Source: Cenarchaeum sp.
GTDB taxonomy: Archaea; Thermoproteota; Nitrososphaeria; Nitrososphaerales; Nitrosopumilaceae
Length of the DNA: 64,000 nucleotides
Direction: 5' to 3'
Assembly: GCA_965212015.1 (NCBI GenBank)
Contig: OZ243037.1
Location: 1,056,001-1,120,000 of the forward strand
Shown: positions 1-64,000 of the stretch, in pieces
Layout: every line of letters begins with the position of its first letter
Numbering within the stretch: the first letter of the stretch is position 1
Program-made: the position numbers and the translations under genes
The notes under the pieces: model-generated
The model's input: only the letters and a program-made list of their open reading frames with translations
The model's database searches: none
Told to the model about the DNA's origin: nothing

Positions 1-236
1 GGGATTCATTTGGTGCCAAGTATGCCGGAGCACAAATCGACGTAAAGTAGCTAAAAGAAGAAGCGTGTGGCAGTGACTAATGTATGGGGGCGAACCCGAG
101 TCCAACCGGCACGAAATTCCACCCTGTTGTATTGCGCCGTTTCTGCGGTTTGCCGGCAAGGGATTCTGCATGTTTTTGGCCAATAAATCCGCACTGGATT
201 CCTTAAGAATAAATATAACTATCCGGATGATATCAC

Positions 237-419
237 ATGAACAAAGCGGGCCAAAATATGCACAGGCGCTTTACAAAAGAACAGATTGCAGAGCAGGCAA
301 AATTCAGGAATGACCTGAAAAATGGAAATGCAAAGTTTGCATTTTCAGGCACGTTTAAAGACGGAATTGATTTTTTAAAAGTGACTGGCAAGCTTGTGGA
401 CGCTTTTAACCACTCTTAA
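237..419 (+). CDS. small hypothetical protein
   Basis: 60-aa ATG ORF with an AT-rich TATA-like stretch just upstream; no recognisable motif. Confidence 0.35.
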   Translation: MNKAGQNMHRRFTKEQIAEQAKFRNDLKNGNAKFAFSGTFKDGIDFLKVTGKLVDAFNHS

Positions 420-834
420 GTTTCTAATCTCGTTTTGAATGCCAGACAAGTTTCTAAAATCCATGGTTTTGGAGAATGTCCCATATTCGGAGAAGCGCAG
501 GTATTACTGGCGGGTTTAAAGATATCGAATATGACGGGGCCGTCTCAGAGCACGCCAGACCATCGCATGGATGGCAGAAGAGGTGTACGTTATATCCATC
601 AATGAAAATGGGATACGCCAAAAGCTGAAAAATTACAGATAGGGGCCATATGGCTGCTTTTCCGGCCCCGCCTACGGGACTAGAAAACTTACCAAAAAGG
701 CAATTTTTTATAACCATGACGTGTATCTTGTAGTTTTTTTACCGTGTAATAGTGTCAATAATATACATCCCAATCAGGCCAAACCGGAGCACCCGGGACA
801 GCGAGGCGGCCGGGGATTCAGAAGAGTCATACTC

Positions 835-1470
835 TTAGCGCGATTCCAACAGCTTTCCGATTCTGGAGCAGAGATCGGGCTTTTCGTTCTGCCCCATGCA
901 GTATTTCAGGTCGTCACAATCGTCAATGTCCATCATCATCCTCCTTATGAACACCAGCGACGTGTTGGTGGTGTTTTTTCGCCCCGTGGCAAGGTGGATT
1001 TTGTAGCTGTCCTCGTCATAGTGCGTCTCCATGAGCTTCGGCGGCATGCGCAGCAGCGCGTTTGTACCGTCGAATTTTCTCGACGGGACGACTAGCGCGC
1101 ACGCAGGGGTGCTGCGAAACTGCAGCAAAAAGTCAATGTCCTGTGCCTTGATGAACGGGACGTCCTGCGGAAGCACGATTGATGCGCCAAACGAGTTTTG
1201 GGCCGCATACTCGTCGGCAAGTGAGACTGCGTGGTTGACTCCGGACTCGTCGTCGGTGATTTCAACTGCGCCGAATTTTTTTGCAACCTCAAAGACGTTC
1301 TCGTCGCGCGACACTACCACTACAGAGTCGATGCGGCTAGAGGAGGAGACTATTCCGAGCACCTCCTCGAGCATGATTCTGCACAGATCCTCCTTTATCT
1401 CGCCGGGCAGATTCAGGCGGGACTTTGCGCCAGAAAACGTCTTTACCGGTATTATCGCGCACAGTTTCAA
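835..1470 (-). CDS. cofC: 2-phospho-L-lactate guanylyltransferase (F420 biosynthesis)
   Basis: IIPVKTFSGAKSRL N-terminus, DGTNAL and DIDD motifs; directly downstream of cofD. Confidence 0.9.
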   Translation of the reverse strand: MKLCAIIPVKTFSGAKSRLNLPGEIKEDLCRIMLEEVLGIVSSSSRIDSVVVVSRDENVFEVAKKFGAVEITDDESGVNHAVSLADEYAAQNSFGASIVLPQDVPFIKAQDIDFLLQFRSTPACALVVPSRKFDGTNALLRMPPKLMETHYDEDSYKIHLATGRKNTTNTSLVFIRRMMMDIDDCDDLKYCMGQNEKPDLCSRIGKLLESR

Positions 1471-1472
1471 AG

Positions 1473-2393
1473 CTAAACGCGCACTTGTTTGAGTACAAAC
1501 GATGCAAGCGCCTCTTCGGCCGCCTTGTTTTTCATGAGAATCTTTGACTCATAGACGTTCATGTCGAGGTTTTTAATCTTCTTGATTAGCAGCTTGTCCT
1601 TGGAATCCACCACAATGTTCGAGCACACGTCTGAGTACATCTTTGCCAGCCCGAACGAGTTGGTCTCGATTCCCGCCGCGGCCATATAGTCGCCGGCAGG
1701 ACCGCTGATTGCCTTGTTTCCAATCAGCGGACTCACTGCGACTACCTTCTTTTTTACCTTGGAGAGCTCCTTTCGTATTCCCTTGATTTGCAGCATGGGC
1801 CCGATGCTAGTCAGCGGGTTTCCCGGCGCGAGTATTATCATGCGCGAGTCGTGAATCGCGTTTATGGCCTCCGGGTTGGGCCTTGCCTTCTCAGAGCCGA
1901 TGTACTGTATCCCCTCCACCTTGTCCTTTCCCCTGTATTTGACCCAGAACTCTTGTATGTGAAGCTCGCCCTTGTCCGTGGTTATCCTGGTCTCCACGGT
2001 GTTGTCAGTCACGGGAATGACCTTGGAGCTGACTGCGAACTTTTCGCACATCCATTTCGTAATGTCGCTGAGGTTTTTGCCGTTCTTTAGCATGTTGGTC
2101 CGGATAAGGTGGGTGGCCGCATCCCGGTCCCCGATTCGAAACCACGTCTCCTCCCCGAACACCTCCATCTGGCGCAGAAAATTAAAGGTGTCCTTTTTGA
2201 TCCCCCATCCGCGCTCATAGTCAAGTATGTCTGCCAGTCCGTATATTATGGTGTCAATATCCGGGCACACGTACATGCCGTACAGCCAATAGTTGTCGCC
2301 CACGTTGCTAATCACGTTTACGTCGCTTTCCTGCGCTGCCAGTCCGCGCACCAGTTTCACGGATCCTGATCCGCCGGCAAATATCGTAATCAT
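1473..2393 (-). CDS. cofD: 2-phospho-L-lactate transferase
   Basis: AGGSGSVKL, NVGD, CPDIDT, IGDRD and PGNPLTSIGP motifs. Confidence 0.93.
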   Translation of the reverse strand: MITIFAGGSGSVKLVRGLAAQESDVNVISNVGDNYWLYGMYVCPDIDTIIYGLADILDYERGWGIKKDTFNFLRQMEVFGEETWFRIGDRDAATHLIRTNMLKNGKNLSDITKWMCEKFAVSSKVIPVTDNTVETRITTDKGELHIQEFWVKYRGKDKVEGIQYIGSEKARPNPEAINAIHDSRMIILAPGNPLTSIGPMLQIKGIRKELSKVKKKVVAVSPLIGNKAISGPAGDYMAAAGIETNSFGLAKMYSDVCSNIVVDSKDKLLIKKIKNLDMNVYESKILMKNKAAEEALASFVLKQVRV

Positions 2394-2499
2394 TCAGTCC
2401 AAAACTCGGATTTACGGAGGTTCCATACTACATATTACTTTTTCAAATGGCCCGCGGTTTGGGATAGATTTATTACTCTCAAAGGCGCGATCAGATTCT

Positions 2500-3867
2500 G
2501 TGAATTTCAAGGCCGTTGCGCTTGCCGTATTGTTTACAGGTTTTCTTGTATTTGGCGCCCAGACAGTATACGGCGCCCAGCTAAGCGCCATAGTAGATCC
2601 GGACAAGGACCTGGCCGACTTTGAGGTGACCTACCAGAGAAGCACCTTCATAGAGCACGGGAATACGGGCCAGATTGCAGACATGCTAAACGGCAGATCA
2701 TGGGTCATACAAGAGTCCTCCAGCACACCCGAGCCCGATGCAATAGCGCTGAGAAACGCGCTAAACCAAAAGATCGCCTCCGACGGAAGCGGCACGCAGA
2801 TATCGGATCTGACAGTCGAGTACTCGGCGACGCTTACCGGCCGCCAGCTAAACACGGCCATTGATTACAAGGTTACCATCAGCGGCACGCTGACGGACTA
2901 CAAGATTGCAATTGACGGCGCGGCAGGCAGCAGGACGCTGATTGACTTGGGATGGCGCGGCATGTCGGTGAACGGCCCCGTAATGATAAACGGCATTGAA
3001 ATCAACATGCCGATATCCGCATTAAAGACAAACGAGCCTGGCACGTATGCGCACATTCAGGACAGTACGGCAGAATCGCTGCTGAGCAGAGTCCTGATCA
3101 ATGCAGACAGGGTCCACGAGCTAGAGCTGCCAGCATGGCACTTTTTGTTTAATCCGGCCGGCATCAGCTCGGATGCCGCCAGGCTGGGTCTGGCCGATGA
3201 GATAAAGGGCCATGTGCTATCACAGTTTACAATGGGCGAGAGCAGCCTAAGGGAAGGCAGGCAGGTGGAAAGCGACGTGTATGCAGAGTTTACCGCCGAC
3301 AAGATATACAAGGTCAGGTCGGTACAGTCAGCAGACTCTGCAGAGATTAGCGCCATAGGATTTGCGGCAATTGACAGGCTCGGCGATGTGGAGATAATCG
3401 GGGTCACGCCGACGGCACCGGAGGGATACGGCAACACGTCGACTGGCGGCTTTCCGGTTACGATAATCTATGGAATGGCGGGGCTTGCTGCAGTAGGCGG
3501 CGGGGCGTTTTTCATATTCAGCAACAGGCAGCTAAAAAAGGAAAAGAACCAGGGCCAGACGGGAATCGATCCCTCAAGGCTTACCGGCCGCCAGACAAGC
3601 GCCAGCTCCGGCGGGTACCAGACCAACAGGGGCGAGGCGCAGCTAAAGGATTCGACTGACTATGCCCAGACCAGAAGCGTATACGACAATGCCGGCCCGC
3701 AGGACAGGCAGCCGGCGCTGGCATCCTCTGAGGCCTCGTGCGGCTGCGCAGCATCTGCCGATTCAGATATGGAATGCGACTGTGAGATGCAGGGACAGTG
3801 CCTTTGCGACTCTACGTGCGGCTGCAGCTCCGGCACGTGCAAGGACGCCGTAAGGGACATGCAGTAA
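2500..3867 (+). CDS. exported/membrane protein with C-terminal TM helix and Cys-rich tail
   Basis: Signal-like N-terminus from GTG at 2500 (the ORF track extends into cofD); TM segment near the C-terminus; CGC..CDC..CLC..CGC tail. Confidence 0.7.
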   Translation: MNFKAVALAVLFTGFLVFGAQTVYGAQLSAIVDPDKDLADFEVTYQRSTFIEHGNTGQIADMLNGRSWVIQESSSTPEPDAIALRNALNQKIASDGSGTQISDLTVEYSATLTGRQLNTAIDYKVTISGTLTDYKIAIDGAAGSRTLIDLGWRGMSVNGPVMINGIEINMPISALKTNEPGTYAHIQDSTAESLLSRVLINADRVHELELPAWHFLFNPAGISSDAARLGLADEIKGHVLSQFTMGESSLREGRQVESDVYAEFTADKIYKVRSVQSADSAEISAIGFAAIDRLGDVEIIGVTPTAPEGYGNTSTGGFPVTIIYGMAGLAAVGGGAFFIFSNRQLKKEKNQGQTGIDPSRLTGRQTSASSGGYQTNRGEAQLKDSTDYAQTRSVYDNAGPQDRQPALASSEASCGCAASADSDMECDCEMQGQCLCDSTCGCSSGTCKDAVRDMQ

Positions 3868-3869
3868 GG

Positions 3870-4364
3870 CTAGAGGCGTATATTGTACTCTTCAAGCAGC
3901 GGGTCAATTTCCGACTCTGTTTTTATCCCGGCATAGTCCCCAAGCAGGTTCCTGTTCAGGTCATAAAACGTGTGCCCCCACTTGAACTTGGCGAGCAGCC
4001 CAGATGCACTATCCGGGTATCCCAGTATGAACAGGGCGGCAGATATGGCCTCGACTGTGGTCAGCTTGTTTAGCTTTGAATAGTTTACCGGATTGCCCGC
4101 AAACAGCGGGGGAAGCCTTCTTGGAACGCCAGAAAATCCCGCAGAAAAGGTCTCGCCTGTCCTGGTCCACGAGCAGTCTATTCCCGTTATTGATCCGACC
4201 AGTCTTCTGTCTGCCCGGAGCACGGTCCTTTCTGCAAAGGGATCAAGGATTAGTGTCCTGCGGCCGGTCTTTTTGACGCTTTTTGCCAGCCCGAGCCGGA
4301 CAAGCTTGGCTGCCGTGCATTTCTTTGGATCGTCTTGCCTGTACATCAGGACCTGGACGTGCAT
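3870..4364 (-). CDS. tsr3: 16S rRNA aminocarboxypropyltransferase Tsr3 (DUF367)
   Basis: QDDPKKCTA, IDCSW, AGNPVNYSK, FKWGHTF motifs. Confidence 0.92.
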   Translation of the reverse strand: MHVQVLMYRQDDPKKCTAAKLVRLGLAKSVKKTGRRTLILDPFAERTVLRADRRLVGSITGIDCSWTRTGETFSAGFSGVPRRLPPLFAGNPVNYSKLNKLTTVEAISAALFILGYPDSASGLLAKFKWGHTFYDLNRNLLGDYAGIKTESEIDPLLEEYNIRL

Positions 4365-4394
4365 CGGACTAGTTCCGGGCCGTGATATTTGAGT

Positions 4395-7300
4395 CTATTC
4401 CTGCGAGACGCGCGTTATCTTGTAGTAAAAGCGCGACGGCTGGTCGTCCTTTAGAATCTCGACGTTCCAGAGGCCGATGTGTATTGTGTCATCAGCCGGC
4501 AGCACGGAGAACTTTTCTAGTATGGCATCAGGACCGCTGTACCGTATATTGTAGCTCTTGCCGTCAATGTCTGCAGTCTTGTAGATTCCCTGTACGGTCC
4601 TCGTGGACTCGGAGACGAGGCATCCGGGGCCGATGACGCATGTTCCGTTTCCTGTCACGACCCTGAGGTTGACTGACGCCTCCTGGCCCCTGGCGGTGGT
4701 AAACAGCGAGCCCTGTATCACCCTTGGGGCCAGCTCTGTGCCGTTTTGCACCGATATGACAGAATTGATGGCTATCGCATCATCGAGTATGCGGTTGAAC
4801 TTTTCAATGACGCGCAGTGCCTGCGGTTCTGGCTCGGCAGGCGGGTCTCCCACAGTAAAGCGCGACTCGAATGTGCCAAACGCAACGTCGGCCAGTATCC
4901 TGTAGCTTCCCAAGTCTTCAGGCTCGGATCCTATGGTATAGTCGTACTCGAACATTCCGGCAGAGCTTGGCAGCAGCGTCACCGTGCTCCCGGCAGAGCC
5001 GCAGACCGGAAGATTCCCGCATATGCTCTGGGCTTTTTCCTCGTGAAGGATGGTAAGGTCTATCTTTTCAAGGTGCACCAGCTTGTTTAGCCTGCCGGTG
5101 ATGTGCACAGTCTCGCCGGACATATAGTTCTCCTTGTCAATCCCGATGATAAGCGCAAGTTTCTCATCTCCGCCGTATTTCAGCTCATTGTCGACTGAAA
5201 ACGAGGCAGTGGACCTGTGCTTGTTGTAAAAGGCCGTAATCTTGTATTTTCCCTCGCCAAAGATGGTCACCGGAAGGTTGAGCTCTGTCTCAAAGTTTCC
5301 CCCGTTGTCCAGGTACAGAAACGTGGTGTAAAGCTCCCTAAGCGGGGCAAAGGCCTGCTTTACGCTGATCTTTACCCTGTCTTCGGTCACCAGGCCCTCC
5401 TGGCCCTGGTCGCGCTTTTGTGCCGTTCCCGAGATTACCATGTTGGTGCCGGCGTTATAGACCTGCCTGTCAGTCGTCACCTCGACGGGCTGCGTCCTTA
5501 GCGTGTCGGCCTCGGGATTCGGCGAGACCTTGAAGAACACGTTTACGTTTTGTGAGTTTGTCTTAAAGACTGCCTTGTACACGCCGTAATTGCTCATGGT
5601 AGTGCCGCGCTCGTTTGATACTGTCTGCGTCTTTTCTGCTATCGGCGTCTGCCACGACCACGAAAACCTGGAATTCTCAGTCAGTGCGCCAAACTCGTCA
5701 ATGTCCCCGTCTGGCTTGTGAAGGACGATTTTTAGCTCGGCCTGTGCCAGCCCGGAGAATATGCCGTCGACTGTGACAGTCTCGTCCAGGCCAAAGACCT
5801 CCTTGTTGAGATCAATCCTGTACTGTTCCCCTATGTCAAGCGAATCAGTCACAGTAAAGGTGTCGCGCGCCTTGTACTTGTCTGCGGCGTACGAGGCCTC
5901 TATGACGTACATGCCGGGACTGTACTGCCTGCGGTGAAGCGTATCCTCCACCAAAAAGTTTCCCCCCGAATCGGGAACTGCGGTAAGCGAATAGACCACG
6001 GGCTCGATGCCTGCCGCGCCCAGCCGCGCCTTGAACTCTTGCGTCTTGAGCGTCGAGCCGCCGACCTCGGAGATTTTGATGCTCACCAGATTGGTGTGAA
6101 ACGTGCTGCTCGTAAAGATCTTGTTTACCTTGCCGGTGATGGTAAACGTGTCGCCCAGGTCGTACGAGGCCCTGTCGGTGCGCACCGTCAGCGGCGTGGT
6201 CTCGTCCCCGGTGTATGCAGTGGCGTTCTCCGTCACCCGGAAAAAGATCTGGGCCGTGCCCACGTCCTGGGAGACCTTGACGCGGTACTCCCCGTACCTG
6301 TTGGGATCGTTTACTATATCAAACTCGTACTCAAACGTGCTGTCGCCTGCAAGCCTGGTCAGGTCGGTCTTTTTTGTGAAAAACTGGACCAGCGTATCGA
6401 GGCGGCCGTCCCGCTCTTCGGGGACGGTGCCGTCAGATGCCGCCTCAGAATCGGCCGGTGCGCGCGATATCTGCTCGATTTCTATGTCCAGTGAGGGAAT
6501 CCAAATGTTGTTGAGCCTGCCGGAGATTACGACCGTATCGCCTATATCGTACACCTCGCTGTCAGTGGACAGCGAGATCGGCACGTCCTCTATTAGCTCC
6601 GGCGCAAGCTCAAAGGACGACTCGGCAGTCAGTCCGAAATATTCGGCAGTAACGGAATAAGTCCCAAAGATGGGATTGATCCTGCTGGTAAAGAGGTCAG
6701 TTGAAAACCTGCCCGAAGAGTCCGGATAAAGCGCGCCGCCAAAATGCTTTGCCCCGTCGGGATTATACACCTGGAACTGCACGCCCTCGAACTGGTACGT
6801 CCTTGTGAGATTGCCGGACAGCTTTATTGTCTGTCCCGGTATGTAAGAGTCCGCATCCGTAAAGACTGAGAACTTGCCCGCATCCTGCCTGTCTGTTATA
6901 ACTGCAGGATCGCCTACCAGGAATTGCGCTTGGGCAGTAGAGCCGGCGTACTCTACTGATACATTGTATGTTCCGTGCCGCACGCCCAGTACCTCCTGCA
7001 GGCTGATCTGCGTCTCATAGTTGAGCTGCGCATCAGGGTATAGCGAGAACTGCCTCGCATATCCCGGTCCGTTGACTGTCATCTCGATGGTTGCCACGCC
7101 AAATATCGGCTTTTCTACTGATATTTTTTCAGAGACATCGCCGGAGATTACGGCATACTCGCCAAAGACGTACTCTGGCTTGTCAGTGGACAGTGTGACT
7201 GTCAGCTGTCTTTGCTCCAGTACCTCATCTATCTGGCCGTTGCGCGTGTTTATGGTTGCCGGCTCGAACTTCCAGTCCCCTATGGAAGAGCCGTATCCGT

Positions 7301-7706
7301 CGCGGATTCTCTGCCAGGAAAGGTGATCGTTTTGCAGATCAGTCAGGGGCGGGGTCTGATCTATGGGCATCCCGGAGGCATCATGCAGGTATGCTATCGA
7401 GCCTGTGTTGGGAAACCATAACGTGGTATGCAGGAATATCTGGAACGAGCCTGCCGGTATGGTGGTTCCCGCCGGAATCACCAGCGGCTGTCTAAAGCCG
7501 GAGGATGCGACCTGCCATTCGCCGATATAGACGTCGTCTCCAGTCGGGTTGTAGAGCTCCACCCATTCGGTGATGGTCTTTGAGTCATCCCCCGGCGGGT
7601 TGATGTCAATCTCGTTGATTACTATGGAATCTGACTGCGCAAACGCAGGCGTGAGGCCCGCCATCAGGGCGGCAAATGCAAGGATGGCAAGGAGTTTGGG
7701 GGCCAT
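4395..7706 (-). CDS. large secreted protein with lamin-tail domain and repeated Ig/MG2-like domains
   Basis: Signal peptide (MAPKLL...AFAQ); IVINEIDINP..EWVELYN lamin-tail motif; repeated TDxxxYxxGxxxxIxG modules. Confidence 0.8.
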   Translation of the reverse strand: MAPKLLAILAFAALMAGLTPAFAQSDSIVINEIDINPPGDDSKTITEWVELYNPTGDDVYIGEWQVASSGFRQPLVIPAGTTIPAGSFQIFLHTTLWFPNTGSIAYLHDASGMPIDQTPPLTDLQNDHLSWQRIRDGYGSSIGDWKFEPATINTRNGQIDEVLEQRQLTVTLSTDKPEYVFGEYAVISGDVSEKISVEKPIFGVATIEMTVNGPGYARQFSLYPDAQLNYETQISLQEVLGVRHGTYNVSVEYAGSTAQAQFLVGDPAVITDRQDAGKFSVFTDADSYIPGQTIKLSGNLTRTYQFEGVQFQVYNPDGAKHFGGALYPDSSGRFSTDLFTSRINPIFGTYSVTAEYFGLTAESSFELAPELIEDVPISLSTDSEVYDIGDTVVISGRLNNIWIPSLDIEIEQISRAPADSEAASDGTVPEERDGRLDTLVQFFTKKTDLTRLAGDSTFEYEFDIVNDPNRYGEYRVKVSQDVGTAQIFFRVTENATAYTGDETTPLTVRTDRASYDLGDTFTITGKVNKIFTSSTFHTNLVSIKISEVGGSTLKTQEFKARLGAAGIEPVVYSLTAVPDSGGNFLVEDTLHRRQYSPGMYVIEASYAADKYKARDTFTVTDSLDIGEQYRIDLNKEVFGLDETVTVDGIFSGLAQAELKIVLHKPDGDIDEFGALTENSRFSWSWQTPIAEKTQTVSNERGTTMSNYGVYKAVFKTNSQNVNVFFKVSPNPEADTLRTQPVEVTTDRQVYNAGTNMVISGTAQKRDQGQEGLVTEDRVKISVKQAFAPLRELYTTFLYLDNGGNFETELNLPVTIFGEGKYKITAFYNKHRSTASFSVDNELKYGGDEKLALIIGIDKENYMSGETVHITGRLNKLVHLEKIDLTILHEEKAQSICGNLPVCGSAGSTVTLLPSSAGMFEYDYTIGSEPEDLGSYRILADVAFGTFESRFTVGDPPAEPEPQALRVIEKFNRILDDAIAINSVISVQNGTELAPRVIQGSLFTTARGQEASVNLRVVTGNGTCVIGPGCLVSESTRTVQGIYKTADIDGKSYNIRYSGPDAILEKFSVLPADDTIHIGLWNVEILKDDQPSRFYYKITRVSQE

Positions 7707-7878
7707 GTCTGTACGCATTTCAGATTTTAGCCATTTTAGAATCAAATAGAGTAAAAGTTGAGCTGCTTGTTAAAGTCATAGATGCCGCGCGGTTCACCCG
7801 TAAATTCGGGCATTATTTGTAATAAAGCATGCGCAACAATCGTATTGCGCCCAGAAACAGGCCTATGATTCGGGCCAG

Positions 7879-8130
7879 TCACGCCGGCTCGTCATCGCAG
7901 ACGGCGCACCTGCCGCCTTTTATCTGGTTGCCGCACTCGGCGCAAAACCCCTCCCCTGCCTGCCTGTCAAGGGCGGCCTTTCTGTTGGCAGTTATCGACT
8001 TTAGGCCAAAAAATATCGCGGCACCTATGGCCAGCGCGTACGGAAACGCCAGGTACACCATGGCTGCCATGACGATCATTGCGGTGGCCGCCAAAAGTAT
8101 GGCGTCCCTTTTGACAAAATACAATGCCAC
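7879..8130 (-). CDS. small membrane protein with C-terminal zinc ribbon
   Basis: Two hydrophobic segments, then CAEC...CAVC; start placed at GTG 8130 so it does not overlap the tRNA. Confidence 0.55.
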   Translation of the reverse strand: MALYFVKRDAILLAATAMIVMAAMVYLAFPYALAIGAAIFFGLKSITANRKAALDRQAGEGFCAECGNQIKGGRCAVCDDEPA

Positions 8131-8182
8131 GGTACCGGACGAATTCGATAAAAAGCTATGCCGCCGCACGTGCCGGAAAAAA

Positions 8183-8256
8183 TGGGATTGGCAGGATTTG
8201 AACCTGCGGTCTCTAGCACCCAAAGCTAGAATCATACCAAGCTAGACTACAATCCC
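8183..8256 (-). tRNA. tRNA-Pro(TGG)
   Basis: Reverse complement folds as a cloverleaf: GGGATTG/CAATCCC acceptor stem, CTAGC-TTTGGGT-GCTAG anticodon arm, GGTTCAAATCC T-loop; no intron. Confidence 0.95.
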
Positions 8257-8335
8257 AACGAATCAGCAGGCGCTTACCTCCAATTTAAGCATGACATATG
8301 ATGATTTTAAATAACCAGCGGGCAGAGACGGGACG

Positions 8336-9232
8336 ATGAACCTGCAGGACTATGTCGAGGCCGGCAAGATTGCATCGCAGGTGCGCGAGGCGGCAAGAAA
8401 GAAAAACTGGGTGGGAAGGACGGTCTATGAGATCTGCGAGGAGCTGGAGGGACAGATAAGGGGCCTCGGGGCAAAGTGCGCGTTTCCGGTGAATGCCAGC
8501 ATAAACGAGACGGCGGCCCACTATACCGCAGAGCCCGGCGACGAGCGCACGATTGCAGAGGATGATCTCGTAAAGCTTGATCTTGGCGCGCAGATCAACG
8601 GGTTCATTGCGGATACTGCGGTGACTGTAAACTATGATCCCGCGTACGACGGCATGGTGTCGGCAGCAGAGGACGCGCTGTCTGACGCAATGTCGATGGT
8701 GAGGGCCGGCGTCAGGGCAAGCGACGTCGGAAGGACCATAGAAAAGACGATAAAACGCCTGGGATTCAAGCCCATAGCCAACCTCAGCGGGCATTCCCTA
8801 GGCCGGTATTCCATTCACGCGGGAAGATCGATTCCGAACATCTGGTCTATCACGTCGTTTTCACTCTCAGGCGCCAGCGCGTATGCGTGCGAGCCCTTTG
8901 TCACCACCAGAGAGGGGCTGGGCTTTGTCAGGGAGGGCAGGATCAGGAACATCTATGCAATGGTGTCAAGGAAAAAGACAAAGGACGCAGAGGCAGACAG
9001 GCTGCTTGACTATATCTGGGAGAATTTCAACATGCTGCCCTTTGCGCTGCGGTGGATTACGGGGCAGTGGGAGGAGGACAGGGCGCGCGAGCTGCTAGAT
9101 GTACTGGTCAGAAAAAAAACAGTCCACGCATATCCCATACTGGTGGAGGCAAACGGGCAACGAGTCGCGCAGGCAGAGCACACATTTATTCCCGTCGAGG
9201 GCGGCGCGACGATTACCACCATCACCCGGTAG
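8336..9232 (+). CDS. map: type II methionine aminopeptidase
   Basis: AFPVN..AAHY, KLDLG, DTAVT, NLSGH, EPF and AQAEHT motifs. Confidence 0.95.
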   Translation: MNLQDYVEAGKIASQVREAARKKNWVGRTVYEICEELEGQIRGLGAKCAFPVNASINETAAHYTAEPGDERTIAEDDLVKLDLGAQINGFIADTAVTVNYDPAYDGMVSAAEDALSDAMSMVRAGVRASDVGRTIEKTIKRLGFKPIANLSGHSLGRYSIHAGRSIPNIWSITSFSLSGASAYACEPFVTTREGLGFVREGRIRNIYAMVSRKKTKDAEADRLLDYIWENFNMLPFALRWITGQWEEDRARELLDVLVRKKTVHAYPILVEANGQRVAQAEHTFIPVEGGATITTITR

Positions 9233-9395
9233 GCTCGCCAAATATGCGCTCTATTAGCAGCACGCCGCCGCAGGAGCACTTTGCAGCCTCTAAAAACACG
9301 TAATCGCCGTCCCTGAATTTCCGGCGAATCTCCCTCTTGCACTGCCCGCACCGCTCAACAGAGTATGTCACGACGGTCTTTTTTTTCTCAAACAC
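9222..9395 (-). CDS. 57-aa zinc-ribbon protein (missing from the ORF track)
   Basis: Translated by hand: MFEKKKTVVTYSVERCGQCKREIRRKFRDGDYVFLEAAKCSCGGVLLIERIFGEPTG; GTG start overlaps the DUF1512 stop. Confidence 0.7.
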   Translation of the reverse strand: MFEKKKTVVTYSVERCGQCKREIRRKFRDGDYVFLEAAKCSCGGVLLIERIFGEPTG

Positions 9396-10510
9396 TACTG
9401 GCCCACCCCCGCGGTGTTTCCAACCCCGACTATCAGGACTGACTGTCCCTGAATGGTGTTTTCCCTTATCATCTCGTATATCTGGGAGCGCACATCGTCT
9501 GCCTTTAGCGCAATCTCTTTTGTCATGAGTCCGACTGCCTCCTTTACTGACTGCCTTACTATTATTGCAAGGATTGGAATGTTTTGCCTTGCCGCCTCCT
9601 CCTCTATCTGAAAGCGCTCCGTTCCAATCCCGCCGATCGCAGCGCCAAACCCCCTTGCAACGGTTGCAGAGTCCTCGCCCTCCATCTTTAGCGACGCATC
9701 AACCATTATGATTGCATCCGGCCTGTTCTTGGATAGCATGTTTTTTACCCCGTCGCCGAGCCGGCCGACGGTGGACAGCGGGCCCTGCGCCTTTATCAGG
9801 TACAGCGTCCTGCCCTCAAACGCAGACTCGCCCCAGACAGTCTGAAACGCCGCCTCGTTTTTTTCAGTATTTAACATCATTCTGCCCACCACCATGGGCC
9901 CTATCCCGTCGCCGACGGGTTGTCCCGCCATAAAGGCCGGAACCGCCTTTTTAAGCGCCTCGGCCTGCTCCATTATAAAGGGAAGCATCATTTGTAATGG
10001 AAGAATCAGCGGAAAGTTCTTTTGTCTTTTGGCGGTAAGAAACAGGTGGTTGGTTATCTTGTATAACAGCTGCAGCGTGGAGGAGATTTCAAGCAGCGTC
10101 TGGATTCTTGCAACGTCTGCATCATCCATATCTGGCGACATTGCCCTGACGTGCCGCCTGGTATGGTCCTCCCTTGAGCGCACAAAGTGCTGCACCTTGG
10201 GCACGATGCCGGCCGGATCCATGTCCACCGGCATTATCGAAAAATAGTCGATAAAGGTGTCCAGTTTTTTTTCCGGATCCTTTACGTGTTTTTTGACAAA
10301 CCCTACGAGCTCCTGCCTTGACTCGTCGCGGTACTCTGACAGCTTTGTGATGCTTTTTTTAATTTCACCCGACGTCACCATGAGCTGGATTCGCTGCCCG
10401 TAAAAGACGAAAAGAATTATCGGCAGTATCCAGATCAGCATTATGAGCGGGTTTGAGTCAGAGCCGAATCCAAAAAACTCGTCAATGTCAAAATTTGTCA
10501 GATCCAACAC
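9395..10510 (-). CDS. DUF1512 family archaeal protein
   Basis: PVDMDPAGIV, GDGIGP, VDASLKMEGE and GVGNT motifs; usual neighbour of map. Confidence 0.85.
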   Translation of the reverse strand: MLDLTNFDIDEFFGFGSDSNPLIMLIWILPIILFVFYGQRIQLMVTSGEIKKSITKLSEYRDESRQELVGFVKKHVKDPEKKLDTFIDYFSIMPVDMDPAGIVPKVQHFVRSREDHTRRHVRAMSPDMDDADVARIQTLLEISSTLQLLYKITNHLFLTAKRQKNFPLILPLQMMLPFIMEQAEALKKAVPAFMAGQPVGDGIGPMVVGRMMLNTEKNEAAFQTVWGESAFEGRTLYLIKAQGPLSTVGRLGDGVKNMLSKNRPDAIIMVDASLKMEGEDSATVARGFGAAIGGIGTERFQIEEEAARQNIPILAIIVRQSVKEAVGLMTKEIALKADDVRSQIYEMIRENTIQGQSVLIVGVGNTAGVGQ

Positions 10511-10679
10511 CAGCTGGGATTAGGGTTTCCAAATTAAAACATTCGGTATTTGCTCCCTGCTCCGGAGGACCATTCCCGCAGGCCGGTGCGATCCCGAGTC
10601 CCGTCCTGCGTCTTGATCACGCAACTGGCCTATGGGGCGATCAATGACTTATTATAGTTAATGTTGGAGAATCCTGTAA

Positions 10680-11240
10680 TTGCCGCAAACCAAACCCATT
10701 GTAAGTGTCGAAAACGTCGTGGCCTCGGCGTCGGTAGACCAAAAGATGGATCTAAACGAGATTACCAGAACGTTTCCGGACGTAGAGTACCACCCTGATC
10801 AGTTTCCCGGCCTGGTCTTTAGGCTAAAGAACCCAAAGACGGCGACGCTCATCTTTACCTCAGGCAAGATGGTCTGTACGGGCTCCAAGTCCGAAGAGAT
10901 GGCGCGAAAGGCGGTAAGGACGGTCGTCCAGAAACTCAGAAAGGGGGGCATTAAGATCAAGAAAAACGCAGTAGTAGAGATACAAAACATAGTCGCCTCA
11001 ATCAACCTTGGCGGAAAGATACACCTTGAGCAGGCCGCAAGGACGCTGCCAAGAAGCATGTACGAGCCAGAGCAGTTTCCCGGCCTCATTCACAGGATGC
11101 TGGACCCAAAGACGGTCATTTTGTTGTTCTCGTCGGGAAAGCTTGTCTGCACGGGGGCAAAAAAGGAGCCAGACGTGTACAGATCGGTCAACAATCTGCA
11201 CGCGCTGCTAGAGGAAAAAGACTTAATGATCTATGACTGA
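10680..11240 (+). CDS. tbp: TATA-box binding protein
   Basis: Two ENVVAS/QNIVAS...YxPxQFPGL...IFxSGKxVCTG repeats. Confidence 0.97.
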   Translation: MPQTKPIVSVENVVASASVDQKMDLNEITRTFPDVEYHPDQFPGLVFRLKNPKTATLIFTSGKMVCTGSKSEEMARKAVRTVVQKLRKGGIKIKKNAVVEIQNIVASINLGGKIHLEQAARTLPRSMYEPEQFPGLIHRMLDPKTVILLFSSGKLVCTGAKKEPDVYRSVNNLHALLEEKDLMIYD

Positions 11241-11291
11241 GTGCGGTTTTTGCCCAAGCTGCGGGGGCGGTACGGGGGACGGTTTTTGCTT

Positions 11292-11987
11292 ATGCGTATA
11301 ATAAAGACAGGCGACTTTACGCTGGACGGAATAACCCTGATAAGCTCGCTGCCGGACATGGGCAGGGTGGGCGGACTGGTCACCGAGCATTTGAGAAAGA
11401 CCCTTGATGTCTCTGATGTGGCAAGGATTACCATACACGACAAGCCGTGGGTCAACCAAAGGGACGGCATAATAGACTATCCCGTAGACGAGTATGTGAT
11501 AACTGCGGACAAGAAAAGGGGCATTGTAATTTTTTCCGGCAGGGGCCAGCCGCAGGAGTCATACACCGTAAAAGAGCTCGCAAAAAAGCTGCTATCAACG
11601 GTGCGGGAGTTTGGAAGGATAGACATGGTAATCTCGGCAGGCGGATACCTTCCAAGCGAGCAGGACGCAGGGGACGTGTTTGGCGTCGCAACGGATGCAA
11701 AGTCCCTTGACTTGCTAAAGTCGCACAATGTCGGGCCGCTGAGCGGGGAGGTAAACAGCATAACGTGGTTCAACGGGCTGGTGCTGGGCCACGCAAAAAA
11801 CATGGGAATCGCAGGCATCGGCCTGTTTGGAAAGATAGAGGACGCCGAGACTCCGCAGTACAGGGCGGCAAGCAATGTTGTAAGGAAAATCTCGGACATA
11901 ATCGGGGTCAAAATCGACACGGCAGAGCTTGACTGTAAGATAGTGGAGCGTCCGGCAAAGACGCGACACGGTCCGGGAATCGGCTAG
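11292..11987 (+). CDS. PAC2 family proteasome assembly chaperone-like protein
   Basis: LPDMGRVGGL, GQPQ, SAGGY and NGLVLG motifs; ATG at 11292. Confidence 0.8.
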   Translation: MRIIKTGDFTLDGITLISSLPDMGRVGGLVTEHLRKTLDVSDVARITIHDKPWVNQRDGIIDYPVDEYVITADKKRGIVIFSGRGQPQESYTVKELAKKLLSTVREFGRIDMVISAGGYLPSEQDAGDVFGVATDAKSLDLLKSHNVGPLSGEVNSITWFNGLVLGHAKNMGIAGIGLFGKIEDAETPQYRAASNVVRKISDIIGVKIDTAELDCKIVERPAKTRHGPGIG

Positions 11988-12314
11988 CTACTTTACCGGG
12001 CTTCCCGGCGGAACGTCCCCGCCGGCAGTCAGCCAGTACGGCCTGTCATTGACGTCTGCTGCCAAAAGCATCGCGCGCGACTCGATGCCTGCGATTTTTT
12101 TTGGCTCCAGGTTGACCAGGGCAATCACCGTCCGGCCCACCAGATCCTGCTCGGTGTAATGCTGGGCGCCGCCGATGATTACGCTCCTCGTCTCGCCCCC
12201 CAGATCAATCACCCCCCGGACTATGCGGGATTTGCCCGGAATGGCCTCGACTGAGACGATTCTGGCCGCCCGCATATCCAGCCTTGCAAAATCGTCATAC
12301 GTTATGTCCTGCAC
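11988..12314 (-). CDS. tRNA-binding OB-fold protein (Trbp111/CsaA-like)
   Basis: ITYDDFARLD, VNLEPKKIAGIESRAMLLAA. Confidence 0.88.
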   Translation of the reverse strand: MQDITYDDFARLDMRAARIVSVEAIPGKSRIVRGVIDLGGETRSVIIGGAQHYTEQDLVGRTVIALVNLEPKKIAGIESRAMLLAADVNDRPYWLTAGGDVPPGSPVK

Positions 12315-12494
12315 GGGAATAGTCGCCTGCAGCCTTTAAAAAAATCATCCGCCCCATATAATGAAAGCAGACTGCAAGGGAAGAATGGCAAAATGTCCAA
12401 GAACTGGAGTTAATGTTCGATTGACAGATTGCCCCTCACAGTCTGGCCTGCCTACAAACAGATCTAATATATCTATTCGGAATATACCCCAAAT

Positions 12495-12926
12495 ATGGCA
12501 GTAATCCGGGCAAGGGTGGAGATTGGCGCCCCCGCCGAGAGGGTGTGGGCGATAATATCGGATTTGGACGGCGAGCCCAGGTTCTGGAAGGGGACAAAAA
12601 GCGTGAGGAACATCTCTAGGCAGGGCGACGTGATAACCAGGGAGGTTACGATCGCCTTTCAGGACAGAAAATGCATGCAAAAAGTCACGCTGCACCCAAG
12701 GGAGGGCATCGAGATAGTGTTTACCGGCGGAATAATACAGGGCACAAAGTCAGTGGCCATCCTGCCGGGAGACGATCATACCGTCCTGCAGGCAGTCTGG
12801 GACGTCAGGCTTTCCGGAGTGATGGGCGTGTTTACCGGAATCATCAAGGGACACATCGAAAGCGGCACGCAGCACGCACTGCAGGAAATCAAAAAGGAGG
12901 CAGAGGGCGGCGCCGATGCCGGCTGA
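12495..12926 (+). CDS. SRPBCC (polyketide cyclase-like) family protein
   Basis: VEIGAPAERVWAIISD motif. Confidence 0.8.
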   Translation: MAVIRARVEIGAPAERVWAIISDLDGEPRFWKGTKSVRNISRQGDVITREVTIAFQDRKCMQKVTLHPREGIEIVFTGGIIQGTKSVAILPGDDHTVLQAVWDVRLSGVMGVFTGIIKGHIESGTQHALQEIKKEAEGGADAG

Positions 12927-14115
12927 TCTCATAAACTATCCCCTTGCGTCAATAATGATCGGGGTGGCATGCACGTGGGCGTGGCTGCTAAAATCAATGA
13001 TCGACTCGCACCTAAAGACGCCGCGCCTGGACGACTTTGAGGATGCCGGCGGCAGAAAACCCTCAGTCTCTGTAATTGTGCCGGCGCGCAACGAGCAGCA
13101 TTACATCAAGAGATGCCTGGACTCGCTGGCGGCACAGGATTATCCGGACTGTGAGATAATTGCAATAGATGACTCGTCAGAGGACGACACCGGGGGAATA
13201 ATTGCAGAGTTTGCAAAAAAAAATTCCGGAACGGTCCACGTCAGCGCCGATCCAAAGCCGGACGGATGGATGGGAAAGAACTGGGCGTGCATGGAGGGAT
13301 ACAAGAGGGCGACAGGCGAGCTGCTTTTGTTCACCGACTCGGATACGAAACACGCGCCAAACATAGTCTCACTTGCAGTGGCGCACCTCCAGTCGCGAAA
13401 TCTTGACGCACTTACGGTGATTCCAAGGATGGCATGCAATGATTTCTGGACGAGGATAACGCTTCCCATGATCTCGACGTTTCTTCACACCAGGTTTTCT
13501 GCGCTAAGGGTAAATGATCCCTCAAAGGACACGGGTTATTTTTTTGGCAGCTTTTTCATCATAAAAAGGGGCGCGTATAATGCAGTCGGGGCGCACGAGG
13601 GTGTAAGACAGGAGATCATCGAGGACGGCGCGCTGGGAAAAAAGATCAAAGAGTCCGGCCATATAATGAGGATGGTGTCCGGATACGGCCTGCTGGAGGC
13701 AGTCTGGGCCAGGGACAGGTCGACTCTGTGGCACGCACTAAGGAGGCTCATGGTCCCGCTGTACCTGCAGAATAGCAGGGTGGCAGTGGCCGCGTTTTTT
13801 GCAGTCGCATTCCTGCTGTTCGTGCCGTTCGTACTGCTGGCATATTCTGCTGCCCTGCTTGGTTTTGAGCAGTCATATATGGTGCTGTTTGGCGCGTCTG
13901 CCGCAGCATCTGCCATGGTATACGCCGCTGCAATAATTGAGACCCGGATGCTGCATCTGGGGTGGCGCTATGCGCTGCTAGGGCCACTGGGCGGGCTCGT
14001 GGTGGTGCTGGGCTTTCAAAGCGGGCTCGCCCACGCAATGGGCGACTCTGCCGTAAGCTGGCGCGGCAGGAGCTATTCCATGAAGGACTATGCCCAAAAC
14101 CCGATAAATGTCTAG
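12916..14115 (+). CDS. family 2 glycosyltransferase (membrane)
   Basis: IVPARNE, DDSSEDDT, GWMGK, FTDSD, IEDG motifs; C-terminal TM segments. Confidence 0.9.
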   Translation: MPADLINYPLASIMIGVACTWAWLLKSMIDSHLKTPRLDDFEDAGGRKPSVSVIVPARNEQHYIKRCLDSLAAQDYPDCEIIAIDDSSEDDTGGIIAEFAKKNSGTVHVSADPKPDGWMGKNWACMEGYKRATGELLLFTDSDTKHAPNIVSLAVAHLQSRNLDALTVIPRMACNDFWTRITLPMISTFLHTRFSALRVNDPSKDTGYFFGSFFIIKRGAYNAVGAHEGVRQEIIEDGALGKKIKESGHIMRMVSGYGLLEAVWARDRSTLWHALRRLMVPLYLQNSRVAVAAFFAVAFLLFVPFVLLAYSAALLGFEQSYMVLFGASAAASAMVYAAAIIETRMLHLGWRYALLGPLGGLVVVLGFQSGLAHAMGDSAVSWRGRSYSMKDYAQNPINV

Positions 14116-14150
14116 TAAACGTTTTTAGATAAATTCGGCGGATCAACCCC

Positions 14151-15275
14151 ATGAACGCATCGGGGGCAGTCGTGGGAGGGGCGCTTGGCGCAGCCACAAT
14201 ACTGCTGATTCTCACAGTAATGGTATATCCGCCGGCGTCAATGGAGGCGCCCCGTACCGGCGCGTATGACGCAGTAGCAGATCAGATCGCGCCGTACGGT
14301 GCAGGCACGCTCTCGCTAATAGAGATCTTTGAGAGGACAGAGTCAGGAACGGTAAGAGTCGAGGTGAAAAGGGACGGCGGTGCAGAGTCAAACGGCGTGG
14401 GCTCCGGGTTTGTCTTTGACAAGAGGGGCCACATTATTACAAACTCCCACGTGGTGCGCGGGGCAGACAGGATGGTCGTCACGTTTCTTGACGGCCGCTC
14501 GTACAATGCCGACATTGTAGGTCAGGACAGGTACACGGACATTGCAGTAATCAGGGTGGCAGCAGACAGGGATCTGCTAAGGCCCATCCCGCTTGGGGAC
14601 TCGGCAAACCTCAAGGTGGGCGAGCAGATTGCGGCGATTGGAAACCCGTTCGGGCTTTCTGGCTCGATGACATCAGGCATAGTAAGCCAGCTTGGGCGGC
14701 TGCTTCCCGCAGAGGACGGCGTGTTTCAGATTCCCGACATAATCCAGACAGACGCCGCAATCAATCCCGGAAACTCTGGCGGGCCGCTGCTAAACATGAG
14801 GGGCGAGATAGTGGGAATCAATACGGCGATTCAGTCAGGTACCGGCGAGTTTACCGGGGTGGGCTTTGCCGTTCCCTCGCAGACAGTCGCAAAGATCGTT
14901 CCCAGCATAATAAGGGACGGCCTGTACCACCATCCGTGGCTTGGCATCTCCGGAAGGGACATTGATCCCGATCTTGCCGGGGTACTGAACCTTGAGGATG
15001 CCAGGGGATTTCTAATCGTAACGGTAGTCGAGGACAGTCCGGCAGACAGGGCGGGCCTTCACGGTTCTGCCGGCACCAGGGAGATAGGCGGGATCAGCTA
15101 TCCGACGGGCGGGGATGTAATCATTGCAGTGGACGGAATCGACGTAAGAAAAATAGACGACATTCTAATCCACCTGCAGAGGCAAAAATCCGTCGGTGAC
15201 GAGATAACGCTGGATGTCCTCAGGGACGGAAGGAGCACCTCGTTTGTCCTGACTTTGGAAAAGCGCCCCAGCTGA
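14151..15275 (+). CDS. HtrA/DegP-type trypsin-like serine protease with PDZ domain
   Basis: TNSHVV, TDIAVI, QTDAAINPGNSGGPL; C-terminal PDZ. Confidence 0.93.
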   Translation: MNASGAVVGGALGAATILLILTVMVYPPASMEAPRTGAYDAVADQIAPYGAGTLSLIEIFERTESGTVRVEVKRDGGAESNGVGSGFVFDKRGHIITNSHVVRGADRMVVTFLDGRSYNADIVGQDRYTDIAVIRVAADRDLLRPIPLGDSANLKVGEQIAAIGNPFGLSGSMTSGIVSQLGRLLPAEDGVFQIPDIIQTDAAINPGNSGGPLLNMRGEIVGINTAIQSGTGEFTGVGFAVPSQTVAKIVPSIIRDGLYHHPWLGISGRDIDPDLAGVLNLEDARGFLIVTVVEDSPADRAGLHGSAGTREIGGISYPTGGDVIIAVDGIDVRKIDDILIHLQRQKSVGDEITLDVLRDGRSTSFVLTLEKRPS

Positions 15276-15312
15276 CTGGCACAAAAATAAATACTTGTAG
15301 GCAGGCTAGTCC

Positions 15313-16485
15313 TTGTTGAACGGGCTTGTATTTGATTCCGAGGTTTTAAACAGGGCGCTCGACGGCGGCGCGGCCTCAAGGGGCGAGATGACAGAGCTCG
15401 TCGAGTGCGCACAGGACAATCCGCACGAGCTCTTTGGGGCGGCCCGGCTGCTCAGAAAAAACACACACGGGCAGGTGGTGTCGTTTTCAAAAAAGGCGTT
15501 CTTTAACCTGGTCAACCTGTGCAGGGACACGTGCACGTACTGTACGTACAAGTCAGAGCCCGCAGGGGCGTCGGCATCCATGATGGACAGGCATGACGTG
15601 GCAGAGCTGATACGCCTTGCAAAAAGGCACCGCTGCGTGGAGGCGCTCTTTGTGACAGGCGAGAGGCCGGAGGAAAGATACGGTGCTGCGCGCGCATGGC
15701 TCGGGAAAAACGGGTTTTCAAGCACGGCAGAATACCTGGTCCACTGCTCAGAGATGGCGCTATCCGCCGGACTGTTCCCCCACACAAACGCCGGAAACCT
15801 CACAAAAAAGGAGCTCGGCGAGCTCAAAAAAACGAACGCCAGCATGGGGCTGATGCTGGAGAACGCAAGCGAGCGCATGATGGAGAGGGGAATGCCGCAC
15901 CACCTGGCGCCAAGCAAGGCCCCCGCCGAGAGGCTCGGGACGCTGAGGAATGCCGGCGAGCTGGGCATTCCAATGACTACCGGCCTGCTAGTCGGCATAG
16001 GCGAGACTGCATACGAGCTAGTCGACTCGCTTTTTGCCATAAGGGGCATTCACGAAAGGTACGGAAACATACAGGAGGTGATTCTGCAAAACTTTCAGCC
16101 AAAGCCCCATACCGCCATGAGAAACCGCCCGCCGGCAGAAGAGACATATTTTAGGATCATTGTTGCACTGACAAGGATAATCATGCCGCAAACAAACATA
16201 CAGATTCCCCCAAACCTCTCGCCGAGCTCGTACCAGGACTTTCTTGGAATAGGGATAAACGACTGGGGCGGAATCTCGCCGCTGACGCCGGACTATGTAA
16301 ACCCAGAGTTTGCGTGGCCGGCAATAGACAGGGTTGAAAAAAACTGCAGGGACGCGGGCTTTGACTTAAAGTGCCGCTTTCCCGCATATCCCGAGTTTCT
16401 GGGCGGCCTGGATGATAATCTAAAGGAAAGGATACGCCCCCTGTCAGATGACTGCGGCTTTGTAATCGAGGAGCACTGGAGATGA
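15313..16485 (+). CDS. cofG: FO synthase subunit CofG (radical SAM)
   Basis: CRDTCTYC, PHTNAG, QIPPNL, DWGGISPLTPDYVNPE. Confidence 0.93.
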   Translation: MLNGLVFDSEVLNRALDGGAASRGEMTELVECAQDNPHELFGAARLLRKNTHGQVVSFSKKAFFNLVNLCRDTCTYCTYKSEPAGASASMMDRHDVAELIRLAKRHRCVEALFVTGERPEERYGAARAWLGKNGFSSTAEYLVHCSEMALSAGLFPHTNAGNLTKKELGELKKTNASMGLMLENASERMMERGMPHHLAPSKAPAERLGTLRNAGELGIPMTTGLLVGIGETAYELVDSLFAIRGIHERYGNIQEVILQNFQPKPHTAMRNRPPAEETYFRIIVALTRIIMPQTNIQIPPNLSPSSYQDFLGIGINDWGGISPLTPDYVNPEFAWPAIDRVEKNCRDAGFDLKCRFPAYPEFLGGLDDNLKERIRPLSDDCGFVIEEHWR

Positions 16486-17729
16486 CGTCAGACTCGCTGT
16501 TCAGGGACGCCGATCCCCTGATATCCGCCGTGCTAAACCGCGCCCTCTCTGAAAAGGAAATCTCTGCAGACGAGGGACTCGTATTGTACGGCGCCGACGG
16601 GCCGGACTTTCACCTGGTCGGCATGGTGGCAGACGAGCTGCGAAAAAGAAGAGCAGGTAATACTGTCACATACGTGGTGAACAGGAACATAAACTTTACA
16701 AACGTCTGCATAAAGCAGTGCGGTTTTTGCGCGTTTAGCAGGGACTTTAGGGAAGAAGAGGGCTATCTGCTGCCAGTAGAGGAGGTGGTCCGCAGGGCAA
16801 AAGAGGCGCACGCGCTGGGCGCAACTGAGGTGTGCATCCAGGCGGGGCTGCCGCCGGACATGGAGGCAGACACATACGAGAAGATTTGCCGGGCCATAAA
16901 AAGGGACATTCCAGACATGCACATACACGGGTTTTCGCCAGAAGAGATACTGTACGGCGCGACGAGATCCGGCGTGCCAGTCGGCGAATATCTGGGGCGC
17001 CTCAAGGAGGCAGGAGTGGACACGCTGCCAGGCACGTCGGCTGAGATTCTGGACCAAAAGATACGCGACAAGATATCGCCGGGCAGGATAAGCGCGGTGG
17101 ACTGGATTGACGTAATAAAGACCGCCCACAAAATGGGGATAAGGACCACATCCACAATGATGTTCGGCCACGTCGAGTCGCTGCATGACAGGACAAGGCA
17201 CATTGCGGTGCTGCGCGACATACAAAAAGAGACCGGCGGCTTTACAGAGTTTGTCCCGCTGAACTTTATCTTTGATGAGGCCCCGATGTACAAGCACCGG
17301 CTGCACGACGGAATCATGCGCGGTGCCGGCGCAAAGGACGTCATGCTGACGCACGCAATAGCAAGAATAATGCTAAACAACATAGAGAACATCCAGATGT
17401 CGTGGGTAAAAGAAGGCCAGAGAATGTCCCAGATCCTGCTGATGTGGGGCGCAAACGACTTTGGCGGGACCCTTATCAACGAGAGCATTTCGACTGCGGC
17501 AGGCGCGGGACACGGGCAGCTCTTACAGCCAAAGCAGATAAGGCGGCTTGCAAGGGAGATGGGGAGGACGCCTGCGCAGCGCGATACGCAGTACAGGCTG
17601 CTAAGGACGTTTGAGCAAGAGCCCGCAGACGAGGGGCTGGACGCAGTAAGCGATGCGGGCAGGTTCGGATCATACTTTGAGCTAATAAAGATAAAAAAAT
17701 TCAGGTACGACAATCCAAGGGCGGTATAA
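16482..17729 (+). CDS. cofH: FO synthase subunit CofH (radical SAM)
   Basis: NRNINFTNVCIKQCGFCAF, PGTSAEIL, GANDFGGT. Confidence 0.93.
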   Translation: MTSDSLFRDADPLISAVLNRALSEKEISADEGLVLYGADGPDFHLVGMVADELRKRRAGNTVTYVVNRNINFTNVCIKQCGFCAFSRDFREEEGYLLPVEEVVRRAKEAHALGATEVCIQAGLPPDMEADTYEKICRAIKRDIPDMHIHGFSPEEILYGATRSGVPVGEYLGRLKEAGVDTLPGTSAEILDQKIRDKISPGRISAVDWIDVIKTAHKMGIRTTSTMMFGHVESLHDRTRHIAVLRDIQKETGGFTEFVPLNFIFDEAPMYKHRLHDGIMRGAGAKDVMLTHAIARIMLNNIENIQMSWVKEGQRMSQILLMWGANDFGGTLINESISTAAGAGHGQLLQPKQIRRLAREMGRTPAQRDTQYRLLRTFEQEPADEGLDAVSDAGRFGSYFELIKIKKFRYDNPRAV

Positions 17730-17762
17730 CTGTACAGCTCAAACAAGTCAGGCCCATTTGGC

Positions 17763-18692
17763 TCATTGCAAAAGAAACGTGGCTCCGAGATATGCAAAAT
17801 AGGCCGCTGCCAGTGCCACGCCCACGGGCCTGCCAATTACGCCGGTCCTCAGGCCGACTAGCAGCACCAGGCTGAATCCGATCATCACGATATAGTCGAC
17901 GAGGATCTTTGGCGCAACAGGTATGCTTGCAATGCTGGCCGCAATCCCCATGATCATCAGAATGTTATAGATATTGCTGCCGACAATGTTTCCGATTCCA
18001 ATGCCTGTGTGGCCCCTTCGTATGGCAATGATTGACGTTATCAGCTCAGGCAATGATGTCCCTATTGCGATTACGGTTATCCCGATTATCCTGTCGGAGA
18101 GTCCAAAGTACTGCGCCAAGAGTACGGCGTTTTCAATCGCAAGCCACGCGCCTGCGCCAAGCAGTATGACGCCGGCGCCTATCATGGCGCCGGACCTGAG
18201 GTACGCCCTTGCAGCCAGCGGCGCATGATCCGCCTGCACGCGCTGCTTTTTTGCATCCGCATACACGTATACGGTAAACGCCACCAGGGATCCCACCAGG
18301 ATCATCCCGTCATACTGCGATATCTCGCCGTCAATTGAGAGCGCGACTAGCAGCAGGGATACGCCGATCATTATTGGAACCTCCTTTTTTAGCGTGCCCC
18401 TGCGCACCGCAAGGGCGGCAATTATCGAGGCAATGCCGATTACCATGCCGACGTTTGCAATGTTGCTGCCGACAATGTTTCCCAGTATTATGTCGCCGTG
18501 ATCGGTGGCTGCCATGCTGGCTGCAAGCTCCGGCGTCGAGGTCCCGTACGCCACTATGGTCATTCCGATTATCAGGGGGCTGATCCTGAGCCCCTTTGCA
18601 ATGTTTACGCCGCCGGCGACCAGCCAGTTTCCCCCAAAGCACAGCATTACCAGTCCGGCCGCAGTCAGCGCGGCTGCAAACACTATATCCAT
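17763..18692 (-). CDS. calcium/sodium antiporter (YrbG/CaCA family)
   Basis: Two alpha repeats: GTSTPEL/GNIVGSNIAN and GTSLPEL/GNIVGSNIYN. Confidence 0.92.
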   Translation of the reverse strand: MDIVFAAALTAAGLVMLCFGGNWLVAGGVNIAKGLRISPLIIGMTIVAYGTSTPELAASMAATDHGDIILGNIVGSNIANVGMVIGIASIIAALAVRRGTLKKEVPIMIGVSLLLVALSIDGEISQYDGMILVGSLVAFTVYVYADAKKQRVQADHAPLAARAYLRSGAMIGAGVILLGAGAWLAIENAVLLAQYFGLSDRIIGITVIAIGTSLPELITSIIAIRRGHTGIGIGNIVGSNIYNILMIMGIAASIASIPVAPKILVDYIVMIGFSLVLLVGLRTGVIGRPVGVALAAAYFAYLGATFLLQ

Positions 18693-18797
18693 GTGAGGAG
18701 ATGGCTGGCCGATTCCTTAAAGATGGGTGTTTTGCCCATAGTTTACCATTCTAACAACCAAAATTGATACTCGTATGACGTGCCGCGCCATACACTG

Positions 18798-19088
18798 CTA
18801 GAATCCCTCAGGCGGGTTTTGGATGAATACGTTACACAGCAGAATGTCCGTCTTTTCGTCCCTGTGCTGGACGTTACACGTTACAAACTTGCCCTTTAGC
18901 GCGCGAATCAAATCCTCGCGCGTACGCCGGTCATACTGGGGGTTTTCCGGATTGTCGATCTTTGCAATCATGACCCGCTCTGTGCGGTCGTACTGTCCAG
19001 AGTTGTCCTTGCGAAAGTACGCCACTGACATCTCAAAGGTGTCCCCCGACAGGCAGTCCAGTACGGTGCCGCCAATCCCGTCGCCCAT
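18798..19088 (-). CDS. small staphylococcal-nuclease-like OB-fold protein
   Basis: SGDTF..., IDNPE, LKGKFVTC...RD pattern resembles SNase (DGDT, IDAPE); catalytic residues look altered. Confidence 0.5.
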   Translation of the reverse strand: MGDGIGGTVLDCLSGDTFEMSVAYFRKDNSGQYDRTERVMIAKIDNPENPQYDRRTREDLIRALKGKFVTCNVQHRDEKTDILLCNVFIQNPPEGF

Positions 19089-19207
19089 GTCCCTGCTGAA
19101 TCCTGCCGCATAATTATGGCTTTGGCAGCAAATCCGGCCGGATGCGCCGCAAAACCGCCCGCGCACGCATAAAACACATAAATAAAAAAAACGAAAAATG
19201 CCCTCAC

Positions 19208-20491
19208 ATGTCAGAGTTTATGGGATATACGGGAGAGGCCCTCGAGTTTTTAAAGTCCCACAATGTCAGGGTGGGCGACACGCTCAGAATAGTGGCGGAT
19301 TTGACGTACGAGGGAATTCTGATGCCGCGGTACAAGGGGGGCCAGGACATTGTCCTAAAGCTGAAAAACGGATACAATATCGGCATCGGCATCGGCGGAA
19401 TTACGGGTATGGAGAGGACAAGTCAGTACAAGCGGCCCGAGGCGCAGGCAGGGGGGGCGCCCCCCGGCGGCGGGCTGCCAAGGATACTCTTGCTTTCTAC
19501 TGGCGGCACCATTGCAAGCAAGATAGACTATAGGACCGGCGCAGTCACCCCGGCTGCCACGCCAGAGGAGCTCAACGCCTCCGTGCCGGAGCTTGCCGCA
19601 ATCGCAGACATTATACCGCTTACGCTTTTTTCGGAATACTCTGAGAATCTGCAGCCAGAACACTGGAGAAAAATTGCCGAAAAACTCGACTCTGTTGCAG
19701 GCTCGGAATACGCGGGGGTAATCATTGCGCACGGCACTGACACGATGCAGTATACTGCGTCGTACCTCTCGTTTGCACTGGCCGGGTTTCCAATCCCCGT
19801 GGCAGTGGTAGGCTCGCAGAGATCGCCGGACAGGCCGTCGACTGATGCCGCCCTGAACCTGATTGCTGCTGCCAGATTCCTGACGGATGTCAAAAAAAAC
19901 GGCATCCACATAGTAATGCACCACGACGAAAGCGACCAGACAATGGCGTGCCACCGCGCCACCAGGGTGCGCAAAAACCACACAAGCAGGAGGGGCGCCT
20001 TTGAGACAGTCGGTGCGGCACCTGCGTTTCTGGTCACAGGCGAGAAAATAAGGGACAATACGGATTCGGATTTTTTTACAAAAGAACAGTACATGCCTGC
20101 GATAAACCTGGATGCCAGAGTCGCACTCGTAAAATACCACCCCGGCTATGACTCTCGGATTTTGGATCACATTATCGACTCTGGATTCAGGGCCGTAATA
20201 TTTGAGGGAACGGGACTGGGACACGTGGGAAGGTCAATGTACGAGTCTGTAAAAAAGGCGCACAAAAATGGCGTGTTTATGGGAATGACATCGCAGTGTA
20301 TAGACGGCAGGGTGGCAATGACGGTATATGAGAGCGGCCGCGACCTGCTGGATATGGGCATAGTCCCGCTCAAGGACATGATACCCGAGACTGCGCTGGT
20401 AAAGGCAATGTGGGCACTCGGGTGCAGCCAGGACGGGGGCAGCCTCGAGGAGCTGATGCTGACACGCGTGGCATCAGAGTTTTCAGACTAG
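19208..20491 (+). CDS. gatD: Glu-tRNA(Gln) amidotransferase subunit D
   Basis: KLKNGYNIG, STGGTIASKIDYRTG, HGTDT, GSQRSPDRPS; start at ATG 19208. Confidence 0.95.
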   Translation: MSEFMGYTGEALEFLKSHNVRVGDTLRIVADLTYEGILMPRYKGGQDIVLKLKNGYNIGIGIGGITGMERTSQYKRPEAQAGGAPPGGGLPRILLLSTGGTIASKIDYRTGAVTPAATPEELNASVPELAAIADIIPLTLFSEYSENLQPEHWRKIAEKLDSVAGSEYAGVIIAHGTDTMQYTASYLSFALAGFPIPVAVVGSQRSPDRPSTDAALNLIAAARFLTDVKKNGIHIVMHHDESDQTMACHRATRVRKNHTSRRGAFETVGAAPAFLVTGEKIRDNTDSDFFTKEQYMPAINLDARVALVKYHPGYDSRILDHIIDSGFRAVIFEGTGLGHVGRSMYESVKKAHKNGVFMGMTSQCIDGRVAMTVYESGRDLLDMGIVPLKDMIPETALVKAMWALGCSQDGGSLEELMLTRVASEFSD

Positions 20492-20497
20492 GTTTTA

Positions 20498-22411
20498 ATG
20501 AACCAAATAGCAACAAACCGCATGCAGGATGCAGACCGCGCAAGAATCGGCCTAAAGGTGGGACTGGAGATACACCAGCAGCTGGCAACTGGCAGAAAGC
20601 TGTTCTGCGGCTGCAGCCAAAGGGAGGCAAAAAAGTACAAGAAAAAATTCTCGCGCAGGATGCGCATAACCAGGGGCGAGATGGGACGGTACGATCCGGC
20701 GGCACTCTTTGAAAAGGGTAAATCAAGGACAATGGTGTATCATTCCGCCCCGGAGAGCAGCTGCCTTGTGGAGGAGGACGAGGAGCCCCCGCACGAGCTA
20801 GACGCAAAGGCAAAAAACACCGCGCTCCTCATAGCATCGTGCCTCAGCTCCAGGATATTCGGCGAGATCTTTCCCATGAGAAAGATGGTAATAGACGGCT
20901 CAAACACGTCGGGATTCCAGCGGACCATGCTGGTATCGCAGGGCGGGACCCTGCGGGCAGGCGGCCTTGAGGTGGGGGTGCAGTCAGTATGCCTCGAGGA
21001 GGATGCCGCAAGGCTGATCGGCGACAGGGGGGAGTTCAGGGAGTACGGCCTTGACAGGCTCGGAGTCCCCCTAGTCGAGATTACACTTGATCCCATAGAG
21101 GCCACGCCCAAAAAAATAAGGCAGGTCGCGCTGGATCTTGGAAGGATGCTGCGGGCCACCAAAAAGGTGGGCAGGGGCCTGGGATCAATCAGGCAGGACG
21201 TAAATGTCTCGGTGGCCGGCGGCGGCGTGGTGGAGGTAAAAGGCGTGCAGCAGCTCGACCAGCTAGAAAAGGTCATAGAGTTCGAGGCCGCCCGCCAGGA
21301 GGGGCTGATGATGATTGCAAAAAAACTAGAGGGTACCGGCAAGGTTGAGAAAAAAATACGGGACATAACTGAATCCATGCGCGGCTGCAGCTCGGAGATA
21401 ATCCGCAGGTCCGTAAAAAACGGCGACATTGTCTGCGCCATGCTTTTTCCAAACTTTGCAGGCATGTTTGGCTATTCGCCCTTTGAGGGAGTGAGGCTGG
21501 GTGCAGAAATCGCGCAGCTTGTGAGGTTTTACGGGATTGGCGGGGTGTTTCACTCTGATGAGCTGCCAAACTATGGAATCGGGGAGGCAGACGTAAGGAC
21601 GATCAGAGGCGAGATAGGCGCAGGGGACGGCGACGGGTTTTTGGTAATGGCGCTGCCAAAGTCAAGGTACGACACTGTTCCAGATCAAATCATAGACCGC
21701 ATAAGGCAGGCCCAAAAGGGCGTGGGTTCTGAGACCAGGCTGGCCAGACAGGACGGCCGGACCGTATTTCTGAGGCCCAGGCCGGGGCCCTCGAGAATGT
21801 ATCCAGAGACTGATGTCCCGCCCATAACGGTCTCGCAGGCAGAGATGGAATCGGCAAGACAAAACATTCCAAAGCCGTGGGACGAAATGATTGCAGAGCT
21901 GGGGGCAAGGTACGGCCTGAACGCCCAGCTCGCAGAGCAGATTATGGATTCGGGATACCAGGAAGTGTTTGAAGCTGCGTGTGCGGACGGAAAAATACCG
22001 GCAAACTTTGCGGCCTCTGCCCTGTGCTCTACGATTACAAGCCTGCAAAGAAAGGGGCTGGATGAAAAGCTGCTGACAGGCGAGATGATTCTGCGCTGCT
22101 TTGAGCTGCTGGCAAAAGAAAAAATCACAAAGGAATCGCTAGAGACCATATTTGAGGGCGTGATGGACGGCAGCGCGGATTCAGTTGATGAGGCGGTGCA
22201 ATCCATGGCAGCGGGCCCCGTGTCTGACGGCGAGCTGTCCCGTATACTAGACGGGATAATCGGCGACAACCAAGATATGGTCACACAGCAAGGCGAGCAT
22301 GCAATCGGAATGCTGATGGGAATTGCAATGAGGGAATTGCGCGGAAGGGCGCCGGGTGAAAAGATAAGCAAAATGCTTGCAGCAAAGATTCAGGAGAGTA
22401 ATAAAAAGTAA
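20498..22411 (+). CDS. gatE: Glu-tRNA(Gln) amidotransferase subunit E
   Basis: GLEIHQQL..KLFC, DGSNTSGFQRT, RMYPETD. Confidence 0.96.
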   Translation: MNQIATNRMQDADRARIGLKVGLEIHQQLATGRKLFCGCSQREAKKYKKKFSRRMRITRGEMGRYDPAALFEKGKSRTMVYHSAPESSCLVEEDEEPPHELDAKAKNTALLIASCLSSRIFGEIFPMRKMVIDGSNTSGFQRTMLVSQGGTLRAGGLEVGVQSVCLEEDAARLIGDRGEFREYGLDRLGVPLVEITLDPIEATPKKIRQVALDLGRMLRATKKVGRGLGSIRQDVNVSVAGGGVVEVKGVQQLDQLEKVIEFEAARQEGLMMIAKKLEGTGKVEKKIRDITESMRGCSSEIIRRSVKNGDIVCAMLFPNFAGMFGYSPFEGVRLGAEIAQLVRFYGIGGVFHSDELPNYGIGEADVRTIRGEIGAGDGDGFLVMALPKSRYDTVPDQIIDRIRQAQKGVGSETRLARQDGRTVFLRPRPGPSRMYPETDVPPITVSQAEMESARQNIPKPWDEMIAELGARYGLNAQLAEQIMDSGYQEVFEAACADGKIPANFAASALCSTITSLQRKGLDEKLLTGEMILRCFELLAKEKITKESLETIFEGVMDGSADSVDEAVQSMAAGPVSDGELSRILDGIIGDNQDMVTQQGEHAIGMLMGIAMRELRGRAPGEKISKMLAAKIQESNKK

Positions 22412-22439
22412 AAATAAACGGATATGCTCCGTTTAGGAC

Positions 22440-22700
22440 TTAGCCTTCTACCCAGCGTTTGCTGGTTCCCCTATTGGTCCTAACCCAGTGACCCTTGCCA
22501 GACGGCCTGCCCTTGGTTTCGGCAATGTCGCCTAGTTTGATCTTTCTGGTGCCACGACCTATAGTTACATAGACGTCCTTGGCAGCCGCCTTTCGGGCCG
22601 CCTGCACGTCCTTGTATGCCTTGCCAGTCCAATTATCAGCTTCCTTTTCAGATACTCTGCGCGAAGTGCCTCTGCCTCCGACTCGAACTATTTTACCCAT
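22440..22700 (-). CDS. small basic protein with three RGT repeats
   Basis: 86 aa, K/R-rich; VGGRGTS, TIGRGTR, TNRGTS. Confidence 0.6.
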   Translation of the reverse strand: MGKIVRVGGRGTSRRVSEKEADNWTGKAYKDVQAARKAAAKDVYVTIGRGTRKIKLGDIAETKGRPSGKGHWVRTNRGTSKRWVEG

Positions 22701-22788
22701 GCAGGACTTTATTTCCCATCGGTTTTAAAGTTGTTTATTCCGGCGTGGCCGGCCATTCCGGCGTATATTTGGCAGGCCCAGGATCGCT

Positions 22789-23319
22789 CTACTTTAGGGT
22801 TTCTGAGGGTATCGTGCCCTTTTTTCCGACTAGCAGGCTGCGCGATCTCAGCGTCATTCTTATCAGGACGAATCCCAGCGCGGTGGTTACGGCCCCAAAC
22901 AGAATGTTCATAATGTTCGCATCGCTGCCGGTGGACATCATTGTAAAGACCAGCCCCAGGACCATCATCAGGCCGCCCAGGCCCGCAAAGATCATCAGCA
23001 CCAGGGGTAGCTGTTTTGGCTGCCTTTTTAGCTGCTTTGTGAGGGGGATGACCGGTATGACGCCGTTTTCGACTGCCTCTGCACACACGTGGCAGTACCT
23101 CTTGTGCTTGTTCTCCTTTGTGCCGGTCTTTAGAAAATAATAGTGCACGCTGCACAGATCACAGGGCCTCGTGGGAAGCGTAATCCTGGCATACTTGTCA
23201 AAGTCCTGCCCCAGTACCAGCATGCACTTTTTACAATAGTATCCGGGAATTCTCCACATTTTCTGGAACTTGTATTTCTTCCATCCCAGTATGACTCCGC
23301 AGCCACTACAATGTGTCAC
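22789..23319 (-). CDS. zinc-finger membrane protein
   Basis: Four CxxC pairs followed by two TM helices; start overlaps the transporter stop. Confidence 0.7.
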   Translation of the reverse strand: MTHCSGCGVILGWKKYKFQKMWRIPGYYCKKCMLVLGQDFDKYARITLPTRPCDLCSVHYYFLKTGTKENKHKRYCHVCAEAVENGVIPVIPLTKQLKRQPKQLPLVLMIFAGLGGLMMVLGLVFTMMSTGSDANIMNILFGAVTTALGFVLIRMTLRSRSLLVGKKGTIPSETLK

Positions 23320-25349
23320 TTGTCTTCGCCGCTTTCAGATTCCGGTATCGGCTTTGATCCTCGCATTACCTTTGCGATTCCTTGCCTTGCCTCGATTATC
23401 GGCAGTCCGACTATAAAGAACGTCGCAACGCTCACCCAGACTACGGATATGCCCACCCATAGCGAGTAAAAGCCGATATCAAAGACGTATGCCGAAAAGA
23501 ACAGCGGCAATGGCCATGCTATAATTAATACTAGCGTCATTAGTCCACCGCCCTTTAGGCTGAACTTGAAGGCCTTTTTGAGGGTCGCCTCGTCTGCATC
23601 CATGCTTGCGGCCTGCTCCTTTGTGGCATCGACTAGCTTTATCTTTTCCTTCATCTGCTCCCAGTCAAACCTTGCCGGCCTGATCAGGCTGCCGATTCCT
23701 GCAATGGCGCCGCCAGTCAGGATTCCTGCGATATTGCCAAACAGCATTGAATAATTGTGTCCTAGCGTGTCAAGTGAGACTGCGCCGGCAAACATTAGGC
23801 TGGGCTCCCACTCGTCTGTAAACAGCATTGCCGGTGATGAGGATGCGATTCCGGCCCATGTTATTAGCGCAACACTCAGTCCGGCGACGGCCCCTATAGT
23901 CGCCGCATACTTGTTTGTCCGCCGCCACGTTATGGTAAGCGCTATTGGAATTACCGCCGAGCCGATAAGAACACCCATCGCCAGATAGACGAATCCCAAG
24001 CTCAGTCCTATGCTTAATAGTATAACTGCCAGTCCGCCCATTCCCAGTCCAAATCCGACTATGGTGATACGCGAGACCTTTAGGAGTTTTTTGCCGGTGG
24101 CGTTCGGATTCTTGTACGTCCGGTACACGTCGTACGTGATTAGCGACGATACCGCAATCAGCTCTGCGGATCCGGCCGACGTTACTGCCATGAATAGCAT
24201 TGTAAGCACCATTACTGCCCCAATCTCGCCCATCAGCGCCGTGGCAGCTGCAGGTACGGTAAGGCCCAGCTGGACCTGTTCTGGGGTAAGATCCACCCCA
24301 AGCGCGACTGCCGTGAGTCCCATGGTAGTCGCCAATGTAAACGGAATTGCAAACCAGCACGCGCCGCCCAGCAAAAAGCCCTTTACGGTGGATGTCGGCC
24401 TGGCGGCAATCGCCCTCTGCCAGTATGCCTGGTCTACAAACACGGTGCCAAAGTTTCCGACAATATTGATGATTCCAAATATCAGGCCGCCGATGGAGGC
24501 CATTGTAAGGTATGCGCCTGCGGCGTTTCCCTCGACGGGGTGCAGCCTGGCGGCCTCTGTAAGCTTTTCATACATGCCGTCGATTCCGCCCGTGACTGGA
24601 CTGATAAAGTACACCACGGTCACAAACGTCAGTATTACCGCAAATATGACAATGGTATGCATATAGTCGGCGACAAAGGTCGCTTTAAGACCTCCCACCA
24701 GCGTGTAAATCATTACTCCTATGGGGATTAGAAACGCCGCAATGGAAATATCCATTCCCGTCAGGCCGTTGACCACCGCTGCGCCACCAAGGAGCAGCAT
24801 TGCGGTGACTATCATGTTTGTCATTAGTGCAAAAACCAAAAAGACGCGGTGTGCGCCGTCGCCGTACCTTGCGCGGATGATTTCAAGAAAAGTGTGAGCG
24901 TTTGGAGCCTTTCTCTTTAGCTCTATTGCCAGTATTCCAAATAGCAGCACCTGTATGGATGCGCCTGCCGCATACCAGAACGGGCCGCTTATTCCGTACT
25001 GATAGGCCACCGTCGAGGACTGGAGCAATGTCGCAGCCCAGGTCCAGGCAGAGACAATTGCCGCTGCCGTCAGTCCGGTCTTTATGACCCTTCCTGCGGT
25101 GTTGAACCATTCTGACGTCTGCGAGACGCCAAGATACTTTTCTTCAATCTTGGTCTCTATTGTAATGACTACTGCAAATACGGCTCCCAGGCCCACTACT
25201 ATGAACCAGCCCCAGCTTTCATCGAGTGCTTCGCCTAGGGCAAAGCCTTCTGAGATGGCGCCTGCGCCAAAGACCGACTGGGGTGCTATGGCAAAGGCTG
25301 CAATTATGGCAAATAACGGAATGATTCTGACCAGATTTCCTGATTTCAC
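23316..25349 (-). CDS. sodium:solute symporter, DUR3-like urea transporter
   Basis: SAWTWAATLLQSS, GNFGTVFVDQAYWQRAIAA; adjacent to ureC. Confidence 0.9.
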   Translation of the reverse strand: MKSGNLVRIIPLFAIIAAFAIAPQSVFGAGAISEGFALGEALDESWGWFIVVGLGAVFAVVITIETKIEEKYLGVSQTSEWFNTAGRVIKTGLTAAAIVSAWTWAATLLQSSTVAYQYGISGPFWYAAGASIQVLLFGILAIELKRKAPNAHTFLEIIRARYGDGAHRVFLVFALMTNMIVTAMLLLGGAAVVNGLTGMDISIAAFLIPIGVMIYTLVGGLKATFVADYMHTIVIFAVILTFVTVVYFISPVTGGIDGMYEKLTEAARLHPVEGNAAGAYLTMASIGGLIFGIINIVGNFGTVFVDQAYWQRAIAARPTSTVKGFLLGGACWFAIPFTLATTMGLTAVALGVDLTPEQVQLGLTVPAAATALMGEIGAVMVLTMLFMAVTSAGSAELIAVSSLITYDVYRTYKNPNATGKKLLKVSRITIVGFGLGMGGLAVILLSIGLSLGFVYLAMGVLIGSAVIPIALTITWRRTNKYAATIGAVAGLSVALITWAGIASSSPAMLFTDEWEPSLMFAGAVSLDTLGHNYSMLFGNIAGILTGGAIAGIGSLIRPARFDWEQMKEKIKLVDATKEQAASMDADEATLKKAFKFSLKGGGLMTLVLIIAWPLPLFFSAYVFDIGFYSLWVGISVVWVSVATFFIVGLPIIEARQGIAKVMRGSKPIPESESGEDK

Positions 25350-25446
25350 AAGGTTCGGTATATCGTGGTTTACTTAGGAATTCAGGCAAGTAATGTCTTT
25401 AAATACCCAGTTTCGGACCCGCCCAAATAGTCGATGTCGGCACAAA

Positions 25447-27155
<1,709 letters not shown>

Positions 27156-27159
<4 letters not shown>

Positions 27160-27521
27160 GCCCCCCCGAACCCCCGCTCTTTTGCCTTTAGCAGCGCGTC
27201 TGCCTTTTTTTCATCCAGCCTTCCGTTTACCAGTCCGTTGAATCCAAAGACGGTCTTTTTTCCGCCGTACTCTGTGAGCTCTACTGTTCTGGAATCGCCC
27301 GGCTCAAAGCGCACCGATGTGCCCGCAGGTATGTTGAGGCGGAACCCGTAGGCCTCCTTTCTTGGAAAGGACAGGGCCGCGTTTGCCTCAAAGAAATGCG
27401 CATGCGAGCCCACCTGAATCGGCCGGTCGCCCGTATTGGAGACCTTGATTGATATGGTGTCTTTTCCTGCATTGGCGGCAATTTCGCCGTCGGATATAAT
27501 GTATTCACCGGGCCTCATCAC
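27156..27521 (-). CDS. ureB: urease subunit beta
   Basis: [29 protein letters not shown]. Confidence 0.97.
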
Positions 27522-27524
27522 ACA

Positions 27525-27824
27525 TCACACTATCGGGTCGTGTACGGTAACCAGCTTTGTCCCGTCCTCAAAGGTCGCCTCTACCTGGAGCGAGTGAATC
27601 AGGCCGGGGACCTCCGGCATTACGTCGTCCTTTGAGAGTATCTTTTTGCCGGATCCCATCAGCTCAGAGACCTGTTTGCCGTCGCGCGCGCCCTCCAGTA
27701 TGTGATCGGTTATCAGCGCTATGGCCTCGGGGTGGTTTAGCTTGAGGCCGCGCTCCATCCTGCGTCTTGCAAGCTGTGCGGCCAGAAAGATGTGCAGTTT
27801 ATCTATATCCCTTGGTGTAAACAT
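27525..27824 (-). CDS. ureA: urease subunit gamma
   Basis: [36 protein letters not shown]; true start is ATG 27824. Confidence 0.96.
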
Positions 27825-27827
27825 TGG

Positions 27828-27850
27828 ATAGATTATCGGCGTTAATCTAT
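27828..27850. promoter_or_regulatory. 8-bp inverted repeat (ATAGATTA-N7-TAATCTAT) in the ureA/ureE divergent promoter
   Basis: Perfect dyad lying between the ureA start and a TATA-like element. Confidence 0.45.
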
Positions 27851-27962
27851 ATAATAATTGGGTATGTAGGCCGGAATTTTTCGGATCATGCGAGGCTGCG
27901 CCGGATTCTGCGCACCATACGGCATAGGAAAATATAATTCGCATCGGCGCGGCCGTAAATGC

Positions 27963-28442
27963 ATGCTTGTAGTCACGTCTATTATGGGAAACATCTTTGA
28001 GGATGAAAAGTTCAAGAGTGTGGACTGTGAGCGGATTACCGTTCTGCGATCCGAGATGGAAAAAAGAAGGATGCGGGTAAGGACCAATACCGGCACAGAC
28101 GTGGGGGTGTCGCTGGACTCGGGTGTGGTGCTGCGCCACGGCGATGTTCTTGCGGGAGACGGGAGGCTCGTCGTTGTAGAGCAGGCCCCCGAAAAGGTAA
28201 TCTCGCTTAAACTCAGACAAGGTGCGCCAGCTGAGCTGCCGGTCCTTGCTGGCCACATCATAGGAAACAGGCACCGGCCCATTACGGTAGATGACGGGAG
28301 GGTGCTGTTTCCAATACAGGCAGATTCCGAGCTGCAAGTCTTTGAGAGGCTGTTTGCAGGTATTGCAGATGATGTTGAAATGTCAATAGAGGAGATTATA
28401 TTCCAGCCCCATACGGGGGCAGGCGTGCACGGGCATGCATGA
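27963..28442 (+). CDS. ureE: urease accessory protein UreE
   Basis: [17 protein letters not shown], His-containing C-terminus; start at ATG 27963. Confidence 0.9.
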
Positions 28443-29121
28443 CTCTGATCTGGACATGCTGCAGCTGTCCGATTCCATATTTCCCACCGGCCTGTTTGCC
28501 ACATCAAACGGGCTGGAATCGCTGTTCCTGGACAAAAAGGTCACGACGGCAAAGGAGCTGACAGAGCTAAACAGGGTGTTCATAGAGCAGCAGGTCGGGC
28601 CCTGCGACTGCGTCGCCCTGTCCAGTGCGTACGGGCATTGCATATTATCTGACTATGAAAAGCTAAAGGAGACAGACGGAATATGCGTCTCGCTAAAAAC
28701 CATAAAGGAGACCAGAGATGCCGCAGTAAGATCCGGCATACAGCTTGTCAAATGCGTCAAAGAGTTCCAAAGGGACGGGATGCTGGACCGGTACCACGCC
28801 GGCATACTAGATGAGGACGTCTCCGGCGTCTATCCCGTCTCGTTTGCCGTCTGCTGCCATGCGCTGGGAATCAAGAGGGAAAAGTCAATGCTAATGCTGT
28901 GCTATGGCTTTGTGGCAAGCAGCGTGGGGGCCGCACTGCGGCTTGGAATGATACAGCACCTTGAGGCGCAGGGTATAATCCACCGGCTAAAGCCGCCGAT
29001 ACTCAGAACGGTCCGGGAAAATTCCGGCAAGTCGATTGGCGAGATATGGCAGTTTTTGCCGCAGGCAGAGATTGGCCAGATGGACCACGAGAGGATGGAC
29101 TCTAAAATGTTTATTACGTGA
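28435..29121 (+). CDS. ureF: urease accessory protein UreF
   Basis: LQLSDSIFPTGLFATSNGLE; C-terminal HE...KMFIT. Confidence 0.92.
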   Translation: MHDSDLDMLQLSDSIFPTGLFATSNGLESLFLDKKVTTAKELTELNRVFIEQQVGPCDCVALSSAYGHCILSDYEKLKETDGICVSLKTIKETRDAAVRSGIQLVKCVKEFQRDGMLDRYHAGILDEDVSGVYPVSFAVCCHALGIKREKSMLMLCYGFVASSVGAALRLGMIQHLEAQGIIHRLKPPILRTVRENSGKSIGEIWQFLPQAEIGQMDHERMDSKMFIT

Positions 29122-29139
29122 AATTCGTGCCAAAGCTGG

Positions 29140-29796
29140 ATGGCAGGCAGGATTCCAAGAATCGGCATCGGCGGGCCCGTCGGCTCTGGAAAAAGCATGC
29201 TAATCGAGAGGATTGTCCCCGTGCTGGCAAAAATGGGCTACAATGTGAGCATTATATCAAATGATGTAATCTCAAAGGAGGACGCAGACAGGATGAGGGC
29301 CAACCTGGCAACAGACGGGGGACTGCTGCCCGAAGACCTGGTCATCGGCCTTGCCACCGGCGGGTGCCCGCACACGGCAGTAAGGGAGGATCCGTCCATG
29401 AACATTTCCGTAATAGAGGAGATTGAGAAAAAGCATCCCGGGCTGGACATGATAATCATCGAGAGCGGCGGGGACAATATCACCACCACGTTTAGCCCCA
29501 TTCTGGCGGACTATTTCATATACATAATAGACGTGGCAGGCGGGGACAAGTATCCGCGAAAGGGCGGGCTGGGAATCACAAGCTGCGACCTGCTGGTAAT
29601 AAACAAGATTGACTTGGCGCCGCAGGTGGGGGCGGACCTGAGTATTATGAAAGGCGACGCAGTCCGGACAAGGAAGGAAAAGCCGTTCGTGTTTGTAAAC
29701 TGCAAGACCGACGAGGGAATAAAAGAGACGGTATCGCACATAATACATGATCTCTTGTTTGATGAGGGGCCAAAATCCGCAATGGTGCAAAAATGA
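29140..29796 (+). CDS. ureG: urease accessory GTPase UreG
   Basis: GGPVGSGKS, TGGCPHTAVRED, ESGGDN, NKIDL. Confidence 0.96.
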   Translation: MAGRIPRIGIGGPVGSGKSMLIERIVPVLAKMGYNVSIISNDVISKEDADRMRANLATDGGLLPEDLVIGLATGGCPHTAVREDPSMNISVIEEIEKKHPGLDMIIIESGGDNITTTFSPILADYFIYIIDVAGGDKYPRKGGLGITSCDLLVINKIDLAPQVGADLSIMKGDAVRTRKEKPFVFVNCKTDEGIKETVSHIIHDLLFDEGPKSAMVQK

Positions 29797-30710
29797 ATGA
29801 CGCCGCATTTTATTTGCCGCGCGAGATTCCCGGACGAATAAGGTCGTATGATAGTATGCCAAGGCAGCTGGCAGCAAACAGGGCGGGAAAAAACGGGCAT
29901 CTGAGGGTGGTGTTCCGGAATACGGGCAATAGAACCGTCATTGCCGAGCAGCTCTCAGAGGCGCCGTTTCACGCCCAGAGGGCGCTGTACTGTGAAGAGT
30001 CGCTTTCCGGCATGGCCTATTTTTACATGGTATCATCATCCGGGGGAATCCTCCAGGGCGACAGGCACAGAATCGACGTGACGGCAGAGAGGGACTCTGT
30101 CGTACACATGACCACGCAGGGTGCCACGAGGATATACGGCATGGATGCGGGCAGTGCGACGCAGGTGCTCAACATTACGCTGGAAGATAACGCCTATCTG
30201 GAGTTCATCCCGGATCAGATAATACCGTATGGCAGCTCCCGGTTCTACCAGGAGGCGAATCTCTGCGTCAATAATGATGCGACGCTGTTTTATTCAGAGA
30301 TAATCACGCCGGGGCGGGTGGCCATGGGCGAGTCCTTTGCGTATGATGTGTGCCATATGAGGACTAGGGCCACAGACCAGGGCGGCGCACTGTTATTCAC
30401 CGATGCCGCAAGCATGGAGCCGGCGAGGCGAAATTCCTCGTCGTTTGGCATACTGGGAAAATACACCATAACGGGCTCTGTCTATATACTTGGTAGGAAT
30501 GTTCCGGAACTGCACCAAAAAATAAACGCCCGAATTACAAGTGACAATAAAGTATCCGGGGGCGCAAGCATGATGAGGAATAATGCGGGACTGCTGGTAA
30601 GGATTCTCGGATGCGAGACAGAGCAGGTAAGGGGAATAATATTTGGCATTGCCGGTATGGTAAGAAAAGAGTGCACCGGTGCGTCATTCTCTCCTGTCAG
30701 AAAGAGCTAA
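29793..30710 (+). CDS. ureD: urease accessory protein UreD/UreH
   Basis: SSSGGILQGD, TTQGATRIY, PGRVAMGE. Confidence 0.9.
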   Translation: MNDAAFYLPREIPGRIRSYDSMPRQLAANRAGKNGHLRVVFRNTGNRTVIAEQLSEAPFHAQRALYCEESLSGMAYFYMVSSSGGILQGDRHRIDVTAERDSVVHMTTQGATRIYGMDAGSATQVLNITLEDNAYLEFIPDQIIPYGSSRFYQEANLCVNNDATLFYSEIITPGRVAMGESFAYDVCHMRTRATDQGGALLFTDAASMEPARRNSSSFGILGKYTITGSVYILGRNVPELHQKINARITSDNKVSGGASMMRNNAGLLVRILGCETEQVRGIIFGIAGMVRKECTGASFSPVRKS

Positions 30711-33008
30711 TCACAGCAGTACCACGGGCTTTGAGGTGAGCTTTAGCACCTTGCTTGTAATGTGCCCAAAGTCCTCTTTAGAGTTTCCCAGCCCCTTGCG
30801 GCCCATTGCTATCAGGTCGACTTCGAGCTTGTCTGCCATCTCTGCAATCTTTACCGGCGGGTTTCCAAGCTTTACAATCCGGGAATAGCTGCTGACCTGG
30901 CGCGGGATTACAATGCTTTTTAGTATTATCCTTCCCTCTTCTTGCATCTGAAGGCCGAGCTTTTCATCCATGTTCTCCTCGTCCTCATCGGACCACTCTA
31001 TTACATACAGCAGGTAAATCTTTACCCTTGCCGCATTGCGGAACAGATAGTTTGCATTGTTTAGCGCCCGGAGGGATCTCACAGAGCCGTCCACCGGTAC
31101 TAAAATCCTCATCTCGGGCTTGTCGTGCGCGTCATCTGACCCCTGGTCATCGTACCTTTCCGTGGTGCTGGCCCGGGTTATTATCTCCCTGATGCTGGTT
31201 CTTGCCTCGATTATCGGCAGAATCATCACCACGGCTGCTGCACCAATGGCCCAGACCAGGGCAAGCACGACCCACGCGGCAAAGGACTCTGCGGTAAAGA
31301 CGTATCCCGTAAGATAAAACGACATTGGCCAGACTATCACAAGGGATACGGTTATTCCAAGGCCCACCCTCTTGCAGAATGCAGACGCCCGCCGCAGCAT
31401 TTTCTCGTCTGTGTCCTGCTTTATCATGGAGCGGATCTTGTCATCGACCAGTAGTATCTTTTGGCGCAACGCCCTAAAGTCGAATCTTTCCGGAAACAGG
31501 GCGCTTCCGGCCACGGTGATTGCCAGGCTGACCGTAATTGCCGTAATGTTTCCCACCAAAAGCGGCACAATGTCGCCGGTGGAGGAGAGCGTAATCTCGC
31601 CTGAGATCAGGCTTGCCGACATTACCCACCCCAGTATTCCGCATCCGAGGCCGACTATTGCGGCTGTAGTCGCTGCGTGCCGGTTTGTCTTTGCCCATAA
31701 AATGCCGAGGGATATCGGCGCCACTGCGGATCCTATCAGGATGCCCATCATCAGATAGACGTACTGCAGGCTGACTCCGAACTGGAACAAAACGGATGCC
31801 GTAATTCCCATGCCTATGCCGAATGCCAGTATGGTAAACCGCGATATCCTGATTAGCTCCCGTCCCGTGGCAGACGGCTTTAGGTATGTTCTGAACACGT
31901 CGTATGTCATGAGTGATGAGACACTCACCAGCTGTGACGAGCCTGCCGCAGTGACTGCGGTGAATATTATGGTCAGGATTAGAATCGCCCCGAGATCCCC
32001 CATCAGGTCAGCTGCTGCAGTTGGGGCGACAAGACCCAGTCCTATCTCGTCCTCTGTTAGTGTCACGCCCGTAGCAATGGCTGCAAGCCCCAGTGTTGTG
32101 GCAAGCGTAAATGGGATTGCAAACCACGCAAGCCCGCCAATGATGAATCCACCGGTGGCAGCCTTTGGCCTTGCGGCAATAGCCCGCTGCCAGTACGACT
32201 GGTCCACAAATACCGTGCCAAAGTTTCCGACAATGTTGATTATGCCAAATATCAGCGCGCCGACTGACGCAAGCGTCAGAAAGCTCATCTGCGCGTTTCC
32301 GTCCACCGGGTTTAGCACCGATGCTGCGCTGAGCTTGTCATACATTCCGGATATTCCCCCAATCTCCGGGCTGACAAAGTAAATACCTGCCACAAAGACC
32401 AGCACCACGACAAAGATGAATCCCGCATTGAGGTATTCGGCAAAGAATGTCGCCTTTAGCCCCCCGAATATCGTGTACAGTATAATCCCCATGGGCAGCA
32501 AAAACGCGGCAAGCGTAATGTCGACGCCGGTAAGCGAGTTTACCACCGCGGCGCCGCCGAGGACAAGCATTGCGGTGACTATAGTGTTGGTCAGTAACGC
32601 AAAGAACAGAAACACCTTGTGGGAGTGCCTGCCGTACCTGACGTACAGCATTTCCGGAAACGTGTGCGTCATTGGGGCCTTGCGCTTTAGCTCTATTGCG
32701 AGTATCGAAAATAGAATCACCTGGATGCTTGCACCTGCCGCATACCAGAACGCGCCGCCTATTCCGAACTCGAATGTCACAGTGGATGACTGCAGTAGGG
32801 TGGCCGCCCACGTCCACGCAGAGACAATCGATGAGGCAATCAGTCCTGTTTTTATCGTGCGGCCGGCAGTATAGAACCACTCGGAGGTCTTTCTGGTGCC
32901 CAGCCACTTTGTCTCTGCCTTTACCATGAGGGTCACGGCAAGGGCCATTACCAGGCCCACCCCGATTAGCACCAGATACCCGATATTCTCAGACAGAATC
33001 GCAGCCAC
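30711..33008 (-). CDS. second DUR3-like sodium:solute symporter with C-terminal UspA domain
   Basis: Same SSS motifs as 23316-25349, plus ILVPVDGS...IAMGRKG...GHITSKVL..TSKPVVLL; start placed at GTG 33008. Confidence 0.88.
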   Translation of the reverse strand: MAAILSENIGYLVLIGVGLVMALAVTLMVKAETKWLGTRKTSEWFYTAGRTIKTGLIASSIVSAWTWAATLLQSSTVTFEFGIGGAFWYAAGASIQVILFSILAIELKRKAPMTHTFPEMLYVRYGRHSHKVFLFFALLTNTIVTAMLVLGGAAVVNSLTGVDITLAAFLLPMGIILYTIFGGLKATFFAEYLNAGFIFVVVLVFVAGIYFVSPEIGGISGMYDKLSAASVLNPVDGNAQMSFLTLASVGALIFGIINIVGNFGTVFVDQSYWQRAIAARPKAATGGFIIGGLAWFAIPFTLATTLGLAAIATGVTLTEDEIGLGLVAPTAAADLMGDLGAILILTIIFTAVTAAGSSQLVSVSSLMTYDVFRTYLKPSATGRELIRISRFTILAFGIGMGITASVLFQFGVSLQYVYLMMGILIGSAVAPISLGILWAKTNRHAATTAAIVGLGCGILGWVMSASLISGEITLSSTGDIVPLLVGNITAITVSLAITVAGSALFPERFDFRALRQKILLVDDKIRSMIKQDTDEKMLRRASAFCKRVGLGITVSLVIVWPMSFYLTGYVFTAESFAAWVVLALVWAIGAAAVVMILPIIEARTSIREIITRASTTERYDDQGSDDAHDKPEMRILVPVDGSVRSLRALNNANYLFRNAARVKIYLLYVIEWSDEDEENMDEKLGLQMQEEGRIILKSIVIPRQVSSYSRIVKLGNPPVKIAEMADKLEVDLIAMGRKGLGNSKEDFGHITSKVLKLTSKPVVLL

Positions 33009-33129
33009 GGTATGATCAAAAATCACAACTGTGTTAAAAAAGTGATCCAGCAATACGGGTAATTTCAGGCATGCGGGGGCCGGCTTTGGCGGTAATTTGT
33101 TAAATAGAAGAAAAGGCCAAACCACGTAA

Positions 33130-33669
33130 ATGGCAGACAGGATAGACGGGCTGATTATCTCTGCGCTAAGCCAGAATGCCAAGCAGAACACCTTTGAGCT
33201 GTGGGACTTTTTAAAGGCCCAAGGGTACAACATGTCAGAAGAAGAGATAGAGTCCAGGATACGGACGCTGGAGGATAGTGGGATAATCAAAAACTATACG
33301 ATTTCAGTCGATTCCAGAAAGCTTCCGGGAAGGGTGATCAGGGTGGATTTGGTGACGTTTCGGACCTCGCAGGCGCTTCCAAAGAGGATTGAGGGGCTGA
33401 AAAAATACCTGAATGACGCGCCGTTTGTGGTGTTTTCAGGCAAGACTAGGGGGAACCGCGACTGGATTACGGTAAAGTCGTTTTTGACTGCGGATATGGC
33501 AGACGAGGAGAATGACATTTACAGGAATTTGTTTGGTGATATTTTGCAGACCTACGAGGTGTACGACTTTGTCCCGCAGGCAGATGCATCACTTCACGCC
33601 CTGGCATATACTGAATCGGAATACAAGAAATTTCTCAAGGAATGGGTGCCGCCGTTTATAGGCCACTAG
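33130..33669 (+). CDS. Lrp/AsnC family transcriptional regulator
   Basis: DRIDGLIISALSQNA...RIRTLEDSGIIKNYTI winged-helix domain. Confidence 0.85.
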   Translation: MADRIDGLIISALSQNAKQNTFELWDFLKAQGYNMSEEEIESRIRTLEDSGIIKNYTISVDSRKLPGRVIRVDLVTFRTSQALPKRIEGLKKYLNDAPFVVFSGKTRGNRDWITVKSFLTADMADEENDIYRNLFGDILQTYEVYDFVPQADASLHALAYTESEYKKFLKEWVPPFIGH

Positions 33670-33674
33670 CGTAC

Positions 33675-34520
33675 TTAGCTCTTTGAATAGTTTTTCTTGT
33701 GCTTTAGGGTATTGTCTATCATGGAGTGGGTCTTGCGCCTTAGATCCATCAAAAACTTTATGAGCTCAATTCTCTCCTTCGGGCTTGCCTTGTGGGCGTC
33801 CTCGATTAGATCGTCAATCCGGGACAGGGTGATTTTTAGGGCGATGCTGGTCTTTCTTATTATGTGATCCGCCTTTGACTTTGCCTCCGGGCGGCCGGGG
33901 GATTTTGTCTTTAGCTGGTTTTTCATTTTTCTTATCTGCCGTATGGTGAGCTTGTTGTCTATGATCCTGTCTACGAACTCTTCTTTGATTGTAGAGTCTA
34001 TGTTTGTAAGCTCTAGTGCCTGACTTATGCTGAGATCATTGTTGGTCACCTTTTCCTTTACGCCTACTGGCAGCTTTAGCAGCTGCATCCTGTGCGAGAT
34101 GTACTCCTCGCTTCTTCCTATTTTGCTGCCCAGATCGCTTATTCCGCCCCACCCAAAGTCCACCACGTACTTTTGGTACGCTTCTGCCTCCTCTATTGGG
34201 TCCATCGTCTTTCGCTGCAGGTTTTCGGTCAGCTGTATCTCAAAGGCGTGCTTGTCTGAGAACTCGCGTATCTTGCAGGGGATGAACCTCCATCTCAGGG
34301 ACTTGCATGCCATGAATCTCCTGTGGCCTGCCACAATTTCAAAGCCGTGCTCTAGCGGCCTTACCACTATGGGCTGGAGCAGGCCGTGCTCCTTTATGCT
34401 CAACTTTAGGTTGATGAGTTCCGGCGAGTTTTTCGGATCGGGATACCTGACAGGCGAGCCTGACGGCCTGATCATCCGCAGCTCTATCGGCTCTGTAAGG
34501 GAGTTGTCATAGACATCCAT
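33675..34520 (-). CDS. ParB/Spo0J-like protein
   Basis: SIKEHGLLQPIVVR, IVAGHRRFMA, ENLQR, HTH. Confidence 0.88.
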   Translation of the reverse strand: MDVYDNSLTEPIELRMIRPSGSPVRYPDPKNSPELINLKLSIKEHGLLQPIVVRPLEHGFEIVAGHRRFMACKSLRWRFIPCKIREFSDKHAFEIQLTENLQRKTMDPIEEAEAYQKYVVDFGWGGISDLGSKIGRSEEYISHRMQLLKLPVGVKEKVTNNDLSISQALELTNIDSTIKEEFVDRIIDNKLTIRQIRKMKNQLKTKSPGRPEAKSKADHIIRKTSIALKITLSRIDDLIEDAHKASPKERIELIKFLMDLRRKTHSMIDNTLKHKKNYSKS

Positions 34521-35384
34521 ATTACCCAATAAACAACGGTGGGATGGTATTTATCAATTATGTAGGGATTCAGTTTCTGCATGCCGGACTTGCGCCTCAA
34601 ATGATACGCTTTTTGACATACGAGTGGTGAGAGGACTGCCTGCTCAAATGACTCCTGTACGGCGTCAGGTATGCGTCTCTGCACTGATTGATCGCCTTTA
34701 TTGTATCAAGGCCGGAATATGCCACCGGCATATGCGTCATATCCGATGCTATGGCGTGACCTCGTGCCGTATGGCAATCTTGCCTGGGCATCTCTTGCTG
34801 ATCCCATTCAGGCCCTGCCTGTGCCTATTCAAAGAATCATGCCGTATGCCAGACGTGCCGAACATCTGCCGGCAGATTACGCAAAACGAATTTATTAACA
34901 ATAAAAAAACAAAAAAATCACTATGCCAAAACCATGGAAGTCAATTCCAAGCTCTGCGTTGCGTTCACTAGGGGCAAGGGCCAGGTACAACCGCAACCCT
35001 GACATGCACGAGGCTGCAAAGGAATTTAGCGAGATATTAGGGAAGCGATTCTCCAAAAAAATACACACCACAGAGGATTCCATCCGATATATTTTTTTTC
35101 ACAGCATGATGAGCAAAATGAAATACGGGCCAAACGACATCATGCTGGAATATCCCCATCCTGCCATACGCAGGGCCAGAATAGACACTTTTATCCATCA
35201 AAATTCTACATATCCTGCAACCGCACTGGAATTCAAATTCCACAGGGCATATCATGGCAAGACCATGGCTCCGATACCACAGCATGCCGAATCGCTTTTC
35301 AAGGACATATTTAGGCTGGTTCGTCTGCAAAAAATCATGCCGGGAACTGATTGTTATCTGGTCTATGTGACGGATCATATAATA

Positions 35385-36759
35385 GAGGTGATGCATAATT
35401 GACTAAATTTAAGACTATATTCAACCAACAACTTTAGATCGCACGTGTATGCCGCACATATCTGATGACAGAATCCAAGGATCAGATCATATACAGGCAA
35501 CAGCAAGTGATCAAAAGTCTGGAGAAAAAACTCTACAAGGAAGACGATCTGTGGTATGCTGACGAGAATGCGGACAGGCGTAACAAGCCGAAAAAGTCAA
35601 AAATCATGCACAGGTGCGAGTTGCTTGACGAGTTTATCGCCAATCCGACCATGCTATATCACACTACAAAAAAGAATCCCAAACAGTTCAATTACATCCT
35701 GGAAAAATTCACGCGCAAGGTCAAGGCCGATCCGGACGCCCCCTTGTTTTCAGATGACAGATTCTATCCCGGAAACAGGTGCAAGCTGCACATTCGGCAC
35801 GTACTGCTGTTGATAATGATGAAAGAAAAGCTTGGCATATCCCAGTACGAGCTCATGCCGATATTCGGGGTGGATCAGAGCACGATATCGCGATATCTAG
35901 AATTTGCCAGAACAATATTGTTGGAGATTCTTCCGACTGCAGAAAAAATCGCCAAAAAGATACAGAATGCAAAAAGTATCGAGGAGATAAAACATCTGGT
36001 TCCGGGCAGCAACGGGGGCGAGCTGTACATAGACGGCACGCACACGCCCATAGAGCGGCCGTCAGATCCTGATGCCAGCAAGGATTACTATTCCGGCAAT
36101 AAAAAAAAGCACACGCTAAACACCACCATAGTGGCTAATCGCGACAAGCTGGTTATTACGACAGGAAAACCTGTGCCGGGATCGATGCAAGATCTCAAGA
36201 TGTTCCAATATAACAACATCAATCTCGGACCGTTGAGCAAGAGCATGAAAGACAAGAATGCGGCAAAAAAGGACAAAGTTACGGTATACGTGGACAAGGG
36301 ATACCAGGCCATCGAGGGAGATCTGCCCGGCGCCAACGTCCAAAAGCCCACCAAAAAACCAAAATGCGCCGAGCTAAACAGCACACAAAAAAATGAAAAC
36401 AGAAGAATCAGCAACATTAGAATAAAAGTAGAGCACGCCATAAGGCTTCTAAAGCTGTACAAAGTATTGATTCATCTGTATGTCGGCACTGATGCGGAAT
36501 TTTACAGGGATTTACAAGTGGTGACGGGTCTTGCAAACTTTGATCTGCTGTGGGATGAGCGACGGGAACGTCTCAAGTACGGATTTTGATCATACAATAC
36601 GGGGCGCCTGAAGCGCTGTATTTTTGCGCATGATTTTGTGAAATTGTGTGTTTTTTGTGTGTTACAGACCGTACTTTGTCATGTTTTGTAACTTAACGCG
36701 TGTTGATCATGTGCCAGTTCTGTAAAGACGTCATGAGTTGATCGATTACGCATCACATC
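35385..36759 (+). mobile_element. IS5-family (ISL2-like) insertion sequence
   Basis: Imperfect IRs GAGGTGATGCATAATTGA / TCGATTACGCATCACATC; TA on both flanks; transposase inside. Confidence 0.88.
35465..36589 (+). CDS. DDE transposase (HTH + DDE_Tnp_4-like)
   Basis: FGVDQSTISR HTH, IDGT, YYSGNKKKH, VDKGY, RIKVEHAI. Confidence 0.9.
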   Translation: MTESKDQIIYRQQQVIKSLEKKLYKEDDLWYADENADRRNKPKKSKIMHRCELLDEFIANPTMLYHTTKKNPKQFNYILEKFTRKVKADPDAPLFSDDRFYPGNRCKLHIRHVLLLIMMKEKLGISQYELMPIFGVDQSTISRYLEFARTILLEILPTAEKIAKKIQNAKSIEEIKHLVPGSNGGELYIDGTHTPIERPSDPDASKDYYSGNKKKHTLNTTIVANRDKLVITTGKPVPGSMQDLKMFQYNNINLGPLSKSMKDKNAAKKDKVTVYVDKGYQAIEGDLPGANVQKPTKKPKCAELNSTQKNENRRISNIRIKVEHAIRLLKLYKVLIHLYVGTDAEFYRDLQVVTGLANFDLLWDERRERLKYGF

Positions 36760-37169
36760 TAATGATGAAGTATTATCATAGTTTAAGCGACAGTACGGAA
36801 AAATTTTTCGATAACAAAAAAACCATGACGAACCATAAATTTGTCAAATCAGGCGATGTAATCGAATCAGACGATGTAATCGAATGCAACACTAAATTGA
36901 TCCTAAAGCAGGATGGAAAATACCATGTTGTTCGAGTTTATCGTATATTGCCATGAACTATCCGATGTTTGATCCGGGATTATCGGGTGTTTTGGTCTCG
37001 GGAATGATTTGAGCATCATTTAGCAGATATCTATAATTCGTGCATTATCTTGTTCTTGTAGCCAGACATCAAGCAAATGCGGTGATCATGCCTGATCTAA
37101 ACCTACTGATTGAAAATGTTTGTGGGTATTGTCAATACGCATAGAGCCCAATGGAAGAATGGTGGAGAC

Positions 37170-37326
37170 GGGCAAAATACGACCTGATGGTGTCCGAATA
37201 TTACAAGACATTTGATGAGATGAAATATTCACTGTGCGAGTATTTCAGGACAAAGTATTCGTTAGATGTGATGAAATATTTCATGAGTGTTATGACGGTT
37301 TCAAATTATTTATGTGTTTGACTATA
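37170..37326 (+). repeat. IS630-like 3' end remnant; direct repeat of ~57914-58068
   Basis: ~150 bp of near-identical sequence ending TTTGACTATA. Confidence 0.75.
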
Positions 37327-37602
37327 GACGGCCGCATACAATCTCATAGCTTTTGAGTCTACCGAGAAACATATGAGGTGACAATGTTTGCCTGAGAATC
37401 ATTCAAATCAAATTACGCTGCTTCCAAAAGCTATAATCGTTATAATTGGATGGGATAACACATTTCCACATTTTAAAGGCTTACGTTAGTTACAGGAGGC
37501 ACAAGCATGGTATGGAGTAGGCAGGTTTTTCTATGTTTGATGTGAAAATCATCTTGTAATGAATTATATTTCAAGATTTAACTATCTCATCTATCATGAT
37601 CT

Positions 37603-38256
37603 TTACCATATTTTTTTAATTCTCTTGGATCTATCACATTTGTCCACCCTAATAACATATTTCTTAATATCAACAACACCATAATCGATTGCCAGCTCTA
37701 CTATTGCATTTTCCCTTCTTTTTTTCTTATATTCCTGAAATGGATAATCATCTATGGATTGAAAAGTTTGTCTACCTCGTATCCCTCTCTTGTAGTAGGT
37801 AGCGCCTGAATTAATTTTAGACAATGTGACTTTATCTTTGTATTTTTTAACTAGTTTTTCAGTATCTACAGTAAGTACATCATGAGCTTTATCTCTATAT
37901 GCCCGTGCGTTCAATAAAGTTTCCAATTTTTTTTTTCTGACCCAAAAAAACACCTTACCATTAAGCAATCGATAGAATTGTCGTGGAGTTATGTTAACTA
38001 GAAGATCAAGTAATTTTTTTTCAGATAGTGGTTTTTGATCTCGTATTACTGCTTTACCATATCTTTTATTGTAAATATCCACGCTTGACGGCCTAATACA
38101 TGACTCTATTGTAAATCGTTTTTTTCCGTGAATATTGTATAGATCTAACAGTGCAGTAGTGCTTAAAAGACCATGTTTCTGTATACTTGGCCAACTTTTT
38201 AATTCTGCCATATGATACAAATATGGATAATTTTCGACCAGTTCATTAATCTTCAA
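37603..38256 (-). CDS. DarT-like ADP-ribosyltransferase-fold protein (DUF7002-type)
   Basis: YLYHMAELKSWPSIQKHGLLS matches the DarT-type N-terminal motif; VFFW strand; C-terminal VEL (candidate catalytic Glu). Confidence 0.7.
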   Translation of the reverse strand: MKINELVENYPYLYHMAELKSWPSIQKHGLLSTTALLDLYNIHGKKRFTIESCIRPSSVDIYNKRYGKAVIRDQKPLSEKKLLDLLVNITPRQFYRLLNGKVFFWVRKKKLETLLNARAYRDKAHDVLTVDTEKLVKKYKDKVTLSKINSGATYYKRGIRGRQTFQSIDDYPFQEYKKKRRENAIVELAIDYGVVDIKKYVIRVDKCDRSKRIKKIW

Positions 38257-38262
38257 TATGTC

Positions 38263-39843
38263 CTACCATTTCCTTCTGTCTATTATGCTTCTTGAATTAA
38301 AACCTGTTGAGATTAGAGAAACATCTGATTTTGTAACCTGTTCTATCTCTTCTATCATATTGATGGCTTCTTGTGTTAGTTGTTCAAAACGATGTGCTGA
38401 TCTGTTAGTAATTGATATATAATCTACAAAAGTTAAAGCAATATCAGTCACTCTGTTGAGTAATGCTGATTTTTTAATCAGATCCCAATCAAATTCTCCG
38501 ATTCTTCTGGGTTTATTAGTTGTGGAAGTCATCTCTGTTTTTTTAATTTCATTTTCACTTATTCCTGATCGATCGCTTATATCTTTAAATTTTAACTCTT
38601 TGGACATTCGTCCGGACGTACTTCCAAGTGGATCTTGAACACGAATTGGATAAGTTCTGACCACCATAATTATTTTTCTTACCAAAAGCGGTGAAATTCC
38701 CGCATCTGCCAAACATCCTGAAACTGTAGTCTCTCTTGATGTCACATGTGGATATTCACCATGATGAATACTCAATCCAGTTCCTTGAGTACCTTCCAAC
38801 AAAATTTTCCCATTATTTGCAATCGTCTCTTCCAATACTTCAATTGCTGGCTTGATGTATGGTTTTAATTCTTTGATCATTTTTGCTAATTTTACATTCG
38901 TATCACGCAATATTTTACGGGAAGTTGCACTACCAACCCCACTTCCTGTTGAACCTATTCTATCTACAAGTTTTTTTTCTTTTTCTACATCATTTGATTC
39001 TATAATCATTGCTTGTGGATCAATTTTTAATCTTTCATAACTCACACCATTATCTGCAATTTCCTTTTGTAAATTTTTAACATTTATTACCATTCCAGGG
39101 CCAAGCAAAAGCTTGGCGTTACTTTTCGTAGTGCCTGATGGCAAATGGTGATGTGTAATCGGTGGATCTCCGAATACTTTATGCCCTGCATTTGGCCCGC
39201 CAACCCTTACTATAAGATCATATTCTTTGGAAATATGTGCTGCGATTTGGCCTTTGCCTTCACTTCCGTACTGTCCACCAACTAATACATCTACACATTT
39301 TGGCGTATTGGTGTTATATAAGGACAGATGGCTGATGGCACGAATTAATATATCTGTTTTCGTACATCTGTTGGTATCAATTACGATATCTGCAATATCT
39401 GCCAATGATTCTATGTCTTTTTCAGTTTTGTTTTGCCTTACTTTATCATATGAAGGCATGTTTTTTACTGTCTTGTATTTTTTAGAATATCTTCGTTCAA
39501 GCTCGTTCGTTGGAGCAGTAAGATGAAGATGAATTATCGGACCAAATGATTGCCTGATCCCATAAATTTGTTTTTTAATTCTAACTGAATCTACTACAAA
39601 GATTGTTTTTTTATCATTTTTATTAATTGCATCTTGTAATTCATCTCTAACCCATGTCCCATTTGTATTCCTATCTAATTTGTCGCCCTTTTTTTGTAAA
39701 GATAATCTATCCGAGGAGGCCAAATTCTTTGCTTCTAATATGTTACGAGTTTTTACTATGTGTGTATTGAATTTTTCGGAAATGTTTTCTGCGAGTCCAG
39801 TTTTTCCAGAGCATATAGATCCGGATATAACGACAATCTTCAC
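38263..39843 (-). CDS. P-loop nucleotide kinase fused to PurZ-like adenylosuccinate synthetase paralog
   Basis: N-terminal GSICSGKT and VVDSVR; C-terminal GGQYGSEGKG, GGPNAGH, GSTGSGVG, EGTQG, YPHVTSR, RTYPIRV, TTNKPRR, TFVD. Confidence 0.85.
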   Translation of the reverse strand: MKIVVISGSICSGKTGLAENISEKFNTHIVKTRNILEAKNLASSDRLSLQKKGDKLDRNTNGTWVRDELQDAINKNDKKTIFVVDSVRIKKQIYGIRQSFGPIIHLHLTAPTNELERRYSKKYKTVKNMPSYDKVRQNKTEKDIESLADIADIVIDTNRCTKTDILIRAISHLSLYNTNTPKCVDVLVGGQYGSEGKGQIAAHISKEYDLIVRVGGPNAGHKVFGDPPITHHHLPSGTTKSNAKLLLGPGMVINVKNLQKEIADNGVSYERLKIDPQAMIIESNDVEKEKKLVDRIGSTGSGVGSATSRKILRDTNVKLAKMIKELKPYIKPAIEVLEETIANNGKILLEGTQGTGLSIHHGEYPHVTSRETTVSGCLADAGISPLLVRKIIMVVRTYPIRVQDPLGSTSGRMSKELKFKDISDRSGISENEIKKTEMTSTTNKPRRIGEFDWDLIKKSALLNRVTDIALTFVDYISITNRSAHRFEQLTQEAINMIEEIEQVTKSDVSLISTGFNSRSIIDRRKW

Positions 39844-39855
39844 AACAAGACCATC

Positions 39856-41220
39856 TCACAATCCATCCTGCACATAGTCCAAGATATTCTGATCCGTTCT
39901 TGATTTTTCCTTGTTGGGTAGATCATACACTGTTACTTTAACGCCCTCCCTTATCAAATATTCGTCAATCAAACTGCTAATAATTTTCCAATCGCCGCCT
40001 GCAAAGCCAGTGCCAATACGAGGCATATGGACTGTCGCATCATTTTTCTTGGCTTCCAATGCGACTAGCTCAAGACATGAGGCCAAATGTTGATACCGAA
40101 TCTTTGGACGAGTAGATTCAGCGTATCCACGCTGTGCAATCATGCTGCAAATTAACAATTGATCAGAGATTTTAAACAAATGTAATTTTCCAAGCCTTAG
40201 ATTATTCCGTTTCTCGGCCCATCTCACAAACTCTTTGCGTAATGCTGGCCATTTCTTAGAAATCATTAATCCAAATCCTTTTCCCCATCTTTTGCTTTTA
40301 TCATTCACAATATGTACAATGATTTTATCTGCTGATCCATGTGGATCAGTAGCATCACCACTAAGATATATTATTCCTTGAGGCTCATATTTTGATGGTT
40401 GTTTTAATTTAATGATACAAAGCACCCTTGGATATATGCTGTTATGAGAAGGGAATACCCCTATGCATTCGACATCTAATTTGGGATATTTCTGAAAGAG
40501 TTTTTCCTTACGTTTTGACGTGTATCCAATGGCGCTACATTCGGATAAAACACTTTTTGAAGATATCTTTAAACCAGCATAAAATGACAATGTTGAACTG
40601 GATGAACTGACTACATATTCTATTCTGTACAAGGAATTTTCTTCGTCATTTATTTTGGCAGCTGAAAACATAGCAACAGGCATACTAGTTTGATTTATTA
40701 GCTGTAATAAAACTGCCTCGGCGGAAACATCATATTTATTTCTGATTCTAATGACATTTTCCATTGTAACTGGAATTTCTTTTGGATTGACAAGTGATCC
40801 TACAGGCATAAGAATCTCGGCAGCTGATCTATTGCACAATAATTCAATCTGCCAGTCGTCTATACGTTTATGTTTGCCTGATCTGTTATGTATTGATTTT
40901 TCATAGTCAGGAAACAACGTGTGTGCTATTTCATGAGCCAATGAAAATCTAATCCGTCTTCTTGATCTATGTGGATTGTATTCGATTCTTGGATTAATTC
41001 CATCTGGGATTATTCGAGCATCTGGAATATCTTCGTTTGAGGTCACTTGAATTGCCAAATATTTTGCCAACCACATTGGATCGTATGGGGGGCCTCCCCA
41101 ACCGTCATCCATGGCTTTGAGAAGCATCTGCTTCGTTTTTTCAACAATAATTTTGATCGGATCATCTTTTCCTGCTAGCTTCTTTACTGATGGATTTGTC
41201 CATTCGATTTTTTCACGCAT
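39856..41220 (-). CDS. IrrE/ImmA (M78) metallopeptidase fused to ALC1-class macrodomain
   Basis: RFSLAHEIAH, ELLCNRSAAEILMP; C-terminal GDAT, HIVND..WGKGF, SMIAQ, MPRIGTGFAGGDW. Confidence 0.88.
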   Translation of the reverse strand: MREKIEWTNPSVKKLAGKDDPIKIIVEKTKQMLLKAMDDGWGGPPYDPMWLAKYLAIQVTSNEDIPDARIIPDGINPRIEYNPHRSRRRIRFSLAHEIAHTLFPDYEKSIHNRSGKHKRIDDWQIELLCNRSAAEILMPVGSLVNPKEIPVTMENVIRIRNKYDVSAEAVLLQLINQTSMPVAMFSAAKINDEENSLYRIEYVVSSSSSTLSFYAGLKISSKSVLSECSAIGYTSKRKEKLFQKYPKLDVECIGVFPSHNSIYPRVLCIIKLKQPSKYEPQGIIYLSGDATDPHGSADKIIVHIVNDKSKRWGKGFGLMISKKWPALRKEFVRWAEKRNNLRLGKLHLFKISDQLLICSMIAQRGYAESTRPKIRYQHLASCLELVALEAKKNDATVHMPRIGTGFAGGDWKIISSLIDEYLIREGVKVTVYDLPNKEKSRTDQNILDYVQDGL

Positions 41221-41490
41221 ATATGATCTCTAGGCATTTTTTATTATGATCAAAAGTTATAAGTTTATCTATAGCCGGGTGCTGTGAAGTTGGTGGGTGC
41301 TTTATATACTGATTTTCTCCCAATTCCCCCGCACTTGGCAACGCCTCAAAAATTACAAGGACACAGAGTCGGGATTATCGTAACAGGTTCTGGTCATTGA
41401 GAGAGTGTGCGCGGGGATGATCTCGGACCATTTTCAACACGAAAATCCAATCTAAAAGCCTCATAAGGGGGAGCCATCCAACTAGCTAAA

Positions 41491-42267
41491 ATGAACCGGG
41501 ACGAACTGATGGAAAAGGCAGAAGAGTACGCCATGCACGAGCATTTTGAGCGGGAAGTAGCCTGCTATGACCAGATACTGCAGGCAGATCCGAACGATGT
41601 AGAGGCCCTGGCAAATAAGGGCATGGCGTACTGGAACGCTGAAAGATATGACGAGGCAATAAAATTCTATGAAAAAGTGGTAGAGCTTGAACCTAACAAT
41701 TCCGATTACTGGGAATACATGGGCAGGGTAACGTCCTGCAGCGACTCTATCGAAAAGGCAAAAAAATACGAGAGGGTCCTAGAGTGCTATGAAAAATCAT
41801 TAAAAATAGACCCGGAAAATACCGCCACTTTGCAGTCAAAGCATGATGCCATGAGAATTCTGGACAGAAATGAGGATGCACTTGAATGTATCAGCCGGGC
41901 CATAGAGCTGGATCCGGATAATGCGGAATACTGGACTGAGAAGATTGAACTGTTGGGCGAGATGGAACGCGACGATGAGGGATTATTATGCACCGGAAAA
42001 GCCCTCCAGATAGAGGAACATCAGGAAAAGCCATGCTACGGCCGCATGCTGTTTTACCGCCGCAGATACGACGAGTCGATTGCCAGCCTCAAAAAGGAAA
42101 TTGTGCAGAAACCGTATGATGACTATCTACATGCGTTTTTGGGGATGGTGTACAGTCATACGGGAAAAAAGGAGGACGCCCTGGCGTGCTTTGAAAGATC
42201 GCTCAAACTTAACCCGGATTCACTTGCGGTGGAATTTAAAAACAAGTTTTATCCGGGTACGGTTTAA
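41491..42267 (+). CDS. tetratricopeptide repeat protein
   Basis: Repeated A..CY...L..DP.N units. Confidence 0.88.
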   Translation: MNRDELMEKAEEYAMHEHFEREVACYDQILQADPNDVEALANKGMAYWNAERYDEAIKFYEKVVELEPNNSDYWEYMGRVTSCSDSIEKAKKYERVLECYEKSLKIDPENTATLQSKHDAMRILDRNEDALECISRAIELDPDNAEYWTEKIELLGEMERDDEGLLCTGKALQIEEHQEKPCYGRMLFYRRRYDESIASLKKEIVQKPYDDYLHAFLGMVYSHTGKKEDALACFERSLKLNPDSLAVEFKNKFYPGTV

Positions 42268-43044
42268 ATTACATCCTATGTGATACCCGTTGGAACCGGT
42301 TAACACCAAACCCGATTTCCCTTTCGGATTGAGGGGTGGTTCCATGTATTTTTCCTGCAAATGCGAGAAATTATATGAAAGAGAGTGCTGGGAGATGGTG
42401 CGATTGTATGGGGGAAACCCCCTTTAATGCAATTCGTCGTGATCAGTACTTTGTGGAAAGTGCACACCTTTGGGAGGGCGCCACCCATCCCAGGTGGGTT
42501 TATTCATCATTTGGTTGTATTTTACAACCAAAAAACATAAAAACGGAAAGATTCAAGGACTCATAGTCAGCCGCGTTGTCATCATTGACTGTACATCTCT
42601 GATGACCGCTCCACGCGGTCTTTATTTCAATCATCGTCTTTCTTGCAAGCATATTTATCAATTATTCACTCAAAAAATTATAAAGGAGGCTGTTTCTTAA
42701 CATGCGTGCAAATCGCCAAACCTTGTGTGCAGCACGTCACTAGACGGGGTGCACGGGCGGGAAATGATGCAGGGCACCGGATACAGGTGTGATCCCGCGC
42801 CACAATTTTAAACCGGCATTCAAATCTATAATTCTGGACAAAATATTCAAAAATTAAAATATGGTGAAGCATACGTAAAGTGGGGGGCAGCGAATGTCAC
42901 GGCTGTGTATTGGCGGCGGACGCGCCGTCGATCCCCCTTGCTTTAGTTATTTTTTCTGTATTTTGAGGTCATTGAGTGATTTTTTTGAGGATTTGAATCG
43001 ATATGATTTTATATTCTTATCAACCATTAATTATATTCAACAAA

Positions 43045-43755
43045 TTATTTTCTATCTAATAACATTTTTTTGATATATTCGGAAACATGCATCTTGTGTT
43101 TATCAGCATTTTTTAAAATATTATCATAATTCCGAGTTTCTTTATCTTGCCACATTATATCTGCACGTCGCATATTCATCATGGCGACATGTTCATATTT
43201 TTTTGGACAACTCCAATAGCATTTACGACAAGTAGATTGTATTTTTAATTTATAATTGTCACAGTTTTGACAGCTCCATCCTTTTGCTCTGTTACATGAT
43301 GCACATAATAACATAAAATTTTTAGGATCTCTATCTATTTGATCACCTAAAATTATAAATGGAATTCGATGATCAATTTGTAAATAACGATCAGTTAATT
43401 TAACATTACATATGGCACATATACATAATGTAGATATTTTTTGTTTGAAATTTTTTGGAAATGGCACACGCCCTCCTCGCGCACGAATTTTTTTTATTGT
43501 GGTTAGAGTATATCGTGCATGTTTTGATGAACCATAAATCATTTGTGAATCTATTGGAATTCCACAGTCTTTTAAATCTCTAATTGCACGAGGCGAATGC
43601 TTATACTTATATACATCACTTAAAATTTTAGTTGTTACATAGCCATATTTTAATATATATTTTAAAGCAGTTTCTGCACGTTTTGATAACTTTTTTACAT
43701 TATATTTTTTTAATAATTTTTGAAATTTTTGATCAACTTTCTTGTCTTGTTTCAT
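43045..43755 (-). CDS. HNH endonuclease, probable type II restriction enzyme
   Basis: CAIC...QIDHRIP...LCASCNRAK plus extra Cys pairs; immediately downstream of the MTase. Confidence 0.8.
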   Translation of the reverse strand: MKQDKKVDQKFQKLLKKYNVKKLSKRAETALKYILKYGYVTTKILSDVYKYKHSPRAIRDLKDCGIPIDSQMIYGSSKHARYTLTTIKKIRARGGRVPFPKNFKQKISTLCICAICNVKLTDRYLQIDHRIPFIILGDQIDRDPKNFMLLCASCNRAKGWSCQNCDNYKLKIQSTCRKCYWSCPKKYEHVAMMNMRRADIMWQDKETRNYDNILKNADKHKMHVSEYIKKMLLDRK

Positions 43756-43762
43756 TTTTATT

Positions 43763-44686
43763 TCATAAATATGGTGATAGATATAATGATTCCATAGTAT
43801 TGATTTTTTTTCCTAACAAGGTAGACTGTGTTGATCTTCCGGCATTTATAATGATTTGCTTAAGTTGTAAATGCTTTGGCATTGTTTTCCCATGAATTTT
43901 TCTTCCAGTTTTTCCATCATAAGATAAAATAAACGGTATTTTTTTTTCATTTAATATCGAAAGTTGTTCACAGAATTCCTCATGAGAGAACATTCCTTTA
44001 TACCTTTTACTTGATCCTCCACATGTTCCTTGATATGGCGGATCCATATAAAGCAGATCGTTTCTAGTACATTCTTCAAAAATTTTTTTATAATCAAAAG
44101 ATGTAAGATGACATTTTTTATGTAATATTTTATGTGCTGTCATTATGCGACGCTTCATTTCATTTGGTTTGGCACCAACTCTTCGATTATCACAAGAATT
44201 ATTGAAATTTCCATCATTATTATAACGTACAGCTGCCTTTACACATCTAGCCAATAAATATAAAAAATCAGCAGGATCATGTTTTTGATTAAATCTATCA
44301 CGAATTTTATTATAAAATTCATGTTCTGAACCAAGTTGTTTGTGCCAAAGTCTTGAATATTTAGACGACAATATTTCGGGATTTTCTAAAATTTCCTTCC
44401 ATAAATCAATTAATGGTGCATTAGAATCATTAACCCATACAGATTTTATTCCCGTGTTCACAAGAGCATGTATGGATATGGCCGCTGATCCTGCAAAAGG
44501 TTCTATTAGATGATTTAATTTATATGGAAAAAAACTCAATATTTCATTAGCGATTTTTCGTTTACTGCCTTGATATGGCATTATTTGCTCAATTAATTGA
44601 AAAGAATACATATCCGATTTTTTTAAATTAATTTTTTTTTGTGTCGAAAGTTGGGTCATTTGAATTTTTTGTGTCGTTACACTCAT
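43763..44686 (-). CDS. Dam/D12-class DNA adenine methyltransferase
   Basis: YQGSKR, EPFAGS, YMDPPY, ILSY. Confidence 0.92.
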   Translation of the reverse strand: MSVTTQKIQMTQLSTQKKINLKKSDMYSFQLIEQIMPYQGSKRKIANEILSFFPYKLNHLIEPFAGSAAISIHALVNTGIKSVWVNDSNAPLIDLWKEILENPEILSSKYSRLWHKQLGSEHEFYNKIRDRFNQKHDPADFLYLLARCVKAAVRYNNDGNFNNSCDNRRVGAKPNEMKRRIMTAHKILHKKCHLTSFDYKKIFEECTRNDLLYMDPPYQGTCGGSSKRYKGMFSHEEFCEQLSILNEKKIPFILSYDGKTGRKIHGKTMPKHLQLKQIIINAGRSTQSTLLGKKINTMESLYLSPYL

Positions 44687-44868
44687 ATTTTAGCATCCCA
44701 TTTTTTAATGATAAGATCTCCATTTTTTTCATTCACACGCCAAATCAACACATCATGAGGACCCAAATCATAATCTCTGACAATCTCTTTCGGGATGGTG
44801 GTCCTAAGCGATTCTGACGTATTGGCTCTGGCCACCTTTGTAAGAAACGGCATTACTGGTTTTGACAT
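44683..44868 (-). CDS. AbrB/MazE/SpoVT-type small DNA-binding protein
   Basis: SLRTTIPKEIVRDYDLGPHDVLIW; divergent from the transposase, 4-bp overlap with the MTase. Confidence 0.75.
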   Translation of the reverse strand: MSKPVMPFLTKVARANTSESLRTTIPKEIVRDYDLGPHDVLIWRVNEKNGDLIIKKWDAKI

Positions 44869-44957
44869 GTCCCTAGTAAAATGCAATGTTATTTAAAGGT
44901 ATTACCTCAAATTGCTATTAGGTAATGTATATATAGGGATTACCTTTTAGGTAATAC

Positions 44958-46142
44958 ATGAAACAAACCAAAAGAAACCAAAAAGGAAAAAAATCACAGC
45001 ATCTACAATCCGGCAGAACAAGCCGCGCAGCACAGGCAAAAAAGATGCAAGAGGACGGCCTGCAGATATCGCAGTTTGCCACGGACAAGTTCCGCGTGCC
45101 GTCCCAGACCACACAGGACAAGTCATACGTGGTGTCTCGGACCGGACACGGCCTGGTCTGCGAATGCCCGGATCACAAGTATACTCATTCAGACTGCAAA
45201 CACATCAAACGAGTCCTACAAGTAGTAAAAAAGAACGGCGGATACGCCAACAATACGTTCAGAATAATGGACAGATCATCATTCTCGCTGTGTCCATACT
45301 GCGATTCCGGCGACATTAAAAAGAACGGCCGCCACACGCTCAAATCCGGCGAAAAAACCCAGAGGTTCAAGTGTAATGATTGCAAGAAAAGATTCCAGGC
45401 CAATTTCGGCTTTGAGGGAATGAAAAACGATCCGAAGATCATCACCCGGGCGCTGCAGATGCAAAACTCAAAGATGAGCTGCCGCAGGATAGCCGACTGT
45501 ATGAGAATGGAGGGCATTGACGTCTCGTATCGCGCCGTATTTGACTGGATTACAAAGTATTCCAAAATGCTGGAAAGATACACGGACGGTATTATTCCGC
45601 GTACTGCAAACAGGTTTTCCATACGGGCAGACGAGATTTTCATAAGGTTTTCTGGAATACCACACTGGATGTATGCAAGTATAGAGGATGATTCCAGGTA
45701 CTGGCTGTCATACGAGGTGGGCAAAAGCAAGTTCCAGCACGATACCGACCGCTTTATCCGGGCCACATATGCCGCCCTGGGAAGATATCCCACCCGCTTT
45801 ACCACCGATGGCCTGCCTTCGTATGGAAAGTCCGCAAGACGGGTACTGGGAAGACACACCCACCACATCAGTGCCATACACATGTCAGGCGACATGAACA
45901 ACAATATGATGGAGAGATTCAACGAGGAGGTAAGGGGAAGAGAAAAAGTCTGCTGGGGCCTCAAGAAACCGGACACCCCGGTACTTGCCCTGTACAAGAC
46001 ATACTATAACTTTGCCAAAAGCCACGGCGGGCTTGACGGCAGGACGCCTGCGGAGGCGGCATCAATACTGGTGGAGGGCAGAAACGTGTGGATGACCCTC
46101 ATACAGAATGCCAGGCTGTTTGAGATGGCGGGGGAAGTGTAA
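44958..46142 (+). CDS. IS6-family DDE transposase with SWIM and zinc-ribbon domains
   Basis: CECPD..CKH SWIM, CPYC..CNDC, ADE, TTDG, NNMMERFN, YYNF..H..L.GRTPAE. Confidence 0.88.
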   Translation: MKQTKRNQKGKKSQHLQSGRTSRAAQAKKMQEDGLQISQFATDKFRVPSQTTQDKSYVVSRTGHGLVCECPDHKYTHSDCKHIKRVLQVVKKNGGYANNTFRIMDRSSFSLCPYCDSGDIKKNGRHTLKSGEKTQRFKCNDCKKRFQANFGFEGMKNDPKIITRALQMQNSKMSCRRIADCMRMEGIDVSYRAVFDWITKYSKMLERYTDGIIPRTANRFSIRADEIFIRFSGIPHWMYASIEDDSRYWLSYEVGKSKFQHDTDRFIRATYAALGRYPTRFTTDGLPSYGKSARRVLGRHTHHISAIHMSGDMNNNMMERFNEEVRGREKVCWGLKKPDTPVLALYKTYYNFAKSHGGLDGRTPAEAASILVEGRNVWMTLIQNARLFEMAGEV

Positions 46143-46732
46143 TGTATCCGCACGAAAAACTGTTTGCATCCGGAATGGATCTTGTAGTGCAGTTAAAATT
46201 CGCCGAGGCCATACCAAAATTTGAGGCCGTTCTGGAGACACACCCCGACTATCACATGGCACGCTCAAACATGGGACTTTGCATTGCACGACTGGAAAAA
46301 TTTGACGAGGCACTGGAATGCTTTGACCATATACTGAAAAAAGATCCAAAATTTTCCATGGCATATGGCCACAAGATACTTGTCCTGGATGATATGGGCA
46401 GGAAGGAAGAGGCCGACAGATTGTATGACAAACTATACGAGATGGATTCGGAACACCCGTTTTGTCTGCGTAATGAGGGTTTAATTGCGCTAAAGGAAGG
46501 CCGTGAAAAAGATGCGGATAAGCTCTTTTCCAAGCTTCTTGACAAAGCCCCAGAATGGCAGGAAGACGTCAAAAGTTACATAGACGAATACGTGGGGGAA
46601 AGCGTGCATGCAGCCGGCAAGTGCAGGTTTTGCAGGAAGGAAAAACCCGTAAAGACTTACCAGATGAGATACGGCCAGGTAAAATACTGCGACAAATGTG
46701 TTCGGATACTGGGGCTGACTGGAACGGTGTGA
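46142..46732 (+). CDS. TPR protein with C-terminal zinc ribbon
   Basis: TPR-like repeats followed by CRFC...CDKC; coupled to the transposase stop. Confidence 0.8.
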   Translation: MYPHEKLFASGMDLVVQLKFAEAIPKFEAVLETHPDYHMARSNMGLCIARLEKFDEALECFDHILKKDPKFSMAYGHKILVLDDMGRKEEADRLYDKLYEMDSEHPFCLRNEGLIALKEGREKDADKLFSKLLDKAPEWQEDVKSYIDEYVGESVHAAGKCRFCRKEKPVKTYQMRYGQVKYCDKCVRILGLTGTV

Positions 46733-46902
46733 CCGGGCCGGCGTACGCCGATTCTATCAATCTATTCGATTTTTTAATTTTTAGAACAGGTTTGGATTAT
46801 ACCAGATGATCTATTCTGATGAAATCTACAAAGTCGTGTCGGGCAATCGGGAGAAGATCAGTATATAAAGCACCCACCAACTTCACAGCACCCTATAGCC
46901 GT

Positions 46903-47460
46903 GGCGTTGTCCACTAATTCCTCCCAAAATACGGCGTAATGCTTATAGATCATGAGAATACGGTACCGAAACAGCTATTGATCACGACATATCAGCCCAT
47001 TCAATGACAAATGAAACACCTACACCATACGTCAGGCCCACCGGGTATTCCAGGCAGTATGACCGGAAGCGAAAAAGGGACGGAAAAAAGGCGGCAAGAC
47101 GACTCAACACATTACTATACATAATCAACCGAGTCGTCAAGCCCCGCAAACGAGGACGGCACGATTTTCATCCTGCCGGCATCGTATTCTGTCTGATTCT
47201 CAAGGAAAAGCACAACCTCTCCTTTCGGCAAGTCGTGGCATATCTTGAAAACCATCCGGATATGTTACGTCTTGCCGGATTAAAAAAGGTACCTTCAAAA
47301 TCGACGCTTTGTGCGGCCGCACTGAGGCTGGATAGGACAAAACTGGACAGGATAATGCACCAGCAGTCGCGAAACTACAAAAAGCAGACACTGCTCGGGG
47401 ATGCAACCGGAATCTCTATGAGGACGTTCCAGGACTGGGATGATGCAAAAAGAGGCATCT
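46903..47460 (+). pseudogene. truncated IS5-family transposase
   Basis: Putative end GGCGTTGTCCACTAA; LSFRQ, VPSKSTL, GDATG then loss of homology. Confidence 0.7.
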
Positions 47461-47603
47461 GGGATTGCGATTTTATCCTCTTCACACCCAAATTTTTTCG
47501 AGAGGTAATCTGTTTGTTTGCATTTTTTGCTCCATGGCGGATACCATTTGAACTTCGTTTTCTAGGCACATATGGTTATGCGTTTGGCTATAGATCATGA
47601 ATT

Positions 47604-49658
47604 TTACGTTGAGATCATATCATTTATTTTATTGAAAAGTGTTTCAAAATTTTGGATTAATTCATTTGGTAATAAATTAATATTTGTTTCACTAAATTGT
47701 TTTAAAATTGCACGATTTGGTCTGTTTTTATGAAAATCTCCTAAATTATTTTTTAAGAAAAAATCTTCAATTCGATTTACAATCATCGGTTTCTGAGAAT
47801 CAAGAATAATTTGTGTTATTCTTTCTTTTTGTAATTCATTTTTATAAGTAGATTGAACAAATTGTAAGTAATAATCTTCAGGGAACATATCTTCAATAGA
47901 CATATTTTTTGTTTTATCAAAAATTTCATTTATCATAAAAATTTTTTTATTTTTTACAATTTTTTTCTTTACAATTAATCCATAAGCTTTTTTTCCTTCT
48001 TGATCCGCATCCAATAGAATAGCTACATCTAAATTTTGTGATTTATACATACTAGCAAATAGAATTGATCTCATTGCACCACCGACAGGGACAAATACAA
48101 AATTATCTTTTAAATGTATTTTTCCTGCAGATTCTAATAAACTTGATGCACTACTCAAAAGCCAAAAATCTGTGATGCCTTCGACGATCAAATTATTTTT
48201 GCCAATAAACAGAGATTGCGCCATATTATAATGAAGTGCAGATTGTAATGGAAATAAAGCATCACGATCACTATCCCAAACATCATTTGATATATTAGAT
48301 AATTTTTGTATTCCATTTTCTAATTTTGATTCTTTTAGAGTTACCGTGTGAATAGAATCCGGTTTTTTCATATCCACCATAAAAGGAGAATGTGTTGTGT
48401 ATAAAATCTGATTTTTTTCAGCAAGTGTAGGCAATACATTTTTGAGAAAATCTTCTTGACCTACAGCATGTAAAAATAATGCTGGTTCGTCAAGTAATAA
48501 TATTGCATTTTTATGTTTTTGTTCAGATTCAACATTAAATACAACATAAAAAGAAAAATACCATTGATATCCTCTGCTTCGTTCTTCAAGTTGTAATTTT
48601 GTTTTATCTTTTTTATTAATTACCCAAACACGAAGATTATCTCCCTGTACTGAAAATTCAATATCATGGTCATTTTGTGTCCATATACTATTAATTTCTT
48701 CAGAAACTTTTTTTGATGCATAACTCAAAATCAAATCCAATCTATCTTTATTTTTTTGTACTTGATTATGATCATCTCCGTCTTTACTTAATTCTACTAA
48801 TTCATGTGCATTTAAACTTCCAAGATCTAATAATGTCTTTGCAGTTTTTTCATCCTCATCTAAATCATTATTGTTTATTTTATTTATAAAATTTGATAAA
48901 CGAATTCTACTGTCAATAATTCCAATATTTTCAAAATAAATAAATCTTGGTAATTGTTTTATAAGAAAATTTTTAATTTCTTCAGATGAATCTTCTGTTA
49001 TTTCAGAATTGATTCGATCTAAAAATTGTTGTATGGTGTTTTTATCCAACACTTTATCTGGAATCGTACCAAGTTGATTTTTTAAATTCTTTATATTTTG
49101 CTGTATTTGTTCAAGAATGTGTGGTTGTCTTATATTTAATTCATTTTCAATTCCTTGCGTGATTTTGTTAAATATATCCATTATCGTAGTTTTTAATGCT
49201 TTTCCATTATCGAATGTTTCAGGATCAATAGTGTTAAGGAGTTCGAATATGGATTTCAAATAATTTTTATAAAATACATCAAAATGGATTGCTTCTTGAT
49301 CATAATCTAAATGACATATTAATTTCATGTTTTTCTTTTTACTAAATTTAATTTCATTTAATAATAATTGTTCATTGCTAATTTCATTCACATGTTGTTT
49401 TTCATTATCATCTAATTTGAAAGTAGCAGTAACAAAGATTTCATTTGGATCGAAATGCCCGAAATGCCAGATTGGATTTTCAGTCAGATCATCAAAATCG
49501 GTATCTTCGACGTGATTAATTTTCTTTAAAGCTCGAAGCAAATTTGTTTTTCCACTTTCGTTTATTCCTACAAATGTCGTAATATTCTCATCGATTTTAA
49601 TCTCACCCGAATCTTCGATGGATCGATATTTTTTAACACGAAAACTAGTAAGGCGCAT
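47604..49658 (-). CDS. OLD-family ATP-dependent nuclease (ABC ATPase + TOPRIM)
   Basis: GINESGKT, RSRG, LLLDEPALFLH, TTHSPF, VEGITD, LDAD; very AT-rich. Confidence 0.88.
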   Translation of the reverse strand: MRLTSFRVKKYRSIEDSGEIKIDENITTFVGINESGKTNLLRALKKINHVEDTDFDDLTENPIWHFGHFDPNEIFVTATFKLDDNEKQHVNEISNEQLLLNEIKFSKKKNMKLICHLDYDQEAIHFDVFYKNYLKSIFELLNTIDPETFDNGKALKTTIMDIFNKITQGIENELNIRQPHILEQIQQNIKNLKNQLGTIPDKVLDKNTIQQFLDRINSEITEDSSEEIKNFLIKQLPRFIYFENIGIIDSRIRLSNFINKINNNDLDEDEKTAKTLLDLGSLNAHELVELSKDGDDHNQVQKNKDRLDLILSYASKKVSEEINSIWTQNDHDIEFSVQGDNLRVWVINKKDKTKLQLEERSRGYQWYFSFYVVFNVESEQKHKNAILLLDEPALFLHAVGQEDFLKNVLPTLAEKNQILYTTHSPFMVDMKKPDSIHTVTLKESKLENGIQKLSNISNDVWDSDRDALFPLQSALHYNMAQSLFIGKNNLIVEGITDFWLLSSASSLLESAGKIHLKDNFVFVPVGGAMRSILFASMYKSQNLDVAILLDADQEGKKAYGLIVKKKIVKNKKIFMINEIFDKTKNMSIEDMFPEDYYLQFVQSTYKNELQKERITQIILDSQKPMIVNRIEDFFLKNNLGDFHKNRPNRAILKQFSETNINLLPNELIQNFETLFNKINDMIST

Positions 49659-49703
49659 ATCCTTTCATTTACATATGATCTTTATATGAATTTTGATGTT
49701 AAT

Positions 49704-49736
49704 GCTGCTGTGAAATTGACATTGCTTTATATACTG
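49704..49736 (+). repeat. orphan diverged copy of the IS6-type terminal repeat
   Basis: GCTGCTGTGAAATTGACATTGCTTTATATACTG versus GGTGCTGTGAAGTTGGTGGGTGCTTTATATACTG. Confidence 0.6.
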
Positions 49737-50029
49737 CAAATTTCTTCTATTCATGCCACTTTGATCCTTGCATGACTCTCAAAGATGGCCAAATCAGCCA
49801 CAAACACTCAAAATCACGCCTCAAAAACCACCGTTCCGAGTCTTCGAGTCATCCAATGACCGCTGGAAGCCATCCTTCAGGCCCCAAAACAACCCAAAAA
49901 CGACCTTTCCTAGCCACATTTCACGCCCAAACACACCCTACATCATACCCTACAACTAACGTTAGTCCTCTAAAAAAAATAAAAAAAGGGGAAATGTGTT
50001 GTTTCTAGTCTATACTACGTTGATGTCTA

Positions 50030-51150
50030 TTACGGCTTTGGGTGACAGTGCAGTCGGGTTGGATACTGATTCCCAGGCGAATCGTATGCTCCAGGTGTGT
50101 CAGGTATCCATGACTGTGCTGCGTTTTGTGAACCGCCAGCTGGCATTACGCCTCCGGACCAATCAAGTTTGATGATCACTCCGTTGGCATCTTCGATCTG
50201 TACCAAATATGCATAGTCCTGCTCCTTGTCCTGTCCGCTGACCAGGTCCGCCTCAAAGTGCACCCGTGTATCCACGGATATGCAGTTCCTTGGCCGTCGA
50301 CTACTCGCGGATCAGTGATTACCAGGCGCTCAAGAGGCGGTACTATTGTACCGATGAACGTTGTTCCCGTAATCTGTATCACATCCGATGGTGAGTAATT
50401 CCTGTCAGGCAGGTCTGGGAGAGTATTGTCGTCATATTCAGCCTTTACCGTGTCGCCTTCAGCTACTCTGAGCCTGTGGCCAGATGAGTCCTCGGTTAGC
50501 GAGAATGTCACCGTGCCCTCAAATATACCAGTTGCCTGGTTGGTCTCAGTTACAGTGAGGTCAATGCCTCCGCTGTCGCTGTCAGAGCGAACGTCAATGT
50601 CGTTGTCTACCGATTCTGGCCTCCAGTTCATGTCCGGATCAATCACGCGTACGGTGCCTGTTGATGATGCAGCATAGCTAGCTTCTAGCCAGCTTACCTC
50701 ACCTAGGTTCCATCTGATCAATGAAGAGCCGATTACGGTCTCATCCTCTGAGAACTCAAAGGATACCGTTACACCGTCATCTTCAGTGGCAGCCAAGAGA
50801 CCGTCAGTCGGGCCTATATCGTCAGACTCATAGTCTGCCGGTATGGCAAATCCAACGTCCTGTCCCAGGTTGTTGCCCGTAGTCGTGTCGCCGTCAGCGT
50901 CATGAGGGAAACCGACGAGTATTACCTCTCCGGTAAATAGGCCTGTATCGACACCCGTCTCAGTCAGCCTGTATTGGTCAAGATCTCCCTCACCAGTGTT
51001 TACCCTTACCACGTCCTCTCTAGTTTCTCCGATTTCGTCAATCAGATCGCTGTCAAAGTTGTGGTCAGGTGCAAGTATGGTGACATACACCTTGTCAGTC
51101 CAGGTATACACCTTTTGATCGAGCTCTATCGTGGCGCCAAAGTTGGATGT
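50030..51150 (-). pseudogene. C-terminal fragment of thaumarchaeal S-layer-type surface protein, frameshifted
   Basis: ELDQKVYTWTDKVYVTILAPDHN, repeated ETxxxTGxFxG, AYLVQIEDANG...SWIP; frameshift near 50280; no N-terminus. Confidence 0.7.
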
Positions 51151-51252
51151 GAACCTAAGGGCTCGAATATATGCCGAAAATAGAAATTTTGGTAACCGTG
51201 ATGTTTTGCGCGCATCGGCCATGTTAAATATGTGGAATGATATCGGGATATC

Positions 51253-51414
51253 ATGAACAAAGACAAAAAGGCCAAAGAGAAAGGCGACGATCCGGCAGAT
51301 CTCTTGGATATCAAACTGGGAAAACACAAAGAATCTGCTGCCAAGGACATAAAGAAAGAATCTGATGATGCCGAGCAATCCACAGCGGAAGCGGCCAACA
51401 GGCAGACAGGCTAG
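51253..51414 (+). CDS. 53-aa charged hypothetical protein
   Basis: Translated by hand (MNKDKKAKEKGDDPADLLDIKLGK...); TATA-like TTAAATA upstream. Confidence 0.4.
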   Translation: MNKDKKAKEKGDDPADLLDIKLGKHKESAAKDIKKESDDAEQSTAEAANRQTG

Positions 51415-51616
51415 TGCGTAATTCCGGGCATTTAAACTGCCTTGTATGATTCCGCGCGGACTCTGACAGCCTGGAATTGCCTCCTTCACGCACTGCAAAA
51501 AAGGACGAACGCTAAATCCTGATGCCCCGTATGTAGACTCTGCGCGAATCGGACTTTGGGTAACAATATGGCAGATCATCACAAAGACTTGAATATGGCC
51601 GGCCCGTAATTACCGC

Positions 51617-51928
51617 ATGGATTTCAGGCGGTTCTGGAGTGAAATCACAATAGAGCTAAGAGATAAAAAAGAGTTCAAAACCCTGGATCGCGCATATGCA
51701 TTCGATGCCGTGGCCGGTACATCCGATACGATAACTGCCACGCCGAGCTCGACTGGCATATCCAGGGAAATCCCAAAGGAACAGTTTCAAGACATGTGGG
51801 ATATTATGAAAAACGACATTTACAGCGAGCGATACAAGAGCACCAACGGCAGGTATTCCCCGTTTTGGAGCCGGGTGTACGTCTCTGCACTGATTGACCA
51901 TGCGGTAAAGAACCAAAACATGGAATAA
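51617..51928 (+). CDS. hypothetical protein, paralog of 61304-61615
   Basis: Same length (103 aa), about 60 of 103 residues identical by hand count. Confidence 0.75.
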   Translation: MDFRRFWSEITIELRDKKEFKTLDRAYAFDAVAGTSDTITATPSSTGISREIPKEQFQDMWDIMKNDIYSERYKSTNGRYSPFWSRVYVSALIDHAVKNQNME

Positions 51929-52736
51929 TCCCGGCAATCAGGATGAGCCTTTCCTCCTGACTTGCGATATCTTTGCGTGTTTTTTAGAATCTTCCATACA
52001 GTTTAGCTCTGGTCTGTCCGGTATTCCCCGCGATGTGGCCACATTTTGTAGGCCTTCCCTCACCACAGCTGTGGCCATCACTACCACGGAAGGAATAATG
52101 CCGTTGTTAAAAACCCGCAGTGATTCGCGAGTTTGCCGAGCCCACACATACTAGTAATTGGGCCACTGGTCATGTGGGTTGTAGCCGGCCAAAGCCGGCC
52201 CGATGGTGTGGGGATACGTGGCTCCCGCCGGGGAGCCATGGGAAAAAGACGTTGAGCTGAATGGATCTGCGTATGCGATCCGTCCCCGGCGCAGGCCATG
52301 CACACGGGGCGGTGCCGCGTGGCCCTGCATGCGTTTAATCCGGGCATATCTGACGTCTCTCGAATCTATGCCAGTCCCGCCATACAAGCACAGAACGTAC
52401 AGGATTGCACCTTCTAGGCCCCGCCGGACCGGCGCAGGCAGACTTTGTAAAATCAGGAACTTTCAAGTACTCGGGGCCGTATCCGTGGCCTGTAGTCATT
52501 TCCGTGTCTGCTCCTTCCGGGTCATGCAATCAGGATCGGCTGATCGCCGCCGATCATTGCCAAAAAAAGAATAGTCACGCCCAGTGGGCACGGGTCGGTA
52601 ATTGGCATAACGGCAGAAAGCGATCGGAACGCTTACAATATTCCTGCCATTTTTTTTAAAATTCGTCCAAGATAAATACATTTTAGGGGATATTTGGAGT
52701 CATATGCGATCAATAGATTGATTTAATAATATTCTA

Positions 52737-53906
52737 ATGAATACGTATTATAACTTGGGAATATATGCGGAATATTTGAGAAAATTTCAGAATATAGATG
52801 CGATTACGGCCGAACGGAAGAAAATGCTGGCAAATATTTCAAAATTAAGGGAAAACAGAGACATATTGGTATTTGCATCAGATCTTTCAAAAAATCGAGC
52901 TCCGATAGGAATAGAATACACTGATCTTTTGGCCGTTCAAGATCAGCTAGAAAATATGTCAGGCGATGCCATCGACATAATACTAGAGACTCCCGGCGGC
53001 ATGGGCGAAGTCGTGGAAGATATAGTAAAACTGATTCGCCAAAAATATGAAAAAGTTGGAATGATAATACCCGGATACGCAAAAAGTGCAGGAACGATCT
53101 TTGCAATGGCAGGTGATGAAATCATGATGTGTAATGGATCATCACTGGGACCCATTGACGGACAGATTCAGCTTAGAAATGGAAAACGATTTTCCGCAGA
53201 TGCATTCTTGGAAGGAGTAAAGAAGATAAAGAAAGAAGTAGATGAAACAAAAAAACTAAATGCTGCATATATTCCAATGCTACAGAACATATCCCCTGGA
53301 GAAATCGAAAACTGTGAAAACATTCAAGATTTCTCGAAACATCTAGTTGCAGATTGGCTTGGCAGGTACAAATTCAAATACTGGGATAGACACTCTGACG
53401 GGCGGAACGTGACAAAATCCGAAAAAGATGACAGGGCAGAAAAGATTGCAACTGATCTGTGTTCCCAATCAAAATGGCTCACGCATGCTCGATCGATAAA
53501 AATCAATGATCTGGAAAAACTTGGGATCAAGATCACGGATTATAGCAAAGATACGAAATTGAATGAGGCCATAACTCGTTATTACACACTTTTGAGGATA
53601 AGTTTTGAGAGCTCTTCAATATTCAAAATTTTTGAAACAGTGAATTCCCAAATCTATCGCTATATGGCGCCATTGAGACTTGGATCACAAAATCGGGATC
53701 ATTTTCTAGTGGAAAATTCCTGCCCGACATGCAAATATAACTTCAAAATTCAGGTCAATTTGAAAAAAGGTGTGTCTCGACAAAAGGGGGCAATAATGTA
53801 CCCGGTCATCACAGACTGGGTGAATTGCCCTAATTGTAGCAAAAAAATAGACCTAAAACATATACGTAGGACGATAGAATCACAATTTGGGAAAAAGGTG
53901 ATATGA
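52737..53906 (+). CDS. SDH/ClpP-class serine protease with C-terminal zinc finger
   Basis: ILETPGG, AKSAGTIFAM, SLGPIDGQ, WLTHARSI; CPTC...CPNC. Confidence 0.85.
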   Translation: MNTYYNLGIYAEYLRKFQNIDAITAERKKMLANISKLRENRDILVFASDLSKNRAPIGIEYTDLLAVQDQLENMSGDAIDIILETPGGMGEVVEDIVKLIRQKYEKVGMIIPGYAKSAGTIFAMAGDEIMMCNGSSLGPIDGQIQLRNGKRFSADAFLEGVKKIKKEVDETKKLNAAYIPMLQNISPGEIENCENIQDFSKHLVADWLGRYKFKYWDRHSDGRNVTKSEKDDRAEKIATDLCSQSKWLTHARSIKINDLEKLGIKITDYSKDTKLNEAITRYYTLLRISFESSSIFKIFETVNSQIYRYMAPLRLGSQNRDHFLVENSCPTCKYNFKIQVNLKKGVSRQKGAIMYPVITDWVNCPNCSKKIDLKHIRRTIESQFGKKVI

Positions 53907-53909
53907 TAC

Positions 53910-54083
53910 ATGGCGAGTGGAAAATTTAAGATAGTATTCGAACAGATGGAGGAGGCAGAAAACCAGCTAGAGATGGCTACGATGAAGGAGACCATGATAC
54001 AGAGTGAGGAGATTCGAAAATTAATTGAGGTGATGGAGGAGACCATGCCTGTAGATGAGCCCATTATTTATTCGGGTTCATAA
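53910..54083 (+). CDS. 57-aa acidic peptide downstream of the protease (missing from the ORF track)
   Basis: MASGKFKIVFEQMEEAENQLEMATMKETMIQSEEIRKLIEVMEETMPVDEPIIYSGS; 3 bp after the protease stop, with GGTGA upstream. Confidence 0.6.
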   Translation: MASGKFKIVFEQMEEAENQLEMATMKETMIQSEEIRKLIEVMEETMPVDEPIIYSGS

Positions 54084-54147
54084 GAAATTAATTTTTGACA
54101 AGCATGTCATGTTATAAACAAGAATTGTTTGTTTAATTACGCTCAAG

Positions 54148-55194
54148 TGCTCTGTGTCACAAGCTGCTTAATTTTTCCCAGTGTAAATTAATCGAGGCTG
54201 TTTGTTCACACAATCAGACCCAAAAAGCTTTAGAGCATGACTACACGATAATACCGTGGATAAAAATTCAGATTATGAGCGCAGGTTAAAGGACCGCGGA
54301 GTCATCCACATCGACAAAAATGTTTTGAAATCATTCGAGAGGGATCGGCACAGGATGAACAAGGGAAAGACAGGATGCAGATTCCTATATTCTGACGAAA
54401 TGATTACCGTTCTGGCATACATTCATCTCTACTTTAGACTGCCATACAGACAGACACAGGGCCTTGCAGAATCGTTGTTTGGCAAGCACACTACAGTGCC
54501 ATCATATTCTACCATCTGCAAACGGATCAACAATCTGGATTTGGATATTACCGCAGGCAGAAAGACACACGGTACAATTGTAATCGCAATAGACAGTACG
54601 GGAATAAAGGTAACAAATAGGGGCGACTGGATGCGAGAAAAACATGGCGTGACAAGAAAGGGATTCATAAAAATACACGCCGCCATTAACGTAGATTCCG
54701 AGAAGACAACGGGATTTGTAACTACGGATGAAAGCTCTCATGATTCAAATCATTTTACAGAACTGGTAGAGCAGTCACAGCAATGCAGAAATGTGTGCTG
54801 GCAGACGGCGCGTATGATTCCAGAGTGATATTTGATGACATGTATTACAATAATATTAAACTGGCAGTACCCGTCAGAAAAAATTCCAGGTCTGATGCGC
54901 CGTCATATCCGAGTCTGATGGCAGTCAGGATTCAAAAACATGACTATTCGGAATGGAAGAAATCTTCTGGATATGGAAAACGATGGCTTGTTGAATCGTT
55001 ATTCTCTGCAATAAAGAGAATGTTCGGAGAATCAGTCATGGCACATAAAAAAGAGAACATGATGCACGAGATGGTGCCAAAGATGGCCATATACAACAGG
55101 ATGGTGCTGGCTGCATGACGTCATGCCGGATCGGACTACTCTGGCACGGGTTGGAGGATCACGTTATGAGGTAGGGGACTTGTGACACAGAGCA
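54148..55194 (+). mobile_element. IS5-family (IS903-like) element with frameshifted transposase
   Basis: 16-bp perfect IR TGCTCTGTGTCACAAG; ORFs 54256-54828 (DSTGIKV..GDW.REKHG) and 54783-55118 (ADGAYD, RWLVESLFS). Confidence 0.88.
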
Positions 55195-55224
55195 ACTGAT
55201 TCTATAGAATGGTTAGATATACAT

Positions 55225-56019
55225 ATGAAACCGCCATATACAGGTACAAATATGAATCAAATGTTAAACATAGATGTATTTGGGCTACCCCCAAAGGAGG
55301 ATCCCACATCCTATCCGGGCAAACGCCCAAAGACATCGTACATATTCTGCACGGATTACATAATACCTATAAGCCTCAATCCCAGCAGATTTGAAAATTC
55401 GAGCATAAATGGGGACAATCTTGAAGATTATTTCAAATGCGGTACGCCGCTGCATGATCGATATATGATCGTAGGATATGGCTCCAATGCAAGTCCTCCA
55501 CAGTTGAAATGCAAATACCGTGATCGAAAAAGCATATTTCCAGTATTCAAAGGAACGCTAGCAAATATGGATGTCGTATATTCTAACAAACAGACATCAT
55601 ATGGATCAATTCCTGCCACAATCACAGATTCGCCAGGAACCACAGTTGAAGCATGGGCTACAATTCTCGATAAAAAACAATTATCCATCATGGATAAGAC
55701 CGAAGGTCGTGGAAAAAGTTATTTTTTAGCAAAAATTCCCGGAGAACTATGCCTCGAAAATGGAGAATATTTTTCGCCCGTATTATCATACATATCCATG
55801 GCAGGAGTGCTGCGGTCTGATGGTAATCCCATACGTCTAAAAACAATACAAGCTGATGGAAAAAAATTCAAGGAATATACACAAAAAGAAATATTTACTG
55901 AATGTACAACTGGTATGATCAAAATTTTGAATAGAGGGTCAAACTTTGGAATCAAATTTGAGGTAATTCCATGCAATGCAGACATTCCTACAATATCGGA
56001 AATGAAAAGACATTCATAG
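55225..56019 (+). CDS. gamma-glutamylcyclotransferase-like (GGCT/AIG2 fold) protein
   Basis: VGYGSNASP.QL, L..MDKTEG...Y motifs. Confidence 0.65.
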   Translation: MKPPYTGTNMNQMLNIDVFGLPPKEDPTSYPGKRPKTSYIFCTDYIIPISLNPSRFENSSINGDNLEDYFKCGTPLHDRYMIVGYGSNASPPQLKCKYRDRKSIFPVFKGTLANMDVVYSNKQTSYGSIPATITDSPGTTVEAWATILDKKQLSIMDKTEGRGKSYFLAKIPGELCLENGEYFSPVLSYISMAGVLRSDGNPIRLKTIQADGKKFKEYTQKEIFTECTTGMIKILNRGSNFGIKFEVIPCNADIPTISEMKRHS

Positions 56020-56151
56020 ATATGTGACTGAGAATTATCTGTGTCACTAACCTCACAATTTTTCCTTATGTATAGCCAAACGTATAAGTCTTTTGAAGAT
56101 CAATAACTTTTGACCAATCTCTTTTTTGATCACTAGTCATTCATACGTGCC

Positions 56152-56466
56152 ATGGATACAAAAAATGAAGAACTCCTTCTGGCCTACAAACGCAACAGAC
56201 GCACACCAATAGGATATCGACTGCACGCAGTATGCATGATAGAAATAAACAGACGCAGTGTGGCAGATACCGCGCGTGAATTCATCGTATCGTACCAGTT
56301 AGTGCAAAACTGGCTAGACATATACAAGAAAGATGGAGCAAAAGGCCTGAAGGACAGGCCAAGATCTGGCCGTCCCTCACTCGTATCCAAAGAAACAATC
56401 GAATTCATCACAAACAAGACAAAAAAGATAACACCAAAAATACAGCCTTGCCCCAATGCCAAATGA
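56152..56466 (+). pseudogene. IS630 transposase N-terminal HTH fragment
   Basis: VQNWL..YKKDGAKGLKDRPRSGRP. Confidence 0.8.
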
Positions 56467-56478
56467 TCATTGCATCAT

Positions 56479-56892
56479 TTATGACTCTGCATCCCTTATC
56501 TTCCCGGGCAAGTCCCCTATTCCCTGCATCATTTTACTCCCAAAGTCATCCAGTTTTATCCCGGCCATATCACTCGCTTCTTTCATGCATCTCTTGTATG
56601 GCTTTCCAGAGCCGCCCTTGAAATAAATAACTGTCTTGTATTTTTTCAGGGATTCGGCCACGTGTGGAATCAGCTCATCGCACCTCTGCTCGTCCATCAG
56701 CCTGTTGTACGGCGCAATCACCTTCTCTGCCGGAATGAGGCCGTGCTCGGCACTCAAAATAAACATGTCGTGGTTCTGCCGCCTGTTGTATACGGCCTTT
56801 ATCCGCGCGGACTTGTACAGTTTATAGGCAGGCATCGGGTCGGATTCCTTTTTGTTCCCGCACGCAGTCACTATGGCTATCATTTCGGGCAT
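56479..56892 (-). CDS. DUF6884-like protein
   Basis: TACGNKK..PMPAYKLY, FILSAEHGLI, IAPYN. Confidence 0.7.
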   Translation of the reverse strand: MPEMIAIVTACGNKKESDPMPAYKLYKSARIKAVYNRRQNHDMFILSAEHGLIPAEKVIAPYNRLMDEQRCDELIPHVAESLKKYKTVIYFKGGSGKPYKRCMKEASDMAGIKLDDFGSKMMQGIGDLPGKIRDAES

Positions 56893-57779
56893 CTCGTGGA
56901 GATTTTTACCGTATCATTCTGCGTTATTGCAATCCGGGAGTTCTTGTTTGCGGTACAGTATTGTGCCAGCTCGCACCTAGAGCGTACCGTACACTCGTCG
57001 TTTACAATATTGGAGCATCCAAGCCTTCCCAAATTCCACAGTGCCTCGTCTAGCTGGAGCGGATAATGTTCGGTATTGGAGCACGCATCCTTCCAGGCCT
57101 TTTTTGCATTATCTGCCAGCTCGGCAAAGTTTCCCTCAAAATCTCCTGCAACACACCCCGTCGTTACAGTCGCCCTTGCGGTGTGGATGTCTATGGGAAT
57201 GGGGACAAGCTCTAGATTTTTGAAGGGAATGCCCGCCTCCTTGTGCATTATGCGTATCCACAGCGATAAAATCTTGGATGTGCCGGTACGGCCTGCCAGA
57301 TACGGGAATCTTTTCCCGTGTTTGTTCCTCATGGCATCAAATATCCGATATGCGTCATGGTCGTACTCTTCGAATAGTCTGCGGGGATCGCCATCAAACA
57401 GCTCTAAAAATGACAGGCAGATGGTTCGCCATATCTTTGCATCCTTTTCTTTCTTTCTGCTCAGCTTGTGCTTTGAGAGGGCTTCTACCAGCTCCGACAT
57501 GGTTTTTTCAGACACCATACTGGGGTAAAACACCCATCTGACTTGCTCGTCATTCATTGTCTTTCTTGCCGATTCCCACAGATCCTTTGCGCTGCGCATA
57601 TAGTCTATTGCCACGGTAAGGGTGTAAAACATTATACACTCATAGCTGTCCGGTGCGATGCCGTCCGGCAAATTGCTCTCCGGTAGATCGGCGTCCTCAA
57701 ATATGCCGGTCTTTTTGGAGTGCCAATCCAGGAGGATTTCGATGACTTTTTTGGTTCTTGCGGGGTCTGTCTTTAGCAA
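56880..57779 (-). CDS. HhH-GPD superfamily DNA glycosylase-like protein with Fe-S cluster motif
   Basis: KILSLWIR, IPIDIHTAR, LDEALW.LG..GC.....C.....C.....C. Confidence 0.72.
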   Translation of the reverse strand: MLKTDPARTKKVIEILLDWHSKKTGIFEDADLPESNLPDGIAPDSYECIMFYTLTVAIDYMRSAKDLWESARKTMNDEQVRWVFYPSMVSEKTMSELVEALSKHKLSRKKEKDAKIWRTICLSFLELFDGDPRRLFEEYDHDAYRIFDAMRNKHGKRFPYLAGRTGTSKILSLWIRIMHKEAGIPFKNLELVPIPIDIHTARATVTTGCVAGDFEGNFAELADNAKKAWKDACSNTEHYPLQLDEALWNLGRLGCSNIVNDECTVRSRCELAQYCTANKNSRIAITQNDTVKISTRCPK

Positions 57780-58119
57780 TGACTAATGATATCGCCGTAT
57801 CTTATAAAGTGGATCGCAGAATGGTCTTTGGTGCTAGATTATACGGGACAAGACAGTCCAAATAGAGATTCTGGGCAATGAAAGGTAAAATATGGAAAAA
57901 CCTCTGAGGTGCTGGCAAAACATGACTGATAGTGTCCGAATATTACCGTACATTTGATGAGATGAAGTATTCACTGTGCGAGTATTTCAGGACAAAGTAT
58001 TCGTTAGACGTGATAAAGTATTTCATGAGGGTTATGCCAGTTTCAAATTACTTGTGCGTTTGACTATAAAGCATAGTGTATGATGCGAAATTATTTGTGA
58101 TCGACGAAGTACTTGCAGG

Positions 58120-58701
58120 TTATGCAGGCAGATATTTGTCGGATTTTAGCATGTCTATTGCGTATTCCGTATCAGCTGCCGTAAATCCGGCATCCGGCTT
58201 TAGTTTGTCAAGCTTGTCATGGATGTATTCCACGGTATATTTGCCAGATATTGCATGTTGCCGTATCGCCCAGAAATGAACCGATGCCAGCAGTTCAAGA
58301 TCCCTCGGGGATCTTTCGTCAATAAAGCTGACAATTTCATCCATCTTGTCATTGATTTCATCCGTAAACTCGATATCGGCAAAATCGGGATTGCGCTCGT
58401 GGTTAAAAATCATTTTTGTTGTGAAAATTCCGGGTTTTTTTGTAGGTATCGACTTGGTGTTTACCCGTTCAGTGTATATAAAATCAAAGGCCATATGTTG
58501 AATCTCCTCGCTGAACGGGCCGTAATCCCGCCATTTAAAGTCAAAAAGGTTGAGACTCTCATTGAAAAAATACAGGCTTTTGTGCAGGGCTTTTTTCCCG
58601 TTTATGCCGGAGGATTCGCCCTGCTCGCGATCCGTGGCTTTTTGGATCAGCAATAGCACAATGTCGCTTTTAGTGGATTTCACAACTACCCACCCGCACA
58701 C
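58120..58701 (-). CDS. YwgA/SocA/DarG-C-terminal-like winged-helix protein
   Basis: LHKSLYF, F.W.DYGPFSEEI, LELLASVHF. Confidence 0.65.
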   Translation of the reverse strand: MCGWVVVKSTKSDIVLLLIQKATDREQGESSGINGKKALHKSLYFFNESLNLFDFKWRDYGPFSEEIQHMAFDFIYTERVNTKSIPTKKPGIFTTKMIFNHERNPDFADIEFTDEINDKMDEIVSFIDERSPRDLELLASVHFWAIRQHAISGKYTVEYIHDKLDKLKPDAGFTAADTEYAIDMLKSDKYLPA

Positions 58702-58927
58702 TCGTATTGATTGACATCGATCAAGTATTATTCATCTATGAATTAAATCTTTCTTGATCCTCCTAGCTACGTTCAGGTAAAGGATATTCATAGTTATTTG
58801 CAAGAAAATCCTGAATTTTTGCATATTTATCAGGAGGCAAACCACCAGTATCCTCTCGATTTTGCAATAGATTGCCAAGTATGGTTGATAGAATCTCATC
58901 TTGTATCATATCTGCATCTGTTTGTTT

Positions 58928-59158
58928 CTATTGCATGTTTTTAATTATTTGGCTATAACACGATATCTTGTTGCATGTAAACAAGAATTTTCCGTTGGAT
59001 CGTTTTATGCTTCCAGCGTTTTCTATAGATATTTTATCATTGCATGTATAACACATCATTTTGCCATCGTTAAAATCTTGTAGCTGGCCGTATTTTCTCA
59101 ACAGATCTTCTAGATCAGCTACATGTACCGCCTTGATTTCCTTGCTTTGAGTCGACAT
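58928..59158 (-). CDS. small zinc-binding hypothetical protein
   Basis: CYTC...CNKISC, 76 aa. Confidence 0.6.
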   Translation of the reverse strand: MSTQSKEIKAVHVADLEDLLRKYGQLQDFNDGKMMCYTCNDKISIENAGSIKRSNGKFLFTCNKISCYSQIIKNMQ

Positions 59159-59296
59159 CGTGATACTATGATAATACCCGACGTAAATAACTCATTCGGA
59201 TGATGGTTCTATGAAAGTATGAGGTCACCTCCTATTATCACACAAATCAAGTATAATTGATCGCCTGATCCATGCTATAAGGACTCAGCCCGATAT

Positions 59297-59521
59297 ATGA
59301 TTGGACAGAGACCTACCAGAAGAGAGCTTGAGGAGGCTCTAGATTCCATGACCTATGCCGTGAGTTTCATGTCAAAAAACATGAAAATTATGAAATTCAA
59401 TTATGATGCGATATTGAAGGAAAATGAGGAATTTAGACGCAAACTGGCATATTACGAGAACTCAAACTCCCCGCCGTCTGCAAACTCTTTGGAATGGAAA
59501 AAGCGCAAACGGGGAAGGTAA
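59297..59521 (+). pseudogene. IS66-like transposase N-terminal fragment
   Basis: Coiled coil followed by ENSNSPPS and KRKRG. Confidence 0.65.
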
Positions 59522-59610
59522 AACGGCGACACGACACAGCGTGGAAAACCGGGTATCGGCGCGGCAGGTTTTACGTACAGATTCAATATCGTGGCATCCG
59601 GAATCTGGGC

Positions 59611-60582
59611 TTAAAAAGGAAATAATTTGCCGTAAAGCTCGGTTATTGCGTATGGGGCAGGTCTTCTCAGCTTGTATGTGGCCTTTTTGCGCACCGTCTC
59701 ATCCCTGCCTACTGCATAGCTCTCATTGCAATATTCGAACATTTTGAGATCCAATTCACTGTCCCCCACGCCTATAACCTTGTCTGTGTTCGAGCCTATA
59801 CGCAACACGTTGCTAGTCAGGAACTCTATGGCTGCTCCTTTGTTGACCCCTCTGGCAGTTACGTGGATGGTGTTTTTTGTACGATAATAGTTTACCTTGG
59901 CACCTGATTTCTTAATTGCGCTATTCAAGCTCCTTACACCAATCGATTTTTTTAATAGCACCACCTCGGACAGCCTGTTCGATTGGTTGGGATCCTCATG
60001 GAACGGAATATGCGTCTTTTTCATATAACTAACCAGTGTGTCAGGTTCCGTTCTTTTTCCTAGCAGACGATAGTTCATTCCAGCATGCATGTCACCGAGC
60101 AATATTCCGCCTGCTTCTGCGATGCCATAGAATCCAAGATCATATTTTTCATTCAATGCATATACTTCTTGCATGGCACGGCCGGTGCAGAAATATATTC
60201 TACAGTCATGCTTTTTGAATTTTTCGAATTGATCCTTGACGTCTCTGTTTATGGTTTTTATTCCGGTATGTGTCAGTGTGCTGTCTATGTCAAAAAATAT
60301 ATGAAATCTTCTGTCATCCATTTTTTTAGGTTTTGACTTTCTTTTGTGGGGCTCAGTCTGATCAGGATAGAATTTGGTGGTTGTAACGTATTTCATTTGC
60401 TTGAAACGATCTTGATATTTTTGCAGGGTTTTTCTGTTGTTTTTGAGCACCGCGTTTTTTGTCTCCAGTGTGAGCTCATACTCGCCTTTTGTTTTTTCTA
60501 TTGTTGAGAATAATCTTTGACGTTTTAGACTGTCAGTTGTCTTTTTTTGAGCACCTTTTTTAAAAGTGATAAAAATCTTCAA
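59611..60582 (-). CDS. HAD-superfamily (Cof/IIB type) phosphatase with N-terminal extension
   Basis: FFDIDSTL, CTGR, NKGAA, GDSELD. Confidence 0.82.
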   Translation of the reverse strand: MKIFITFKKGAQKKTTDSLKRQRLFSTIEKTKGEYELTLETKNAVLKNNRKTLQKYQDRFKQMKYVTTTKFYPDQTEPHKRKSKPKKMDDRRFHIFFDIDSTLTHTGIKTINRDVKDQFEKFKKHDCRIYFCTGRAMQEVYALNEKYDLGFYGIAEAGGILLGDMHAGMNYRLLGKRTEPDTLVSYMKKTHIPFHEDPNQSNRLSEVVLLKKSIGVRSLNSAIKKSGAKVNYYRTKNTIHVTARGVNKGAAIEFLTSNVLRIGSNTDKVIGVGDSELDLKMFEYCNESYAVGRDETVRKKATYKLRRPAPYAITELYGKLFPF

Positions 60583-60592
60583 TTTTCATAGC

Positions 60593-60925
60593 TCACTGTA
60601 CAAGCTTTATTTTTACCGCGTCTACCTTTGCCTTGCCCAAATTGCTACGCAGTCCTTGCAATGCTCGTCTGAATTTCGCCTGGTTTTCCGGGTTTATTAT
60701 GGCGGTTGCGGCAACACAGAAATCCTCGGTATCCCCAAAAGCCTCAACCGTCTGGGCGTTCTTTATGTTGTTGAACTTTTCCAATAGCTCGTCACGCAAT
60801 TTGGCACAAGCGTTTTTGTGACCTGTCTCGGAACATCGGAGTAGTATGTGAGCCTTGGTCAGTTTTTGAGTAGACAAGTATTGGCATACCCGCACTAACC
60901 ATATAAAAATCATGCTCTGGTGCAT
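60593..60925 (-). CDS. small ferredoxin-like/AsnC ligand-binding-type protein
   Basis: KAHILLRC alpha/beta pattern; 10 bp upstream of the HAD gene; start uncertain. Confidence 0.45.
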   Translation of the reverse strand: MHQSMIFIWLVRVCQYLSTQKLTKAHILLRCSETGHKNACAKLRDELLEKFNNIKNAQTVEAFGDTEDFCVAATAIINPENQAKFRRALQGLRSNLGKAKVDAVKIKLVQ

Positions 60926-60927
60926 TG

Positions 60928-61300
60928 GTAACAGGTTAGGTTGAGCACGAGGCCGATTTTCCCTGATCTACCCGATCTAAATAATTTTGCGATCAGACCG
61001 CCTTGTTGCCCGATCCCTCAGAATTCAAGATTTTACGCGACGAGATGGCCCGGCTTATTGCAGAGGTGAAGAAAAGAGACACCCATCTGAAGGGTGCATT
61101 TCATATAATCGAGGGACAGAAGGTGCAAATCTCTGATCTGAATCTGAAGGTCATCGAACAGGCAAAACTCCTTGCATACTATCAGAATCCTCACTCGCCG
61201 CCCTCACAAAACTCCATTCCATCCAGTAAGAGAAAATCAGACGGATCCAGCACAGCACAAAAAGCCGGGACGCAGAAAGGAACGCAAGGGCACGGTGTTC
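60928..61300 (+). mobile_element. IS66-like left end and truncated transposase
   Basis: GTAACAGGTTAGG terminus; ORF with coiled coil and NPHSPPSQ. Confidence 0.65.
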
Positions 61301-61303
61301 CGA

Positions 61304-61615
61304 TTACGTCATGTCCTGATCTGCCACTATATGATCAATCAGTGCAGAAGCATACGAGGAGCTTGGGAAAAAACCATAGCGTCCATTGATGCTTTTGTAT
61401 CGTTCACTCCGGTCGTCGTTTTTCATCAAATCCCACATGCGTTGAAACCGCCTCATCGAAATCACCCTATCGATACCGCTACAACTAGGCGTGGCAGTTA
61501 TCTTGTCTGATGCACTAGCTTTGGCATCAAACACACACGAACGGCTCAAAGTTTTGAATTTTTGCGTATGTCTCAGCTCTACAATCGCCTGTCTCCAGAA
61601 TTCCTGAAAATCCAT
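61304..61615 (-). CDS. hypothetical protein, paralog of 51617-51928
   Basis: Shared FKTL, ITATPS, MKND, SERYKS, SALIDH. Confidence 0.75.
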   Translation of the reverse strand: MDFQEFWRQAIVELRHTQKFKTLSRSCVFDAKASASDKITATPSCSGIDRVISMRRFQRMWDLMKNDDRSERYKSINGRYGFFPSSSYASALIDHIVADQDMT

Positions 61616-61899
61616 GATATAGTTACCGGCATCCCGGTATTCAAATCTTTGTGACGCTCTGATGGTTAGGTCCCGTTCTTGCGAATCCAGACATGCCTCC
61701 TAAAGGCCTGTTTCGGCCCGGCAGATCCCAATCCGGGACTCGTGATCCGACACAGGGCAAGGAATAGTCGTACAGTCGCGGTACAATCTCTGATCCCCCA
61801 CAAGCAATATGGGCACGTCTAGCATGAGGCCGGCAACGGCCCGATAGGAGCTGGTGTGATTTTGGGCTAGTACGATAAATTATAAATCAAGACGGCACC

Positions 61900-62529
61900 A
61901 TGATTTTAGTGTCAAAAAGCTGGAAGATTCCGGTAACCTGGAAATGCAGGTACGACTGTACGGGGGTGGCGAATTTTATTTACGTGCATGCGTCCAGAAA
62001 CAGGGGGAGAATGGTGGTGCTAGATGTGGGCTGCTCGACGGGGGCGGCCCTGGCATCGTGCCGGTCCGGCCTGCAGGCGTACGGGTTGGAGATGCAGACG
62101 ATCGGAATAGACCAGCTAAAATTCCCCGCAGTGCCGGGGTTTGTTCCGGATATGCTGGCAATGAGGGCCAGATTGAACCTGGACGAGTTTGTCCGCAGGG
62201 ACGTGCTAGATGTAGAGGGGTATTTTGACCGGTGCGATGTGGTAATCTGCGCCAATGTGGTCCGCTATGTCGATAAACGGTACAGGCTGGCGATAATCAG
62301 GCAGTGCGTTAAATTTCTAAAGCCCGGCGGGACCCTGATTACCGACGGAATAGACAGGACGCTTGATCTGCCCGGCCTGAATGGTACAGTCAGGAGGGGG
62401 GTATGCGCCAGAAATATGGTATCAAGGTTTTTTTACAGGTATTTTGCGCATTTTGTTGATCCAAAAGAGATGGTATCCGTGGTGAGGGCCGGTGCGGAAA
62501 AATATGTCAGGCACTTTGAGAATTCCTAG
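61900..62529 (+). CDS. class I SAM-dependent methyltransferase
   Basis: VLDVGCSTG, DVVICANV, LKPGGTL. Confidence 0.82.
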   Translation: MILVSKSWKIPVTWKCRYDCTGVANFIYVHASRNRGRMVVLDVGCSTGAALASCRSGLQAYGLEMQTIGIDQLKFPAVPGFVPDMLAMRARLNLDEFVRRDVLDVEGYFDRCDVVICANVVRYVDKRYRLAIIRQCVKFLKPGGTLITDGIDRTLDLPGLNGTVRRGVCARNMVSRFFYRYFAHFVDPKEMVSVVRAGAEKYVRHFENS

Positions 62530-62715
62530 GCGTATGTATCCGGGTGTTTTGATTGTTCCAAATTTGCGCGGGATACGGGGATGGCTCGAATATGGAATAT
62601 GGTGGTTTTTGAGGTGTGATTTTGGGTATTTGTGGTTGGTTTGGCCGAAGGATCGTTCCGAATTCAACCATGATTGACATTTAACAATACTCGATCTCAA
62701 ATTTGGGATTAATTT

Positions 62716-62976
62716 TCAAGATTTAAAAATATAGACATAATCAGCTGTTCCTCGGCCACCGAATCCTCCATTCATGCCTTTATCTAAAAAATATGTTTCA
62801 ATATCTCGTGCATCCTGTTGACTGTCTGGATTCCATTTATGCCAATTTGAGGGATTTCCATGTTCTTGCTTTCGTTTAACAAGGTAATCTGTAACACCGA
62901 TCGTCCATGCACGATAATTTCGTTGAACTAGAAATTCTATGGCATTTATTATTGTAAATTTATTTGTCAACATCAT
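62716..62976 (-). CDS. small GIY-YIG-like hypothetical protein
   Basis: WTIGVT...KR.QEH...ARDIE...YVYIF. Confidence 0.55.
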   Translation of the reverse strand: MMLTNKFTIINAIEFLVQRNYRAWTIGVTDYLVKRKQEHGNPSNWHKWNPDSQQDARDIETYFLDKGMNGGFGGRGTADYVYIFKS

Positions 62977-63020
62977 TTATGATTTTATTGCCCAATAAAA
63001 AATTTTGTATTTGTGTGGCG

Positions 63021-63230
63021 GTAACCGGTTAGGTCGCCCCTAGCAATTCCCGCAGCTTTTCTGCCCTGTTCAGGCCCTGCCGGCACTAGCTCAGAAAGCA
63101 CGTCAACAGTATGGCAAACATATCCATGCCTCCTGCCGTCGCGATCCTCATCTGCATCTTCCGGTGGATCACCGCCCTGCGTATCATCCATTCTGACTCG
63201 TTGTTTGTCGGCTCCATCCCGGGATGATCT
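63021..63230 (-). mobile_element. IS66-like 3' remnant with terminal repeat
   Basis: Minus-strand frame PTNNESEWMIRRAVIHRK...G...FAILL (internal stop); GTAACCGGTTAGG terminus matches 60928. Confidence 0.65.
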
Positions 63231-63313
63231 AAAGCTTTTTGGGTCTGATTGTGTGAACAAACAGCCTCGATTAATTTACACTGGGAAAAATTAGGCAGCT
63301 TGTGATACAGAGC
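63230..63313 (-). repeat. isolated left end of the IS903-like element (another short end at ~63560-63580)
   Basis: Near-identical reverse complement of 54148-54232. Confidence 0.8.
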
Positions 63314-63647
63314 AAACTTTTCACGTATTTTTACATAACAAAATACAGTTCACACTTATGGTTATACGTTTTGCTATACAATGATCTCTCTCGAATGATT
63401 TTAAGATGCGTTTGTCGATGCAGATTGTTCTGCAGTCCTTTAATCTGCGGTCATCGTCGGAATTTTTACTCACGATATGATCACATCGTTATGTTCTAAA
63501 GTTTTTTGGATTAGATTATGTGGGTAAGTAGTCTAGATTAATCTATGTTGGAGAAAATTAGGAGCTTGTGATACAGAGCAATTTTTTTTTTTCGATTTAT
63601 GTATCAATTCTTATGAATAAATCTGAACAATACTGTAAATGATTGAG

Positions 63648-64000
63648 TTAAGGTAGTACTTCCAATAATTTTTGGCCTATTCTTTTTGCTAAATGCACAG
63701 GAACTGCATCTCCAATCATTTCTTCTGCTCTTTGTCTATTGCCATTCATTTTGAAATTATCTGGAATTGTTTGTATTCTCATTGCTTCTCGTATCGATAT
63801 TCCTCTGTTTTGTGTAGGATGAATAAACCGTCCACATGCAGGAGTTGTGCAACGACACGTCATGGTTGGAGCAGGTCGATCCCACCACATTCTTCCATAT
63901 ACCGTATCAGCACCATGCTTGATTTTTTTATGGCATTTCAACCATAAATGTTTTGGTAATTGTGTTCGTTTCCCTCCATTTTTTGGAATAGCTTTTATCA
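63648..64000 (-). CDS. DNA cytosine-5 methyltransferase, C-terminal part (runs off the window)
   Basis: YGRM.WD.PAPT, HPTQNRGISIREAMRIQTIPD, IGDAVP (motifs IX/X). Confidence 0.88.
   Translation of the reverse strand, partial: IKAIPKNGGKRTQLPKHLWLKCHKKIKHGADTVYGRMWWDRPAPTMTCRCTTPACGRFIHPTQNRGISIREAMRIQTIPDNFKMNGNRQRAEEMIGDAVPVHLAKRIGQKLLEVLP

Follow-up and report, generated by a model that had tools for sequence, protein, structure and literature searches.

The window, a stretch of 64,000 nucleotides of Cenarchaeum sp. DNA, contains an island in which the GC fraction drops from about 0.54, the value for the genome, to 0.30–0.42 between approximately 36 and 50 kb, with 0.30 at 48–50 kb. Three closely spaced genes on the minus strand form a cassette within this island, in the order M78 peptidase-macro (gene 1), kinase-PurZ-like (gene 2), and DUF7002 (gene 3); gene 2 starts 12 nt past the stop of gene 1, and gene 3 starts 6 nt past the stop of gene 2. 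The features of the region are as follows, with window coordinates.

35465..36589, plus strand: DDE_Tnp_4 transposase, bordering the low-GC island
37603..38256, minus strand: gene 3, DUF7002 protein with a predicted DarT-like ADP-ribosyltransferase (ART) fold, 217 aa (Pfam DUF7002, E 1.2e-63)
38263..39843, minus strand: gene 2, kinase + PurZ-like fusion, a single ORF of 526 aa with a GTG start
38263-39297: PurZ-type short adenylosuccinate-synthetase-like domain of gene 2, residues ~183-526
39319-39843: NMP-kinase-like P-loop domain of gene 2, residues 1-175
39856..41220, minus strand: gene 1, IrrE/PprI/CapP-like M78 zinc peptidase + macro domain, 454 aa
43045-43755, minus strand: HNH restriction enzyme (Pfam HNH; PADLOC REase_II, E 9.7e-49)
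43763-44686, minus strand: D12-class N6-adenine methyltransferase (Pfam MethyltransfD12; PADLOC MTase_II, E 6.1e-71)
44958-46142 and 47004-47600: further IS-type genes
47604..49658, minus strand: OLD-family nuclease, AAA_15 ATPase + Toprim (Pfam AAA_15, E 2.3e-24; Toprim; OLD-like_TOPRIM)

The HNH and D12 genes (43045..44686, minus strand) constitute a type II restriction-modification pair in the low-GC island. The OLD-family nuclease is part of the island context and lies outside the cassette. No virion or polymerase genes were seen in the island, and the ORFs scanned between 33 and 54 kb include no datZ, mazZ, or dpoZ-like gene, in agreement with an earlier sequence-only reading of this DNA; because these genes are absent from the ORFs scanned, full substitution by 2-aminoadenine (Z) is not expected.

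The N-terminal part of gene 2, for which the same reading had proposed a kinase, is indeed an NMP-kinase-like P-loop domain, with the Walker A motif GSICSGKT at residues 8–15, a match to Pfam AAA_18 over residues 4–127, and a profile match to SSO1041/AdkA-like proteins over its full length (E 6e-10) and also to adenylate kinases. PADLOC v2, which is without a model for kinase-PurZ-like or DUF7002 proteins, gave weak matches to the kinase part only (dCTPase, E 1.1e-4; VakA, E 2.6e-4). The C-terminal part matches Pfam Adenylsucc_synt (E 9.3e-57), and source databases label the protein adenylosuccinate synthase. Its best NCBIfam match is the archaeal short PurA model NF003295, at 283 bits, below the cut-off of 368; scores against purA TIGR00184 (200.5 bits, cut-off 395.55), NF002223 (173.8 bits, cut-off 402), and PurZ NF038379 (199.1 bits, cut-off 300) also fall short, and a phmmer comparison with the PurZ structure 7VF6 gave an E value of 3.1e-31.

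The motif GGQYGSEGKG (residues 189–198) places Ser194 at the position of the catalytic base Asp13 of PurA. All of the 78 homologous ORFs, drawn from 79 loci, carry GSEGKG, and no row of a 20-row alignment departs from Ser194, so the replacement is not a chance change. In the alignment the Asp13 column reads D in Escherichia coli, three other bacterial PurA rows, and the archaeal PurA rows, and S in 5/5 phage PurZ/PurZ0-type rows and 17/17 fused rows; the available text of one recent article puts the conservation of Asp13 at 99% among the 251 sequences of the PurA clade that includes E. coli, and gives Ser at this position in all 147 phage PurZ sequences (NAR 2026). Beyond D13S, the fused domain and PurZ/PurZ0 have in common the K331 to F/M change, YPIRV (within RTYPIRV, residues 396–402 of gene 2), an insertion following RV, and the loss of one residue ahead of NAGH. 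The PurA residues K16, N38, H41, T129, Q224, T239, T301, and R305 are kept, and mean column identity in the alignment of the PurZ-like enzyme is 68%. The domain thus carries the PurZ signature that the sequence-only reading had proposed, and it appears, from its residues, to be catalytically intact and to belong to the PurZ branch of the PurA superfamily.

That reading had further suggested GTP use as in PurZ0, from the retained Asp of TKLD. LTFVDY (residues 470–475) replaces TKLD in gene 2, and the Asp is indeed kept in the fused domain and in two actinophage rows (TMLD and TMVD), the position being Asn in the Vibrio and Acinetobacter PurZ rows. The introduction of a preprint describes PurZ as shifted to ATP/dATP use, whereas the available text of the NAR 2026 article gives the opposite preference, and because the two disagree the suggestion of GTP remains soft.

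In a 36-row tree, the fused proteins and PurZ/PurZ0 split from canonical PurA with support of 100/99, under a long-branch warning; in a 59-row quick tree, which carries the same warning, the link of the fused clade to PurZ rather than PurA receives a support of 17. The phylogenetic placement of gene 2 with PurZ/PurZ0 is accordingly tentative. The fused proteins are 27–36% identical to phage PurZ. Tong et al. are said to have included four archaeal PurZ-related sequences in their 2023 paper on PurZ0, and these may belong to the same family as the kinase-fused proteins.

Gene 2 is an accessory paralogue, distinct from the housekeeping purA. A separate canonical purA of 332 aa, with GGFFGDEGKG, lies at G000:C1:1406568-1407566, so gene 2 is not the sole copy, as had been expected, and a canonical PurA is also present in 5/5 other carrier genomes tested. 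Among 40 relatives, the fused form was found in a single genome (G007), together with all three cassette genes; 38/40 have only a PurA-type match of ~340 aa, and 1/40 has none. That gene 2 is simply a second adenylosuccinate synthetase, converting IMP to adenylosuccinate with an adenylate-kinase-like domain for AMP/ADP supply, would be in line with its database label, its best NCBIfam match, and the ligand-binding residues, most of which are kept. We nevertheless consider this most improbable in view of the replacement of the Asp13 base by Ser in 78/78 members, a base nearly invariant in the PurA clade of E. coli (NAR 2026, as far as its available text goes), the failure of all PurA models to reach their cut-offs, the occurrence of the fused gene as a second copy in addition to a canonical purA in all 6 genomes tested, and the mobile, low-GC context.

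Gene 1 encodes an M78 peptidase with HEIAH at residues 96–100, a sensor-like middle domain, and a C-terminal macro domain (approximately residues 290–435), with matches to Pfam Peptidase_M78 (E 1.7e-9) and Macro (E 9.5e-4) and to PADLOC capP (E 8.6e-17) and DarG (E 1e-7). H96, E97, and H100 and the macro residues N306-D307 and G403/G405 are invariant or nearly so among 33 sequences. In Foldseek searches with the predicted model (pLDDT 88.4), the N-terminal part matched PprI/IrrE (8slm/3dte, ~5e-11) and CapP (7t5t, 3.2e-8), and the macro part matched 2afc (E 1.8e-16, 42% identity), SCO6735 (5e3b), TARG1, Poa1p, and DarG; in fold, 2afc and SCO6735 are closer to it than DarG is, and the NCBIfam antitoxin_DarG match scores 29.8 bits, under the cut-off of 250. 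At the window locus, no ORF for an HTH repressor of the DdrO/CapH type was found in the operon or the 270-nt upstream spacer; at loci outside the window, ORFs of 80 aa or more were called.

Gene 3 matched DUF7002 only in Pfam at E <= 0.01 (no DUF4433/DarT), and neither PADLOC nor NCBIfam gave a match. Its motifs are H15, F103-F104-W105, and E187, of which H15 and E187 are invariant among 32 sequences, and R47, R55, and R72 are likewise invariant. With the predicted model (pLDDT 95), the top Foldseek match was E. coli C7 DarT1 (8baq, E 5.5e-4), which aligned in VIA-align with a Z of 10.9 (rmsd 3.3, 159 aligned), followed by Thermosipho DarTG (7omu, Z 9.7) and Tpt1 (Z 8.9). By its predicted fold, gene 3 would be a DarT-like ART, with the H...E catalytic motifs present.

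The cassette is tightly packed and horizontally mobile, with carriers in many phyla of both bacteria and archaea. A match was confirmed in at least 597 species genomes (597 of 599 pattern matches). Of 79 loci, likewise spread over many phyla, 62 keep the strict three-gene order, with median gaps of 9.5 and -7 nt, and the flanks vary from locus to locus. Kinase-PurZ-like is followed directly by DUF7002 in 71/79 loci, and one protein of 752 aa (P0122) is a natural kinase-PurZ-like-DUF7002 fusion in a single polypeptide. The M78-macro gene is found in 68/79 loci and missing in 11/79; in some Dehalococcoidia it is replaced by proteins of 267 and 274 aa and a DCD/dUTPase-like protein. The 267-aa and 274-aa proteins matched nothing in PADLOC, Pfam, or NCBIfam and fall only in 'hypothetical protein' clusters of the protein atlas. 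At three Dehalococcoidia loci purB adjoins the cassette and was considered as a dedicated lyase; in two of them it is the only ASL_C match of the genome, so it is probably the housekeeping gene.

Clear restriction-modification, Abi, toxin-antitoxin, CBASS, or Shedu genes flank 12/79 loci, and 11 further loci are flanked by HNH, DUF3375, HerA, KAP, ResIII-helicase, or IetA-like ATPases; both counts are descriptive, without a background control, and cover 116 of 150 immediately flanking proteins. Housekeeping genes adjoin the cassette at many loci. The conserved operon with an ART and a peptidase-macro protein, lying at the window in what appears to be a defense island, favors the earlier suggestion of a conflict or signaling role over one in Z-genome synthesis.

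Kinase-fused members are also found on phage contigs, and they branch basally within the fused clade in the 59-row quick tree (SH-aLRT 99). Two of them (L115 and L120) adjoin family-A DNA polymerases, L120 additionally having a dNMP kinase and NT5C, and two others (L117 and L122) adjoin an NDT-like + MazG-like fusion protein; three IMG/VR contigs hold the cellular-type cassette. Such phage replication and nucleotide modules, together with the IMG/VR contigs, are what would be expected if gene 2 supplied dZTP for the DNA of an integrated virus or element. This is very unlikely at the window locus, where virion, polymerase, datZ, and mazZ genes are missing from the island, and the 79 loci represent unrelated chromosomal contexts; ART and peptidase-macro partners are in none of the Z clusters described in the available text of the NAR 2026 article.

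We found no publication on the function of the kinase-PurZ-like/DUF7002 cassette. Our preferred explanation, tentative and in our estimate not far short of an even chance, is that the PurZ-type synthetase and kinase form the nucleotide-converting arm of a mobile conflict cassette, the synthetase converting (d)GMP to a succino-2-aminoadenylate; cells may thus use phage-style nucleotide chemistry in conflicts with viruses. With GTP or ATP as phosphate donor, the synthetase domain would phosphorylate a guanine nucleotide (most likely dGMP or GMP) at O6, and L-aspartate would then replace the phosphorylated O6 to give N6-succino-2-amino-(deoxy)adenylate; host PurB could convert this to a nucleotide of 2-aminoadenine (Z). 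A monophosphate of the route would be raised to the diphosphate by the fused kinase, as host GMP kinase does in Z-phages; according to the preprint introduction, host PurB and GMP kinase are needed downstream of PurZ in phages, and because GMP kinase follows PurZ and PurB there, a kinase acting on the substrate or product would fit. As an effector, the gene 2 enzyme, once unleashed, would drain guanine nucleotides and flood the pool with non-canonical nucleotides of the 2-aminopurine or succino type, thereby impeding replication, whether of an invading virus or of the cell (abortive infection or addiction). The DarT-like ART, whose target is probably DNA or a nucleotide, would serve as a second effector or act on the gene 2 product; the macro domain would erase its modification, and the IrrE/CapP-like peptidase would be the switch, sensing infection or DNA damage. 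Points against this explanation are the PurZ score below its cut-off, the support of 17 in the 59-row tree, the housekeeping neighbors at many loci, and the lack of an adjacent HTH repressor gene in the window. Pool poisoning alone would also not call for the ART and the PurZ-like enzyme to share one molecule.

Action of the two enzymes on one molecule is suggested by the constant pairing with the ART, including the P0122 fusion. The cassette might then be a factory for a signal or metabolite, a single small molecule being handled first by the kinase-PurZ-like protein and next by the ART. The latter would move ADP-ribose from NAD+ to the succino-purine carboxylate, the 2-amino group, or the phosphate, and the macro domain would bind or hydrolyze the product, with the fused M78 peptidase providing the output in the manner of messenger-based immunity. 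Among enzymes of the ART fold, Arr modifies small molecules and Tpt1 acts on phosphates, and in type II Thoeris a macro domain serves as sensor of ADPR-derived signals. The constant core of two genes and a third gene that varies would suit such a factory, as would the three invariant arginines beside H15 of DUF7002, which fit a phosphate-bearing substrate, and the placement of the macro domain in the TARG1/SCO6735/Poa1p group; a Pseudomonas version includes a NUDIX protein (PMC12522546, available text), and macro and NUDIX domains both process ADP-ribose compounds. No known system makes such a molecule, though, the nearest folds to DUF7002, DarT1 and DarT, modify DNA rather than small molecules, and a separate infection sensor is not evident, so that we regard the signal factory as rather unlikely.

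A DarT-like fold next to a macro domain putatively of the DarG/TARG1 class also resembles the writer-eraser pair of DarTG, and with its mobile, patchy distribution the cassette could be read as a DarTG-like toxin-antitoxin or addiction module, in which DUF7002 would be a toxin that ADP-ribosylates DNA or RNA, the macro domain the antitoxin, and the kinase-PurZ-like protein a passenger rebalancing purine or NAD-related pools, or a second, independent toxin. This is compatible with the available text of a 2025 survey, which predicts that ARTs of the Lmac_3114 family target DNA and proposes that they are linked to purine synthesis through regulation (PMC12522546). The toxin and antitoxin should then form the core, but the macro domain is missing at 11/79 loci where the PurZ-like enzyme stays with the ART; the latter enzyme is highly conserved and fused to the ART in P0122, and a plain pool-balancing enzyme would need no PurZ-specific residue set. 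We judge such a module unlikely.

A bolder version is that bacteria and archaea have domesticated a phage Z-base enzyme: infection would lead to 2-aminoadenine or succino-2-aminoadenine nucleotides, which the DarT-like transferase would ADP-ribosylate, either while still free or once built into DNA during replication. The outcome could be a new immune messenger, an ADPR-purine that the macro-peptidase protein reads, or an attack in which viral DNA is first marked with Z and then blocked by ADP-ribosylation. We hold this to be quite unlikely; if true, it would mark the first use of the 2-aminoadenine pathway by cells and add a new class to nucleotide-based immunity.

The literature, as far as its available text goes, describes natural 2-aminoadenine synthesis in phages only, as an escape from host nucleases. 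Here hundreds of bacterial and archaeal species carry a chromosomal gene for a PurZ-branch enzyme, as an extra copy in the genomes tested. If PurZ chemistry is kept, cells would themselves produce Z-type or succino-purine nucleotides, probably for use as a weapon or signal, which would open a new branch of nucleotide-based immunity, and because the phage kinase-fused forms are basal to the cellular clade, the finding would then also bear on the origin of PurZ. The nucleotide-converting reading further provides a testable role for DUF7002 (the Lmac_3114 ART family) and a putative compact bifunctional enzyme for making Z nucleotides.

The link between an ART and adenylosuccinate synthetase has already been noted in the 2025 survey, whose available text describes the 'Lmac_3114' ART-like family by the motifs Hxx, FFW, and xxE and a resemblance to DarT/Tpt1, finds an adenylosuccinate synthetase domain in 60% of its neighborhoods, gives a Pseudomonas aeruginosa operon of AAA + AdSS + NUDIX with the family, predicts DNA as the target, and proposes a loose regulatory link to purine synthesis (PMC12522546; BMC Genomics 2025). 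Gene 3 has equal motifs, its identity with that family being by motifs and description, not by sequence comparison. The family was detected there in bacteria only, whereas the DUF7002 proteins found here occur in archaea as well, and the available text does not mention the Ser-for-Asp change, the kinship with PurZ, the identity of the kinase, the M78-macro gene, or the phage relatives (PMC12522546).

PurZ of the 7VF6/7ODX/6FM1 type is the N6-succino-2-amino-2'-deoxyadenylate synthase of Z-genome phages. The fused domain is like PurZ/PurZ0 (6FM1, 7ODX, 7VF6) in its short archaeal-type PurA fold, in the Ser for Asp13, F/M at K331, and YPIRV, and in keeping H41, Q224, T301, and R305; like the PurZ0-type actinophage rows, gene 2 also keeps the TKLD Asp. 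It differs from phage PurZ in its low identity, with a score under the NCBIfam cut-off, in the extra N-terminal NMP-kinase-like domain, and in being carried on the chromosomes of cells from many phyla, where an ART and a peptidase-macro gene share its operon and, unlike in the phage Z clusters, datZ, mazZ, and dpoZ are missing.

As in DarTG systems (DarT1-NADAR, DarT2-DarG), a predicted ART with DarT1/DarT as its nearest fold has for a neighbor a macro domain that resembles the DarG/TARG1 class. Gene 3 falls outside the DUF4433 sequence family, however, and has FFW where DarT has a Y motif; its macro partner is joined to an IrrE/CapP-like peptidase, where that of DarG carries the DarG C-terminal domain instead, and the constant partner of the ART is here the PurZ-like enzyme. 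With the IrrE/PprI-DdrO and CapP-CapH switches gene 1 shares an M78 domain with an invariant HExxH and a matching fold, with the ssDNA complex 8sln among the matches. Peptidases of the IrrE/CapP type usually act on an HTH repressor; gene 1 differs in being fused to a macro domain and in lacking an adjacent gene for such a repressor in the window.

The defensive dCTP deaminase AvcD is a nucleotide-depleting defense enzyme with a kinase-like N-terminal domain. Gene 2 likewise joins a P-loop kinase-like domain to a nucleotide-converting enzyme, with the PurZ-like ligase in place of the deaminase, and its weak dCTPase match covers profile positions 156–329 of 630.

The kinase-PurZ-like gene is a single open reading frame with a GTG start, encoding 526 amino acids, and is the middle member of an operon that was absent from the sequence-only reading.

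39856-41220, - strand: Peptidase_M78 plus Macro gene (M78-macro), upstream of the kinase-PurZ-like gene with a 12 nt gap
38263-39843, - strand: kinase plus PurA-like gene (kinase-PurZ-like)
37603-38256, - strand: DUF7002 gene (DUF7002, E 1.2e-63), downstream of the kinase-PurZ-like gene with a 6 nt gap

Every motif that the sequence-only reading cited for a PurZ-signature protein fused to a kinase is present in the translation (GSICSGKT, residues 8-15; GGQYGSEGKG, 189-198; RTYPIRV, 396-402; LTFVDY, 470-475), and Pfam finds both domains (Adenylsucc_synt, E 9.3e-57; AAA_18, a kinase-type P-loop domain, residues 4-127). The top NCBIfam model is that of archaeal short PurA, NF003295 (283 bits against a curated cut-off of 368); scores against purA TIGR00184 (200.5 bits) and PurZ NF038379 (199.1 bits) are also under their cut-offs of 395.55 and 300, respectively. 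By sequence, the closest entries with a solved structure are 5k7x/2d7u, from Pyrococcus PurA (E 1e-48), followed by 7vf6 (E 3.1e-31), which is PurZ0 of Gordonia phage Archimedes (PMC12884076, NAR 2026). A profile of the kinase domain, in which AAA_18 and AAA_33 match 30/30 members, matched the SSO1041/AdkA-like family along its entire length (E 6e-10), and adenylate kinases too.

Kinship with PurZ was examined in an alignment of 36 rows: E. coli PurA, three bacterial and ten archaeal PurA, 17 fused proteins, and five phage proteins (PurZ of Vibrio phage J2 and Acinetobacter phage Bhz9, the actinophage PurZ0-type proteins of Pumancara and Hiyaa, and a Bacillus phage homologue). Three of the 20 rows of the kinase-fused alignment described below (P0030, P0053, P0102) were left out to keep the row number small; L106, in which the pattern used picked up no P-loop, was left out too. 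D13S is found in 17/17 fused and 5/5 phage rows, and the fused family further shares with PurZ/PurZ0 the derived change of K331 to F or M, YPIRV in place of Y(S/T/V)TRV, an insertion after RV, and a one-residue deletion before NAGH; K16, N38, H41, T129, Q224, T239, T301, R305, and D333 are retained. In the sections available of PMC12884076, Asp13 is given as 99% conserved among 251 sequences of the E. coli-containing PurA clade and Ser as present in 147/147 phage PurZ sequences, with Ser or Gly in four archaeal PurZ-related sequences traced to Tong et al. 2023. The same source assigns a preference for ATP to PurZ0 and for GTP to PurZ, whereas the introduction of 10.1101/2025.10.22.683976 has PurZ shifted to ATP/dATP. 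Probably one of these statements has the order wrong, and the conflict bears on how the retained Asp of TKLD is to be interpreted.

The phylogeny with PurA, PurZ, and PurZ0 suggested by the sequence-only reading gave a divided answer. A careful maximum-likelihood tree of the 36 rows, which carried long-branch warnings, separated fused plus PurZ/PurZ0 proteins from archaeal plus bacterial PurA at 100/99, with the fused clade at 99/98. A 59-row quick tree, with long-branch warnings as well, also recovered all kinase-fused forms as one clade (SH-aLRT 99), the phage forms of L115, L117, L120, and L122 being basal and cassette forms nested inside, but support for the position of that clade relative to PurZ and PurA was just 17. 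Within the PurA superfamily, the central cassette enzyme thus probably falls on the side of PurZ; its other domain is NMP-kinase-like.

The homologous-protein search yielded 6294 proteins with E<=1e-5 of 7998 scored, a total that must include ordinary PurA; among the matches listed, 119 non-self homologues are 479-557 aa long, with 53-65% identity across 91-100% of the query. Across a 20-row alignment of kinase-fused proteins, mean column identity is 68% and both P-loops are invariant. With one genome per species, at least 597 species genomes hold a confirmed match (599 pattern matches), and the best 80 of these gave 79 loci at 47-64% identity. Their sources are archaeal (Nitrosopumilus and other Nitrososphaerota, Thermoplasmata) and bacterial (Dehalococcoidia/Chloroflexota, Acidobacteriota, Planctomycetota, Verrucomicrobiota, Alphaproteobacteria, Myxococcota, Actinomycetota, Gemmatimonadota, and Binatia). 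GSEGKG is present in 78/78 homologous open reading frames from these loci, a kinase Walker A inside the first 80 residues in 74/78, and ALTFxDY in 63/78, the remaining 15 falling outside the regular expression used.

The cassette is an accessory, mobile, and tightly coupled set of three genes. BLAST with the window proteins found DUF7002 in 64 of the 79 loci and M78-macro in 68; transitive clustering raised the former to 77/79 and left the latter at 68/79. The strict order M78-macro, kinase-PurA-like, DUF7002 occurs in 62/79, the kinase-PurA-like gene directly adjoins DUF7002 in 71/79, and median intergenic gaps are 9.5 and -7 nt, while the flanks vary between loci. A variant without M78-macro in Dehalococcoidia (L010, L012, L013) has DUF7002 and a 267-aa protein divergent from the kinase-PurZ-like gene, which is followed by a 274-aa protein and a DCD/dUTPase-superfamily protein (six loci). 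The 267-aa family (14/79 loci; conserved GDxxDxxKYxLLR ... FFDPDNG) has no match in Pfam, NCBIfam, or PADLOC. Every PurZ0 phage is described as carrying a dUTPase-like DutZ that makes dNMPs (PMC12884076, sections available), and the DCD/dUTPase-like protein may be a parallel. A Gagatemarchaeum MAG (L009:5992-11366) holds two convergent kinase-PurZ-like copies, one followed by DUF7002 and the other preceded by M78-macro. In three Dehalococcoidia loci (L008, L011, L051), purB directly abuts the cassette in differing arrangements; we rejected it as the cassette's own lyase, and it is probably a housekeeping gene, because it is the sole ASL_C match in two of these genomes.

The cassette sits inside a low-GC island of the window, at about 34000-50000, which looks like a defence island; GC content drops from about 0.54 to 0.30-0.42 at 36 to 50 kb. 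It also includes:

33675-34529: ParB-like protein
43045-44686: HNH restriction enzyme and D12 methyltransferase
47604-49658: OLD-family nuclease
Elsewhere in the island: three IS-type genes (DDE_Tnp_4 transposase, IS240/IS66-type transposase, and DUF772 transposase fragment); TPR protein

No tRNA lies at the island edges, the window's sole tRNA being at 8182-8257. At the other loci, 116 of 150 immediately flanking proteins were scanned, 34 previously annotated or clustered ones being left out. As a descriptive count without background control, the cassette has neighbours from clear R-M, Abi, TA, CBASS, or Shedu families in 12/79 loci (L007, L018, L019, L021, L025, L028, L033, L041, L042, L060, L068, L072); looser defence-linked flanks (HNH, DUF3375, HerA, KAP, ResIII helicase, IetA-like ATPases) occur, again descriptively, in 11 further loci, and housekeeping genes make up many other flanks. 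In the closest Nitrosopumilus locus, the called open reading frame immediately upstream of the cassette (L007:3273-3869) is a Cap15-type CBASS effector, with a cyclic dinucleotide receptor and TM helices. PADLOC v2 has no model for the kinase-PurZ-like or DUF7002 gene.

On its structural model (32 sequences, pLDDT 95), DUF7002 is an ADP-ribosyltransferase (ART) fold. Its best Foldseek match is E. coli C7 DarT1 with NAD+ (8baq, E 5.5e-4), and VIA-align gave Z 10.9 to DarT1 (rmsd 3.3, 159 residues), 9.7 to Thermosipho DarTG, and 8.9 to Tpt1 (97 residues). H15, R47, R55, R72, N99, F103-F104-W105, N149, and E187 are invariant. In the M78-macro model (pLDDT 88.4), the N-terminal part matches PprI/IrrE, including an ssDNA complex (E about 5e-11), and CapP (3.2e-8), and the macro domain matches 2afc (42% identity), SCO6735, TARG1, Poa1p, and DarG. 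Across 33 sequences, HExxH and the glycine loops of the macro domain vary little or not at all.

The window genome, one contig of 1.76 Mb, does hold the separate canonical purA that the sequence-only reading had suggested looking for, a 332-aa PF00709 gene with GGFFGDEGKG (C1:1406568-1407566). Canonical PurA is also present in 5/5 other carriers tested (four bacterial long forms, 569-614 bits, and one archaeal short form). Among 40 relatives, a fused-type match (E 9.3e-138) was found only in G007, of the same genus, where the complete cassette recurs with its gene order unchanged; 38 have a PurA-type match alone (~340 aa, 34-44% identity) and one has none. That the fused protein is an ordinary PurA isozyme is the least probable of the readings weighed here, and a role in the Z-genome pathway of some integrated element is also very unlikely.

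We tentatively favor a conflict system. In this reading, the synthetase domain would perform PurZ-type chemistry on a guanine nucleotide and the fused kinase would then phosphorylate within the same nucleotide route, so that the protein would be an effector that converts the pool; the system would be completed by the DarT-like ART, a macro eraser, and an IrrE/CapP-like switch. Joint synthesis of a small-molecule product by the cassette enzymes, an unlikely but main alternative, is consistent with the constant ART pairing and with a natural fusion, P0122 (752 aa, seven members), in which kinase, PurA/PurZ-like domain, and DUF7002 form one polypeptide with a linker of ~5 residues, located on a 375-kb contig. 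The other main alternative, a module like DarTG to which the kinase-PurZ-like protein adds an auxiliary enzyme, is unlikely as well and ranks behind joint synthesis.

The papers retrieved give no function for this cassette. Already in print, in the sections available, are the ART-adenylosuccinate synthetase neighborhood (PMC12522546) and a few archaeal PurZ-related sequences (PMC12884076); the kinase-PurZ identity of the ART partner, the M78-macro gene, the range over both prokaryotic domains, the kinase-fused phage relatives, and a proposed defence role were not found in the literature searches made. By its motifs, DUF7002 agrees with the "Lmac_3114" ART-like family of a 2025 Legionella survey, where an adenylosuccinate synthetase domain occurs in 60% of neighborhoods and merely a loose regulatory link is suggested in the sections available (PMC12522546).

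Relatives are encoded at 63 IMG/VR loci, and the kinase-fused form is found on eight contigs (L115-L120, L122, and the contig of L121/L127), three with DUF7002 and two with M78-macro. The other four full-length fused loci annotated on these contigs have a different context. The fused gene lies near a family-A DNA polymerase in L115 (L115:5189-9578) and in L120 (L120:3792-12075), the latter also with a dNMP kinase, an NT5C nucleotidase, and another kinase; L117 (L117:2144-7134) has nearby a protein joining nucleoside 2-deoxyribosyltransferase (NDT)-like and MazG-like parts, and L122 (L122:1020-3378) has such a fusion directly downstream. Phages with Z genomes are described, in the sources as available, as accompanying PurZ with PolA, MazG-type, and NDT-type enzymes. 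The four loci may represent variant Z-DNA gene clusters, so far undescribed, whose PurZ itself incorporates the kinase step.
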